From assembly GCA_002269645.1 (NCBI GenBank), contig NIVC01000280.1, positions 248,001-312,000 on the forward strand: a DNA stretch of 64,000 nucleotides. The letters are read 5' to 3'. The notes beneath the pieces are model-generated. The model was not told where the DNA came from. It worked only from the letters and a program-made list of their open reading frames with translations, and made no database searches. A program made the position numbers and the translations under genes. Position 1 is the stretch's first letter. Each line of letters opens with the position of its first letter. Source of the stretch: Macrostomum lignano (lineage: Eukaryota). Below are positions 1 to 64,000 of the stretch, piece by piece.

Positions 1-3000
1 TCAAATCCGCCAGCTCGGCGTTGCGGAGCTCCAGCATCGAGCTCAGCGAGCTGATCTCGTCTGGCAGGTGGCGGCGAATCGACTGGGAGGGATGAGAGTG
101 GGGATAATTATGGATTTGGTCAGGCTGGGAATCAGTTTGGTCAGGTTGGGGATCAGTTTGGTCAGGTTGGGAATCAGTTTGGTCAGGCTGGGGATCAGTT
201 TGGTCAGGTTGAGGATCAGTTTGGTCAGGTTGGGAATCAGTTTGGTCAGGCTGGGAATCAGTTTGGTCAGGTTGGGGATAAGTTTGGTCAGGCTGGGGAT
301 AAGTTTGGTCAGGCTGGGAATCAGTTTGGTCAGGCTGGGAATCAGTTTGGTCAGGCTGGGAATCAGTTTGGTCAGGCTGGGGATCAGTTTGGTCAGGCTG
401 GGAATCAGTTTGGTCAGGCTGGGGATCAGTTTGGTCAGGCTGGGAATCAGTTTGGTCAGGCTGGGGATAAGTTTGGGGATCAGTTTGGTCAGGTTGGGGG
501 ATCAGTTTGGTCAGGTTGGGAATCAGTTTGGTCAGGTTGGGGATAAGTTTGGTCAGGTTGGGGGATCAGTTTGGTCAGTTTGGGGATCAGTTTGGTCAGG
601 TTGGGGATCAGTTTGGTCAGGCTGGGGATAAGTTTGGGGATCAGTTTGGTCAGGTTGGGGATCAGTTTGGTCAGGCTGGGGATAAGTTTGGGGATCAGTT
701 TGGTCAGGTTGGGGATCAGTTTGGTCAGGCTGGGGATAAGTTTGGGGATCAGTTTGGTCAGGTTGGGAATCAGTTTGGTCAGGTTGGGAATCAGTTTGGT
801 CAGGCTGGGAATCAGTTTGGTCAGGTTGGGGATCAGTTTGGTCAGGTTGGGGATCAGTTTGGTCAGGTTGGGAATCAGTTTGGTCAGGCTGGGAATCAGT
901 TTGGTCAGGTTGGGAATCAGTTTGGTCAGGTTGGGAATCAGTTTGGTCAGGTTGGGAATCAGTTTGGTCAGGTTGGGGGATCAGTTTGGTCAGGTTGGGA
1001 ATCAGTTTGGTCAGGTTGGGAATCAGTTTGGTCAGGTTGGGGGATCAGTTTGGTCAGGTTGGGGGATCAGTTTGGTCAGGTTGGGAATCAGTTTGGTCAG
1101 GTTGGGGGATCAGTTTGGTCAGGCATGAAAATTCTGCTTAATTCTGCTTAAAAATCTGCTTTTTATATTACTGTAAGTAAAAATGATGGAACATTTTTGT
1201 TTCAGAAGAATGAAAATATTCAGACCTGCCCTGTGCTGTCCTCAGTCAGCGAGGCGAACTGCGCATGCAGCAGCTGCAGGTTGCCCGGCGACACGACTCG
1301 ATCGTCGTGCGACACGGTGGAGGACGGACTGGCGCACGCCTCGCCTGAGCTCGTTGAATTTGGCCGGAACGGCGACTCCCCGTCTGGCGACTGGGAAATG
1401 GGATTGCGGATTGGGATTTGAGGGAAGGGGCGAAATGGGTAACGGTATTTATTCTTGGTGGCGGCGTTGGAGACCTAAGGAAGGGAAATTGAGGATGGGG
1501 AAGTGGGGATGGGGAAGTGGGGATGGGGAAGTGGGGATGGGGAAGTGGGGATGGGGAAGTGGGGATGGGGAAGTGGGGATGGGGAAGTGGGGATGGGGAA
1601 GTGGGGATGCGGAAGTGGGGATGGGGAAGTGGGGATGGAAAAGTGGGGATGGGAAAGTGGGGATGGGAAAGTGGGGATGGGAAAGTGGGGATTGGGGAAG
1701 TAGGGATGGGGAAGTGGAGATGGGGAAGTGGGGATGGGGAAGTGGGGATGAGGAAGTGGGGATGGAAAATGTGGCGATGGGGAAGTGGGGATGGGGAAGT
1801 GGGGATGGGGAAGTGGGGATGGGGAAGTGAGGATGGGAAGTGGGGATGGGAAGTGGGGATATGGGAATGGCAAACAGACCTTGGCATCTGAGCTGTCGCT
1901 GAAGCCACTCCTTATCTTGAGCTCAGCGTAGGCGGCCTGCAAATCCTGCAGCTTTTTCTGAAAGAAGCAGATTAGTGACAGATTAGTGACAGATTAGTGA
2001 CAGATTAGTGACAGATTAGTGACATATTCAGATTAGTGACATATTCAGATTAGTGACAGATTCAGATTAGTGACAGATTCAGATTAGTGACAGATTCAGA
2101 TTAGTGACAGATTAGTGACAGATTAGTGACCGATTAGTTACAGCTGAGTCCACAACTCGATTATGCGGCAGGAAAATCGATCAGCAGCTTACGGTGAGGT
2201 GCGACTTCATGGCGTCAAATCGAACGCCAAGCTCGCGGACTTTGGCCTCGTGTTGGCGCTGCAGATCTGCGGGCGAGAGGCGAGAGGGAGGGGTAGATAG
2301 AGAGGGAGATTTGGACTGAGAGGATCAGGGAGACAGAGAGGAAGATGAGAAACAGAGAAGGCAGAGAGGGAGAGAAAAAGGGAGACAGAGAAGTAGGCAG
2401 AGAGGGAGACACAGAGGTTGAAAGAGGGAGAGAGGAAGACAGAGAGACAGAGAGGGAGACAGAGGGAGACAGAGAGGGAGACAGAGGGAGAGAGGGAGAC
2501 AGAGAGACAGAGAGGGAGACAGAGGGAGAGAGGGAGACAAAGGGAGAGAGGGAGACAGAGGGAGAGAGGGAGAAAGGGAGACAGAGGGAGAGAGGGAGAC
2601 AGAGAGGGAGACAGAGAGGGAGACAGAGGGAGGCAGAGAGGGAGACAGAGGGAGGCAGAGAGGGAGACAGAGGGAGGCAGAGAGGGAGACAGAGGGAGAG
2701 AGGGAGACAGAGGGAGAGAGGGAGAAAGGGAGACAGAGGGAGAGAGGGAGACAGAGGGAGAGAGGGAGACAGAGGGAGAGAGGGAGAAAGGGAGACAGAG
2801 GGAGAGAGGGAGACAGAGGGAGAGAGGGAGAAAGGGAGACAGAGGGAGAGAGGGAGAGACAGAGGGAGAGAGGGAGACAGAGGGAGAGAAGGAGAAAGGG
2901 AGACAGAGGGAGAGAAGGAGAAAGGGAGACAGAGGGAGAGAGGGAGACAGAGAGAGAGACAGAGAGGGAGACAGAGGGAGGCAGAGAGGGAGACAGAGGG

Positions 3001-6000
3001 AGGCAGAGAGGGAGACAGAGGGAGGCAGAGAGGGAGACAGAGGGAGAGAGGGAGACAGAGGGAGAGAGGGAGAAAGGGAGACAGAGGGAGAGAGGGAGAC
3101 AGAGGGAGAGAGGGAGACAGAGGGAGAGAGGGAGAAAGGGAGACAGAGGGAGAGAGGGAGACAGAGGGAGAGAGGGAGAAAGGGAGACAGAGGGAGAGAG
3201 GGAGACAGAGGGAGAGAGGGAGAAAGGGAGACAGAGGGAGAGAGGGAGACAGAGAGGGAGACAGAGAGGGGGACAGAGGGAGAGAGGGAGACAGAGGGAG
3301 GCAGAGAGGGAGACAGAGGGAGGCAGAGAGGGAGACAGAGGGAGACAGAAGGAGACAGAGAGGGAGACAGAGGGAGAGAGGGAGACAGAGGGAGGCAGAG
3401 AGGGAGAGAGAGGGAGACAGGTGTGAGTGAGAAGTCCAGTTAGCCACAGCAAGCCAGATTTTGGATTCAATGTGCGCAAGCTAGGGGTGGCAAAGTAGTA
3501 TCCCAGAGGCAGCTGTCAGTCAGTGCGGACACCTTGCTCCAGCTCTGCCAGCTGCCGCTGCGCAGCCGCCAGTTCTTCATCGTGCCGTTGTCGCTCCTCG
3601 TCGAGCTCGTCCTGCCGGGACTCCGCAACCGCCGACAGCTGCAAGCGGGGCGGCAGTGGGGGGTCAGGCCGGGGGTCAGTCATTAAGCGCAGTGCCGGAG
3701 GGGGGCTACCAGCAGGTGATGGCTAATGAGTTTAATCTCACACTGTCAAACAGTTAGCGGCAAACGGTTCGGTTAGAAAACTGGCTCATTAATTATGATA
3801 ATTAGTTAACCTTCCATGGCCAGGCGGTGCTGCAGTTTGCACTGTTCAAGCCGCTTGTCCGTGACTTTCTCCGAGGCCGTCTGGTGCGCGTCGTCCACGC
3901 TGGACCGGTGCCTCAGCTGGCGGCGGGTGGCGGCCAGTGCGATGGGGCCTCTGAGCCGCTGTCTGTTCCCCATCTGCCCTTCGCTTGCCTTCCTGACCGA
4001 TTCTGACTTTCTTGTCTCCCGCTCTCCCTCCCTCTCTGTCTCCCTCCCCATCTCCCCCTCTTTCCCCTCTGTCTCCCTCTCTGTCTCCCTCTGTGTCTCC
4101 CTCCCGATCTCCCCCTCTGTCCCCTCTGTCTCCCTCTCTGTCTCCCTCTCTGTTTCCCTCACTGTCTCCCTTTCTGTCTACCTCTCTGTCTCCCTCTCTG
4201 TCTCCCTCTCTATCTCCCTCTCTGTCTCCCTCTCTGTCTCCCTCTCTGTCTCCCTCTCTGTCTCCCTCTCTGTCTCCCTCTCTATCTCCCTTTCTGTCTC
4301 CCTCTCTGTCTCCCTCTCTGTCTCCCTCTCTATCTCCCTCTCTGTCTCCCTCTCTGTCTCCCTCTCTGTCTCCCTCTCTGTCTCCCTCTCTGTCTCCCTC
4401 TCTGTCTCCCTCTCTATCTCCCTCTCTGTCTCCCTCTCTATCTCCCTCTCTGTCTCCCTCTCTATCTCCCTCTCTGTCTCCCTCTCTGTCTCCCTCTCTA
4501 TCTCCCTCTCTGTCTCCCTCTCTGTCTCCCTCTCTGTCTCCCTCTCTATCTCCCTCTCTGTCTCCCTCTCTGTCTCCCTCTCTGTCTCCCTCTCTGTCTC
4601 CCTCTCTGTCTCCCTCTCTGTCTCCCTCTCTGTCTCCCTCTCTGTCTCCCTCTCTGTCTACCTGTCTCCCTCTACTCAGCGCTGACAGCCCCAGCTCACC
4701 TGGGCCTGGTGCGTGCTCTCCACAGCCTCCATCTGTTTGCGGTGCTGCTCCGCCAGCCGACTCAGCGCCTCGTCCCTCTCCTTCTCGATCATCAGGCGAG
4801 TGTTGCGGACCTCCCGGATCTGCGCCTCCCTGGCAGCGGCCAGCTCAGCCCGCTGGCAGCGGTCCCGCTCCGCCAGGTGTTCGGCGAAGCGACTCCGCGC
4901 CTCCGCCTCGCTTGCCTCGGCCGCCTCGGCCCGCCGCCGCTGCCGCTCCGCCTCCCGGCGCAGCCGAGGAGCCGAAAAGCCGTCCAGCTCGGCCGCCCGG
5001 CCGCACACCACCGCCAGGGCGTCGAAGGCCAGAAGGAGACGGCGCTGCTCTGCCATGGCGGCGTCCAGACTGACCTCCTTGTCCGCCAGCAGCACCTGCG
5101 GCGGAGTCCAGGGGATACAGCGTTTGAATTGCAGCCTTTTATGTAGAGCCTTGCCCATCTTCATCGGAATCCCCAGGTTCCACATCAGAATTGTCAGGTT
5201 CCACATTGGAATCCTCAGGTTCCCCATCAGAATCCTCAGGTTCCACATCGGAATCCTCAGGTTCCACATCGGAATCCTCAGGTTCCACATCGGAATCCTC
5301 AGGTTCCACATCGGAATCCTCAGGTTCCACATCGGAATCCTCAGGTTCCACATCGGAATCATCAGGTTCCACATCGGAATCCTCAGGTTCCTCATCGGAA
5401 TCCTCAGGTTCCACATCGGAATCCTCAGGTTCCACATCGGAATCCTCAGGTTCCTCATCGGAATCCTTAAGTTCCCCATTGGAATCTTCAGGCCCCCATC
5501 GTAACTCCAGCCCCACCCCATCCCCAGTCCCACCGCGCCACCGTCACCTGCAGGTCGCAGGCGGTCTGCTGCACGGAGTCCAGCTGAGCCCTGGCCGATG
5601 CGAGCTCCACGATGGTGGGCCGCCGGTGCTGCAGGACGCCTCCGTGATGCTGCTGAGTCAGGTGATGCTGGGAGCCGCCGGCCGGGGAGCTGCAGCCAGA
5701 CGAGGCCTTCGAACTGTTGGCGATCGAGCCGCGGCGTCCGGCACTGACGGCCGAAGGAGGCGGCCGCGCCCGACCAGGGGCTGACGGTGCGGCCTGAGAG
5801 GGGTTGGCGGGGCTCTGTGAGGATGCCAGGTGGGATTTGAGTGTCTGCAAGCTAGGTGTGCAGAGGTGTGCAGAGGTGTGCAGAGTTGTGCAGAGTTGTG
5901 CAGAGGTGTGCAGAGGTGTGCAGAGGTGTGCAGAGTTGTGCAGAGGTGTGCAGAGGTGTGCAGAGGTGTGCAGAGGTGTGCAGAGGTGTGCAGAGTTGTG

Positions 6001-6845
6001 CAGAGGTGTGCAGAGGTGTGCAGAGGTGTGCAGAGGTGTGCAGAGGTGTGCAGAGGTGTGCAGAGGTGTGCAGTAGAGGTGTGCAGAGGTGTGCAGCAGA
6101 GGTGTGCAGAGGTGTGCAGAGTTGTGCAGAGGTGTGCAGCAGAGGTGTGCAGAGGTGTGCAGAGTTGTACAGCAGAGGTGTGCGGAGGTGTGCAGAGGTG
6201 TGCAGAGGTGTGCAGAGGTGTGCAGCAGAGGTGTGCAGAGGTGTGCAGAGTTGTACAGCAGAGGTGTGCAGAGTTGTGCAGCAGAGGTGTGCAGAGGTGT
6301 GCAGAGGTGTGCAGAGGTGTGCAGAGGTGTACAGGGGAGATTTTAAAAGGTTTGTATAAAATATTTTGACAGAATCAGTTGAAATTACCAATAGGATTTG
6401 ATGATTAGCAAATAAGAAAATGTCGCCGAATCTATAAAAACATTTTTACGTTCACGAAATCACGGAACTAGCTACTGATAGCCACTACCACTAGTAGTAT
6501 GCAGCGTGCTTGAATATTAATCAAAAGGAAATATTCGAGCAAACAGTGAGGACAATGGGAACAAAGTTCTCTACCTGGATCGAAGGATAGGTCCCGTTAG
6601 TCTAAAACAGCACCGCCAGAGCTCATAATAAGGTAAGGCAAAAATTTCACACTGAAAAAATATTCACGCAGAATTTAACAACTCTGACAAACCTTCGACA
6701 ATTTTTTAGCGACCCCGGCGGCGCCGCTGCGGCTCGAGGAAGCCACTGACGAAGTTGAGGAGGCCGCCGTGACGGGGGAGCCGGTTGCCTTGGCAACCAG
6801 ACGCGACTGCTGCGGAACCCCTGACGGCCGAACTGCAGCGGGCAT
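1..6845 (-). CDS. Coiled-coil protein, MTUS1/MTUS2/CCDC69-like (3' part of gene; continues off the left edge)
   Basis: GT-AG exons 6693-6845, 5548-5793, 4700-5095, ~3811-3957 (uncertain), 3533-3638, 2193-2266, 1880-1957, 1226-1390, <1-82. Peptides LLLAFDALAVVCGR and DEISSLSSMLELRNAELADL resemble the MTUS1 coiled-coil motifs KFEALTVVIQH and QELESLKAVLEIKN (recalled similarity, no search run). Phases are consistent except around the 3811 exon. Confidence 0.6.
115..1123. repeat. Intronic minisatellite, 21-bp unit GGG(G/A)ATCAGTTTGGTCAGG(T/C)T
   Basis: Direct tandem copies visible. Confidence 0.95.
1495..1866. repeat. Intronic minisatellite, 14-bp unit GGGGAAGTGGGGAT
   Basis: Direct tandem copies. 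Confidence 0.95.
1969..2141. repeat. Intronic minisatellite, 11-bp unit AGATTAGTGAC with longer variants
   Basis: Direct tandem copies. Confidence 0.9.
2277..3420. repeat. GA-rich repeat (AGAGGGAGAC/AGAGGGAGAG units) with higher-order blocks
   Basis: Purine-dominated tandem tract. Confidence 0.95.
4024..4672. repeat. CT-rich 12-bp repeat TCTCCCTCTCT(G/A)
   Basis: Direct tandem copies. Confidence 0.95.
5163..5483. repeat. 21-bp repeat GGAATCCTCAGGTTCCACATC
   Basis: Direct tandem copies. Confidence 0.95.
5856..6330. repeat. 10-bp repeat GTGTGCAGAG
   Basis: Direct tandem copies. Confidence 0.95.
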
Positions 6846-6906
6846 GGGGCATTTTTTGGAGTTTAACAACGGTCTTCAAATAGATTTTTTCGAATGTTCA
6901 ATTGGG

Positions 6907-6910
6907 AAAA
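6907..6910 (-). terminator. Pol III terminator (T4) of the tRNA gene
   Basis: Minus strand reads ...GGTCCA CTTA TTTT; the T run starts 5 nt after the discriminator base. Confidence 0.55.
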
Positions 6911-6914
6911 TAAG

Positions 6915-6989
6915 TGGACCTGGCGGGGTTCGAACCCGCGACCTTTGGATTTTAAGTCCAACGTTCTAACCAACTGAGACTACAGGCCC
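6915..6989 (-). tRNA. tRNA gene, anticodon UAA (Leu by anticodon), class I short variable loop, Ala-type acceptor stem
   Basis: Reverse complement GGGCCTG TA GTCTC AGTTGGTTA GAAC G TTGGA CTTAAAA TCCAA AGGTC GCGGG TTCGAAC CCCGC CAGGTCC A folds as a cloverleaf with perfect anticodon and T stems and one bulged base in the D stem. A and B boxes present; no encoded CCA tail. Confidence 0.85.
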
Positions 6990-7377
6990 GCTGACAAATC
7001 GAGACTTTTTGTTGCATTTAATTTGACCAATTCATCATAAACTTTTTACTTGGGAATTCCAATCACAAATATAGCTGCAATACGCCAAACTCCTACTGAC
7101 AGTAGGAAATGCGCACATTTGCTGTATTACGCCCTGCCAGTTAGATCTATTTTTAGACTGACAGGCTCTGCCTATGCACCGGCTTGCTTTTACGCCGATA
7201 AAGTTTCGCAGAGTGCAAGGAACAACCATAGCCAGCTAACTTAAAAAAGTTCATTCTTCTAAAAAATACTCTTGAAATGCTCAGTAAGAAACAAGCGCGA
7301 ACTATGGCTACACTGGGTTGTTTATCCCACTCTTTTTAATCCCCATTTTCCTTGTTATCCAGTCGAAAGTCGCTCAC

Positions 7378-9339
7378 CGCCAGGTCTGGCCAGCGATGAC
7401 GAGGCACAGGCAGCCGCCGTCGGGACCGCCCGCTTGACTGCCTGGCTGCCGACCGCCTGAGGCGGCGACTTCAGCTTTGTCGGCACTGTTGCTGTTGACG
7501 GAGTCGGCAGGGCCGACTGTCGCCTTGACGACGCGGTCGTTGAACTCTTAGTCGCAGCGGCAGATGCGGCGGTGCTGGCGGCGCTGGCAGCTTCGGAGGC
7601 CGGCACGCTGGCGCGCCGATTTGAATTCGAACTTGAAGCATTCGAAGTAGGCGTCTTCAAAGTCGGTGGCTTTGAAGTTGCCGCTGTTGCTGCTTGCCTA
7701 GCAACCGCTGCCGGTCTGGCCCAGCCGACAGACGAGGGAGGCGGAAGGCCGCTAGACCGCCTTGCTGCCGGCGACGGTGACGAAGCGACAGTCGGGGACG
7801 CCACAGCTGCCGCCGACGTTTTGGTCGATTTTGGCGTCACCGGCGTCACCGTCTGCGGCTTTCGCAGTCCCGTAGGGGTTTTTAGCGAGGTTGCTGGCGC
7901 TGGCGCAGGTGCTGGCGCAGGTGCGGGCGCTGGCGCGGGTGCTGGCGCGGGTGCTGGGGTGGATTCAAAGCTGTCAGCTGTGGTGCGAGTGGTCCTGTCA
8001 TCCGATTCTGTAGGGCAGTAGCCTGAAGATTGAGAATGGTAAAATATGAGAAAATAGCGCCTTAAAAAGTCTGCAGGGTGTTCTGCAGGATGTCTGCATG
8101 TGTCTCAGGGTGTCTCAGAGTCTGCTGAGTGTCTGCAGGGTGTTCTGCAGGGTGTCTCAGAGTCTGCAGGGTGTCTGCAGGGTGTTCTGCAGGGTGTCTC
8201 AGAGTCTGCAGGGTGTCTGCAAGGGTGTGTGCATGTGTCTCAGGGTGTCTGCAGGGTGTCTTAGACTGTGCAGGGTGTCTGCATGATGTCTCAGAGTCTG
8301 CAGGGTGTCTGCAAGGGTGTGTGCATGTGTCTCAGGGTGTCTGCAGGGTGTCTCAGAGTCTGCAGGGTGTCTGCAAGGGTGTGTGCATGTGTCTCAGGGT
8401 GTCTGCAGGGTGTCTTAGACTGTGCAGGGTGTCTGCATGATGTCTCAGAGTCTGCAGGGTGTCTGCAAGGGTGTGTGCATGTGTCTCAGGGTGTCTGCAG
8501 GGTGTCTCAGAGTTTGCAGGGTGTCTTAAAGTCTGCAGGGTGTCTGCAGAGTGTCTCAGTATCTGCAGTATGTCTCAGAGTCTGCAGGGTGTCTGCGGGG
8601 TGTCTCAGAGACTGCGGGGTGTCTCAAAGGCTGCAGGGTGTCTGCAGGGTGTCCTAAAGTCTGTATGGTGTCTGCAGGGTGTCTACAGGGTGGTCTGCAG
8701 GGTGGTCTGCAGGGTGTCTCAAAGCCCGCAGGCCCCCAGCGCACCCGTATCGGCGCTGTCGGCGGCTCCCTCCATTTCGGCCACCGCGGCAGCCACCGCG
8801 GCCGCCTCGGCGACAATGATGTCGTGAAAGTCGGCGTCGCTGGGCGGCTCCGGCGGCTCGAGGCTGAAGGTGTTGCGCCGCTGCCGTTGGCGAGGCGTGG
8901 TCGCTGCGGCGTCGCCGTCCTCGTCGCTGCAGTTGGCGTCAGCAGCGGTGGCGCCGGCGGCCGCGGGCTGCGGCGGATTCTCCGCGGGTACCGCCTTCTG
9001 CGCCGAGACTGTCGGCAGCTTTGACGAAGCCGACGAAGGCGCCAGGACTCGAACTCCGGACGGTGCCGACGGCAGGGTGAGGCGCGACTTCTTGCCGGGG
9101 TAGCCGACGGACAGCTCTGTCCCGGAGTTTGGCGAGCAGCTGGACTCTGACTGGCCGCTGCGACCGGCGGCGGGGTCGGGCGGGCTGGCCGGCACGAACA
9201 CCTTGTTGGGGTGCTGCATGCGCAAGGGGGACACCAACCCGCTGCCGCTGCCGCTGCCGCTGCCTGAGACGGTGGAGACGCTGCCTGGCTGAGGCAGTCG
9301 AGAAGTGCGACAGTCCTGAAGTTCATTTGCGGTTAGCGA
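7378..9339 (-). CDS. Two large Ser/Ala/Pro/Thr-rich exons, probably the disordered N-terminal part of the MTUS-like gene
   Basis: Exons 8745-9339 (595 nt, phase 0 to 1) and 7378-8022 (645 nt, phase 1 to 1) join in frame with canonical GT/AG. First in-frame ATG at 9219 (MQHPNKVFV). Junction to the 6693 exon not resolved. Confidence 0.55.
8068..8718. repeat. Mosaic repeat of GGGTGTCTGCA and GTCTCAGAGTCTGCA subunits
   Basis: Irregular tandem subunits with longer duplicated blocks. Confidence 0.85.
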
Positions 9340-9342
9340 CTT

Positions 9343-9539
<197 letters not shown>

Positions 9540-12109
9540 CAGGTCATAAAGCCATAGCAACTGTAAATGTGTAAAACCGGCAAGAGCTACAGCTACGAGT
9601 ACAAGCAGTTTTATTGCGCCAAGCGAGCTAAAAATAGAAGCCTGAGGCTAAGCGCAAATGAACTGAGGCGTGAGGCGGGACGAGCTCAGTTCGCACGCCG
9701 ACAGTCAGAGCAGGGCAGAGAACAATGGAACCACCTGACCCCCAGCCATGCTCTCGGCTACTCAGTACACAGTCTAGAAATGTTTATGAAGCGCCATACA
9801 GCCAGCCGAGACAGCAGAGACCCCTTGAATTATATTGAGAGCAGTAAGCCGGGGTTAAGAGACTGGCATGCTCCAACAAGCTCGCAACAGCCCAGTCTGA
9901 CAAAGCCACCCACCCCGAGTCTTAACAGACGCTGCATTTAGCGAATAATCAAACGGACATTGGTTTGCAGCTCAGACAAGACTCAAGAACTCCGAGGCTC
10001 TTGGCATCGGCCACCCACACTGGACCCACCACTAATCTAATTTAATACATTGTGGCAGCCTAGGCTGCCCTTTATTTTCAAGAATAGATTGTTAACGTCG
10101 ATGGCATTAAAACTCAAAGCAGGGAATACAAAGAGTCATAGAAATTCAAATACTTCTGATTAGAGCATTAAAATAGTAAAAAATCAACATGAATGCATAC
10201 AAATGTGAAGGGAAATGACTTGAAAAGTACACAAAAACTTTAGAAAATTCATTAACAAACTAATGCTAGTCTCTAATGAATTCTTTTGTCATACAATAAT
10301 TTAATTCTGATTCAAAATTTTTATTTAAAATTAAAAAAATATTTTTTAAATTGAGATTTTGCTGTGAAAAAAATGCATTTTCTAAGGTGACCATATGAAT
10401 TTAAGCAAGAAAATAAACAATAAAAGAATATCAGATGCACCTGTACAAAAATAATTTTTGCTATGTTACAATTGATGTTGATACCTTTCTTTTCAATTCC
10501 TAATTTTGAAAAACAAATTGATAAAATTAAATTTTTCATTAGGCATACTGTGCTTCTATTCTAATAAATAGATAGCTATAACACCTTGTACTACTTTATA
10601 TTCGAGTTAAGTTTGCTCTAGTATCGACTAGTGGCGCTTAAATATCAGTCAAAGAAAAAACAAAACATATGATTATAAATAATGAATTAGTATTTATGCT
10701 TTAAAGAGAAAACACATAGACCATGAATATGCGAATTCCTAATAATACACACTTATAAAGAAACCATATGTATATGAGATGGATTCTGTTGAAATATAAT
10801 ATAAATTGAATGAAAGTAGATATTCGAAGTTAAGGAAGTCGTCTAACTTATGCTTTCATGATTATGAAGAGAGTCGCGAGTCGCGACCAAAAAGTCTTTA
10901 TGTAAAAGTAAATAACATTTATTAATTATTGAATAACTTTCTCGCAGAATTTCTTTCACTGAGTTTACGATTTAATGCCAAAAAATCATATAAAAGAGTG
11001 TTTCAGTTTCAGATTATGCTGACGCTCTGACAATGAGGTATTTGATATATGATTATTGTATTCACAATACACTAAATCTCTAAGACATGTTTTGTGACAT
11101 TGTCCAGTATTTCAGTCTTGTACTATGTAATAGATTTATTATTTTTATATGTACAGTCAAAGTATCAAGATCAAATTATCGAAGGGAAGCCATACAGTGT
11201 CTTAAAAAGGCCTTTGTAATTAATTATGGCGCACTAAAGCGTATATGAAAGCATTTTTGGGGTAATATGATGAAGATGCGTGCAAGAACTGTTATTACCG
11301 CGCTCTACTTTGTTATAACGGAGTTTCGTAATAATATGAAAATTGGTGAGCTCCGAGTAAAGCGCTTTGATCATACTCGTACCGACTAATAAAGGCAGAC
11401 AGCAGTCTAATGCAAGTTTTTTTCCATTTAATTTGAGACCCTTTTGTTGGTTTGGGAAATTGAACTATAAAGTTGAGTTGTTAGAGATTTTATTGCATAC
11501 ACATGTACTTATTTTGTTCGTGCAATTATGTTTACGTACATGTATGTATAATTGTTACATGAAGGCCAAAAACGCGTAGGTTCTCATTCTTATAGTATCA
11601 TACATATACACGAGTATATATTTTTGTGTGTACCTAACTGATTCGACGAGATGATAAATTCAACTAGGTGTACATGTATTTCAATGTCTTGTTTTTGACG
11701 CCAGTGAAATACGATTGCAAGTCGTGCGACACAAGAAACTAAGGCAAAACTCTACTTTTATGAAACTATTCAACTCTGAAGTTTATTATGTAACAATTTG
11801 ACACTGGACTGTTAGCGGCTTCTGTGCTTATGTATTTTTGAAGTTTCAGTTACAATCAATAACATCATGGAGGCAAAACAGCATGAAACCTTCAAGCAGG
11901 AAAACTGTCAAAGTAAAAATCGATACGAAGAGTTCCTACAAAAAAACAAAGCTTTCCTGTCGAAAGTCCGCTGACCAGAGAGTTAAAGCTAAGCAGATGG
12001 CAAGCTCCAGCGAGCAAAACTGTTGCGCTGACGCAGAAATCGGGATTGTTACTCGATTGCGATCAATCCTTGCATCTCTACTACAAGTAGGCTGAAAGCA
12101 GCGGCTGCA

Positions 12110-15100
12110 CTAGCTGGAGTCCGACTGGGCCACGCCGACCGCCCGAGAAAAGCCGGGCAGGTCGCGCGCCTCAACCAGCGCTTTCAGGGCCGTCACGCGG
12201 TCGCCAGTTGACGAAGTGGACGATGGTTCGAAGGCCATCCGAGCCACGGTCTGTCTGGCGAGGTTCCACACCGAGCTGTCGGACTGACGGCCAGGCTGCA
12301 GCAGCCGCAGGGCAGAAGCGTAGTTGCTGAGGGCCTGCGCGAGTTATGAAGGAAAATACGCTGTTTTTTCGTGTAGAAATGTTAAAAAATAGCTCAGACT
12401 GTAGCCTAATTATTAGGTCAGAGTGAAGCCTAATTATTAGCTCAGACTGTAGCCTAATTATTAGGTCAGAGTGAAGCCTAATTATTAGCTCAGACTGTAG
12501 CCTAATTATTAGCTCAGACTGTAGCCTAATTATTAGCTCAGACTGTAGCCTAATTATTAGCTCAGACTGTAGCCTAATTATTATCTCAGACTGTAGCCTA
12601 ATTATTAGCTCAGACTGTAGCCTAGTTATTAGCTCAGACTGTAGCCTAATTATTAGCTCAGACTGTAGTCTAATTATTAGCTCAGACTGTAGCCTAATTA
12701 TTAGCTCAGACGGAAGCCTAATTATTAGCTCAGACTGTAGCCTAGTTATTAGCTCACACTGTAGCCTAATTATTAGCTCAGACTGTAGTCTAATTATTAT
12801 CTCAGACTGTAGCCTAATTATTAGCTCAGACGGAAGCCTAATTATTAGCTCAGACTGTAGCCTAGTTATTAGCTCAGACTTAGCCTAATTATTAGCTCAG
12901 ACTGTAGCCTAATTATTATCTCAGACTGTAGCCTAATTATTAGCTCAGACGGAAGCCTAGTTATTAACTCAGACTGTAGCCTAATTATTAGCTCAGACTG
13001 TAGCCTAATTATTATCTCAGACTGTAGCCTAATTATTAGCTCAGACGAAAGCCTAGTTATTAACTCAGACTGTAGCCTAATTATTAGCTCAGACTGTAGC
13101 CTAATTATTATCTCAGACTGTAGCCTAATTATTAGCTCAGACGAAAGCCTAATTATTAGCTCAGACTGTAGCCTAGTTATTAGCTCAGACTGTAGCCTAA
13201 TTATTAGCTCAGACTGTAGCCTAGTTATTAGCTCAGACTGTAGCTTAATTATTAGCTCAGACTGTAGCCTAATTATTAGCTCAGACTGTAGCCTAGTTGT
13301 TAGCTCAGACTGTAGCTTAATTATTATCTCAGACTGTAGCCTAATTATTAGCTCAGACTGTAGCCTAGTTGTTAGCTCAGACTGTAGCCTAATTATTACC
13401 CTAGACTGTAGCCTAATTATTAGCTCAGACTGTAGCCTAATTATTAGCTCAGACTGTAGCCTAGTTGTTAGCTCAGACTGTAGCTTAATTATTATCTCAG
13501 ACTGTAGCCTAATTATTAGCTCAGACTGTAGCCTAGTTGTTAGCTCAGACTGTAGCCTAATTATTACCCTAGACTGTAGCCTAATTATTAGCTCAGACTG
13601 TAGCCTAATTATTAGCTCAGACTGTAGCCTAGTTGTTAGCTCAGACAGTAGCCTAGTTGTTAGCTCAGACTGTAGCCTAATTATTAGCTCAGACTGCAGC
13701 CCAATTATTAGCCAAGTCAATTATCTCAAACCTGGTCGTAGGCGCGCAGACTGTGGCAGGCGATGCCCAGATTGGCGCGGGCGCGCACAAAGCCGGGCGC
13801 CAGGCTGAGGGCGCGCCTGTAGGCCTGCACAGCCTCCTCGTGACGGCCGCTGTTAGCCAGAGTGGCGCCCAGCTTATTCCAGCTCAGGTAGTCATCTGGC
13901 TGCACCTGTGAGAGTGGTAAAATATCATATTTCTATATTAACTACTGCCTATTGACTAAAAGTTAAGCTGACTGGCTGCGGTTAGTACGCTAGAGTGCTT
14001 TTGCCTGACAATTAGAAAGTCAAGTGCCGCTGTACTACTACCAATTACCAATTTGCTATGCCATTTGGCACGCGTATACGCCTCACCCAGTGCCAGTGCA
14101 AATCAGTCTCACCTGCAGCGCAGCCTTGAAGGAGTCCACAGCCCGCTGGAAGTCGCCGTGCAGGTTGTACAGCACACCCAACGCCAGCTGCAGCTCCGGG
14201 TCGGGCGAGCCGGCCGTCTGCCTCGCCGCCGCGGCCAGCAGCAGCCGCTCGCAGCGGGAGAACTCCGCGTAGGTGGCGAACCCGCCAACGGTTGGCGCGG
14301 CGGCTTCGGCGGAGTCGGCGGAGGCACCGGCCAGCAGGTCGGAGTAGGCGGGATTGGCGGCCAGCCAGGACAGCAGGGCGTGGACGGCCTCGGAGTTGCG
14401 CAGCTCGTTGGTGAAGCTGCGCGCCAACGACAGCAGGGCCGGGCGGTCCTGCGGCGACAGAGACAGGCAGCGCTGGCAGGCGGTGATGGCGTCCGGCTCG
14501 CGCTCCGCCTCGGCCAGGCTGATGCCCAGGTGGCGCCACGCCTCCGCGCTGTCCGGGGCCCGGGCGGCGGCCGCCTCAAACAGCAGGACGGCTTCGGGCA
14601 CGCGGCCTTGGCGCATCGCGGCCAGCCCTGCGCCCAGCGGGTCCGCCTCCTCCGCGTGCGGGTTGTCGGCCTGGGGGGGGGGGAGGGAGGATCTGTGAGA
14701 GTGGCTGAGGATCTGTGAGGGTGGCTGAGGATCTGTGAGGGTGGCTGAGGATCTGTGAGAGTGGCTGAGGATCTGTGAGGGTGGCTGAGGATCTGTGAGA
14801 GTGGCTGAGGATCTTTGAGGGTGGCTGAGGATCTGTGAGGGTGGCTGAGGATCTGTGAGGGTGGCTGAGGATCTGTGAGAGTGGCTGAGGATCTGTGAGG
14901 GTGGCTGAGGATCTGTGAGAGTGGCTGAGGATCTGTGAGGGTGGCTGAGGATCTGTGAGGGTGGCTGAGGATCTGTGAGAGTGGCTGAGGATCTGTGAGG
15001 GTGGCTGAGGATCTGTGAGAGTGGCTGAGGATCTGTGAGGGTGGCTGAGGATCTGTGAGGGTGGCTGAGGATCTGAGAAGACAGTAGCCCAGCCTGAGGA

Positions 15101-18100
15101 TCTGTGGGTGTCCCTGAGGAGCTGAGAAGACAGTAGCCCAGCCTGAGGATCTGTGGGTGTCCCTGAGGAGCTGAGAAGACAGTAGCCCAGCCTGTGGATC
15201 TGTGGGTGTCCCTGAGGAGCTGAGAAGACAGTAGCCCAGCCTGAGGATCTGTGGGTGTCCCTGAGGATCTGAGAAGACAGTAGCCCAGCCTGAGGATCTG
15301 TGGGTGTCCCTGAGGAGCTGAGAAGACAGTAGCCCAGCCTGAGGATCTGTGGGTGTCCCTGAGGATCTGAGAAGACAGTAGCCCAGCCTGTGGATCTGTG
15401 GGTGTCCTTGAGGAGCTGAGAAGATAGTAGCCCAGCCTGAGGATCTGTAAAGGTGACAGTGGCCAGAGCATCTGGACAGGCTCACCTGAAAGACGTATTC
15501 ACGTTTCGTCTCACTGGCGGACGCAGTGGCAGAGGCGGCGCCGGCCGCTCCCAGGGTGTCGTCGTCCAGGTACTGGGACCAGGTGCGGGACAGGTCCTCC
15601 CAGAAGCGGTCCTTCTCGGCGTCAGTCTCCGTGTAGGTGCCGGACCGCAGCTGCTCCAGAGCGCTGGCCAGCCGCTCCTCGGGCTGGTGGTCCATGTCAG
15701 TGTCCATGTCGTCGGTCAGTTGGGCGGAGTCGGCCGGCAGCAGCAGGTGGTCCCGCTCGGCCAGGAAGTTGGCGCCCCAGCTCGGCTGTTGCACGGAGGC
15801 GGCGGCCGGCGGCGCGGCCGGCAGCAGCATCGGGGCGGAGGGCCCGCGCAGCATCATCAGGGGGAGGCCCAGCGACTGCGGCGCGGCCGCAGCTGAGGAT
15901 TGGCCAGACATTCTGTTGACTTGCCAGCTTGATATTCCCTATCGAAATCTAATCTCACCCTTATCGATCTAATCTCACCCTTCCCAATCTAATCTCACCC
16001 TTCTCGGTCTAATCTCACCCTTCTCAATCTAATCTCACCCTTCTCGGTCTAATCTCACCCCTTCCTTAATCCAATCTCAACCCGCATTTTTAATATTATG
16101 ATTAAAGGAATAATAGACCATCTATTATCTAATCTAACCATCTCGGGCAATCATATTTCATCATTCTAGCTGTCTCATATCACACCATTGTTCCAACCTT
16201 ATCTCAGCCTTTCTGATAATCTCACCACACCATCCCAGCCAAGCCTCACCGGTGGCCGCTGACGGCAGAGAAGGTGTGGACGCGGACACGTGAAACGCAG
16301 AGGCGGCGGAGGCAGCCGAGGATGTCGCTGCTGCTGCGGCGGCTGCCGGCACAGACGAGGCGGCAGAGAAGGCGAGCGCTTCAGCCAGCAGAGCCTGCAT
16401 GTTGAACGTCTGCGGGGCCGCAGTCGCCGCCGTAGCACCCTGGTGAGCGGGGGGTTTTTGAGCTTGGTGAGCTGCATGCTGCACCCAAATCCTCCACCCT
16501 AATCCTCGGCCCTTCAATCATCCAACCCCCAATTCTCGGCCCCTCAACCCTCAGCCTCTCAACCCTCAGCCTCCCAACCCTCAGCCTCCCAACCCTCAGC
16601 CTCCCAACCCTCAGCCTCCCAACCCTCAGCCTCCCAACCCTCAGCCTCCCAACCCTCAGCCCCTTAACCCTCAGCCTCTCAACCCTCAGCCTCTCAACCC
16701 CCAGCCCCCAATCCTCCACCCTCCCCAATCCTCCACCCTCCCCAATCCTCCACCCTCCCCAATCCTCCACCCTCCCCAATCCTCCACCCTTCCCAATCCT
16801 CCACCCTCCCCAATCCTCCACCCTTCCCAATCCTCCACCCTCCCCAATCCTCCACCCTCCCCAATCCTCCACCCTTCCCAATCCTCCACCCTCCCCAATC
16901 CTCCACCCTTCCCAATCCTCCACCCTCCCCAATCCTCCACCCTCCCCAATCCTCCACCCTCCCCAATCCTCCACCCTCCCAATCCTCCACCCTCCCCAAT
17001 CCTCCACCCTCCCCAATCCTCCACCCTTCCCAATCCTCCACCCTCCCCAATCCTCCATCCTCCCCAATCCTCCACCCTCCCCAATCCTCCATCCTCCCCA
17101 ATCCTCCACCCTCCCCTTCCCAATCCTCCACCCTCCCCTTCCCAATCCTCCACCCTCCCCAATCCTCCACCCTCCCCAATCCTCCACCCTTCCCAATCCT
17201 CCACCCTCCCCAATCCTCCACCCTCCCCAATCCTCCACCCTTTCCAATCCTCCACCCTTTCCAATCCTCCACCCTTTCCAATCCTCCACCCTTTCCAATC
17301 CTCCACCCTTCCCAATCCTCCACCCTTCCCAATCCTCCACCCTCCCCAATCCTCCATCCTCCCCAATCCTCCATCCTCCCCAATCCTCCATCCTCCCCAA
17401 TCCTCCACCCTCCCCAATCCTCCATCCTCCCCAATCCTCCACCCTCCCCTTCCCAATCCTCCACCCTCCCCAATCCTCCACCCTCCCCTCCCCAATCCTC
17501 CACCCTCCCCAATCCTCCACCCTCCCCAATCCTCCACCCTCCCCAATCCTCCACCCTTTCCAATCCTCCACCCTTCCCAATCCTCCACCCTTTCCAATCC
17601 TCCACCCTTCCCAATCCTCCACCCTCCCCAATCCTCCACCCTCCCCAATCCTCCACCCTTTCCAATCCTCCACCCTTCCCAATCCTCCACCCTCCTCAAT
17701 CCTCCACCCTCCCCAATCCTCCACCCTCCCCAATCCTCCACCCTCCCCAATCCTCCACCCTCCCCAATCCTCCACCCTCCCCAATCCTCCACCCTCCCCA
17801 ATCCTCCACCCTCCCCAATCCTCCACCCTCCCCAATCCTCCACCCTCCCCTTCCCAATCCTCCACCCTCCCCAATCCTCCACCCTCCCCAATCCTCCACC
17901 CTCCCCAATCCTCCACCCTCCCCAATCCTCCACCCTCCCCAATCCTCCACCCTCCCCAATCCTCCACCCTCCCCAATCCTCCACCCTCCCCAATCCTCCA
18001 CCCTCCCCAATCCTCCACCCTTCCCAATCCTCCGCGAACCTGCAGCTGCTGCGCCCGCACGGCCTGCTGGCCGACCTCCTGCCTGTGCGCCTGGTCGCCA

Positions 18101-18186
18101 CGGGTCACGTGCTGGCTGAGGCTGACCAGTGCGTTCTGGCCGGAGCAGCCGGGCTCGGCCAGCCGGCGGGCCAGGGACTCGGCCAT
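12110..18186 (-). CDS. PEX5: Peroxisomal targeting signal 1 receptor PEX5 (TPR protein), about 575 aa
   Basis: Six phase-consistent exons: 18040-18186, 16250-16439, 15486-15919, 14113-14670, 13732-13905, 12110-12334. N-terminal [20 protein letters not shown] carries the conserved Cys; WGANF motif; TPRs [18 protein letters not shown] and [25 protein letters not shown]; C-terminal VWNL...ARDL. Confidence 0.93.
12392..13712. repeat. 24-bp repeat TAGCTCAGACTGTAGCCTAATTAT (last PEX5 intron)
   Basis: About 55 tandem copies. Confidence 0.95.
14690..15447. repeat. Compound array: 19-bp GTGGCTGAGGATCTGTGAG followed by a 49-bp unit
   Basis: Switch near 15073; both units share CTGAGGATCTG. Confidence 0.9.
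15947..16078. repeat. Short ~20-bp repeat ATCTAATCTCACCCTTCTC(GG/A)
   Basis: About six degenerate copies. Confidence 0.8.
16544..18032. repeat. Compound array: 15-bp AACCCTCAGCCTCCC then 17-bp CCCCAATCCTCCACCCT (PEX5 intron 1)
   Basis: Direct tandem copies running to within about 6 nt of the donor site. Confidence 0.95.
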
Positions 18187-18198
18187 GGATGATCAGAG

Positions 18199-18216
18199 CT
18201 GAGGGTAGCGGGTTAG
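18199..18216 (-). promoter_or_regulatory. 3' splice-site-like element 12 nt upstream of the PEX5 ATG
   Basis: Minus strand CTAACCCGCTACCCTCAG|CTCTGATCATCC ATG: branch-point-like CTAAC, pyrimidine tract, CAG. Confidence 0.55.
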
Positions 18217-18670
18217 GATGAATGCAAATTCTGAGTTCCTTAATTATCTGCTACTCCAGTTCCTGTGATAAGATTAATTGTCTATAATAAAAGAAAGACA
18301 GTAATTAAAAGTGTTTAAAATAACAAATGTATTTCAATCGATTGCACTGCAGTAGGATCTGGGGAATGCTTCTGTATAGAAAAAATTGAGCCAATTTGAT
18401 TTAAAAAATCATAAAATGGAAGAACCCTAGCTTTAGTAAAAATGATACAATGATAGAAAACTGCTCGAATCAGATTTGAATAAAAATTGATGCGTTCCTT
18501 ATTACTGCAATATTTATCAGAATAATTAAACAGGGCATCAAACAGCGCTAATAAAAAAATAAAATGAATGCTGCAAATTGTAAGCAAATCAACCCCCAGA
18601 ACTCCAGGCTTTATCCAGGGTTTACCAATTTTGGATTTTTATAGGTCGTAAAACCTGTTAATTCCCTGAT

Positions 18671-19046
18671 TCAGTCCAGCCAGTCCAAGAGCTATGTAGA
18701 AGTCCCTGATTCAGCTTAACCAGTCCAAGAGCTATCTAGAAGTCCCTAATTCAGTCCAGCCAGTCCAAGAGCTATCTAGAAGTCCCTAATTCAGTCCAGC
18801 CAGTCCAAGAGCTATCTAGAAGTCCCTAATTCAGTCCAGCCAGTCCAAGAGCTATCTAGAAGTCCCTAATTCAGTCCAGCCAGTCCAAGAGCTATCTAGA
18901 AGTCCCTAATTCAGTCCAGCCAGTCCAAGAGCTATCTAGAAGTCCCTAATTCAGTCCAGCCAGTCCAAGAGCTATCTAGAAGTCCCTGATTCGATCCAAC
19001 TAGTCCAAGAGCTATCTAGAAGTCCCTAATTCAGTCCAGCCAGTCC
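18671..19046. repeat. 40-bp repeat that includes the WASH1 stop codon
   Basis: Unit TCAGTCCAGCCAGTCCAAGAGCTATCTAGAAGTCCCTAAT starting at 18671, 18711 and so on up to 19031. Confidence 0.95.
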
Positions 19047-19172
19047 TGATCGTCACCATCGCTGCCGTCACCGGCTGCCGTCTCAGCGGCCTCCTGAGCA
19101 ATCATCGCACTGACGGTATCGAACATCGAGTTGCCCGTGCCGCCGCTGCCTCCGCCATTGCCGTTGCCACCA

Positions 19173-19205
<33 letters not shown>

Positions 19206-22180
19206 ATGCCCTGTCGCCGCTTACTCAGCCGCATCTTCAACTGCGCCATCATGTCCATGCCGCCGGCCTCCGCTCCGCCACCGCCGCGCCCCCCACCATC
19301 GTCGGCGCCAGCGTCGGCGGTTTCCCGATCGTCGCGAATCCGACGTTTCCGTTCGAGTTTTCGCTCCTTCACGGACTTCAGCTTGGCTTTTCCGGCGCCG
19401 CCAGCCTGTCGAATGGCGTCCAACAGACTGGCGCGAGACGCGTCCGGCGCCGCCACGGCGCCAGGCAGATCGCCAGGCGGAGGTGGCGGAGGCGGCGGTG
19501 GCGGAGGAGGCGGAGGGGGAGGCGGAGGGGGCGGCGGAGGGGGAGGCGGCGGCACGCCAGCGGAAGGCGGAGGCGGAGGCGGTGGAGGGGGCGGAGGGGG
19601 CGGAGGGGGCGGAGGAGGCGGAGGAGGGGCCGGCTCAGAAGCCGCAGCGGAGGCAGGCGGAGGCGGCGGAGCGCTGGGTAGGTCGCCGAGGCTGCTGAGG
19701 ATGTTGTCGGCAGCGGACGGGGCGATGCCGGGCCCGAGGTCGCCGAGGTATTGGACATTCTCGGCCACCCCGGCCAGCTGGGGCAGGCGGGCCGGCAGGC
19801 TCTCCATGTCGGGCACGGCGCCAAGGGTGGGCACGTACAGCAGGGAATCGGCGCCAGGCGCCTCCAGGCGGTCGCCCAGCAGGATGCTGTCGGGCGCCTG
19901 GCCGGGCGTGGCGCCGCCGCCGCCGCTGGAGTCGTCGGATTGAACGGCTCGAACTCGGTGGACAACGCCGAGCGGATCCAGCAGGCTGTACTTCCGGTAG
20001 GGATTCTCGGCAGTGTTGAACAGCAACAGGCCGCTGAGCGACCGCAGCCCCGGCGGCGGCCGGCCGAGGCCTTCGGCGGCTGCCGCGCGCTTGGCGCCGG
20101 GAGGGCGCAGCGGCAGCATCATGTAGTGCCGCTTTTCGGCCAGCAGCGCCTCCGTCAGCGCCTCGTGCTGGGCGGCCACACGACGGACCGCCGTCTGGAC
20201 CTCCCCCACTGCAGCAGTCGCGGCAGCGCCCTCGCCTTCCGGCGCGAAGGGCGACAGAAAAGCTGGCGCCGAGTCGCCTCCGGCGGGAAATTTCGGGACC
20301 GCAAACACCTGCGGGATCATTTGGATGGCATTTTTATCCCAATAGCTCGCAAATGACCTGAGTCTCCTTATCACTTGACTCTCATTCCCATCATCTGACT
20401 CTCATTCCCAACACCTGACTCTCGTTCCCAACACCTGACTCTCATTCCCAACACCTGACTCTTATTCCCAACACCTGACTCTTATTCCCAGCACCTGATT
20501 CTCATTCACAACACCTGACTCTCATTCCCAACCCCGTTGGAAAAGTTATGCACCTGCAGAGGCATAAAAGGTGAGCGAGGTGCACAAAAGAGGCACTTTG
20601 GTGGCCTATTTCGTGTGTGCTTTGGAAATGCACCTGAGTGCACCTTTTATGCCTAAATGTCACCAATATTTTCGAAAAGAGGCATGAAAGGTGTACAATC
20701 GGTGAAGTGGTCAGGCAGTAGGTGAATTCTCAATTTTGATTGGTTGCGGCGGTAGGGGCAGGAAAGGTGCATAAGGGGCACTGGAGGTGCGCAAAAGGTG
20801 AACAGCAGGCTCACAAGCGAGGCACAGCAGGTGCAGGAAAGGTGCTGAAGGGGCGCAGAAAGTGCACGAAAGGTGAATTAGAGGTGCATAAGTTGTACAT
20901 GTTGCAGCGTAAATATGTATACAGGTGCATTTCCAAAACACGCTCGAAATAGACCCCAAAAGTGCCTCTTCTGTGCACCTCGCTCACCTTCCATGCCTAT
21001 GCACGAATTAACGCATTAATACGAGCGTAATCAGCAACAAAAAATTAACTGAGAGTTACATACTCGTACATTGCATGCACAGATTGAACATAGAAAAGCT
21101 TTATTTACACCTATACTAATCGCTGCTATCCCCTTCCTGATCCTGACAAACCACGAAAGCAAACATTTCCTATACTGATAAGTTTTAATGACTTTCAAAT
21201 ACTCAGGAAAAGTTCCGAAAAGTGGTGAAAAGTTTTGCATCAGTGAGGAAAAGTTTTGAATCTGTTCAAAGAATAGTAAGGAAAAGTAGCAAAGAACTTT
21301 CGCAAGTTGAAACGCCCCTTGCATTGCCTCTACGCCTAAAGTGCCCACTGTGCACCCTTTATTCACCTTTCGTGCCTCCAGTGCACACTGTACACTTTTT
21401 ATGCACCTCCACCGCAGCGCACCTTTTTTCACCTTTCACTCCACCAATGCCCCCAATTCCTACTTTGTTCACCTTTTGTGCCTCAACGCACACTGTGCAC
21501 CTTTAATTCACCTAACTCCCCTATGGCACCTGTGCCCCTACCGCCTATTTCGTGCCTTAAATTCACCTTTTGACCCTGCAGAGGCACTCAGGTGAACACG
21601 CGGTGCACAAGTGGCACAAAATAGGCATAAGAGAGGCGAAAGTCAGGCAGAAGGTGCAAAACTCTTCACCTTTCGTGCCTACTTTAAAAACTCAAAATCC
21701 AACGGGAACACCTGACTCTCATTCCCAACACCTGATTCTCATTCCCAGCACCTGACTCTTATTCCCAGCACCTGACTCTCATTCCCAACACCTGACTCTC
21801 ATTCCCAACACCTGATTCTCATTCCCAACACCTGATTCTCATTCACAACACCTGACTCTCATTCCCAACACCTGAATCTCATTCCCAGCACCTGACTCTC
21901 ATTCCCAACACCTGACTCTCATTCCCAGCACCTGACTCCCCCGCACCTGCACAGCCCGAGTCGTCCCCTTCAAAAAGTCGATCTTGGCCTGGCAGTCGGC
22001 GGCTCTGCGCCGCAGGCGGTCGCACTCGGCCCGCTGCTCAGCCAGCCGGCTGCCCAGCCTGTCGAACACGGCCTCGGCCACCCCGGCCACCTCGGCCAGC
22101 GAGTCAGCAGACTGCACCAGCAGCTCTTCGTGGCGCAGATCGGCCGATGGCGGGCGCACCTGCAGCGGCTGAGCTGGCAT
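19031..22180 (-). CDS. WASH1: WASH complex subunit 1 (Arp2/3 nucleation-promoting factor), about 503 aa
   Basis: Two coding exons 21947-22180 and 19031-20308. WAHD region (DLRHEE..., VFAVPKFPA, LLLFNTAENPYRKYSLLDPL), polyproline tract, WH2 RASLLDAIRQAGGAGKAKLKSVKERK, central region LKMRLSKRRQGIAG, acidic end DGDDQDWLD*. Confidence 0.93.
20376..21938. repeat. 20-bp repeat CTGACTCTCATTCCCAACAC, split by the TIR element
   Basis: Same unit at 20376-20532 and 21707-21938. Confidence 0.9.
20533..21706. mobile_element. Non-autonomous DNA transposon, 1174 bp, CMC/EnSpm-like
   Basis: Terminal inverted repeat CCCGTTGGA...TCCAACGGG. 3-bp target duplication AAC, deduced against the interrupted 20-bp repeat unit. 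Many subterminal AAGGTG/CACCTT motifs; no transposase ORF. Superfamily is inferred. Confidence 0.75.
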
Positions 22181-22192
22181 TGAATCGCTGGG

Positions 22193-22215
22193 CTGCGGGA
22201 TTGAGCATGGGATTA
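22193..22215 (-). promoter_or_regulatory. 3' splice-site-like element 12 nt upstream of the WASH1 ATG
   Basis: Minus strand TTAATCCCATGCTCAATCCCGCAG|CCCAGCGATTCA ATG. Confidence 0.5.
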
Positions 22216-22329
22216 ACTACACTGCTCAGCTTTAGTTCCTATTTTGGCCTTTCAGCATTTTTATTGTCTCAGTGACGCCATCTGACATTTTGAAAGATTT
22301 TAACTGCTTCTCAACCAAAAATACTGTCG

Positions 22330-23431
22330 TGGAGAGAGGGAACTAGGTGGAGAGAGGCGGGAATGAGGTGGAGAGAGGAGGGGAATCAGGCGGAGAGAGG
22401 AGGGGAATCAGGTGGAGAGGAGGGGAATCAGGTGGAGAGAGGAGGGGAATCAGGTGGAGAGGAGGGGAATCAGGTGGAGAGAGGAGGGGAATCAGGTGGA
22501 GAGAGGAGGGGAATCAGGTGGGGAGAGGAGGGGAATTAGGTAGAGAGGAGGGGAATCAGGCGGAGAGAGGAGGGAAATCAGGTGGGGAGAGGAGGGGAAT
22601 CAGGCGTAGAGAGGAGGGGAATCAGGTAGAGGGGAGGGGAATCAGGCGGAGAGAGGAGGGGAATCAGGTAGAGGGGAGGGGAATCAGGCGGAGAGAGGAG
22701 GGGAATTAGGTAGAGGGGAGGGGAATCAGGTGGAGAGAGAAGGGGAATCAGGCGGAGAGAGGAGGGGAATCAGGTGGAGAGGAGGGGAATCAGGTGGAGA
22801 GGAGGGGAATCAGGTAGAGAGGAGGGGTATCAGGTGGAGAGAGGAGGGGAATCAGGCGGAGAGAGGAGGGGAATCAGGTAGAGAGGAGGGGAATCAGGTG
22901 GAGAGGGGAGGGGTATCAGGTGGAGAGAGGAGGGGAATCAGGCGGAGAGAGGAGGGGAATCAGGTGGAGAGGAGGGGAATCAGGTGGAGAGGAGGGGAAT
23001 CAGGTGGAGAGGAGGGGAATCAGGTGGAGAGGAGGGGAATCAGCTAGAGAGAGGAGGGGAATTAGGTGGAGAGAGGAGGGGAATCAGGTGGAGAGAGGAG
23101 GGGAATCAGGTGGAGAGGAGGGTAATCAGGTGGAGAGGAGGGGAATCAGGTGGAGAGGGGAGGGGAATCAGGTGGAGAGAGGAGGGGAATTAGGTGGAGA
23201 GAGGAGGGGAATTAGGTAGAGAGGGGATGGGAATCAGGTGGAGAGGAGGGGAATCAGGTGGAGAGGAGGGGAATCAGGTGGAGAGGAGGGGTATCAGGTG
23301 GAGAGGAGGGGAATCAGGTGGAGAGAGGAGGGGAATCAGGTGGAGAGGAGGGGAATCAGGTGGAGAGGAGGGGAATCAGGTGGAGAGGAGGGGAATCAGG
23401 TGGAGAGGAGGGGAATCAGGTGGAGAGGAGG
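22330..23431. repeat. 20-22-bp repeat GGAGGGGAATCAGGTGGAGA(GA)
   Basis: Direct tandem copies. Confidence 0.95.
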
Positions 23432-23942
23432 GATAGTTGTGTGCTAGCCATAGGAATCAGTGCAGAGAATTCAATGCTCAGATAAAAGTCAGTATAGAGG
23501 ATGCTTTCTTTAGCAAACGGTTGGCCCTACAAAGAGTATATTTACAAGTAAAAACAGGATAAAGACCTGAAAAAATATCCACTCAAAACAAGCGCCAAGT
23601 TCTGACGGAAGTAGCGGCAGTTAGTAAAAAGGAATTCTGCTATTGGCTCTGGAAAAAAAAATTAATCAATTTTTTATTTGAAAATTTGTTGGCAAGCTGG
23701 TGCACAATGCAGCAATACGCCAATTATATGTTAATGAGTAATTATATAATGAGCTAATACAAGGCGAGGCTCCGGTCCAAGCATGAGGATTCTGGGACTG
23801 CATGGAATCTCTGCTATTCCTGCTTAGTGATGACAGAGCAAATAGCTGTTTGAGAATGATGGCCAAATGCGGTGGTCGCCGCTTCATAAGCAGCTGGAAG
23901 CCAAGGAGAAGTGGAAAGAGTTAACCAGATTCTGAGGTAATT

Positions 23943-24688
23943 TGAGGGCGATTCTCAGGTCATTTAGGGCGATTCTCGGGTCATTTAGGGCGATTCTCGG
24001 GTCATTTAGGGCGATTCTCGGGTCATTTAGGGCGATTCTCGGGTCATTTAAGGGCGATTCTCGGGTCATTTAGGGCGATCCTCGGGTCATTTAGGGCGAT
24101 TCTCGGGTCATTTAGGGCGATTCTCGGGTCATTTAAGGGCGATTCTCGGGTCATTTAAGGGCGATTCTCGGGTCATTTAGGGCGATTCTCGGGTCATTTA
24201 AGGGCGATTCTCGGGTCATTTAAGGGCGATTTTCGGGTCATTTAGGGCGATTCTCGGGTCATTTAAGGGCGATTCTCGGGTCATGTAGGGCGATTCTCAG
24301 GTCATTTAGGGCGATTCTCAGGTCATTTAGGGCGATTCTCGGGTCATTTAGGGCGATTCTCGGGTCATTTAGGGCGATTCTCAGGTCATTTAGGGCGATT
24401 CTCGGGTCATTTAAGGGCGATTCTCGGGTCATTTAGGGCGATTCTCGGGTCATTTAAGGGCGATTCTCAGGTCATTTAGGGCGATTCTCAGGTCATTTAA
24501 GGGCGATTCTCAGGTCATTTAGGGCGATTCTCAGGTCATTTAAGGGCGATTCTCAGGTCATTTAGGGCGATTCTCGGGTCATTTAGGGCGATTCTCAGGT
24601 CATTTAAGGGCGATTCTCGGGTCATTTAGGGCGATTCTCGGGTCATTTAAGGGCGATTCTCAGGTCATTTAAGGGCGATTCTCAGGTG
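23943..24688. repeat. 21/22-bp repeat TTTA(A)GGGCGATTCTC(G/A)GGTCA
   Basis: About 35 copies. Confidence 0.95.
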
Positions 24689-25198
24689 ACTAAAACTATT
24701 AGAGAGCTTGCATTTCCTTCCAGTTCAAAAGCAACATTCCTCACACCCTAGCCGCAGCCGCAGCAAGCTGAATAAACACAGTTATGAATATGAGCAAGCA
24801 TCTACTGATGAACGAAATATGACAAAATTGAAGAAAAAATATTAAACATGAAGTGAATGACAGTGGAATAGGGAATGGTGTGGTTGGAGCTACAGCGCAT
24901 GATACCAACGGGGACCACAGGTTATCAATAACTCACTATCTTATACTTTTAAATCTTCCTTAGACATGTTAACAGACGTGTAGAAATTGCAATAACTTGC
25001 AGCCGGCAACATGACACAATCTGCAGTCTGAACTGCTGCAAGCATTCCATTGTTAATTGCAAGCAAAATTCATTTTGTTGCCAAAAACTTCGCTAAGTGA
25101 GCTGCTGACCCGGCTCACACGGCTTCAAATATTGCTACCGCAATGAAACACACTGGAATATGCAAAACTGGCAGATCGAAAAGAACTCGAAGGGTCTT

Positions 25199-25742
25199 GA
25201 AGAACCCTGAAGAACCTGAAAAACCCTGAAGAACCTGAAGAACCTGAAAAACCCTGAAGAACCTGAAGAACCTGAAAAACCCTGAAGAACCTGAAGAACC
25301 TGAAAAACCCTGAAGAACCTGAAGAACCCTGAAGAACCTGAAAAACCCTGAAGAACCCTGAGGATCCTTAAAGAACCCTGAAGAACCTGAAGAACCTGAA
25401 AAACCCTGAAGAACCTGAAGAACCTGAAAAACCCTGAAGAACCTGAAGAACCCTGAAGAACCCTGAAGAACCTGAAGAACCCTGAAGAACCTGAAAAACC
25501 CTGAAGAACCTGAAAAACCCTGAAGAACCTGAAGAACCCTGAAGAACCTGAAGAACCTGAAGAACCTGAAAAACCCTGAAGAACCTGAAGAACCCTGAAG
25601 AACCTGAAGAACCCTGAAGAACCTGAAGAACCCTGAAGAACCTGAAAAACCCTGAAGAACCCTAAAGAACCTGAAGAACCCTGAAGAACCTAAAACCCAC
25701 GAGAAACTCTGAAGAACTTTGCGGAACTCTGAAGAACCCTGG
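25199..25742. repeat. 9/10-bp mosaic repeat GAAGAACC(C)T / GAAAAACCCT
   Basis: Direct tandem copies. Confidence 0.9.
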
Positions 25743-25833
25743 ACCGCCTTAACGCCAAGTTATAAAACAAAGAGCAAAACTCATAAAACAAAGAGCAAAA
25801 TTGCATTCGCGAAGAGAAGAGCGACAGTTCCAG

Positions 25834-28800
25834 CTAGGCTGGCGAAGACTCCTTCGCATCGCTGTTGCCGCCTTTAGCGCAGTGGTGGCGCCGCTCGCGC
25901 ATGAAGACGCGGAAGCGGCCGGGGTCCGCCAGATCTGGCTGCACATGCAGCGTGTACTTTGACTCGCTCTCCATCTGTGCGACCATCTGGTGAGAGAGTG
26001 GAGGAATAAATATTATATGTTAAGACCCGATAAGCTCTTCTCGGTACTCGATAAGTAGATTGGCAGTTGGATAAGTAGATTGGCAATTGGATAAGTAGAT
26101 TGGCAGTTGGATAAGTAGATTGGCAGTTGGATAAGTAGATTGACAGTTGAATGAGTAGATTGGCAGTTGGATGAGTAGATTGGCAGTTGGATAAGTAGAT
26201 TGACAGTTGAATGAGTAGATTGGCAGTTGGATGAGTAGATTGGCATTTATATAAGTAAATTAGCAGATAGATGAGCCTATTGGTAGATGGATGGGAAGAT
26301 AAAAATTTCGTTTTATTTGTAAAATAATTTGCAGCACCACCACTGTCGAGTCTGGCTCACCTCATCCGTAATGCACACGGCAATGCTGGTTGGGCCATAG
26401 ACAAGCACCTGAGAGATCTTGTCGCCGTCAGCTTGAAACAGGCTGGTGATTCGGTTGAACAGTTCCTCGTAGGTGAGCTGGGACAGGTAGACTGGGTGGA
26501 ACACTGCAGTGGGCGGGATTGAGAACAGTGGGTTGTAGGACAAATCTCAGGCAGTGTGTAACTGGAGTCTCAGGCAGTGTGTGACTGGAGTCTCAGGCAG
26601 TGTGTGACTGGAGTCTCAGGCAGTGTGTGAGTGGAGTCGCAGGCAGTGTGTGAGTGGAGTCTCAGGCAGTGTGTGAGTGGAGTCTCAGGCAGTGTGTGAC
26701 TGGAGTCTCAGGCAGTGTGACTGGAGTCTCAGGCAGTGTGTGACTGGAGTCTCAGGCAGTGTGTGACTGGAGTCTCAGGCAGTGTGTGACTGGAATCTTA
26801 GGCAGTGTGTGACTGGAGTCTCAGGCAGTGTGTGACTGGAATCTCAGGCAGTGTGTGACTGGAGTCTCAGGCAATGTGTGACTGGAGTCTCAGGCAGTGT
26901 GTGACTGGAGTCTCAGGCAGTGTGTGACTGGAGTCTCAGGCAGTGTGTGACTGGAGTCTCAGGCAGTGTGACTGGATTCAGGCAGTGTGTGACTGGAGTC
27001 TCAGACAGTGTGTGACTGGAGTCTCAGGCAGTGTGTGTTGTTTATAGTATATAGCTCGTACTTTTAGTACTTTATATAGTAATTGTCAGATACATAATAT
27101 TGATTAATATTGTTAATACAAATAGCTGTGCGTATCCCTTTCTAGAAAGTTCAATAAATATTCAATACAGTATCGTACCGATATATCTATGGTTGTTAGT
27201 TCATATCGCAAATACGCTAATACTTTAAGTGCCCCCCCAAACTGCTCAATTTTTCATCTTGTGTATTTCTTTTTGTTCAAACTGATAAAATATACTTAAT
27301 TAAAAGAAGCAAACTTCAACAGGTTATGGGCCCAGCCGAGGCCACTGCGAGTACTTCGATGTACTAGATCATTCTGGTAATCTGGTTGTTCGTGCCATCT
27401 GGAAACTTGATCGCTCGGTCGATCAGTTACGTTGCTATGGCTGCAAGCGAAGAAAAATGGCACATAGAGAAGCTCACGAAGGACAATTGGATGACGTGGA
27501 AAATCCAAATGAAACATTGCTTAATCGCAAGAAGACTCTGGGGCATAGCTACCGGAGATGTTCTTCAGCAAGACGCAAATGAAGCACGACGCAATGAATT
27601 CAAGGAACAGCAACAGCGAGCAGCAGCAATATAGTTCTGTCTCTCAGCAGTGAGTACATCTACCTTGTGACTACATGCGATGATGATCCGAGGCAGATGT
27701 GGCAAATTTTATGTGGTCATTTCGAACGTGACTCGACTGCCAACAAGTTGTTTTTGAAGAAAAAACTATTTAGACTGCAGATGACTGATGGGACTCCAGT
27801 TCAGGAGCACATTCGCTGTCTGAAGGAGTTAACTGACAAGCTGGCGTCCATTAATGCTGCTGTGTCTGACGAAGACCAGGTTGTGATTCTTCTTAGCAGT
27901 CTACCTGACAGCTACAGTCATCTGGTTACGGCTCTGGAGACCCGAAAGGAAGAGGAGCTGACTTTGCTGACGGTTCAACAAGCACTGCTTAATGAAGAAA
28001 TGAAACGAAGTGAAACTATGAAATACGAATCCCGTGATTCGGAATCTGCTCTTCGTGTTGACAAATTTAAGGGACGCAGACCAATTAAGTGCTACACATG
28101 TGGCAAGGAAGGACACTTCAGTAGAGAGTGCAGGTTCAACGTGAGCAACAGGCAGCAAAACTCAAAATCGACTCTGCATAAAGCTAAAACTGCAGAAAGT
28201 ACGAGTCATTCGAATCCGAACCTGGACAACGAGATAGCCGATAGTGCCGCTACATTTCTTACCTCTGAAGAAACTGGTCCTCAGGACACAACTGCACGGT
28301 GGATAATTGACTCTGGTGCGACAAGACATATGACCTGTCAAAGGAATGCTCTAAAAGACTACACTGAATTCGATGAACCGGAAAATGTAGGGCTCGGAGA
28401 CGGGCGAACAGTTCAAGCTTACGGAACTGGACGAGTGAACATCGTCACGAGACTCCCTGGTGGTGAGCGTTCTAACGCAGTACTTGGATCTGTACTTTTC
28501 GTACCTAGACTAGCCTGCAATCTGTTCAGTGTACGTGCGGCTACACTTAAGAACAATGTCATTCAGTTTGGTCACACTAGGTGCTGGATTCGAAACCAAA
28601 CAGGGAAGCTAGTAGGCTTTGGAACACTAGTTGATCGATTGTACCAACTTGAGTGTGATGTAGATTGCAACTTAGCTACAGCTGCAGTAACGACTACAAA
28701 GTCAGAGCTCGAAACTGCCAATTTGTGGCATCATCGTCTAGGACATCTCCACAGAAATCAACTCGAACAACTATTCAAGAAAAGGTACGTCGAGGGTACT

Positions 28801-31800
28801 GACACTTCCATTGTGAGTGATATGAATTTCTGTGAAGCGTGCGTTGAAGGAAAGGCGCATCGAAAGAATCACAAATCAGTGGGAGAAATTCGCTCATCAG
28901 AAGTACTGCAACTTGTGCACAGTGACATTTGTGGACCAATGCAGACGCAGTCGTTTGGCGGGAATCGATTTTTTGCGACTTTCATCGATGACTTCTCTCG
29001 CATTGTGAAGGTCTATTTTCTGAAGACTAAGTCTGAAGTCTTCCAGAAGTTTAAGGAATTCGAAGCGCAGGTGACAAATGAGACTGAAAAAACAATAAAA
29101 GTTCTCCGAACTGATGGTGGAGGAGAGTACATGTCCAAGGAATTTTCTGCGTTTTTACTTGCAAAAGGAATTCGACACGAAATTTCGGTAGCCCACACAC
29201 CAGAACAGAACGGTGTTGCTGAAAGAATGAACCGTACTCTCATCGAACCTGCTAGAACAATGATAACTCATGCTGGTCTTAGCAATGCTTATTGGGCAGA
29301 AGCCATCAACACAGCTGCGTATATCCGCAACAGAGTCCCGACGAACTCGGTAGCGCCAATGATGACACCCTACGAAAGATGGTGTGGACGAAAGCCAAAC
29401 ATCTCACATCTTCGAACGTTTGGCTGTGTAGCTTATGCTCACATTCCTACAGTAGAGAGACAAAAACTTGATAAGAAGACTACCAAGCTAAGGTTCGTTG
29501 GCTACAGTGACAATCAAAAGGGCTACAGATTGTTTGACGAAAGAACTAGGAAAACAGTTGTTCGTTACGATGTCATCTTCAATGAGGGAGACTTCGGAAA
29601 GTTGAATGATTTCCAGCAGAACAATGAAAAGATAAATTCACATATGGAAGTCAACCTCGACGAGCACAACAGCCGAAAAACTCCGAATGAAGAAATTGAA
29701 ACTGAAATCCAACAAATTCTGCCAACGACCACGCGACAAAGGAAAACCCCAGAGCGTTTTCAATACAATGAGAACTTCGAAGTAGCTAGCCTAAGTACAA
29801 CAGAGCCACAACATCGTGCTTTTCGAGCCATGGAGATTTTGGAACCCAGATCGATTGACGAGGCTTGGAGTTGTGACAATGCGAAGGAATGGAAAGAAGC
29901 AACAGACTCGGAATACAACTCTCTGATAGAAAATGATACGTGGGAATTAGTTCCTCTTCCAGAAGGACGAAAGACTGTTGGCTGCAAGTGGGTATTCAAA
30001 GTGAAGCATGACAGCTGCGGAAACATTGAACGATTCAAAGGACGCCTGGTTGCCAAAGGGTATTCTCAACAACCTGGAGTGGATTATGACGAGACGTTTT
30101 CTTCTGTGGTAAGATTCTCATCAATCCGTACTATACTGGCATTCGCAACTCAACGAGAAATGCACATTCATCAAATGGATGTGGTCACTGCATTTCTAAA
30201 CGGACATTTAACAGAAGAAATCTTCATGGATCAACCACCCGGATACGTTAAATGCGACGAAGAGAATTTAGTCTGCAAGCTGAAAAGATCGCTATATGGT
30301 CTAAAGCAATCACCCCGGTGTTGGAACAAGGCCCTCTGTGATTACCTAATCTCGATTGGATTCAAGGAAAGTGGAGCAGACCCATGTGTGTTCACTCGCA
30401 AACTTGGAAACATGTCAATCATTGCGGTTTATGTTGACGACTGGTGATGGCTACTGATACTATGGATGAAATGCAGAGTATCAAGGAGGAATTCACTCGA
30501 CGATTCAAGATGAAAGATATGGGAGAGCTTCATTACTGTTTAGGAGTGACAATAGTGATTGACTCAGAGAGACGATTTCTTCAACTTCATCAGAAGCAAT
30601 ACATTATGCAACTACTGAAGAAGTTTAAAATGTTGGAAGCAAACCCAGCCACAACCCCAATGGATTCAAGCGTCAAGCTCGTTGAAAACGATGGCTACAG
30701 CAAATTCGTGGATCCAAAGGCCTATCAATCAATTGTAGGCAGCCTATTGTACGCAGCGATCGCTACACGGCCAGACATTGCTCAAGCAGTGGGAGCAGTA
30801 TCGAAATTCAATTCCAAACCAACTGAGGCTCATCTCACCGCTGCCAAGAGAATTCTTCGATACCTGAAAGGCTCATCGGACGTCGTTCTGAAATATGAGA
30901 AGTCTGGAAGTAACGAGATCATTGGCTACTCAGACGCTGATTGGGCGTCGGACTTGGATAGCAGACGCTCAGTCACTGGAAGTGTTTTCATTATGGCCGG
31001 TGGAGCAGTAACATGGTTAAGTCAAAAGCAAACCACGGTGGCGTTGTCAACGACAGAAGCTGAGTACATGGCCCTTGCGTCTGCGACACAGGAGGCAATA
31101 TGGCTTCGTCGACTTGTAAGCGATTTGGGTGCCAATGTCACTGGGTCAACTGTAATTAAGGAAGACAATCAAGGAGCCATTGCAATGTCAAAAAATCCGA
31201 TTCGACACAAGCGGACAAAGCATATTGACATCCGCTATCATTTTATTCGAGATGCTATTCAAGCTGGTACTGTGAAACTGGAATACTGTCCGACAAAGGA
31301 AATGCTGGCGGACATTCTAACAAAGCCAATTCCCAGGCATCAGTTTGAAAATCTGCGATCAATGCTTGGTATTAAGTGTATGGATATGAATTGAAGTAAC
31401 TGGAGTAACTGAAGTAACTAATGTCATTGTCATCCATTTTTAATATCAGAGACTACTGAGTAATCTACCGCGATTAACTTAAATCTTCCAATGATAAGTT
31501 TCTGACAATTAAGTGGGAGTGTTGTTTATAGTATATAGCTCGTACTTTTAGTACTTTATATAGTAATTGTCAGATACATAATATTGATTAATATTGTTAA
31601 TGCAAATAGCTGTGCGTATCCCTTTCTAGAAAGTTCAATAAATATTCAATACAGTATCGTACTGATATATCTATGGTTGTTAGTTCATATCGCAAATACG
31701 CTAATACTTTAAGTGCCCCCCCAAACTGCTCAATTTTTCATCTTGTGTATTTCTTTTTGTTCAAACTGATAAAATATACTTAATTAAAAGAAGCAAACTT

Positions 31801-33712
31801 CAACAGTGTGTGACTGGAGTCTCAGACAGTGTGTGACTGGAGTCTCAGGCAGTGTGTGACTGGAGTCTCAGGCAGTGTGTGACTGGAGTCTCAGGCAGTG
31901 TGTGACTGGAATCTTAGGCAGTGTGTGACTGGAGTCTCAGGCAGTGTGTGACTGGAATCTCAGGCAGTGTGTGACTGGAATCTCAGGCAGTGTGTGACTG
32001 GAGTCTCAGACAGTGTGTGATTGGGGTCTCAGGCAGTGTGTGACTGGAGTCTCAGGCAGTGTGTGACTGGAGTCTCAGGCAGTGTGTGACTGGATTCAGG
32101 CAGTGTGACACAAAGTGTACTATTGGCACAAAACGTGGCACCACTTGCACCGATCCTGGCTAACCAGTGTACCAAAAATATTTAGCTATTCGGGCCGAAA
32201 AGCCCGACTGTGGCGCCACCCAATCCGCCACACCTGGCCGCACAGAAAAGGTCGCTAAACAGGCTTATCTCAGCTGAGAATTTGCACACGGATTGGCTGG
32301 CCTGGGCCCATATAGGACACTCGTGGCCGCACAAGAAAGGCCAGCTTATCGGTCAAAGCCGGGGGCTGACGCAGACAAGAGAATAGTGAAATACTTGCAG
32401 ACAAACTATACAAGTCCGGCTGTTCGAGTTTGAAAAAAACAATTTTTCAAGTACAGACATAAACTTTAAATACCAAAAACAGTACAGTGAACTGAAGGTT
32501 GGTACATTTGTAAGAGTAAGGCGGTGAGGAGAGGAGTGGGAGTCGAGAGGGTTGGGGGCGAGTTAGGTAGAGGAACTCAGGCGGAGGGGAGTCAGGCGGA
32601 GGAAAGTCAGGCGGAGGGGAATCAGGCGGGAAGCAGTCCGGCGGAGGGGAGTCAGGCGGAGGGGAGTCAGGCGGAGGGGAGTCAGGCGGAGGGGAGTCGG
32701 GCGGAGGGGAGTCAGGCGGAGGGGAGTCAGGCGGAGGGGAGTCAGGCGGAGGGGAGTCAGGCGGAGGGGAGTCAGGCGGAGGGAGTCAGGCGGAGGGGAG
32801 TCGGGCGGAGGGAGTCAGGCGGAGGGGAGTCAGGCGGAGGGGAGTCAGGCGGAGGGGAGTCAGGCGGAGGGGAGTCAGGCGGAGGGGAGTCAGGCGGAGG
32901 GGAGTCGGGCGGAGGGGAGTCGGGCGGAGGGGAGTCAGGCGGAGGGGAGTCAGGCGGAGGGGAGTCAGGCGGAGGGGAGTCGGGCGGAGGAGTCGGGCGG
33001 AGGGGAGTCAGACGGAGGGGAGTCAGGAGGGGAGTCAGGCGGAGGGGAGTCAGGAGGGGAGTCAGGCGGAGGGGAGTCAGGCGGAGGGGAGTCAGGAGGG
33101 GAGTCAGGCGGAGGGGAGTCAGGCGGAGGGGAGTCAGGCGGAGGGGAGTCAGGCGGAGGGGAGTCAGGCGGAGGGGAGTCAGGCGGAGGGGAGTCAGGCG
33201 GAGGATAGTCAGGCGGGGAGCAGTCAGGAGGGGAGTTAGGCAGAGGGGAGTCAGGAGGAGGGGAGTCAGGCGGAAGGGAGTCAGGCGGAGGGGAGTCAGG
33301 CGGAGGGGAGTCAGGCTGCGGGGGGGTCAGGCGCAGGGGAGTCAGGCGGAGGGGAGTCAGGAGGGGAGTCAGGCGGAGGGGAGTCAGGCGGAGGGAGTCA
33401 GGCTGCGGGGGGGTCAGGCGCAGGGGAGTCAGGCCATGAGCTCACCGCTGTCAGTCTCCTGGCTGACGAAGAAGACCAGCCGGGAGCGGCAGGGGCGCTG
33501 CAGGATGGCGTTGGCCAGGCGGATGCCCTCCCCCACGCCGCAGATTTCGGTCAAGTCGTTGCGGGACAGCCGCAGCAGGTCGTAGCCGGAGAAGTTCTTG
33601 AAGACGCCAGTCAGCGTGTTGAACCGCTGGCGGCGCAGCCAGTCGGCCACCTGGCGGGGCGAGCAGTTCGCGGTCAGTTCCGTCACCGACGGCTCTGCTT
33701 GGCTCAGCGGCT

Positions 33713-33748
<36 letters not shown>

Positions 33749-36700
33749 TGGGCTCCAACTGAGGACTTCTCGGCGAGGCGGTCGAACCCGACAGCGGCGG
33801 GCTGGGCGCTGCGCCGTTGCTGACGATGACGCAGCGTGGACGGCCCGGCCCGCTGGGCAGGTGGCTGCCAGGGGCGAGTGTGGTCGAGCTGGCGAGTGAG
33901 GGATCGTTTAAAGATTGGTAGTTCGATGGGTAGATTGGTAGTTTGATGGGTAGATTGGTAGTTTGATGGGCCGATCGGTAGTTTGATGGGCCGATCGGTA
34001 GTTTGATGGGTAGATTGGTAGTTTGATGGGCCGATTGGTAGTTTGATGGGTAGATTGGTAGTTCGATGGGTAGATTGGTAGTTCGATGGGTAGATTGGTA
34101 GTTTGACGGGTAGATTGGTAGTTCGATGGGTAGATTGGCAGTTTGATGGTTAGATTGGTAGTTCGATGGGTAGATTGGTAGTTTGATGGGTAGATTGGTA
34201 GTTTGATGGGTAAATTGGTAGTTTGATGGGTAGATTGGTAGTTCGATGGGTAGATTGGTAGTTTGATGAGTCAATTTGGTAGCTTGATGGGTAGATTGGC
34301 AGTTGATGGGCAGATTGGCAGTTGATGGGCAGATTGGCAGTTGATGGGTAGATTGGCAGTTTGATGGGTAGATTGGCAGTTGATGGGCAGATTGGCAGTT
34401 GATGGGCAGATTGGCAGTTGATGGGCAGATTGGCAGTTGATGGGCAGATTGGCAGTTGATGGGCAGATTGGCAGTTGATGGGCAGATTGGCAGTTGATGG
34501 GCAGATTGGCAGTTGATGGGCAGATTGGCAGTTGGGTGGGCAGATTGGCAGAAATAACCGTTGGCTCACATAGCGATGGGTCCCTGCTGTCTCAGCTGCT
34601 TTGTCGGAGGCGCCGCAGTCTGCTGCTCAAGGGAGTCGGCCGCGGCCACCGTCAGGAAAGGCGTGTAGGGCAGCGGAGTCTGATACTTGCCGCCGTGGTC
34701 GCCGCGCCTCTCCATCTTCTCCCTGTCAGTTTGTGCTTCCTGTCGGCGCCCTTGGGCTTGAAGACTTTCACCTGGGCTGCGCAGGTGCACAGGTGCTCGC
34801 CGGTGACCTGGTCGGAGGTGTCAATCTGCAGGCGGAACGGGACGCCCTTCTCGCCGCCGTGCTTTCTGGCGGTGAATTCGGTGCTGACGCAGTGCAAACG
34901 GAGAAACAGTCCGCAGCCCGAGCCGGACACGGAGCTGGCGGTGAGCGGAGTGGGGGGCGGCGCCGGCTGCAGAATCATGGCGCACCTGACCGATGGCCTT
35001 CCATAATGTGTCAAATAAAGCCAAAAATATTCACAGAGTTACTGGGGATTTATTAAATAGCGCCTGAAATTCGTTTCTGAAGTTAAAAGTAAAAACGGCA
35101 AAATCTTTGTTAGAAATCCGACTGATCGAAAACTGCCTGAAACACTCGACTGGACCCCTGAAACACTCGACTGGACCCCTGAAACACACGACTGGACCCC
35201 TGAAACACACGACTGGACCCCTGAAACACACGACTCGACCCCTGAAACACACGACTGGACCCCTGAAACACACGACTGGACCCCTGAAACACACGACTGG
35301 ACCCCTGAAACACACGACTCGACCCCTGAAACACACGACTGGACCCCTGAAACAAACGACTGGACCCCTGAAACACACGACTGGACCCCTGAAACACACG
35401 ACTGGACCCCTGAAACAAACGACTGGACCCCTGAAACACACGACTGGACCCCTGAAACACACGACTGGACTTCTAAAATAAGACTGGACCCTTTAAAACA
35501 CACAAAGATCCTAAAAGAGAAGACACCCTGAAAACACAAACATGACCTTAAACAGTGAAACACACAACAGACCTCACTGAAACACACAACAGACCCCACT
35601 GAAACACACAACAGACCTCACTGAAACACACAACAGACCCCACTGAAACACACAACAGACCCACTGGAACACACAACAGACCCCACTGAAACACACAACA
35701 GACCCCACTGAAACACACAACAGACCCCACTGAAACACACAACAGACCCCACTGAAACACACAACAGACCTCACTGAAACACACAACAGACCCCACTGAA
35801 ACACACAACAGACCCACTGAAACACACAACAGACCCACTGAAACACACAACAGACCCCACTGAAACACACAACAGACCCACTGAAACACACAACAGACCC
35901 CACTGAAACACACAACAGACCCCACTGAAACACACAACAGACCCACTGAAACACACAACAGACCTCACTGAAACACACAACAGACCCCACTGAAACACAC
36001 AACAGACCCACTGAAACACACAACAGACCCCACTGAAACACACAACAGACCCCACTGAAACACACAACAGACCCCACTGAAACACACAACAGACACCACT
36101 GAAACACACAACAGACCTCACTGAAACACACAACGGACCCCACTGAAACACACAACAGACCCCACTGAAACACACAGCAGACCCCACTGAAACACACAAC
36201 AGACCTCACTGAAACACACAACGGACCCCACTGAAACACACAACAGACCCACTGGAACACACAACAGACCCCACTGAAACACACAACAGACACCACTGAA
36301 ACACACAACAGACCTACTGAAACACACAACAGACCCACTGAAACACACAACAGACCTACTGAAACACAACAGACCCACTGAAACACACAACAGACCCACT
36401 GAAACACACAACAGACCTACTGAAACACACAACAGACCCCACTGAAACACACAGCAGACCCCACTGAAACACACAACAGACCTCACTGAAACACACAACG
36501 GACCCCACTGAAACACACAATAGACCTCACTGAAACACACAACAGACCTCACTGAAACATAACAGACCTCACTGAAACACACAACAGACCTCACTGAAAC
36601 ACACAGCAGACCTCACTGAAACACACAACAAACACACAGCAGACCCCACTGAAACACAACAGACCCCACAGAAACACAACAGACCTCACTGAAACACACA

Positions 36701-39345
36701 ACCGACCTCACTGAAGCACACAACAGACCTCACTGAAGCACACAACAGACCTCACTGAAGCACACAACAGACCTCACTGAAGCACACAACAGACCCACTG
36801 AAACACACAACCGACCTCACTGAAACACACAACAGACCTCACTGAAGCACACAACAGACCCACTGAAACACACAACCGACCTCACTGAAACACACAACAG
36901 ACCTCACTGAAGCACACAACAGACCCACTGAAACACACAACAGACCCCACTGAAACACACAACAGACCCCACTGAAACACCCAGCAAACACACAGCGGAC
37001 CTCCAGAACCCCATCACCGCAACCCACCCCTCGCCACCGCCCTCCCAGACGGCCTCCACAGTGCTGATGTCCGCCTGAGAGGCTTTGAGATCGCGAAGGC
37101 CGTAGGACAGCGCAGCGTCAGCGTCCAGGATGCGCTCGCCAGGCCGGCTGTGGCGCCAGTAGTCCAGGTGCTCCCTCTCCATGAACTGCATTCGCCGCTC
37201 GTGAAAGCTGACCCGGAATACGCTCTGAGGGATTGCCGCGTTATTGGCGAACCGCTCGCTCGCTTTCTCTAATCTCGGGAAATCTCCCTGTGCAGCAAGC
37301 AGCTTCGGTTGTTTCACCTCACTGTTCCACTCAGAAAGTCCCTGCATCACACTGAACTCGCACCAATCTTCACCTCACACCAATCTCGTATCAACCTCAC
37401 CTCCGTTTCACCTCAATATCATCTTCACCTCAGCTCCATTTCATCTTCATCTTATCTCAACCAAACCTCAACCTCATCTCGACGCCTTCTTCATCTTACC
37501 TAAACTACATCTCAATCTCTAATCTCTATTTCATCTCACATAAATCTATATCATGATCTATATCATAATTATCTAAATCATACATCACATGAATCTATAT
37601 TTCACCCCACATCAACATTATCTCAATCTCGTCTCAATCTTTTCTCAATCTCATCCCAATCTAATCTCAATCTTCTCTATCTTATCTATCTCATCTCAAT
37701 CTCATCTCAATCTCATCTCTAATTCATCCATTTCATCTCAATATCATATAAATCTAAGTATCTCTATCTTTATCTTAATCTTATCTCAATCTCATTTACT
37801 GCATATCAACCTCATCTTACGAGATCGTAATCTTATCTCTATCTGATCTAAATCTCACCCAACCTATTTCTCATCTTGATCTTAGCACAGTCGCATCTGA
37901 ATCTCGCTGTGAATCTCACAGCAATCTCAGTATGATATTGATCACAGGTGTCCCCAACTCTCAGTGCCAGCAGGGCCGGCAGCACACACAGGCCCAAGTT
38001 CCCAATTCACTCACCCGGAGCAGCCTGGGCTTCTCCTGCGGTAGCGCGCAGTACGTGAGCTTGACCTCGTAGGCCTGGCCTGCATTGAAGTGGCGCGCAG
38101 ACGGGAAACCAAAAAGTAAAAGTCAGCCAACTGTCACTCAGAGCGATCGCAATCTGCCCGCTTTAAAACCAATAATCAGTTTTCAATGGTTTAAAAGCGG
38201 CTCACTTTAGTGGCCCTGAAAATGGCAGTTGTTTGGAACTGGATAAAATCCCAATTCCGAATGCCGCATTGCTACGAAATCCCCAATTCTGAATGGCCGA
38301 AAAACGAATTCGGTTTGATTTTGATTTTCTAATCATCAGGCATGTACACTCCGTGCTTTGAGGGTTGGCCCTCTTTAGGCTGCACAAGCCCTGCACAAGC
38401 CCTAAATAAAAGTGCCCCCCCCCGAATGAGCTAAGTCCCGAATTCCATACAGTTCAAGTCCCGAATTCCAAACAGTCCAAGTCCCGAAATCTAAACAGTC
38501 CCAAGTCCCGAGATCTAAACAGTCCAAGTCCCGAAATCTAAACAGTCCAAGTCCAGAGATCTAAACAGTCCAAGTCCAGAGATCTAAACAGTCCAAGTCC
38601 AGAGATCTAAACAATCCAAGTCCCGAAATCTAAACAGTCCAAGTCCCGAAATCTAAACAGTCCCAAGTCCCGAATTCTAAACATTCCAAGTCCCGAATTC
38701 TAAACAGTCCAAGTCCCGAATTCTAAACAGTCCCAAGTCCCGAAATCTATACAGTCCAAGTTCCGAATCGAGAACAGTCCAGGTCCCGAAATCTAAACAG
38801 TCCAAGTCCCGAATTCTAAACAGTCCAAGTCCCGAATTCTATACAGTCCAAGTCCCGAAATCTAAACAGTCCAAGTCCCGAATTCTATACAGTCCAAGTC
38901 CCAAAATCCAAACAGTCCAAGTCCCGAAATCCAAACAGCCCGAGTCCCAAACCCCGTCAAAGACACGGAAGCGAACCCGCGCCCACACCGGTCGCGCTCA
39001 CCCTGGTTCAAGTAGGTCAGCGGCTCCTCGTTAATCCGTACAGCGGGCGACGTGCCGGCAGACAGGGAGAACTTCAACCGCTCGCCTCCAGCCGGCGGAT
39101 CCCGACTGGCCGCTGCCGAGAGGTCGGCCTGCCCCAGAGAGCTGCCGCTCCAACAGGGAGTAGCTGGGCGAGCCGCTGGCAGCGCCAGTTGGCAGAGCTC
39201 TGCTGCCACAATCGGGAGAAGCCGGTCCGATGTTGAAGCTGGCGGAGGACAGGTCCAGGCTGCTGAACCCGGTCAGGGAGCAGTCGAGGTGGCTCGCCAA
39301 GCCCCGATCAACCAGCTCGTCTACGGGCCAACCGTTGGCATTCAT
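25834..39345 (-). CDS. TFCP2: CP2/LSF (TFCP2/UBP1/gemini-type) transcription factor with SAM domain; two apparent frame breaks
   Basis: Exons 39002-39345, 38015-38079, 37028-37224, 34570-34934, 33446-33888, 26361-26503, 25834-25986. Motifs [92 protein letters not shown]-terminal VYLSQLT...[14 protein letters not shown]. Confidence 0.9.
26050..26245. repeat. 20-bp repeat GATAAGTAGATTGGCAGTTG
   Basis: Direct tandem copies. Confidence 0.9.
27036..27321 (+). repeat. Copia 5' LTR
   Basis: Differs from the 3' LTR at only two positions by eye (TACA/TGCA, CCGA/CTGA). Confidence 0.95.
27322..27335 (+). other. Primer-binding site complementary to the anticodon region of initiator tRNA-Met (half-tRNA priming)
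   Basis: GGTTATGGGCCCAG is the reverse complement of CTGGGCCCATAACC in eukaryotic tRNAiMet, as in Drosophila copia. Confidence 0.85.
27437..31394 (+). CDS. Copia gag-pol polyprotein in three pieces (single-base breaks near 27630 and 30440)
   Basis: Gag [15 protein letters not shown], zinc knuckle [14 protein letters not shown], protease [19 protein letters not shown], integrase HSDICGP...RTDGGGEY...[23 protein letters not shown] and YVDD, RNase H YSDADWA...EAEY...EDNQ...ADILTK. Confidence 0.92.
31520..31805 (+). repeat. Copia 3' LTR
   Basis: Directly follows the polypurine tract; ends CAACA and is followed by the GTGTG TSD. Confidence 0.95.
32573..33434. repeat. 15-bp repeat GGCGGAGGGGAGTCA
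   Basis: Direct tandem copies up to the donor of exon 33446. Confidence 0.95.
33912..34548. repeat. 19-21-bp repeat GG(T/C)AGATTGG(T/C)AGTT(T)GATG
   Basis: Two related sub-arrays. Confidence 0.93.
35140..36975. repeat. Two adjacent related arrays: 21-bp GACTGGACCCCTGAAACACAC and 21/22-bp AACAGACCCCACTGAAACACAC
   Basis: 35140-35470 and 35555-36975. Confidence 0.93.
37400..37925. repeat. Degenerate low-complexity (ATCTC/A)-rich tract
   Basis: Many ATCTCA/ATCTTA motifs with no clean period. Confidence 0.6.
38450..38945. repeat. 21/22-bp repeat AAACAGTCCAAGTCCCGAAATCT
   Basis: Direct tandem copies. Confidence 0.9.
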
Positions 39346-42324
39346 TGCTTGAGCCAATTCAAAACAATCTTTGTCAATTATTGTAGAAAGTCCCGTCTGC
39401 CTCCGACTCTGTGCAGCAAGAGAACCAAGCGAGCAAGTCGCGGTGCAGAGCAAATCTGAATTGAGGAAAAATCGCGTCTTAAAACGGGGCTGGCGCTTTC
39501 TGGCGCAGCGCTGCGCACTTAAATACTGGCAGCGGCCTTATCTGGCTTATCTGGCAATCCTTATCAGCTAATGCTGATTGAATTTAGCAACAACACGAGC
39601 TGAGCTCTGGCACCGCAGTGTGGGCTAAGATTCAGTTTTCCTACAAGACTGTTTTTTAACTAAATGGCCGGCAGATAACATCAACTGACAACTAAAGCGC
39701 TGGAATTCCATGTTACTCCCTCCCCTCTCTAACTCTCCCCAATGTTCAAGTTACGAAAAAATTCTTTAAAAACATGAACTGAGGTTAAAAAAGCATTTTT
39801 AAGAACAAATGTTTAGGACGACTTAAGAGCAGATACTCGCCAATATTGGGACAAATTTCTAGAAGTCTGCCTTGACTCAATGCATCTACGAGTATGTGGA
39901 CTGCGAGATCAAAGATCCCTTAGGAGAATAGGACCGCCTAAAGTGGCATGTAGGAGTAGAAAGTGAAGTTTACTTCCTGTTTAAGTGCAGTTGCAACTTT
40001 CACAGTGCTGCCCATGACAAATTTGAACTAGAAAACTCAGAATTCAGAATTTTACTAAAAACCTTACTGCAGAGGATAAGTATTTTACCTGAGCCCTGAG
40101 CCCTCAAGATTTAAACTCCCATTATGTTGTTGAAAAAACATTTTTATTCACTATCTCTTTGTATTCACTTTTTTGCTATATTAATTAGTTTGCCTCAAAT
40201 AATATCATGAAAGTCAATACCCTCAGCATATAATAATAATGTTCACTAGGTTCCTTGTGCCATAGGTTTTTTGAAACATTGGATATAGAAATAATTATGC
40301 ATAAATTATCACCCAATTATCATAGGTCTAAAAGGATAACAAAGGGTGCTCTATAAATTACTGAGAAGTTTTATGAAATATTGATTTGTTTTTTACTTGA
40401 GCTATTCAAATAAATATTTTAATGACAAAAATGAACATAAATTGCCAAGTTGCTTTCTATTAAAAAAATTGATTTTTTCTACCTTTATGAGAAACAAAGC
40501 AGCAACCACAAGAGCTCCAAATATATTAATTGATTTTAGCTTTTTCAATATTTGCAAAAGTTTTAAGTATATTTTATAGTGAATTCATAGTCAATTATAG
40601 TCATTATAGAACTATTATTAATATTATATCAAGATAAATAGCCTAAATACTCATATATTCAAAGAAACATAATTTGAATAGGACTAAAAACTTATATTAA
40701 ATGCTATAAATTGAATTTTATAAACTTTCATTGATTTGATTGATCTTATATACATCATTTATCTTTTAACTAGGTCTAAGCAACTTTTCTATGATTCTAT
40801 ACTTTTAATAACTATAAGAAATAAAGTTAAAGCATTTAAAATATCATCATCACAAAAGTAATAACATTATAATTATAAATATATTTATAGTTTAATATTG
40901 ATTAATACTGATTACAAACTTAAATTAAATATAAAATTTATTAGGCATTGAATTGTAGAAATTTAAACTATTTCTAATATAATTATTATAATATATAACT
41001 ACTTATAAAATTCACAGTTATGTGGATGTCCCAATTTAGATATTTAAACAAATATTTGAAAGGGACCACTTATAAATTCTAAAAAAATATCTAATATATA
41101 GACAATTATTAATGCTTATTATTGCTTAATGCTGAATGCTTTTTTAGACTAATGATTTAGACTAATATATATAACCTCCTAAATTTAATTGGTTAGTATA
41201 CCAGTTTTCTTTAAAAGTGCAATATATTTATATCTATATAAGGAGTTTTTTGCAACATGGCTTTATTCTCACTATAGAGTATAGTATAGTTATGTAAAAA
41301 GCCTTTTTTCAATAACTTCCCTTGTATTTTTTGTATTTTTTTGTTTTGTTTATTCAGTTTTTTACTTTTTTGTTTTTCACTTCATTCCTTTCGCTTTATA
41401 ACTTTTTAAGGCTTGATTCATTGATTGGTATTGCAATAAATTTGCCTTGAATAGTGTGACAATAATCCCATATAATACTAGGATGGGGCTAGTAAAAACT
41501 GACCTTTATTTAGTATCTTTACCATTTGATTTAGTCAATAAAAGGAAAGCCCAAATATTAACAAAAATTCCAGATCTCTGTATTATTGTCCTTAGATTAT
41601 TCAATATTTCCATTGAAATATTCCAAGATTATTCCAAGATTTTCCTGACTATATATATTGTAACCCTATATGTTGAGTATTTACTATTTTTAATAAAAAC
41701 AGTTTTAGTAGCAAATAATTAAAGTATTCTAAAAGTTAGCACAAAAACTTTGAACTAATAGAAATTTGTCCTTTTTATGAAATAAGCACTAGCTTATATT
41801 TATAATTATAAAATATAAGCCCTACATACATTAGCCAGGCCATCGGCCATGGCCTGGCCTAGAGTAGAGGTTTATTTCAGAAGAATTGAAGCTGTTTTGT
41901 TTAAATTAGTTAAATTAGAAAGCCATACCAAGTGAAAATATTTCATTATTTTTTAATGGTTTTCTAAATCCTATCCTGCTAGCATAGAGTGGACTTATTA
42001 GTTTTTTCTGGTTTTACATCTTTTTTCGAAAAAAATCTGTGAGTTCTTGGAAAAAGGGTGAATTTAAAATGTTACCATTTCTAATAAATAACTTGTTTCT
42101 TTAAAAAATATCTCTAGCGAACATTTATAAAAACTATTTAAGCATAGTAAAATAGCATTTGCTGCATTATCCAAAATTATTCTTTCAGCTTAGCATTGCT
42201 TTGTTAAAATTATTACTTTGCCTAGTTACAAGAATCATTTGAATTCGAAATGCACGAAAATAATTTATCGTTGACCCCAGAAAAGAATCTCTTCGATGCC
42301 GTATTTGCGAGTTATGCTATAAAC

Positions 42325-44495
42325 ATGCCAGCAACAAATCTGAGCAGGGACGTAGTTAAGTGGCTTCAGAGTTTAGACTTGTCGTGGCAAGTTAAGAATC
42401 CTAAATGGTACGTTCTTTTAGTCATGTTTGTTGTCTGTTTCGTTTCGTGGTAATCTTTAAAGAAAGTTTTTACGCATTTACTTTTACACCGGACATCTTT
42501 TGATTTGTTTCAGGGATTTTTCGAACGGCTACCTCGTGGCTGAAATACTGTACTGGTATTTCTCAAGCGAAATAACAATGCATTCATTTTATAATGGAAA
42601 GTCAATTGAAACGAAACTAAAAAACTGGCACTTACTGAAAGAGTGCTTCAAAAGGCACGAATTCAACATTCCTGAAGAAATAATCGAGGGAACGATTCAC
42701 TGCAAGGAGGATGCCGCAGTTGCTTTGGTTAATCAGTTGTACGAAACTCTGACTCGCAGAAGGTAGTACAGCAGGCTTTAATACACTGAAATAACGATTT
42801 TGGTTTTACAATAACTTGCATGTACGTAATGTAAAAATTCCTTCTGCAGTCCGCAGACTTTTGGCAAGCCCACTTTCGACGACTCTCGCTACCAGCAAAC
42901 ACTAGAGCCCATTGCCAGGTCGAACGCCGTGAAGGCGTTGAAGAACAACATCAGCGTTACCGAGCTCAAAGTACAGCAGGATATTCTGACGAACCAACAG
43001 AAGGTAAATCGTAGAAAGGCGATTTCATAAGCCAACCGCGTTTCAGCGCTAAGTTCGAGGGATCTTCTCTACTTCGGCTGCGGGTCAACTGTCGCCTTTA
43101 TTTGGCGGTAGCGCCCGAAGCCCGTGTAAACTAGACTAGACTTGGGGTACAGAATAGACTGGACCTAGAATATGATTCTCCATGGACAAGATCTAGAATA
43201 TGATTCTCCATGGACAAGACCTAGAATATGATTCTCCGTAGACTAAACCTATACGATTCTCCATAGACCAGAGCTATATGATTCTCCATAGACTAAACCT
43301 ATACGATTCTCCATAGACCAGAGCTATATGATTCTCCATAGACTAAACCTATACGATTCTCCATAGACCAGAGCTATATGATTCTCCATAGACCAGAGCT
43401 ATACGATTCTCCATAGACCAGAGCTATATGATTCTCCATAGACCAGAGCTATACGATTCTCCATAGACCAGAGCTATACGATTCTCCATAGACCAGAGTT
43501 ACATGTATATGATTCTCCATAGACTAAACCTATATGATTCTCCATAGACTAAACCTATATGATTCTCCATAGACTAAACCTATATGATTCTGCATAGTCT
43601 AAACCTATATGATTCTCCATAGATCAGACCTAGAATGATTCTCCATAGACTAGACCTAGAATGGTTTTCCATAGACTAAACCTATATGATTCTCAATGGA
43701 CTAGACCTAGAATAGGATTCTTCATAGACTAAGACAATTCTCCATAAACTAAATGTACATGTAAAACAGAATCGAATAGGATTACACCTAGCGGCCATCG
43801 CACCTCAACCATTAAAAGTTCTGTATCCATGTCCAGTGACCTTATATTTGCCCCTTCCCCCAATCAAAATAAGCCGCAAAGCTCAAAAGACCGCTCAAAA
43901 CCCGCGCCAACGCCAACCCGCAGGCGCAGGCAATTCTGCACCAGCACGTGGAGAATCGGGCCAACGAGAGGCTGGAACAGCCGGGCCGGTTCAGCATCAA
44001 AATGAGCCCCGGCCAGCGCTGCCTGCGCAAGCACCCCGGCCCCAACTACCAGGAGGAGCCGGTTGCGGCAGCGGACCTCGGCGGATTCGTTCGAGCAGAC
44101 GAGAGCCGAGGTAACTGCGCACTGCACTGGCTCAGATAAAGGTTTTAGAGCAGATGAGCAACCCGCCCTCCCAGAACATGTCAATCAATTTGTGTGGTTA
44201 TGAAGAATTGCCAAATTTTGCTTTTCAAACCAACAACTGGGTACTGGCTGCCGAAATTTATCATGTGACACCGAAATGAATGTGTGCATGCTTAGGGTTC
44301 AGTGGGAGGGGCCTGACTGCTGGCTTTGTGCCCACAGCCCCCTGCAAACTGGCTAGCGAATCCAGCCCGACACTGATGAAGCTAATTAATCCCATTGCAG
44401 CTCCGGCCGCAGCGCAAGAGGTCCGTGGCGATTCGATGATCCGTGAGCTGCACGTGAGGCAGCAGCCAAAGTACGTGAACCCCGCCAACGCCTAG
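42325..44495 (+). CDS. SPATA4: SPATA4/SPEF1-family calponin-homology domain protein
   Basis: Five phase-consistent exons: 42325-42407, 42514-42762, 42850-43003, 43924-44110, 44401-44495. Motifs LSRDVVKWLQSLDLS, DFSNGYLVAEIL, IIEGTIHCK, KALKNNISVTEL match SPATA4 from memory. Confidence 0.8.
43165..43735. repeat. About 25-bp repeat ATA(T/C)GATTCTCCATAGAC(CAGAGCT/TAAACCT)
   Basis: Two unit variants in tandem in SPATA4 intron 3. Confidence 0.9.
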
Positions 44496-44864
44496 CCTAG
44501 AGATTCGCTAAGTTACTCTTTATTAACATGCAGGCTATGTACCAACAGAGACATGTCCTAAACTCTCTTTGACAAAGCTTATGACTCAAAATTTAAATCT
44601 TAATTTGCTACAAAGCCTATCTGTAAGTTGTAACCCTGATGCCACAGATTGTCGTGTTGCTTTTGTGTGAATAGAATTATGACTTCAAATACTCGAAATA
44701 AACTTGAGAAACCGCAACCGAAAAAGGATTCACTCTTTTACACTACACATGGAATCGTTTCCTTTTGTTGCGTTCAATACTAACCCCTTCAAAGCAGCGT
44801 GTACACTCTTATACTCATCGCGAGTCCTCAGCTATGAGGTCTCTGGGTGGCCGCGAGTTCGGTT

Positions 44865-45650
44865 CCAGTCCGAGAATCTGGGAGTCCCTGTAAGATTTTC
44901 GGGATGGGCACAGTACTGTTTCCAGTCCAAGAATCTGGGAGTCCTCGATAAGAGTCCCCGGATAGACACAGGACTGTTTCCAGTCCAAGAATCTGGAAGT
45001 CCCTGTAAGATTTTCAGGATGGGCACAGGACTGTTTCCAGTCCAAGAATCTGGGAGTCCCTGTAAGATTTTCGGGATGGGCACAGTACTGTTTCCAGTCC
45101 AAGAATCTGGGAGTCCTCGATAAGAGTCCCCGGATAGACACAGGACTGTTTCCAGTCCAAGAATCTGGAAGTCCCTGTAAGATTTTCGGGATGGGCACAG
45201 TACTGTTTCCAGTCCAAGAATCTGGAAGTCCCTGTAAGATTTTCGGGATGGGCACAGTACTGTTTCCAGTACAAGAATCTGGGAGTCCTCGATAAGAGTC
45301 ACCGGATAGGCACAGTACTGTTTCCAGTCCAAGAATCTGGGAGTCCTCGGTAAGAGTCCCCGGATAGACACAGGACTGTTTCCAGTCCAAGAATCTGGGA
45401 GTCCTCGATAAGAGTCCCCGGATAGGCACAGTACTGTTTCCAGTCCAAGAATCTGGAAGTCCTCGATAAGAGTCCCCGGATAGGCACAGTACTGTTTCCA
45501 GTCCAAGAATCTGGGAGTCCTCGGTAAGAGTCCCCGGATAGACACAGGACTGTTTCTAGTCCAAAAAATCTGGAAGTCCCTGTAAGATTTTCGGAATGGG
45601 CACAGTACTGTCTCCAGTCCAAGAATCTGGGAGTCCCCGGTAAGATTTTC
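44865..45650. repeat. 57/58-bp two-variant satellite between the SPATA4 and VPS52 3' ends
   Basis: Shared core CACAG(T/G)ACTGTTTCCAGTCCAAGAATCTGG(G/A)AGTCC plus one of two linkers. Confidence 0.9.
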
Positions 45651-45944
45651 GGATCGACACTGCAGCTCTTTTTTCAGTCCAGAGTTATTCAGAGGTCCGT
45701 GCACCGCGCCAGTTAAAAGCATTATTAAACCCGTATATATTGAACCGGTGGAACCCAGTACACCAGAAATTGATCAGCTCAAAAATCGGTGCAAAACATT
45801 TTAATAAAATCATAATTTTCAATCTCATATTTCATATGGCTATATATATTAATGAGGCTAACCAGAGAAGCGGAATGCGCTGGAGTCATGAATCAAATTG
45901 AGAACAATAACAAAAACACAGCAGTCCAGTCAGGCACAATCAGA

Positions 45945-48900
45945 CTAGAAAGTCGGTTTCAGCTTCTTCACCTCCACCATGATGTTGTGAATGTTGATGA
46001 GCTCGTTACGGCAGGCCATGGACCGGAACGGAGGCTGGGCCATGAGCTTGCCAAGGCGGGTGTAGTACTGCACCAGCTGGCTGAGTGCGGTCTGGCAACA
46101 GCGAGTTGGAAGGGGGGAGATGAGATCAGCCGTGTTAGGCTGCGGATTCATTACAACAATTTCCAAGCGCCCCAACTGAGCATTTCGAAATGGGTCGATT
46201 TCACGGGCGCAAAATTTTCAAATTGTCGAAGAAAGTGAGCTTTATTAAGCTCGAAACTTCTCAAGCTCGAAACTTCACAAGCTCGAAGCTTCTCAAGCTC
46301 GAACCTTCACAAGCTCGAAGCTTCTCAAGCTCGAAGCTTCACAAGCTCGAAGCTTCACAAGCTCGAAACTTCTCAAGCTCGAAACTTCACAAGCTCGAAA
46401 CTTCTCAAGCTCGAAACTTCACAAGCTCGAAACTTCACAAGCTCGAAACTTCACAAGCTCGAAGCTTCTCAAGTTCGAACCTTCACAAGCTCGAAGCTTC
46501 ACAAGCTCGAAACTTCTCAAGCTCGAAATTCCATAAGCTCAAAACTTCACAAGCTCGAAACACCAGAAAGTCGAAACTCCATAAGCTGGAAACTTCATAG
46601 GCTCAAAACTGACTAGCATGTGAAATTTCGAGCTGATAAAACTGCTGCCCCCCCACCCTTGAGATGCAGGGGTGCCTAAGTTGGAGGTCCGGCACATGGC
46701 TGGCAGAAAGCGGAAGGACATTGGAGCACCAGAAGTAACTTCTTTTTACACGTGACGCACCAAAACAACAGTAGTTGTTTTTTTGCTGATTCACACACTG
46801 GACAAGGGTAGATTTGTTCTTAACTTCAACAAACGCTTACCTGGAAGACCTCGGTGAAGTTCCTGAGGTTGGTGAAGGACGCCATGATCTGCTGGTTCAT
46901 CCGCTCGCTGTTTGCCTTCCAGTTGGCGTTGAAGTCGCGCACCACCTGAGCCACGCGGGCCTCGTCGGCCAGGTGGCCGGTTACGCCGCGCTCCAGGCCG
47001 CTCTCGGCGTCGCGGACGAAGTTGACGAGCAGGCCGAACTCCTGGCAGAGCAGCTCCTCAACGAACTCGGCCACCCGACGGGCCAGCGGCTCGCGGAAGC
47101 CGAGCCAGCCGGCCAGGGCGGCCTCGTCCGGCAGGGCCTCGGACAGCACGGTCAGGGGGATGTCGTAGTTGTTGATCAGGCAGATCAGGCGCTCCCGCGA
47201 GTGCGGGAACTCCCTGGCCAGACGCTGCAGGAAGGCGTCGACAGCGTCGCGTAGTTCGCCGAGCAGCGGTCGAAGCCGGGAGGCCTCCTCGCCGCTGGCC
47301 AGGACAGGTGGAGCGGCGGCGGGGGCGGCTGCGGAGGCGGCGGCGGGGGCAGCGCCGGCGGCTCCGCTGCCCAGGTCGGTGACGCTGAGCAGGGCGCAGA
47401 CGAATTCTGCGTAGCGGCGCAGCACGGGGTGCGGCCGGGTGTCCAGGTGGCTGAACTTGGACGGATCGCTGCGGGCCACGCTGAGGGTGTGGCTCTGCAC
47501 CAGCTGGGTGAACCTGGGCCATATCAGGTCCGACATCAGAGTCCAGTAGCTGGGCAGGAGTGGAGGTGGTATATGCTTGAAAGGCTCATTCAGGATTCAC
47601 TAAGGGCGGCCGTAGCCCGGTGGTCTGGCGCGGCGCTCTGAAGTGCCAGCGGCCCAGACTCGATTCTACATGCAGTCAAATCAATTTGGAGCTAAATTGG
47701 AATCTCGGCTTGGCTCTGCTCGTGCAATTAATGGCCTTGAGGGCCAACTACCAAGGCACAGTGAAGTGTACATGCCTAACGATAAATAAAGTTATAGAGC
47801 CGCTGTTCACTCCTGCGGAATGGGCAGTAATGCCTCTCGCCGGGTTGTGTAGGGCTCACTATGCATGAGGTCACTCCAGAGCTTCAAAGAGGTAATTCTG
47901 GGTTCACAAAATCAATCGAGAAATGATTGCAGCCCACCTGTCCAGCGCGGGCACCTGCCGCCGGTGCATGATGGCTTTGAACTTAGCCACCACCTGGATG
48001 CACAGGTACAGAGCGATAGCGTCGTGACAGTCGGAGAAGTAGGCCTCCAGGGCCTTGTGAAACAGGCTGAGGGTCTTGCCCATGACCAGGTTGAACATGT
48101 TGAGCGCCTGGTTGCCGGACAGCACGAAGAAGTCGCAGAGGAAGAGGTACTCGCGACAGCTGTTGTCTAGCAGGGCGTAGTGCAGCGAGCGAAACAGCGA
48201 CTCGAATGTGAACTTCTGGTCCGAGGCCTGCGAAAGAGATAGCGGTGCGCGGTAGTCTACTTCAAGTAGAATAGATGGGGTAACAGTTGCTCATTTTGAC
48301 CATGCGCCGATTAATATACCCTATAGGTAAGAGAGTAGGAACGAAAGCATGAGATTGCTTGCTACAATTTGATAGATTGATCAGCAGATTAAAGTCTATT
48401 ATCAGCATATTGGCAAGGTGGATGAAATAATTGACCGATATATAAGCAGATGGATGTGCAGATTGGCAGAGATCGATAAGCGAATAGGCAGATTGGCAGA
48501 TAGATGAGCAAATTGCCAGATAGATGAAAAGAATGGCAAATAGATTAGCAGATTGGCAGATAGATAAGCAGATTGGCAAATAGATTAGCAGATTGGCAGA
48601 TAGATGAGCAGATTGGCAGATAGATGAGTGACTTGGCAGATAGATAAGCAGAATGGTAGATACATGAGCTAATTGGCAGATAGATGAGTAGAATGACAGC
48701 TAGATTAGCAGATCGGCGGATAAATGAGCAGCTTGGCAGATAGATGAGTGACTTGGCAGATAGATGAGTGACTTGGCAGATAGATGAGCAGATTAGCAGA
48801 TAGATGAGCAGATTAGCAGAGAGATGAGCAGATTGGCAGAGAGATGAGCAGATTGGCAGATAGATGAGCAGATTGGCAGATAGATGAGCAGATTGGCAGA

Positions 48901-51900
48901 TAGATGAGCAGATTGGCAGATAGATGAGCAGATTGGCAGATAGATGAGCAGATTGGCAGATAGATGAGCAGATTGGCAGATAGAGGAGCAGATTGGCAGA
49001 TAGATGAGCAGATTGGCAGATAGATGAGCAAATTGCCAGATAGATGAGCAAATTGCCAGATAGATAAATAGAATGGCAAATAGATTAGCAGATTGGCAGA
49101 TAGATGAGCAGATTGGCAGATAGATGAGCGACTTGGCAGATAGATAAGCAGAATGGTAGATACATGAGCTAATTGGCAGATAGATTAGTAGAATGGCAGC
49201 TAGATTAGCAGATCGGCGGATAAATGAGCAGCTTGGCAGATAGATGAGTGACTTGGCAGATAGATAAGTGACTTGGCAGATAGATGAGTGACTTGGCAGA
49301 TAGATGAGCAGAATGGCAGATAGATGAGCAGATTAGCAGATAGATGAGCAGAATGGCAGATACATGAGCGAATTGACAGATAGATGAGCAGAATGGCAGA
49401 TACATGAGCGAATTGGCAGATAGATGAGCAGAATAGAAGATACATGAGCGAATTGGCAGATAGATGAGCAGAATGGCAGATACATGAGCGAATTGGCAGA
49501 TAGATGAGCAGAATGGCAGATACATGAGCGAATTGGCAGATAGATGAGCAGATTAGCAGATAGATGAGCAGAATGGCAGATACATGAGCGAATTGGCAGA
49601 TAGATGAGCAGAATGGCAGATACATGAGCGAATTGGCAGATAGATGAGCAGGCTATAAATGTCACACCTGCGCCGCATGCGGAATAATAATCGGCGCCTC
49701 CAGATCGGCGCCCACAACGGCACCTCGGCTTCCCAGTGAGAAGACGGTGGCTTTGTTGCGCAGAGTCTGCCTGGAGCTGAACAGGCTGCGCCGTGTCGGC
49801 TCCTCCATGCCCATGACGTCATCTCGGTCGGCCAGGATGTTGAACTGCAGCTTCATGAGACGGCTCTGGTACTCCTTGAAGTAGGAGTAGTACATCTTGC
49901 TGGTGGTGTCTAGGTATTCGTCGCTGACCTCCTTCGCCACGTGGCGCTCGTTGTTGATGAGAAATTCGTTGAAGAATCTGTCAGAGAATTTGGATTCAGT
50001 AGTTTGATAGACATTTTTGTGAAATCCGCTCGAAATATGCGGGATATTATATGTACTGATAGTTTGATCGGTTGATCAGCAAATTGATAGAATGACCTGC
50101 AGTTTGATAAATTGATCAGCCAGATAGATCTATCAGCAGATAGATGAGAATAGTGGCAGATAGATGAGCATAGTGGCAGATAGATGAGCATAGTGGCAGA
50201 TAGATGAGCACAGTGGCAGATACATGAGCATAGTGGCATATAGATGAGCATAGTGGCAGATAGATAAGAATAGTGGCAGATAGATGAGCACAGAGGCAGA
50301 TAGATAAGCATAGTGGTAGATAGATGAGCATAATGGCAGACAGATTAGCATAGTGGCAGACAGATGAGCATAGTGGCAGACAGATGAGCATAGTGGCAGA
50401 TAGATAAGAATAGTGGCAGATAGATAAGCACAGAGGCAGATAGATAAGCATAGTGGTAGATAGATGAGCATAATGGCAGACAGATTAGCATAGTGGCAGA
50501 CAGATGAGCATAGTGGCAGATAAATAAGCACAGTGGCAGATAGATGAGCACAGTAGCAGCTATAGATGGGCACAGTGGCAGATAGATGAATAGTACTGGC
50601 TCACCTGTACTTGAGCATGGTGTTCTGAGCATTCTGATAATTAGTCATTGGCTTTCTAAAGCTGTAAATTTTCTGCATTAGAAAGTCGCGAATCTTGGAG
50701 ATGGCCTTCAGCTTGAGCTTCTCCAGGATGTCGCGGACATCGGCGCAGGAGCGGGCCTCCTTGTAAGATTGCTCCTTGACGAAGTTGATCTTGTGATTGA
50801 GCTCGTGCAGCTGCTCAAGGAACTGACGCTCCGTGACTGGCGTATCCAGGATGTGGCTGATCATCTGCTCCGGCACCACCATCTCGTCGACAAACTGGCT
50901 GAGTTCGCCGCGGACAGCTTGGCGATTTTTCAGCTTGACATTCATGCGAACGGATTCCTGCTGCAGCTGCTGGATCTCCTGGCTCATGTTGCCCAGGTCC
51001 GACTGGAACTCGCACAGCATCGCCTCCATGCGCTGCGGGCGGTGCAAGAGTTGGGCAGCTCAGCTGGTTGCTCACTTCAGTGACACATCTGGTTGCTCAC
51101 TTCAGTGACACATCTGGTTGCTCACTTCAGTGACACATCTGGTTGCTCACTTCAGTGACACATCTGGTTGCTCACTTCAGTGACACATCTGGTTGCTCAC
51201 TTCAGTGACACATCTGGTTGCTCACTTCAGTGACACATCTGGTTGCTCACTTCAGCGACACATCTGGTTGCTCACTTCAGTGACACATCTGGTTGCTCAC
51301 TTCAGTGACACATCTGGTTGCTCACTTCAGTGACACATCTGGTTGCTCACTACAGCGACACATCTGGTTGTTCACTTCAGTGTTCAGTGACTGACAATTT
51401 GTTTAAATCGAAGGCTTTACTAAAAGTCACTGCCTACAAGGCTACTATAAGGTTAAACAGCATCGGTGCTACTAACAGTAGGTCATGCGAATATTAGATA
51501 AATCCCATATGAACCAAAGAAAAGCGAGAACTAGGCATGATAAGACCTGATTACTACTTTGAGACATCTCTCATACAAATTAGATTTTCTGTCCAGAGGG
51601 CCGAGGGACAGACGGAGGGACACGGGTGACTTTAAGATATGATCACGAACTAATTATAATCCAGCAAAGGAATACATACGGTAAATACTGTATATAGCTG
51701 ACACAATATACAGACACATACTAAGAAAGCTGACTGGCTGTTACCGAGTTCATCATCAGTTCTAGGCGCACAGTACAGACGGGCAATGTACATGAAATAA
51801 AAACTAACTGTGAGCGAGAGGGTCAGACAGGAAAGGGGAAGAGAAGCCGGGAGCATGGATATGGCAAACTGTGAGCGATGCCCACAGGCCGGGGGGGTCC

Positions 51901-53704
51901 GATGGCCAGTTTCGGGGCTTCCTACACGGGCGCAGGGCGAGCATCTGCTGCTCCGAAGCGCTCCCGATTCGCCAGGAAAGCCTGGCAAACGCGGGAGAGA
52001 CGGATGCCGCATGACAGAGGAGCCTGAGAACACTTCTTTGCAGCTGAACTGCAGCTCCGCCTCATTTTGCTTCTAGAAGCAGCAGAAATAAGAAGCCACG
52101 AAAAGCCAGCAACGCAAGCAGGCTTACCTCTAGAACGGAGTCGCAATCCTTGATCTGCCGGTGCAGACGGGCAATGTTAACAGCCTGGCCCAGGTCTGCA
52201 ATGCGAAGGTGCAGCTTAGGGGAATAACTTTCTCTCCTCGTCTTCCTTTTTTCTTCTTTTCCACGGATGCTTGAAGTGGCGGCCAAAAGGTTGCAACAAT
52301 TTTCTACTGTCTTCTTTTCTTACTAATACTGGCCAGCGATCTACCCTGCATGCGCAGAAAATCTATTGCCCCCCAGCCTCTCCCCTAGAAGCAGCAAAAA
52401 GAAGCTTTACACGCGAGGAGGAAAATGCAAAGCTAGCTAGAGAGAGAGGGGGGGGATAACACGAGTGCGAGCACACCTCCAGATTAGCGATACGATATGG
52501 AACAGACTCTATCCAAGCATGCATTTGACGTCAAGACGCCTTATAAAATTCAATAACAAGATGAAATTACTTTGAGTAGGGCTTCTCAAAAATCAGCTAA
52601 AAGAAGAGTGTTGACAACCATAACGCACAGAGAGAGAAAGCAGGAGGCTCTCATGAGGAAGGGCAATTAGTAAAAGACAGCCTTAGAACTCACGAACTTT
52701 TGCAACTGATTGTATATCCTTTTAGTACGGCTCTCAGGGCAGGTAGAATTTTACATAAGGGCCAGGAAGGAAAACAGGCAAATGACAAAAATCGAGCAAA
52801 GGTGTGCCTCAAAGCAACCTGCAGTGTCTGCTTGAGAGATGCATTAATAATTCTTTCAGCTGCTTTTCTACAGGCAATTAAGGCAATCTAATACAGGCAC
52901 TTACAGTCTTGGATGCTGAGAGCCTGAGCTGCATCTAGCTGCGACTCGACCTGGCGGGAATAGTCGCGCAAGTCCACGCCCTGCAATGGGATTCGGGATT
53001 TCAGGCAGTGCTCAGAGTCAGATCTCATGGGATTTTAGGCAGTGCTCAGATTCAGATCCCATCGGATTTTAGGCAGTGCTCAGATTCAGATCCCATTGGA
53101 TTTTAGGCAGTGCTCAGATTCAGATCCCATCGGATTTTAGGCAGTGCTCAGATTCAGATCCCATTGGATTTTAGGCAGTGCTCAGATTCAGATCCCATCG
53201 GATTTTAGGCAGTGCTCAGGGTCAGATCCCATGGAATTTCAGGCAGTGCTCAGATTCAGATCCCATCGGATTTTAGGCAGTGCTCAGGGTCAGATCCCAT
53301 CGGATTTTAGGCAGTGCTCAGGGTCAGATCCCATGGAATTTCAGGCAGTGCTCAGATTCAGATCCCATCGGATTTTAGGCAGTGCTCAGGGTCAGATCCC
53401 ATCGGATTTTAGGCAGTGCTCAGGGTCAGATCCCATGGGATTTCAGGCAGATCTCAGGGTCAGATCCCATAGTATTCCCACAGGATTTCAGGCGCTTTTG
53501 GTCAAATTTACTCACGGACTGAAGAGCCTGTCGAACTTCGTCATCAGCTAGATTTTCTTCAATATGATCTGCAAAATTGAAATTCAGAATGGCCTTGCAT
53601 TTGATTTACACATACTAAAGCATTTGTATATTTACAAGTATATCAAACATTCGATAGCACTGACCAAGAACTCGCTCCGGAAACTGATCAGCGGTCGCCT
53701 CCAT
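45945..53704 (-). CDS. VPS52: GARP/EARP complex subunit VPS52, about 706 aa
   Basis: Nine phase-consistent exons: 53665-53704, 53516-53568, 52905-52980, 52128-52195, 50605-51032, 49668-49977, 47938-48227, 46841-47549, 45945-46091 (2121 nt). Motifs GVDLRDYSRQVE, FQSDLGNMSQEI, FRSLHYALLDNSCREYLF, DTRPHPVLRRYAEF, ELINIHNIMVEVKKLKPTF*. Confidence 0.95.
46245..46600. repeat. 16-bp repeat AAGCTCGAA(A/G)CTTC(A/T)C
   Basis: Direct tandem copies. Confidence 0.9.
47604..47793 (+). mobile_element. tRNA-derived SINE, copy 1 (VPS52 intron)
   Basis: A-box-like TAGCCCGGTGG, B-box-like GACTCGATTC, 3' end ATAAATAAAGTT; colinear with 62459-62646. Confidence 0.7.
48487..49650. repeat. 20-bp repeat GCAGATTGGCAGATAGATGA
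   Basis: Direct tandem copies. Confidence 0.95.
50137..50590. repeat. 20-bp repeat GCATAGTGGCAGATAGATGA
   Basis: Direct tandem copies. Confidence 0.93.
51064..51385. repeat. 25-bp repeat CTGGTTGCTCACTTCAGTGACACAT
   Basis: About 13 near-identical copies. Confidence 0.95.
52995..53480. repeat. About 34-bp repeat GATCCCATCGGATTTTAGGCAGTGCTCAGATTCA
   Basis: Fills the VPS52 intron 52981-53515. Confidence 0.93.
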
Positions 53705-53728
53705 GAGGTCAGTCAAGTCAGCGAGTCA

Positions 53729-53745
53729 CTGGTTAAGGGGTGCAG
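53729..53745 (-). promoter_or_regulatory. 3' splice-site-like element 24 nt upstream of the VPS52 ATG
   Basis: Minus strand GCACCCCTTAACCAG|TGACTCGCTGACTTGACTGACCTC ATG. Confidence 0.45.
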
Positions 53746-53859
53746 CTGAAATGCGCAGCATAATGCAGGTTATTCAACAGCTACAATTATTAAACGTTGC
53801 GCCTTATCCTCTTAGCGACTTATGAAACAACTCTCACTCATGGCTTTTAGTTTCTTAGA

Positions 53860-54305
53860 AATATAACTTAAGCATTATAGTTTCCTAGAAATATCGCTCA
53901 AGCTTCCTAGTTCCTTAGAAACTTCACTCATGCTTTCTTTTTTTCCAAGAAATCTACTTATGCTTCCTAGTTTCCAAGAAATCTACTTATGCTTCCTAGT
54001 TTCCAAGAAATCTACTTATGCTTCCTAGTTTCCAAGAAATCTACTTATGCTTCCTAGTTTCTAAGAAATCTCATTTATGCTTCTCAGTTTCTTAGACACC
54101 TCACTCGTGCTTCTCAGTTTCTAAGAAATCTTACTTATGCTTCCTGATTTCTAAGAAATCTCACTAATGCTTCCTTATGATTTCTAAGAAATCTACTTTT
54201 TTGGTTCCTAGTTTCTAAGAAATCTACTAATGATTTATAGTTTCTTAGAAATCTCGATTCTTAGTTTCTCAGAAATCTTGCTCATAGTTCTCAGTTTCTT
54301 AGAAC
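53860..54305. repeat. Degenerate 29-bp repeat TTCCAAGAAATCTACTTATGCTTCCTAGT
   Basis: Four near-perfect central copies with decayed flanks. Confidence 0.8.
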
Positions 54306-55323
54306 TCTTAAGGTCAGCCAGACCAACCGATCAAACAGAGCAACCAGTTTAACCTTGCTTTAGGAGGGATGCAGAATAAAAAAGTTCGCTTGCTCTTTAA
54401 TTATATATTTTACTCTAACAGTGGTGCAAAACTGGATTATTATTATTTTAAAGTGCTTAAAACCGTGTGACACACAGACAGAACTGCTTGTTGCTAGGAT
54501 ATAAAATAGTCCAAAAGAACGCAGCATAAAGTACGTATATAACTAAACAATATAGCATTAAAAAGCCGACAATTATAATAACAAGCATAGGCTAAAAAGT
54601 TGAATTGCACAATCGCATTTTTAACAAATTGAAAGTAACGAAAAAAACTGAAAAAATAAAACACAAGCGCTTAAAGATAAAGAGAAAAAAACTTGAGAGA
54701 AGGGGGAATAAAAGTGAAATTTGCAACAACAAAAATGAAGCGGTTAAACGCCTATCCAACTTGAAAAACACAGCTGACCGAATCAAGGATGAACTGTCAC
54801 TCACTGTCACTGCCGTTGCTAGAGTCAATTTTATTGCAAGTCAATCCGAAATTTTGCATGAATATTTATACGTTAATTTATGTTAATATCAACCACTCAT
54901 GCCCGAGGTAACAGAGGTAACGAAGATAGAAGCGGGGCTCAATTGAAAATAAAGCATTTAACAACAACACTGAAAGCAAAATTTTGCAACACACTAATTG
55001 ATGAATTGCTGAGACTGAAAACGCAAACTGCTTTATAGCAAATAAAAATGTTGTAAAACCACAGCTTTAAGCAATTTAAAACAGTGCACTACATGACTAG
55101 TTGTGAGTCTGATACCAAGCCAGCTAAATTAGCGGCATAACAGAACAAACTATATCGATTTTTCAAATGAGAAAGCCGAGCTGACTACGAGAGACAGGAT
55201 TAGCGAGTGTAACAGACTACACATTGAATAAGTTTACTTGGTAAAGTTCAATAAACAGTAGTGTGTTTCTTAGTCATCATTTAAACACGCTCAGTTAGTC
55301 GGACACTTGTTTTAAATAAGCCA

Positions 55324-57507
55324 TTAGTTGCCCTCCTTTGGCTGCTCTTCCGGATCTTTTTCTTCTGCAATTTGGCCAGTTTGTAAGAGGGTTTACTGCG
55401 GTTGCTCGATTATTGAAACTCTGTACCACTGCATCTGTTGGGGCTGCGAATACTGGGGAATGTGAATGAATTCCACTCCCCGTGAACTCCTGGGAATGTG
55501 AATGAATTCCACTCCCCGTGAACTCCTGGGAATGTGAATGAATTCCACTCCCCGTGAACTCCTGGGAATGTGAATGAATTCCACTTCCTGTGAACTCCGG
55601 GGAATGTGAATGAATTCCACTCCCCGTGAACTCCTGGGAATGTGAATGAATTCCACTCCCCGTGAACTCCTGGGAATGTGAATGAATTCCACTCCCCGTG
55701 AACTCCTGGGAATGTGAATGAATTCCACTTCCTGTGAACTCCGGGGAATGTGAATGAATTCCACTCCCCGTGAACTCCGGGGAATGTGAATGAATTCCAC
55801 TCCCCGTGAACTCCTGGGAATGTGAATGAATTCCACTCCCCGTGAACTCCTGGGAATGTGAATGAATTCCACTCCCCGTGAACTCCTGGGAATGTGAATG
55901 AATTCCACTCCCCGTGAACTCCGGGGAATGTGAATGAATTCCACTCCCTGTGAACTCCGGGGAATGTGAATGAATTCCACTCCCCGTGAACTCCTGGGAA
56001 TGTGAATGAATTCCACTCCCCGTGAACTCCTGGGAATGTGAATGAATTCCACTCCCCGTGAACTCCGGGGAATGTGAATGAATTCCACTCCCTGTGAACT
56101 CCTGGGAATGTGAATGAATTCCACTTCCCGTGAACTCCTGGGAATGTGAATGAATTCCACTTCCCCGTGAACTCCGGGGAATGTGAATGAATTCCACTCC
56201 CCGTGAACTCCTGGGAATGTGAATGAATTCCACTCCCTGTGAACTCCGGGGAATGTAAATGAATTCCACTCGCCGTGAACTCCAGGGAACGTGAATGAAT
56301 TCCACTCCCTGTGAACTCCGGGGAATGTGAATGAATTCCACTCCCCGTGAACTCCGGGGAATGTGAATGAATTCCACTCCCCGTGAACTCCTGGGAATGT
56401 GAATGAATTCCACTCCCCGTGAACTCCTGGAATGTGAATGAATTCCACTCCCCGTGAACTCCTGGAATGTGAATGAATTCCACTCCCCGTGAACTCCTGG
56501 GAATGTGAATGAATTCCACTCCCCGTGAACTCCACTCCCCCGTGAACTCCAGGGAACGTGAATGAATTCCACTCCCCGTGAACTCCTGGGAACTTGAATG
56601 AATTCCACTCCCCGTGAACTCCTGGGAACGTGAATGAATTCCACTCCCCGTGAACTCCTGGGAATGTGAATGAATTCCACTCCCCGTGAACTCCTGGGAA
56701 CGTGAATGAATTCCACTCCCCGTGAACTCCTGGGAATGTGAATGAATTCCACTCCCCGTGAACTTCTGGGAATGTGAATGAATTCCACTCGCCGTGAACT
56801 CCTGGGAATGTGAATAAATTCCACTCCCCGTGAACTCCGAGGAAACTCACCCTCGCCAGCGGCCTGCATGTCGGAGGTCCACAGTGTGAGGTTGTCCCGC
56901 AGCAGTTGCATAATCAGTGTGCTGTCCTTGTACGACTCCTCGGACAGCGTGTCCAGCTCGGCGATGGCCTCATCAAAAGCGGTCTTGGCGAGTTTGCAGG
57001 CTCTATCAGCCGAGTTGAGAATCTCATAGTAGAACACGGAGAAGTTGAGAGCGAGGCCCAGCCTGATTGGGTGAGTTGGCTTCAGCTGCGTGTTGGCAAT
57101 GTCCGTGGCGGCCTTGTAGGCAGTCAGACTGTTCTCGGCCGCCTCCTTGCGCTCGGCTCCCGTGGCGAACTCGGCCAGGTAGCGCAGGTAATCGCCCTTC
57201 ATCTTGTAGTAGAATACCCGGGACTCGGCCACTGTGGCGTTGGGAATGAGGTGCGTCTCCAGCACGTCCAGGATGTCGTCGCAGATTTTTTTGAGCTCCT
57301 TCTCAACCTGCGAGCGGAAGCTGCGGATTAATTCCAGCTTCTCGCTGCCGGATTTGCTCTCCTCCTTCTGCTCGATGCTGCTCATGATACGCCAGGAGGC
57401 CCGTCTGGCTCCGATGACGTTCTTGTACGCCACGGACAGCAGGTTGCGCTCCTCGACAGTCAGCTCCACGTCCATCATGGCCACCGCCTTCATGGAGTCG
57501 ACCATCT
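55324..57507 (-). CDS. YWHAE: 14-3-3 protein epsilon (first coding exon not found, probably beyond 64000)
   Basis: Main exon 56851-57507 ([26 protein letters not shown]...[26 protein letters not shown], epsilon-type AEFATG and EAAENSL). Probable last exon 55324-55364 ([13 protein letters not shown]), phase-compatible. Confidence 0.93.
55455..56838. repeat. 36-bp repeat GGGAATGTGAATGAATTCCACTCCCCGTGAACTCCT (14-3-3 intron)
   Basis: About 38 copies starting about 12 nt from the donor site. Confidence 0.95.
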
Positions 57508-57746
57508 CTGACAGCGGGGTGAGCGGAGCCGGGGGTTAGCAGCTGAACAACAAACAATAGCGATCCATTCTGGATTAGTCAAACTTGTGTAATTGTGGTG
57601 AATTCCTGTGGATGTTTATTTCCTTTGTTTCTCTTTTCACTGCTGCCCCATGTTTGGCTTGCCTCGCTTGCCTCTTCCCTTCAGAATAGCGCGATTGGCT
57701 GGGCTTTACCTGTCTGCCTAAGCTACTGCCTACCTGACTTTTGTTT

Positions 57747-58311
57747 CTCCCCTTGACACCACTCTTCCATTGCCTACTTGACTAGCATTGGGTTGCATTA
57801 GATACTACTGAGTGTCTATATCTCTATCTCCCCTTGACACCACTCTTCCATTGCCTACTTGACTAGCATTGGGTTGCATTAGATACTACTGAGTGTCTAT
57901 ATCTCTATCTCCCCTTGACACCACTCTTCCATTGCCTACTTGCCTAGCATTGGGTTGCATTAGATACTACTGAGTGTCTATATCTCTATCTCCCCTTGAC
58001 ACCACTCTTCCATTGCCTACTTGACTAGCATTGGGTTGCATTAGATACTACTGAGTGTCTATATCTCTATCTCCCCTTGACACCACTCTTCCATTGCCTA
58101 CTTGACTAGCATTGGGTTGCATTAGATACTACTGAGTGTCTATATCTCTATCTCCCCTTGACACCACTCTTCCGTTGCCTACTTGACTAGCATTGGGTTG
58201 CATTAGATACTACTGAGTGTCTATATCTCTATCTCCCCTTGACACCACTCTTCCGTTGCCTACTTGACTAGCATTGGGTTGCATTAGATACTACTGAGTG
58301 TCTATATCTCT
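57747..58311. repeat. 81-bp tandem repeat, 7 copies
   Basis: Unit starts at 57747, 57828, 57909 and so on; copies near-identical. Confidence 0.95.
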
Positions 58312-59066
58312 AAAATAAAAAAACTGGTTTTTACATCTGCAAAAAGGCATACTAAAAGCAAAATTTTATGCTTGTTAGAATATAGTTAAATAAACCATAA
58401 TGACTATAATGATCATGAATATTAAGTTTTCAATAATGGCTAAAGTTAGCTTAATCAAGAAGTTATAATTCTTCACAAATAATTAACTGAAATTTTCCAA
58501 TATCTAATGACTAAGTACTAATAAAAATATAAAACGTGTAAAACAAGAAAAACTGTAAAATTATTTTATCTTTTTGATTATTATAGCCACAAAAAATATG
58601 TATTTAACTATAAAACATATCTTAAGAAGTATTACAAACCATTTACTTATTATAAATATCAACAATAATCCACACTGTTACCAATAATTAGATATTATAT
58701 TATAATCAGCTAATCTGTCCAGTAAAGATAGCAATTCTTTTATAATATAGATCATGATATACACAAAATTAAGATAGAAACTTGGACAATTTAGGCATAA
58801 TACCTGCTAAGACCTCAAGATTATATGACTATAAGAGTTAAATTAGGATCCCTATCTAATTTATAAACAGGTTTTGGATAAGATCAATTTTTTGGTTTCA
58901 ATAGGATTAGGATCTTAATTTAAAGATAAAGGAAACCTTAGATGTCAAAATAACTAGGGGCCAAATCTTTAAGATATTGGAATATAGTTTCAAGGATAAA
59001 ATGGTTTTTAAAATATTTTTTTAGACACTAATAATAATAATATTTGATTACACTTGCCCTAATGGG

Positions 59067-59376
59067 CAGATGTGCAACCATACATGCGCAACAGTCGGCC
59101 GAGTCGGCCGATCCGGCCGACCGATTTGGCGGCCAATCAAGGAAGTCGCAAAAATGCCCACCCAAAAAATAACCTGAAGAGTAGTACTAAGTAGCTGACG
59201 AGGCATTTTAGCTTAATAAAACAGTCATAGTTACTCCTGCCGTTTACCCAAAGTTGCGTTAATTTTGCTTTCGGGTTTTTTTATATGTAAGTCGCATTTT
59301 TGGCCAAAAACTACGTCGCATTTTTGTTAAAACTAAGTCGCACGGCTGACCGAATTTTGGAGGTTGCACATGTATG
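59067..59376. mobile_element. Possible MITE, about 310 bp
   Basis: GC-richer island in AT-rich DNA with inverted ends ATGTGCAACC (59070-59079) and GGTTGCACAT (59362-59371), internal GTCGCA(T/A) and GGCCGA repeats; no TSD found. Confidence 0.35.
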
Positions 59377-60466
59377 TGTGCAACCAACAACTTAGCCGTA
59401 GCTATTCTGTGGCATATCTATAGGTTGTATAAATTTTTTAGTCCATGGACTAAGGGGGATTACTATACACACCTACAATTACTCTAACTAATGCTAGTAC
59501 CCATTCTATAGCTAGGTTGAACTGAAGCAATATAGACTTAAGTGTCTTGTTCAAGGATACAAATTGTTCTAAATGGTCAAGAACCAAACCCTGACCTTCC
59601 AATTGTGAACCACTAGATTAAAACCTTTTTTAAATAGTACTCTAAATATAACTTTTGCTAACATTTTCAAAGACCTTTTAACACTTTAGGACACTTCAAA
59701 TATTGGTAAAATTAAAAAATAATTACTCTTTCTAAAAATACTATATAACTTTACTAACATAGCTTAACTAATGCTTTTAGTTCATAAAGTGCTTGGAGAA
59801 CACCAAATATGTTTTGTTGAAAAGGATGTGTTACTAATAATGTAGGCAAAATAGTATTGTTTAAAGACTAACCCACTTTCATGCCTATCTGCTTGGCTAG
59901 CAAGATTAGTCTGATTTGATAGCCTTTGCTATTGCATCATTGTTGTGTCAAAGGCTATAGCCCAAAATAAAATGTATTGTTGCAATTTTAGCAAATTGTG
60001 AAATGTGGGAAAGATTTACTAAAGCTAGGATTCTCAAAGCTTAGCAGATTTTGTGAATAATGTGTAATAATGAATAATGTGTATAGGAATAAATGTAATT
60101 AAGCAAACTGTATAGGCAGTCTTCCTTCAACATGCAAGTTATTCTTATAAGACTATAAGCACAAGACTATTTTGTGCTTAGTATAGTGTAGTTAAAATTT
60201 AGCCTATTGAGCTTAGCACTTAGTCCAATAAGTACAAGAAAGAGGTGCAAAAGTTTTACATCATTGACTGCTTTGTGTTGAACTACCAACCAATCCAATT
60301 GGAGTTAAATTTCTCATTGGCTGACAATGAATGAAATGTTGCTGTCTGTGGGGTGCATTCAAATGGAAGACATACATGCATGAGTATATATAACAGTTTA
60401 GGTGAAAAAAAATTATTACATTTTTCTGCAAGAATCTTCTAGAAAGGTATAAGAATTCTAACTTGA

Positions 60467-61526
60467 ATGGCTACTATAAAGAAAGCTAGATCTGCTCTAT
60501 GGCAGTGCTTCACAGTGTTTAAGGATAAGTTTAAAGCAAAGTGTAATAGTTGTAGTGAGGTACTATCAAGAGGCACAAACCCGAAAAAGTTAACAAACAC
60601 AGCAATAAGCAAACATCTTAAAGCCAAGCACCCAGAATTGGCTAAGTGTTTAAGATGGTGCAGCTGCTGCTTGTGCCCAAAAGCGAGCTGCTAAAGAGGC
60701 AGCTTCCTTTTTCCCTGCCAACAAGAGGCAGCGCATGGCAGCAGTATTTTTGCAGCAAACTATCGAAGGCATGATGGAGTGCACAACAATTTGGGACATC
60801 AAAAGCAACAGTGCCATCCAAGTCTTCAACAAGATAGGTAAGAATCAAAGCTTCCTGTTTCTGCTTTTATTGATTCTTTTAATTCCTCTCATCTGAATGA
60901 CCTCATTTAGATATAGCTTATTTAGATAACTTACAAGGCTTCATCACATACAATAATATTTTCTTCCTACCAGGCAAAGCCATTGCCACCAATCATCTGC
61001 CATTCAGTGCTATTGAGTGACCTGGCCTACGCTTGATCCTAGCTTATGCATATCCTCGCCTACTACTGCCGCAAGTATATGGTAGAAGTTGTCATGCTGT
61101 AAGTTTGGCAAGAAGTTCAATCACTTCTTGAGCAGGTGGTTACAGTTGGAGCAACAAGCGACAAGTGGACAAGTAAGAATGCCAATTTGCGCTACTTTCA
61201 CTGACTGTCCACTGGCTGACTGCAGACTTCAGGCAGAAGATGGTGACGATCTGTGTAGCACCAATCACTGGAAAGGTGCAAAGGATGGTGCCTAGTGGTT
61301 TGTCTCTTGGCTGGTGATTATCTGAAGGAAGATTGCTAGCCACTTTTGCCACTCCAAAGATTCTAATAAAAATCAATTTAAATATAAGCAAATTTGTCAA
61401 ATGCTTGTTTTAATATCTGCTGTTGTGATATTTGGTATTCGGTATTTGGTATTCATTATTTGGCAAGTTCGTATCCAAATATTCAGTATTCAGATTTGGT
61501 AAAATCTGATATTTATTCCATCTCTA
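60467..61526 (+). pseudogene. Decayed hAT transposase (BED zinc finger plus start of catalytic core) with one hAT-like end
   Basis: BED finger LWQCF...AKCNSCSEVLSRG...SKHLKAKHP; ATNHLPFSAIE*; GATSDKWTS...LTVHWLTADF broken by stops and frameshifts; TATTC(G/A)G subterminal repeats ending in CATCTCTA at 61519-61526. Confidence 0.75.
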
Positions 61527-62458
61527 GTTTTTAGTAAATATAAACTTCACTCAAAAAATTAATAAATATATCATTGCCTTTATTTTGTTAGCAAGTTAGC
61601 TTTGTTGTCTATAGCTAGTAAACAACTTTTAAAATGCTAATTATATTTTTACAAGACTAGAGTTCCCCTATAGCTATGTATATAGATATGGGAAATTACA
61701 GATACATTGATTTTGACCTCCAAGTTATAGATATGGATATGGTTACAAGAATAGAAACTTCCTAGATTTTTCTCATATCTTATATAGAACCTAGTTTTTG
61801 TTTAATTAGCTAGATCATACATATTGTTATAATACTTGTAGTTTGAAAATATCTAGAATCAATACCATGATACAAATATGCTCATATGTTCAATATTATA
61901 GTAATAATAGTTTAAAATATCACTTGTCAATAGACACATTGTATTGTACATTTACATTAAAATGTCAAATATACAAATGTATATACAAATAACAACTGAG
62001 TATATAAGATCATTATATTATTATGCATGGACATATACTTGTATATATAAATGTATATACTGTACATTGCAGCTACATGTAGGTAGGTAGGTACTTATAT
62101 AACTTAAATGCATAATAGAAAAATATGTTTGAAGACACTGCATTAGATTGAGACATGCATACCCTTGGGAAATCTTAATTCCCTAGTCATCATGGATATT
62201 TTTATATGTGAACCTATATTGAAACTCTTTATTGAATATTGATTTTTAAATAATTATATACATATATATATGCATATTTACCAAATTGTTTACTTTTTAT
62301 ATTTGTTTACTTTTGTCAGGTGTTAGTGTGCAAGCTGCTCTTGCACTTGCAAGTGCACAAGCACTAATCATCTAATGTTCATACTATCTATCAAAGTTTA
62401 CATTCAGTCTATGGTCTTTATTTTGAGAACAATGGCCTACCAAATATATACTCTTGAA

Positions 62459-62646
62459 GGGGCTGTAGCCCAGCAGTCTAGTGCAGGCTTTGGTGTGCCA
62501 GCAACCCAGGCTCAATTCCAAGTGCAGTCATATTAATTTGGGGCTGAATTGGAATCTCGGCTTGGCTCTGCTCATGCAATTAACCGCCTTGAGAGCCAAC
62601 CCCCAAGGTGCAGTGAATTAAACATGCCTAATGATAAAATAAAGTT
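62459..62646 (+). mobile_element. tRNA-derived SINE, copy 2
   Basis: A-box TAGCCCAGCAG, B-box-like GGCTCAATTCC; shares AATTGGAATCTCGGCTTGGCTCTGCTC(G/A)TGCAATTAA and the ATAAAGTT end with copy 1. Confidence 0.7.
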
Positions 62647-63566
62647 AGGGCCATTGCACACTCCTGTGTGAGTGTGTGCTTGCGTAAGTACCCACACACT
62701 TGTATGCCTACTCAGAGGAGTCAGCAGAATGGGCTATGTCCTATAAAGTTTGCCAGGGTACATATAACCCCCTGCCTCTAATAAAAAAATATTCTTTTAT
62801 GCAAATGATGGACCATAGCTGCCAAGCGCTTAGTCAGAAGCACTATCATTCTATATCTCATAGTCTCATTGGCTATAACTCAACAACTTTATATAATTGT
62901 TTACTTTTTATAAGCTATTAATACTTGAATGCTCTAAAAGATAATCTCTTATCCTGGTATAAAAAGAAACTAAAAATCTCTAACAAGCTTGCATAATACA
63001 ATACTACCCTATAGGAAAAAGTTGTAAAACTGCAGACGGCATCCAGTGCACTTTTGGAATTTTTCTAAAGCACAGTGTGCACACAGGCGTGCTGCCCTTT
63101 CTTGCTGGCTGCTGCTCTAGCAAATAAATATATATGGAAGAGGGTCTAATACCTTTGTGGAAGGGGCCTATACACTTGTAATTTTTGTATAATGCTTAGA
63201 GATGTTCCAAAATTTCAATCTTGATTTTCCAAAATTTGGAATTTTTAAGAATGAATTTTGATTTCAAAAAAATTCAGAAGTCAAAATTTTGGAAGTGTGT
63301 AAAGAGTGGCTAAAATAAACTAATTTGTGCTACATATATATTTTTTTGTTTTGCATAAGCAGTAAATCAAGAGTAAAAAGGAGAGTTTTGGTCATACCAA
63401 ATTTTGTTTTTTTGAATTTTGATTTTGGAAAATTTCAATTTCAATGTCAGACAGTTAGCAAATTTAGATTTTGACAGTAAATGATTTCTAATAATCCTAA
63501 AGCACACATCTGCAAGTTTTCAACATTTATTCTAATAGGGCAATAGTAGATGCAGTAACTTATCTG

Positions 63567-64000
63567 CCATAGTCTGGATCATTGCAGATATATGCCAAAA
63601 AGAATAACATTTTTTTAATTTTATACCAATGTAAAATAAAAAAATTATGCCAAGCCTAAAGTTGTTTATTTATATGCCAATTTTTTAAAGAATATATAGT
63701 TTTCTTTATATTCTTTATAATTTTGAATTAAATTAAAAAATGGCTGTTCTTTGCTAAAAACTAAAATTCTTTGTTTTAATATTATTTTTCTCCTAAATAG
63801 CATTAATATTTTTTAAGTTTCTAATTATTTTTAAGAGCTTTTGTAGGTTAATATTTAACTATAAGATTATATTAGCCTTGAACCATAGCCTGGATCAAGG
63901 CAAGTGTATGCCAGAATAAAAAATTCATATTTTTTTCAATTTTATACTGATGTAAAATTAAAAAAAATTTACACCAAGCTCAAAATTGTTTATATGCCTG
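63567..64000. repeat. Diverged ~110-bp direct repeat, period about 316 bp
   Basis: CCATAG(T/C)CTGGATCA...TATGCC blocks at about 63567-63678 and 63883-64000. Confidence 0.5.

Follow-up and report, generated by a model that had tools for sequence, protein, structure and literature searches.

A class I tRNA gene combining a UAA anticodon with G3:U70 in three homeologous Macrostomum lignano loci may be a partly degraded, anticodon-shifted copy

The window analysed here, a 64-kb stretch of DNA from the free-living flatworm Macrostomum lignano that corresponds to NIVC01000280.1:248001-312000 of assembly GCA_002269645.1, contains a single tRNA gene according to ARAGORN, which called a tRNA-Leu(taa) at 6914-6989 on the minus strand. 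The Rfam model RF00005 matched the same strand end to end at 6915-6989 (65.8 bits, E 4e-12, model positions 1-71 of 71), with a gathering score of 29. By annotation, the gene is spanned by a protein-coding host gene that begins at window position 9315, and the minus-strand neighbours are, in order, WASH, a 164-aa gene, a PEX5-like TPR gene and the 5′-partial host gene with its 1037-aa product. The features of the locus are the following.

2110-9315, minus strand: annotated part of the 5′-partial host gene (1037-aa product), continuing below 2110; from the called genes of L027, L003 and L004
6833-7377, minus strand: putative 545-nt intron of the host gene holding the tRNA in sense; from splice consensus and a frame open over the junction
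6915-6989, minus strand: 75-nt class I tRNA gene, anticodon UAA; from ARAGORN, Rfam RF00005 and reading of the sequence
6952-6954, minus strand: anticodon U34 A35 A36 in the loop C32 U33 UAA A37 A38; from the Rfam alignment and ARAGORN
6918, minus strand: U70, wobble partner of G3 (6987); acceptor stem GGGCCUG/CAGGUCC+A read directly
6978 or 6979, minus strand: additional base on the 5′ side of the D stem (GU[C]UC facing GAAC), an insertion in the Rfam alignment
6926-6936, minus strand: B-box-like GGTTCGAACCC, T stem and loop; read directly
6907-6910, minus strand: T4 run, candidate Pol III terminator, beginning 5 nt past A73 (...GGTCCA CTTA TTTT CC)
68-1151, 2215-3479, 3816-5073, 5139-5784, 5830-6391, 12869-13720, 16400-18050 and 55300-56830: tandem arrays in introns or intergenic DNA

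Read as RNA, the 5′ half of the tRNA is GGGCCUG UA GU(C)UC AGUUGGUUA GAAC G UUGGA CUUAAAA, and the 3′ half continues UCCAA AGGUC GCGGG UUCGAAC CCCGC CAGGUCC A. The acceptor stem has seven pairs in total, among them G1:C72, G2:C71 and G3:U70, and is followed by the discriminator A73 at 6915; the variable loop is 5 nt long (AGGUC), and the D arm is of the class I type, with four pairs and a bulge. The bases that make tertiary interactions are all there (U8, A14, G15:C48, G18 G19, A21, G26, U33, G46, U54 U55 C56, A58 and C61), and the gene has a G+C content of 55% and a canonical, cytosolic-type D/T-loop core. The cloverleaf, the conserved D- and T-loop bases and a score above the gathering score place it in the tRNA family. 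Every anatomical element named in an earlier, sequence-only reading of this DNA (UAA, G3:U70, A73, short variable loop, D-stem bulge and T-run) could be read in the sequence. That reading had also described intact A and B boxes, which holds for one of the two: a B-box-like stretch is there at 6926-6936, judged against the Pol III type 2 promoter consensus, whereas the A box is interrupted by the D-stem extra base, which falls within the A-box region 6970-6982.

Because the splice consensus fits (donor GTGAGC at 7377, acceptor CTGCAG ending at 6833) and the reading frame stays open across the junction, the tRNA appears to sit in sense orientation within a host-gene intron of 545 nt and 82 nt upstream of the acceptor. 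Elsewhere in the neighbourhood, the WASH-domain ORF shares 100% identity with M. lignano BOX15_Mlig001600g3. The product of the PEX5-like gene (12110-18186, minus strand) is annotated with 566 aa here, with 442 aa in L002 and L003 and with 300 aa in L004; these length differences are a matter of inconsistent annotation, and the genes themselves are alike, with almost identical shared exons. An older paralogous region of 33 kb (L026, NIVC01000430.1:67162-100627) holds a GRHL-like gene, WASH (53% identical) and a 158-aa gene in that order, which suggests an earlier duplication of the region; neither a PEX5-like gene nor a tRNA was called in it. The tandem arrays are open on both strands, and several of the longest ORFs of the window are arrays rather than genes. 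One array is in frame with a 14-3-3 exon (55295-57505, minus strand; 210 profile-matching residues), yielding a spurious 736-aa ORF; as the exon lacks the first 13 profile positions, the 14-3-3 gene probably has an upstream exon.

M. lignano has been described as a hidden polyploid (PMC10468722). Using a reconstructed spliced PEX5 model of a second contig, confirmed by exact-sequence look-up, we reached two other contigs of the same assembly that carry the tRNA syntenically (L003, 17875-17949; L004, 17026-17100), which makes three homeologous loci. In all three, the tRNA lies at an equal distance downstream of the PEX5-like gene and within the same host gene, and UAA, G3:U70, A73 and the D-stem bulge are common to the copies. 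Because the UAA, U70 and bulge base calls are repeated in two other contigs, they are not sequencing errors, and because these unusual features are common to three loci, the tRNA gene is older than the approximately 2% divergence of the copies. The copies differ at four positions of the tRNA.

6963, minus strand: C25, which pairs with G10; A in L003 and L004, where the pair is broken
6956, minus strand: variable site C32/U; U in L003 and L004
6929, minus strand: variable site A59/G; G in L003 and L004
6922, minus strand: variable site C66/U; U in L004 only, giving G7:U66

The Rfam score of 65.8 bits for the window copy compares with 58.2 and 54.8 for the two homeologous copies. Downstream of the tRNA, L003 and L004 have an uninterrupted T7 (CTTTTTTTCC), whereas in the window copy the run is split by an A (TTATTTT, within 6907-6914), leaving a minimal T4. 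A search allowing up to three mismatches in the T arm returned no further tRNA copies in the 64-kb window, and none were found in the approximately 150 kb of other M. lignano DNA that was examined. ENA contigs with WASH homologues were not syntenic and contained no tRNA. Protein homology searches with a PEX5 exon and a putative host-gene exon gave no match and missed even the annotated protein of the animal itself; since exact look-up found that PEX5 protein in the searched collection, and the queries were Ala-rich or coiled-coil, a blank in these searches does not mean absence.

We aligned approximately 2.9 kb around the three copies and counted variable sites in the tRNA and in the flanking columns outside the tandem arrays, that is, in non-repeat sequence. 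Among the three copies, 4 of 75 tRNA positions vary (5.3%), compared with 34 of 1497 flank positions (2.3%), and about 8% of 75-nt flank windows contain at least four variable sites. The expected number of changes in the tRNA is 1.7 and the observed number is 4, with a one-sided P of about 0.09 and little power at approximately 2% divergence. Under normal purifying selection, about zero variable sites would be expected in a tRNA gene. The tRNA gene is thus no better conserved than the presumably neutral intron DNA and, if anything, less so. One of the changes breaks the structure, since C25 to A in L003 and L004 abolishes the universal G10:C25 pair, and the remaining three, at positions 32 and 59 and from G7:C66 to G7:U66, are compatible with it. 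A rate not below that of the neutral flanks together with a structure-breaking change is the pattern of an unconstrained copy, here seen with low power at approximately 2% divergence. The sequence-only reading had proposed that a singleton decayed pseudogene would overturn its interpretation; the gene is not a singleton, having three homeologous copies, but the decay half of that proposal finds support in the lack of purifying selection and the loss of G10:C25 in two of them.

Three further points bear on how these counts are to be read. If the consensus-like states are ancestral, the three to four substitutions all belong to the L003/L004 lineage and the window copy has none, and such a lineage skew fits a retained copy with decaying duplicates as well as it fits chance. 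Transcribed tRNA genes mutate faster than their surroundings (PMC13010820), so an excess of changes could signal transcription rather than death. Finally, UAA and U70 would be kept by default over approximately 2% divergence, and their retention is therefore uninformative.

The folding energies point to a marginal structure. For the window copy, the cloverleaf has an energy of −21.6 kcal/mol, compared with −25.2 kcal/mol for the minimum-energy fold (z = −1.7 against shuffles), and the gap between cloverleaf and minimum ranges from 3.6 to 7.6 kcal/mol across the three copies, with the value of 7.6 in L003 and L004. A hypothetical variant without the D-stem insertion and with G24 and C70 would have a cloverleaf of −30.5 kcal/mol, within 0.4 of its minimum-energy fold. 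The cloverleaf had been called near-perfect, a description weakened by the bulge in the A box and by a minimum-energy fold other than the cloverleaf.

Which isotype the body comes from is less readily told than the anatomy. Only G3:U70 and A73 point to alanine; both are found in all three copies, and the anticodon is UAA instead of the NGC of tRNA-Ala. From cytosolic class II tRNA-Leu, the gene has A73 and a leucine anticodon, and it lacks the long variable arm (>10 nt), G37 and the three-pair, large-loop D arm (class II features, with G37 as m1G37, after PMC9976931 and general knowledge); position 37 is A. We scanned public metagenome contigs for the core that spans positions 26-58, with G26 and T-loop A58 as its ends and the anticodon arm and variable loop in between, leaving the anticodon free. 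The scan returned 19 loci, whose readable anticodons were UCU and CCG (Arg), GUG (His) and CAU (Met), several of the UCU loci being trailed by T-runs like eukaryotic genes; neither UAA nor an Ala anticodon occurred among the 19. Outside the forced core, only 53-62 of 75 positions were shared with the flatworm tRNA, too few to name a parent isotype. The exact anticodon arm is also present in a bacterial tRNA-Leu(UAA) (PMC1904245), which was the sole match in a literature search with strings of the tRNA sequence; guessed ancestral 5′ halves gave none, and the exact anticodon arm was absent from the viral contigs searched. Anticodon stem, variable loop and T stem together form a generic module of class I tRNAs. 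The idea of an alanine body is not supported by these comparisons, as the two acceptor-end elements are all that suggest alanine and the core is met with Arg, His and Met anticodons. Nor is the resemblance to tRNA-Phe, offered earlier as a pointer to origin, diagnostic, because the core occurs with several anticodons and the arm is found in the bacterial tRNA-Leu(UAA).

As regards charging, G3:U70 is the dominant determinant for AlaRS, which does not read the anticodon (PMC8583063, PMC9976931), and on this point the sequence-only reading relied on established knowledge. If a mature transcript is made, AlaRS would most likely be its charger through G3:U70 and A73, and expression could plausibly lead to alanine charging and a rare Leu-to-Ala misreading. 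The long variable arm had been treated as something that LeuRS requires, which is too strong: minimal substrates are leucylated in E. coli and human without the long arm or the anticodon, A73 and the tertiary contacts of the D and T loops being enough, and class I tRNA-Leu(UUR) is a substrate of mitochondrial LeuRS, which uses A73 and A14 (PMC9976931). Leucine or dual charging of the flatworm tRNA, which has A73 and A14 but A37 in place of G37, is conceivable. We also counted codons. TTA makes up 1 of 1136 codons in the host exons of the window (exons placed by homology or annotation; GC3 0.82) and 9 of 1244 codons in two copia ORFs, including the in-frame GAG TTA ACT at 27826-27834, so TTA is rarer in the host exons than in the copia sequence, as had been claimed, albeit in a small sample. 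That a UUA misreader would preferentially hit transposon proteins is a conjecture from these codon counts only. The copia-type polyprotein itself (27667-31394, plus strand) consists of two ORFs that overlap by 4 nt at 30444-30447; since RVT_2 profile positions 1-170 match the end of the first and 174-242 the start of the second, this copia copy is frameshifted in its RT.

On balance, we lean towards reading the gene as a tRNA gene copy that has shifted its anticodon, has partly degraded and is under little or no constraint, and not as a new decoding system. It would be a nuclear, Pol III-type gene, lying in sense within what is probably an intron of a protein-coding gene, and an off-type class I tRNA copy that had acquired the UAA anticodon, G3:U70 and the one-base D-stem insertion before the recent genome duplication; G3:U70 could have arisen from a G3:C70 pair by a single C70-to-U transition. 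After the duplication, the copies would have diverged by drift, at roughly the neutral pace or above it, and such drift is what makes the gene look like a tRNA gene relic or orphan isodecoder rather than a maintained decoder. It probably contributes little or nothing to translation. If it were nonetheless matured and charged by AlaRS, it would be a weak Leu-to-Ala misreader of UUA and UUG, codons that the host genes of the window almost never use. The state of the window copy does not sit easily with decay: a score of 65.8 bits, tertiary bases, a B box and a T-run are unusual for an old pseudogene.

The same retained features (tertiary bases, B box and T-run in the window copy; G3:U70, G1:C72, G2:C71 and A73 in all three copies) are what a working mistranslator would need, that is, a transcribed tRNA charged by AlaRS through G3:U70 and A73 that inserts alanine at a low level at UUA and perhaps UUG. 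We regard such a decoder as unlikely. AlaRS ignores the anticodon (PMC8583063, PMC9976931), the near absence of UUA from the host codons (1/1136) would keep the cost small, and natural ambiguous decoders are known in the nev-tRNAs (PMC3333845) and the CUG-Ala yeasts (PMC5951914); however, there is no excess of conservation over the flanks, two of the three copies have a broken D stem, the A box carries a bulge and the cloverleaf is marginal. Moreover, an animal deacylase, ATD, removes alanine mischarged on tRNA-Thr (PMC7302879). The fuller version, in which the window copy is maintained, expressed and AlaRS-charged, UUA and UUG are ambiguously Leu and Ala with the burden mainly on AT-richer transposon genes, and the homeologous copies are decaying duplicates, we consider highly improbable. 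A tRNA-shaped element that does not decode, be it an intronic Pol III unit that affects the host gene as a chromatin boundary or by transcriptional interference, a place where RNase P/Z cuts the host pre-mRNA, or a producer of small RNAs, would account for the sense placement in an annotated gene 82 nt upstream of the putative acceptor, for the position kept in three homeologous copies and for the B box and T-run. We think it quite unlikely, since 98% identity over the whole region is enough to explain the shared position, nothing points specifically to such a role, and roles of this kind need neither UAA nor G3:U70.

It is very unlikely that the gene is a class I leucine tRNA that LeuRS, either the cytosolic enzyme or the mitochondrial one after import, charges so that UUA is read correctly. 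A73, A14, G18 G19, U54:A58 and A35 are in place, and the anticodon arm is identical in a bona fide bacterial tRNA-Leu(UAA), but position 37 is A where G37 is important for yeast leucylation, G3:U70 would attract AlaRS regardless of LeuRS, and the same absence of a conservation excess over the flanks applies. The leucine gene missing from the mitochondrial genome is L1, which, following the usual MITOS naming, we take to be the CUN and not the UUR decoder, so that there is no evident tie between it and the nuclear UAA gene; import to make up for a missing mt trnL1 was ranked low as an idea, the anticodon being the wrong one. Two reports give only 21 tRNAs for the M. lignano mtDNA, with tRNA L1 not detected, and likewise for M. 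hystrix (PMC5446695, PMC10468722), and it is this absence of one tRNA-Leu gene in M. lignano (PMC5446695), together with the leucylation of minimal substrates that lack the long arm and the precedent of mitochondrial LeuRS (PMC9976931), that speaks for a leucine tRNA, whereas all known cytosolic tRNA-Leu are class II (PMC9976931). That the gene is the head of a tRNA-derived SINE or another dispersed repeat is most unlikely, although M. lignano has a repeat-rich genome and tandem arrays abound in the window, which also holds a copia element. The T-run 5 nt past the 3′ end leaves no room for a SINE body, neither a target-site duplication nor a flanking repeat turned up, and the terminator position and lack of flanking repeats are the reasons for the low rank of a SINE origin. 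In addition, each homeologous locus has one copy, the approximately 150 kb of other M. lignano DNA examined has none, and the Rfam score is far above that of typical SINE heads.

The anticodon-shifted copy that we favour is of a kind that annotators meet regularly, namely a tRNA gene with a high score and a conflict between anticodon and identity elements. Because this one was caught shortly after a whole-genome duplication, the absence of constraint is directly measurable. The case counsels caution, as a clean cloverleaf and one identity element do not amount to evidence for a new decoding function. Expression and charging with alanine, if they occur, would make it an uncommon natural example of an ambiguous sense codon in an animal, perhaps an initial stage of codon reassignment, and the animal mirror-image counterpart of the nematode nev-tRNAs.

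Among described systems, the closest category is that of anticodon-shifted or isotype-conflict tRNA genes (PMC3923123). tRNAscan-SE 2.0 flags isotype-conflict genes as unusual and probably not functional, and they are not to be assumed to be pseudogenes (PMC8450103). Like the alloacceptor-shifted tRNAs (PMC3923123, PMC8450103), the flatworm gene is a high-scoring nuclear gene in which the anticodon conflicts with the rest and the functional status is uncertain, and it is retained syntenically in duplicated loci; unlike them, it adds an alanine determinant in the acceptor stem and a D-stem insertion.

The nev-tRNAs of nematodes, whose misincorporation has reportedly been examined in a published study, share with it an animal nuclear origin, a mismatch between body and anticodon, and leucine as one partner. 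They have a class II body, are charged with leucine and carry Gly or Ile anticodons (PMC3333845), whereas the flatworm gene reverses this arrangement, with a leucine anticodon on a class I body, and thus lacks the nev-tRNA combination of a class II body, a long variable arm and an anticodon for neither Leu nor Ser. Furthermore, conservation of the nev-tRNAs extends across nematodes, and both their expression and their mischarging in vitro have been demonstrated (PMC3333845).

The tRNA-Ala(CAG) of the CUG-Ala yeast Pachysolen (PMC5951914) likewise combines a codon of the Leu box with alanine identity through G3:U70. It has a genuine alanine body, is conserved and is the sole decoder of a reassigned codon (PMC5951914), whereas the flatworm body does not look like that of a tRNA-Ala and there is no sign of a reassignment. 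An acceptor-stem G:U pair as a route to mischarging also links the gene to the non-Ala animal tRNAs that are mischarged by AlaRS and to ATD (PMC8583063, PMC7302879); those tRNA-Thr and tRNA-Cys have G4:U69 and are otherwise normal and expressed, whereas the flatworm gene has the pair at the canonical 3:70 position and is structurally defective. With animal mitochondrial tRNA-Leu(UUR), finally, it shares the class I form, UAA, A73 and A14, and it differs in being nuclear and presumably intronic, with 55% G+C and a full D/T-loop core.
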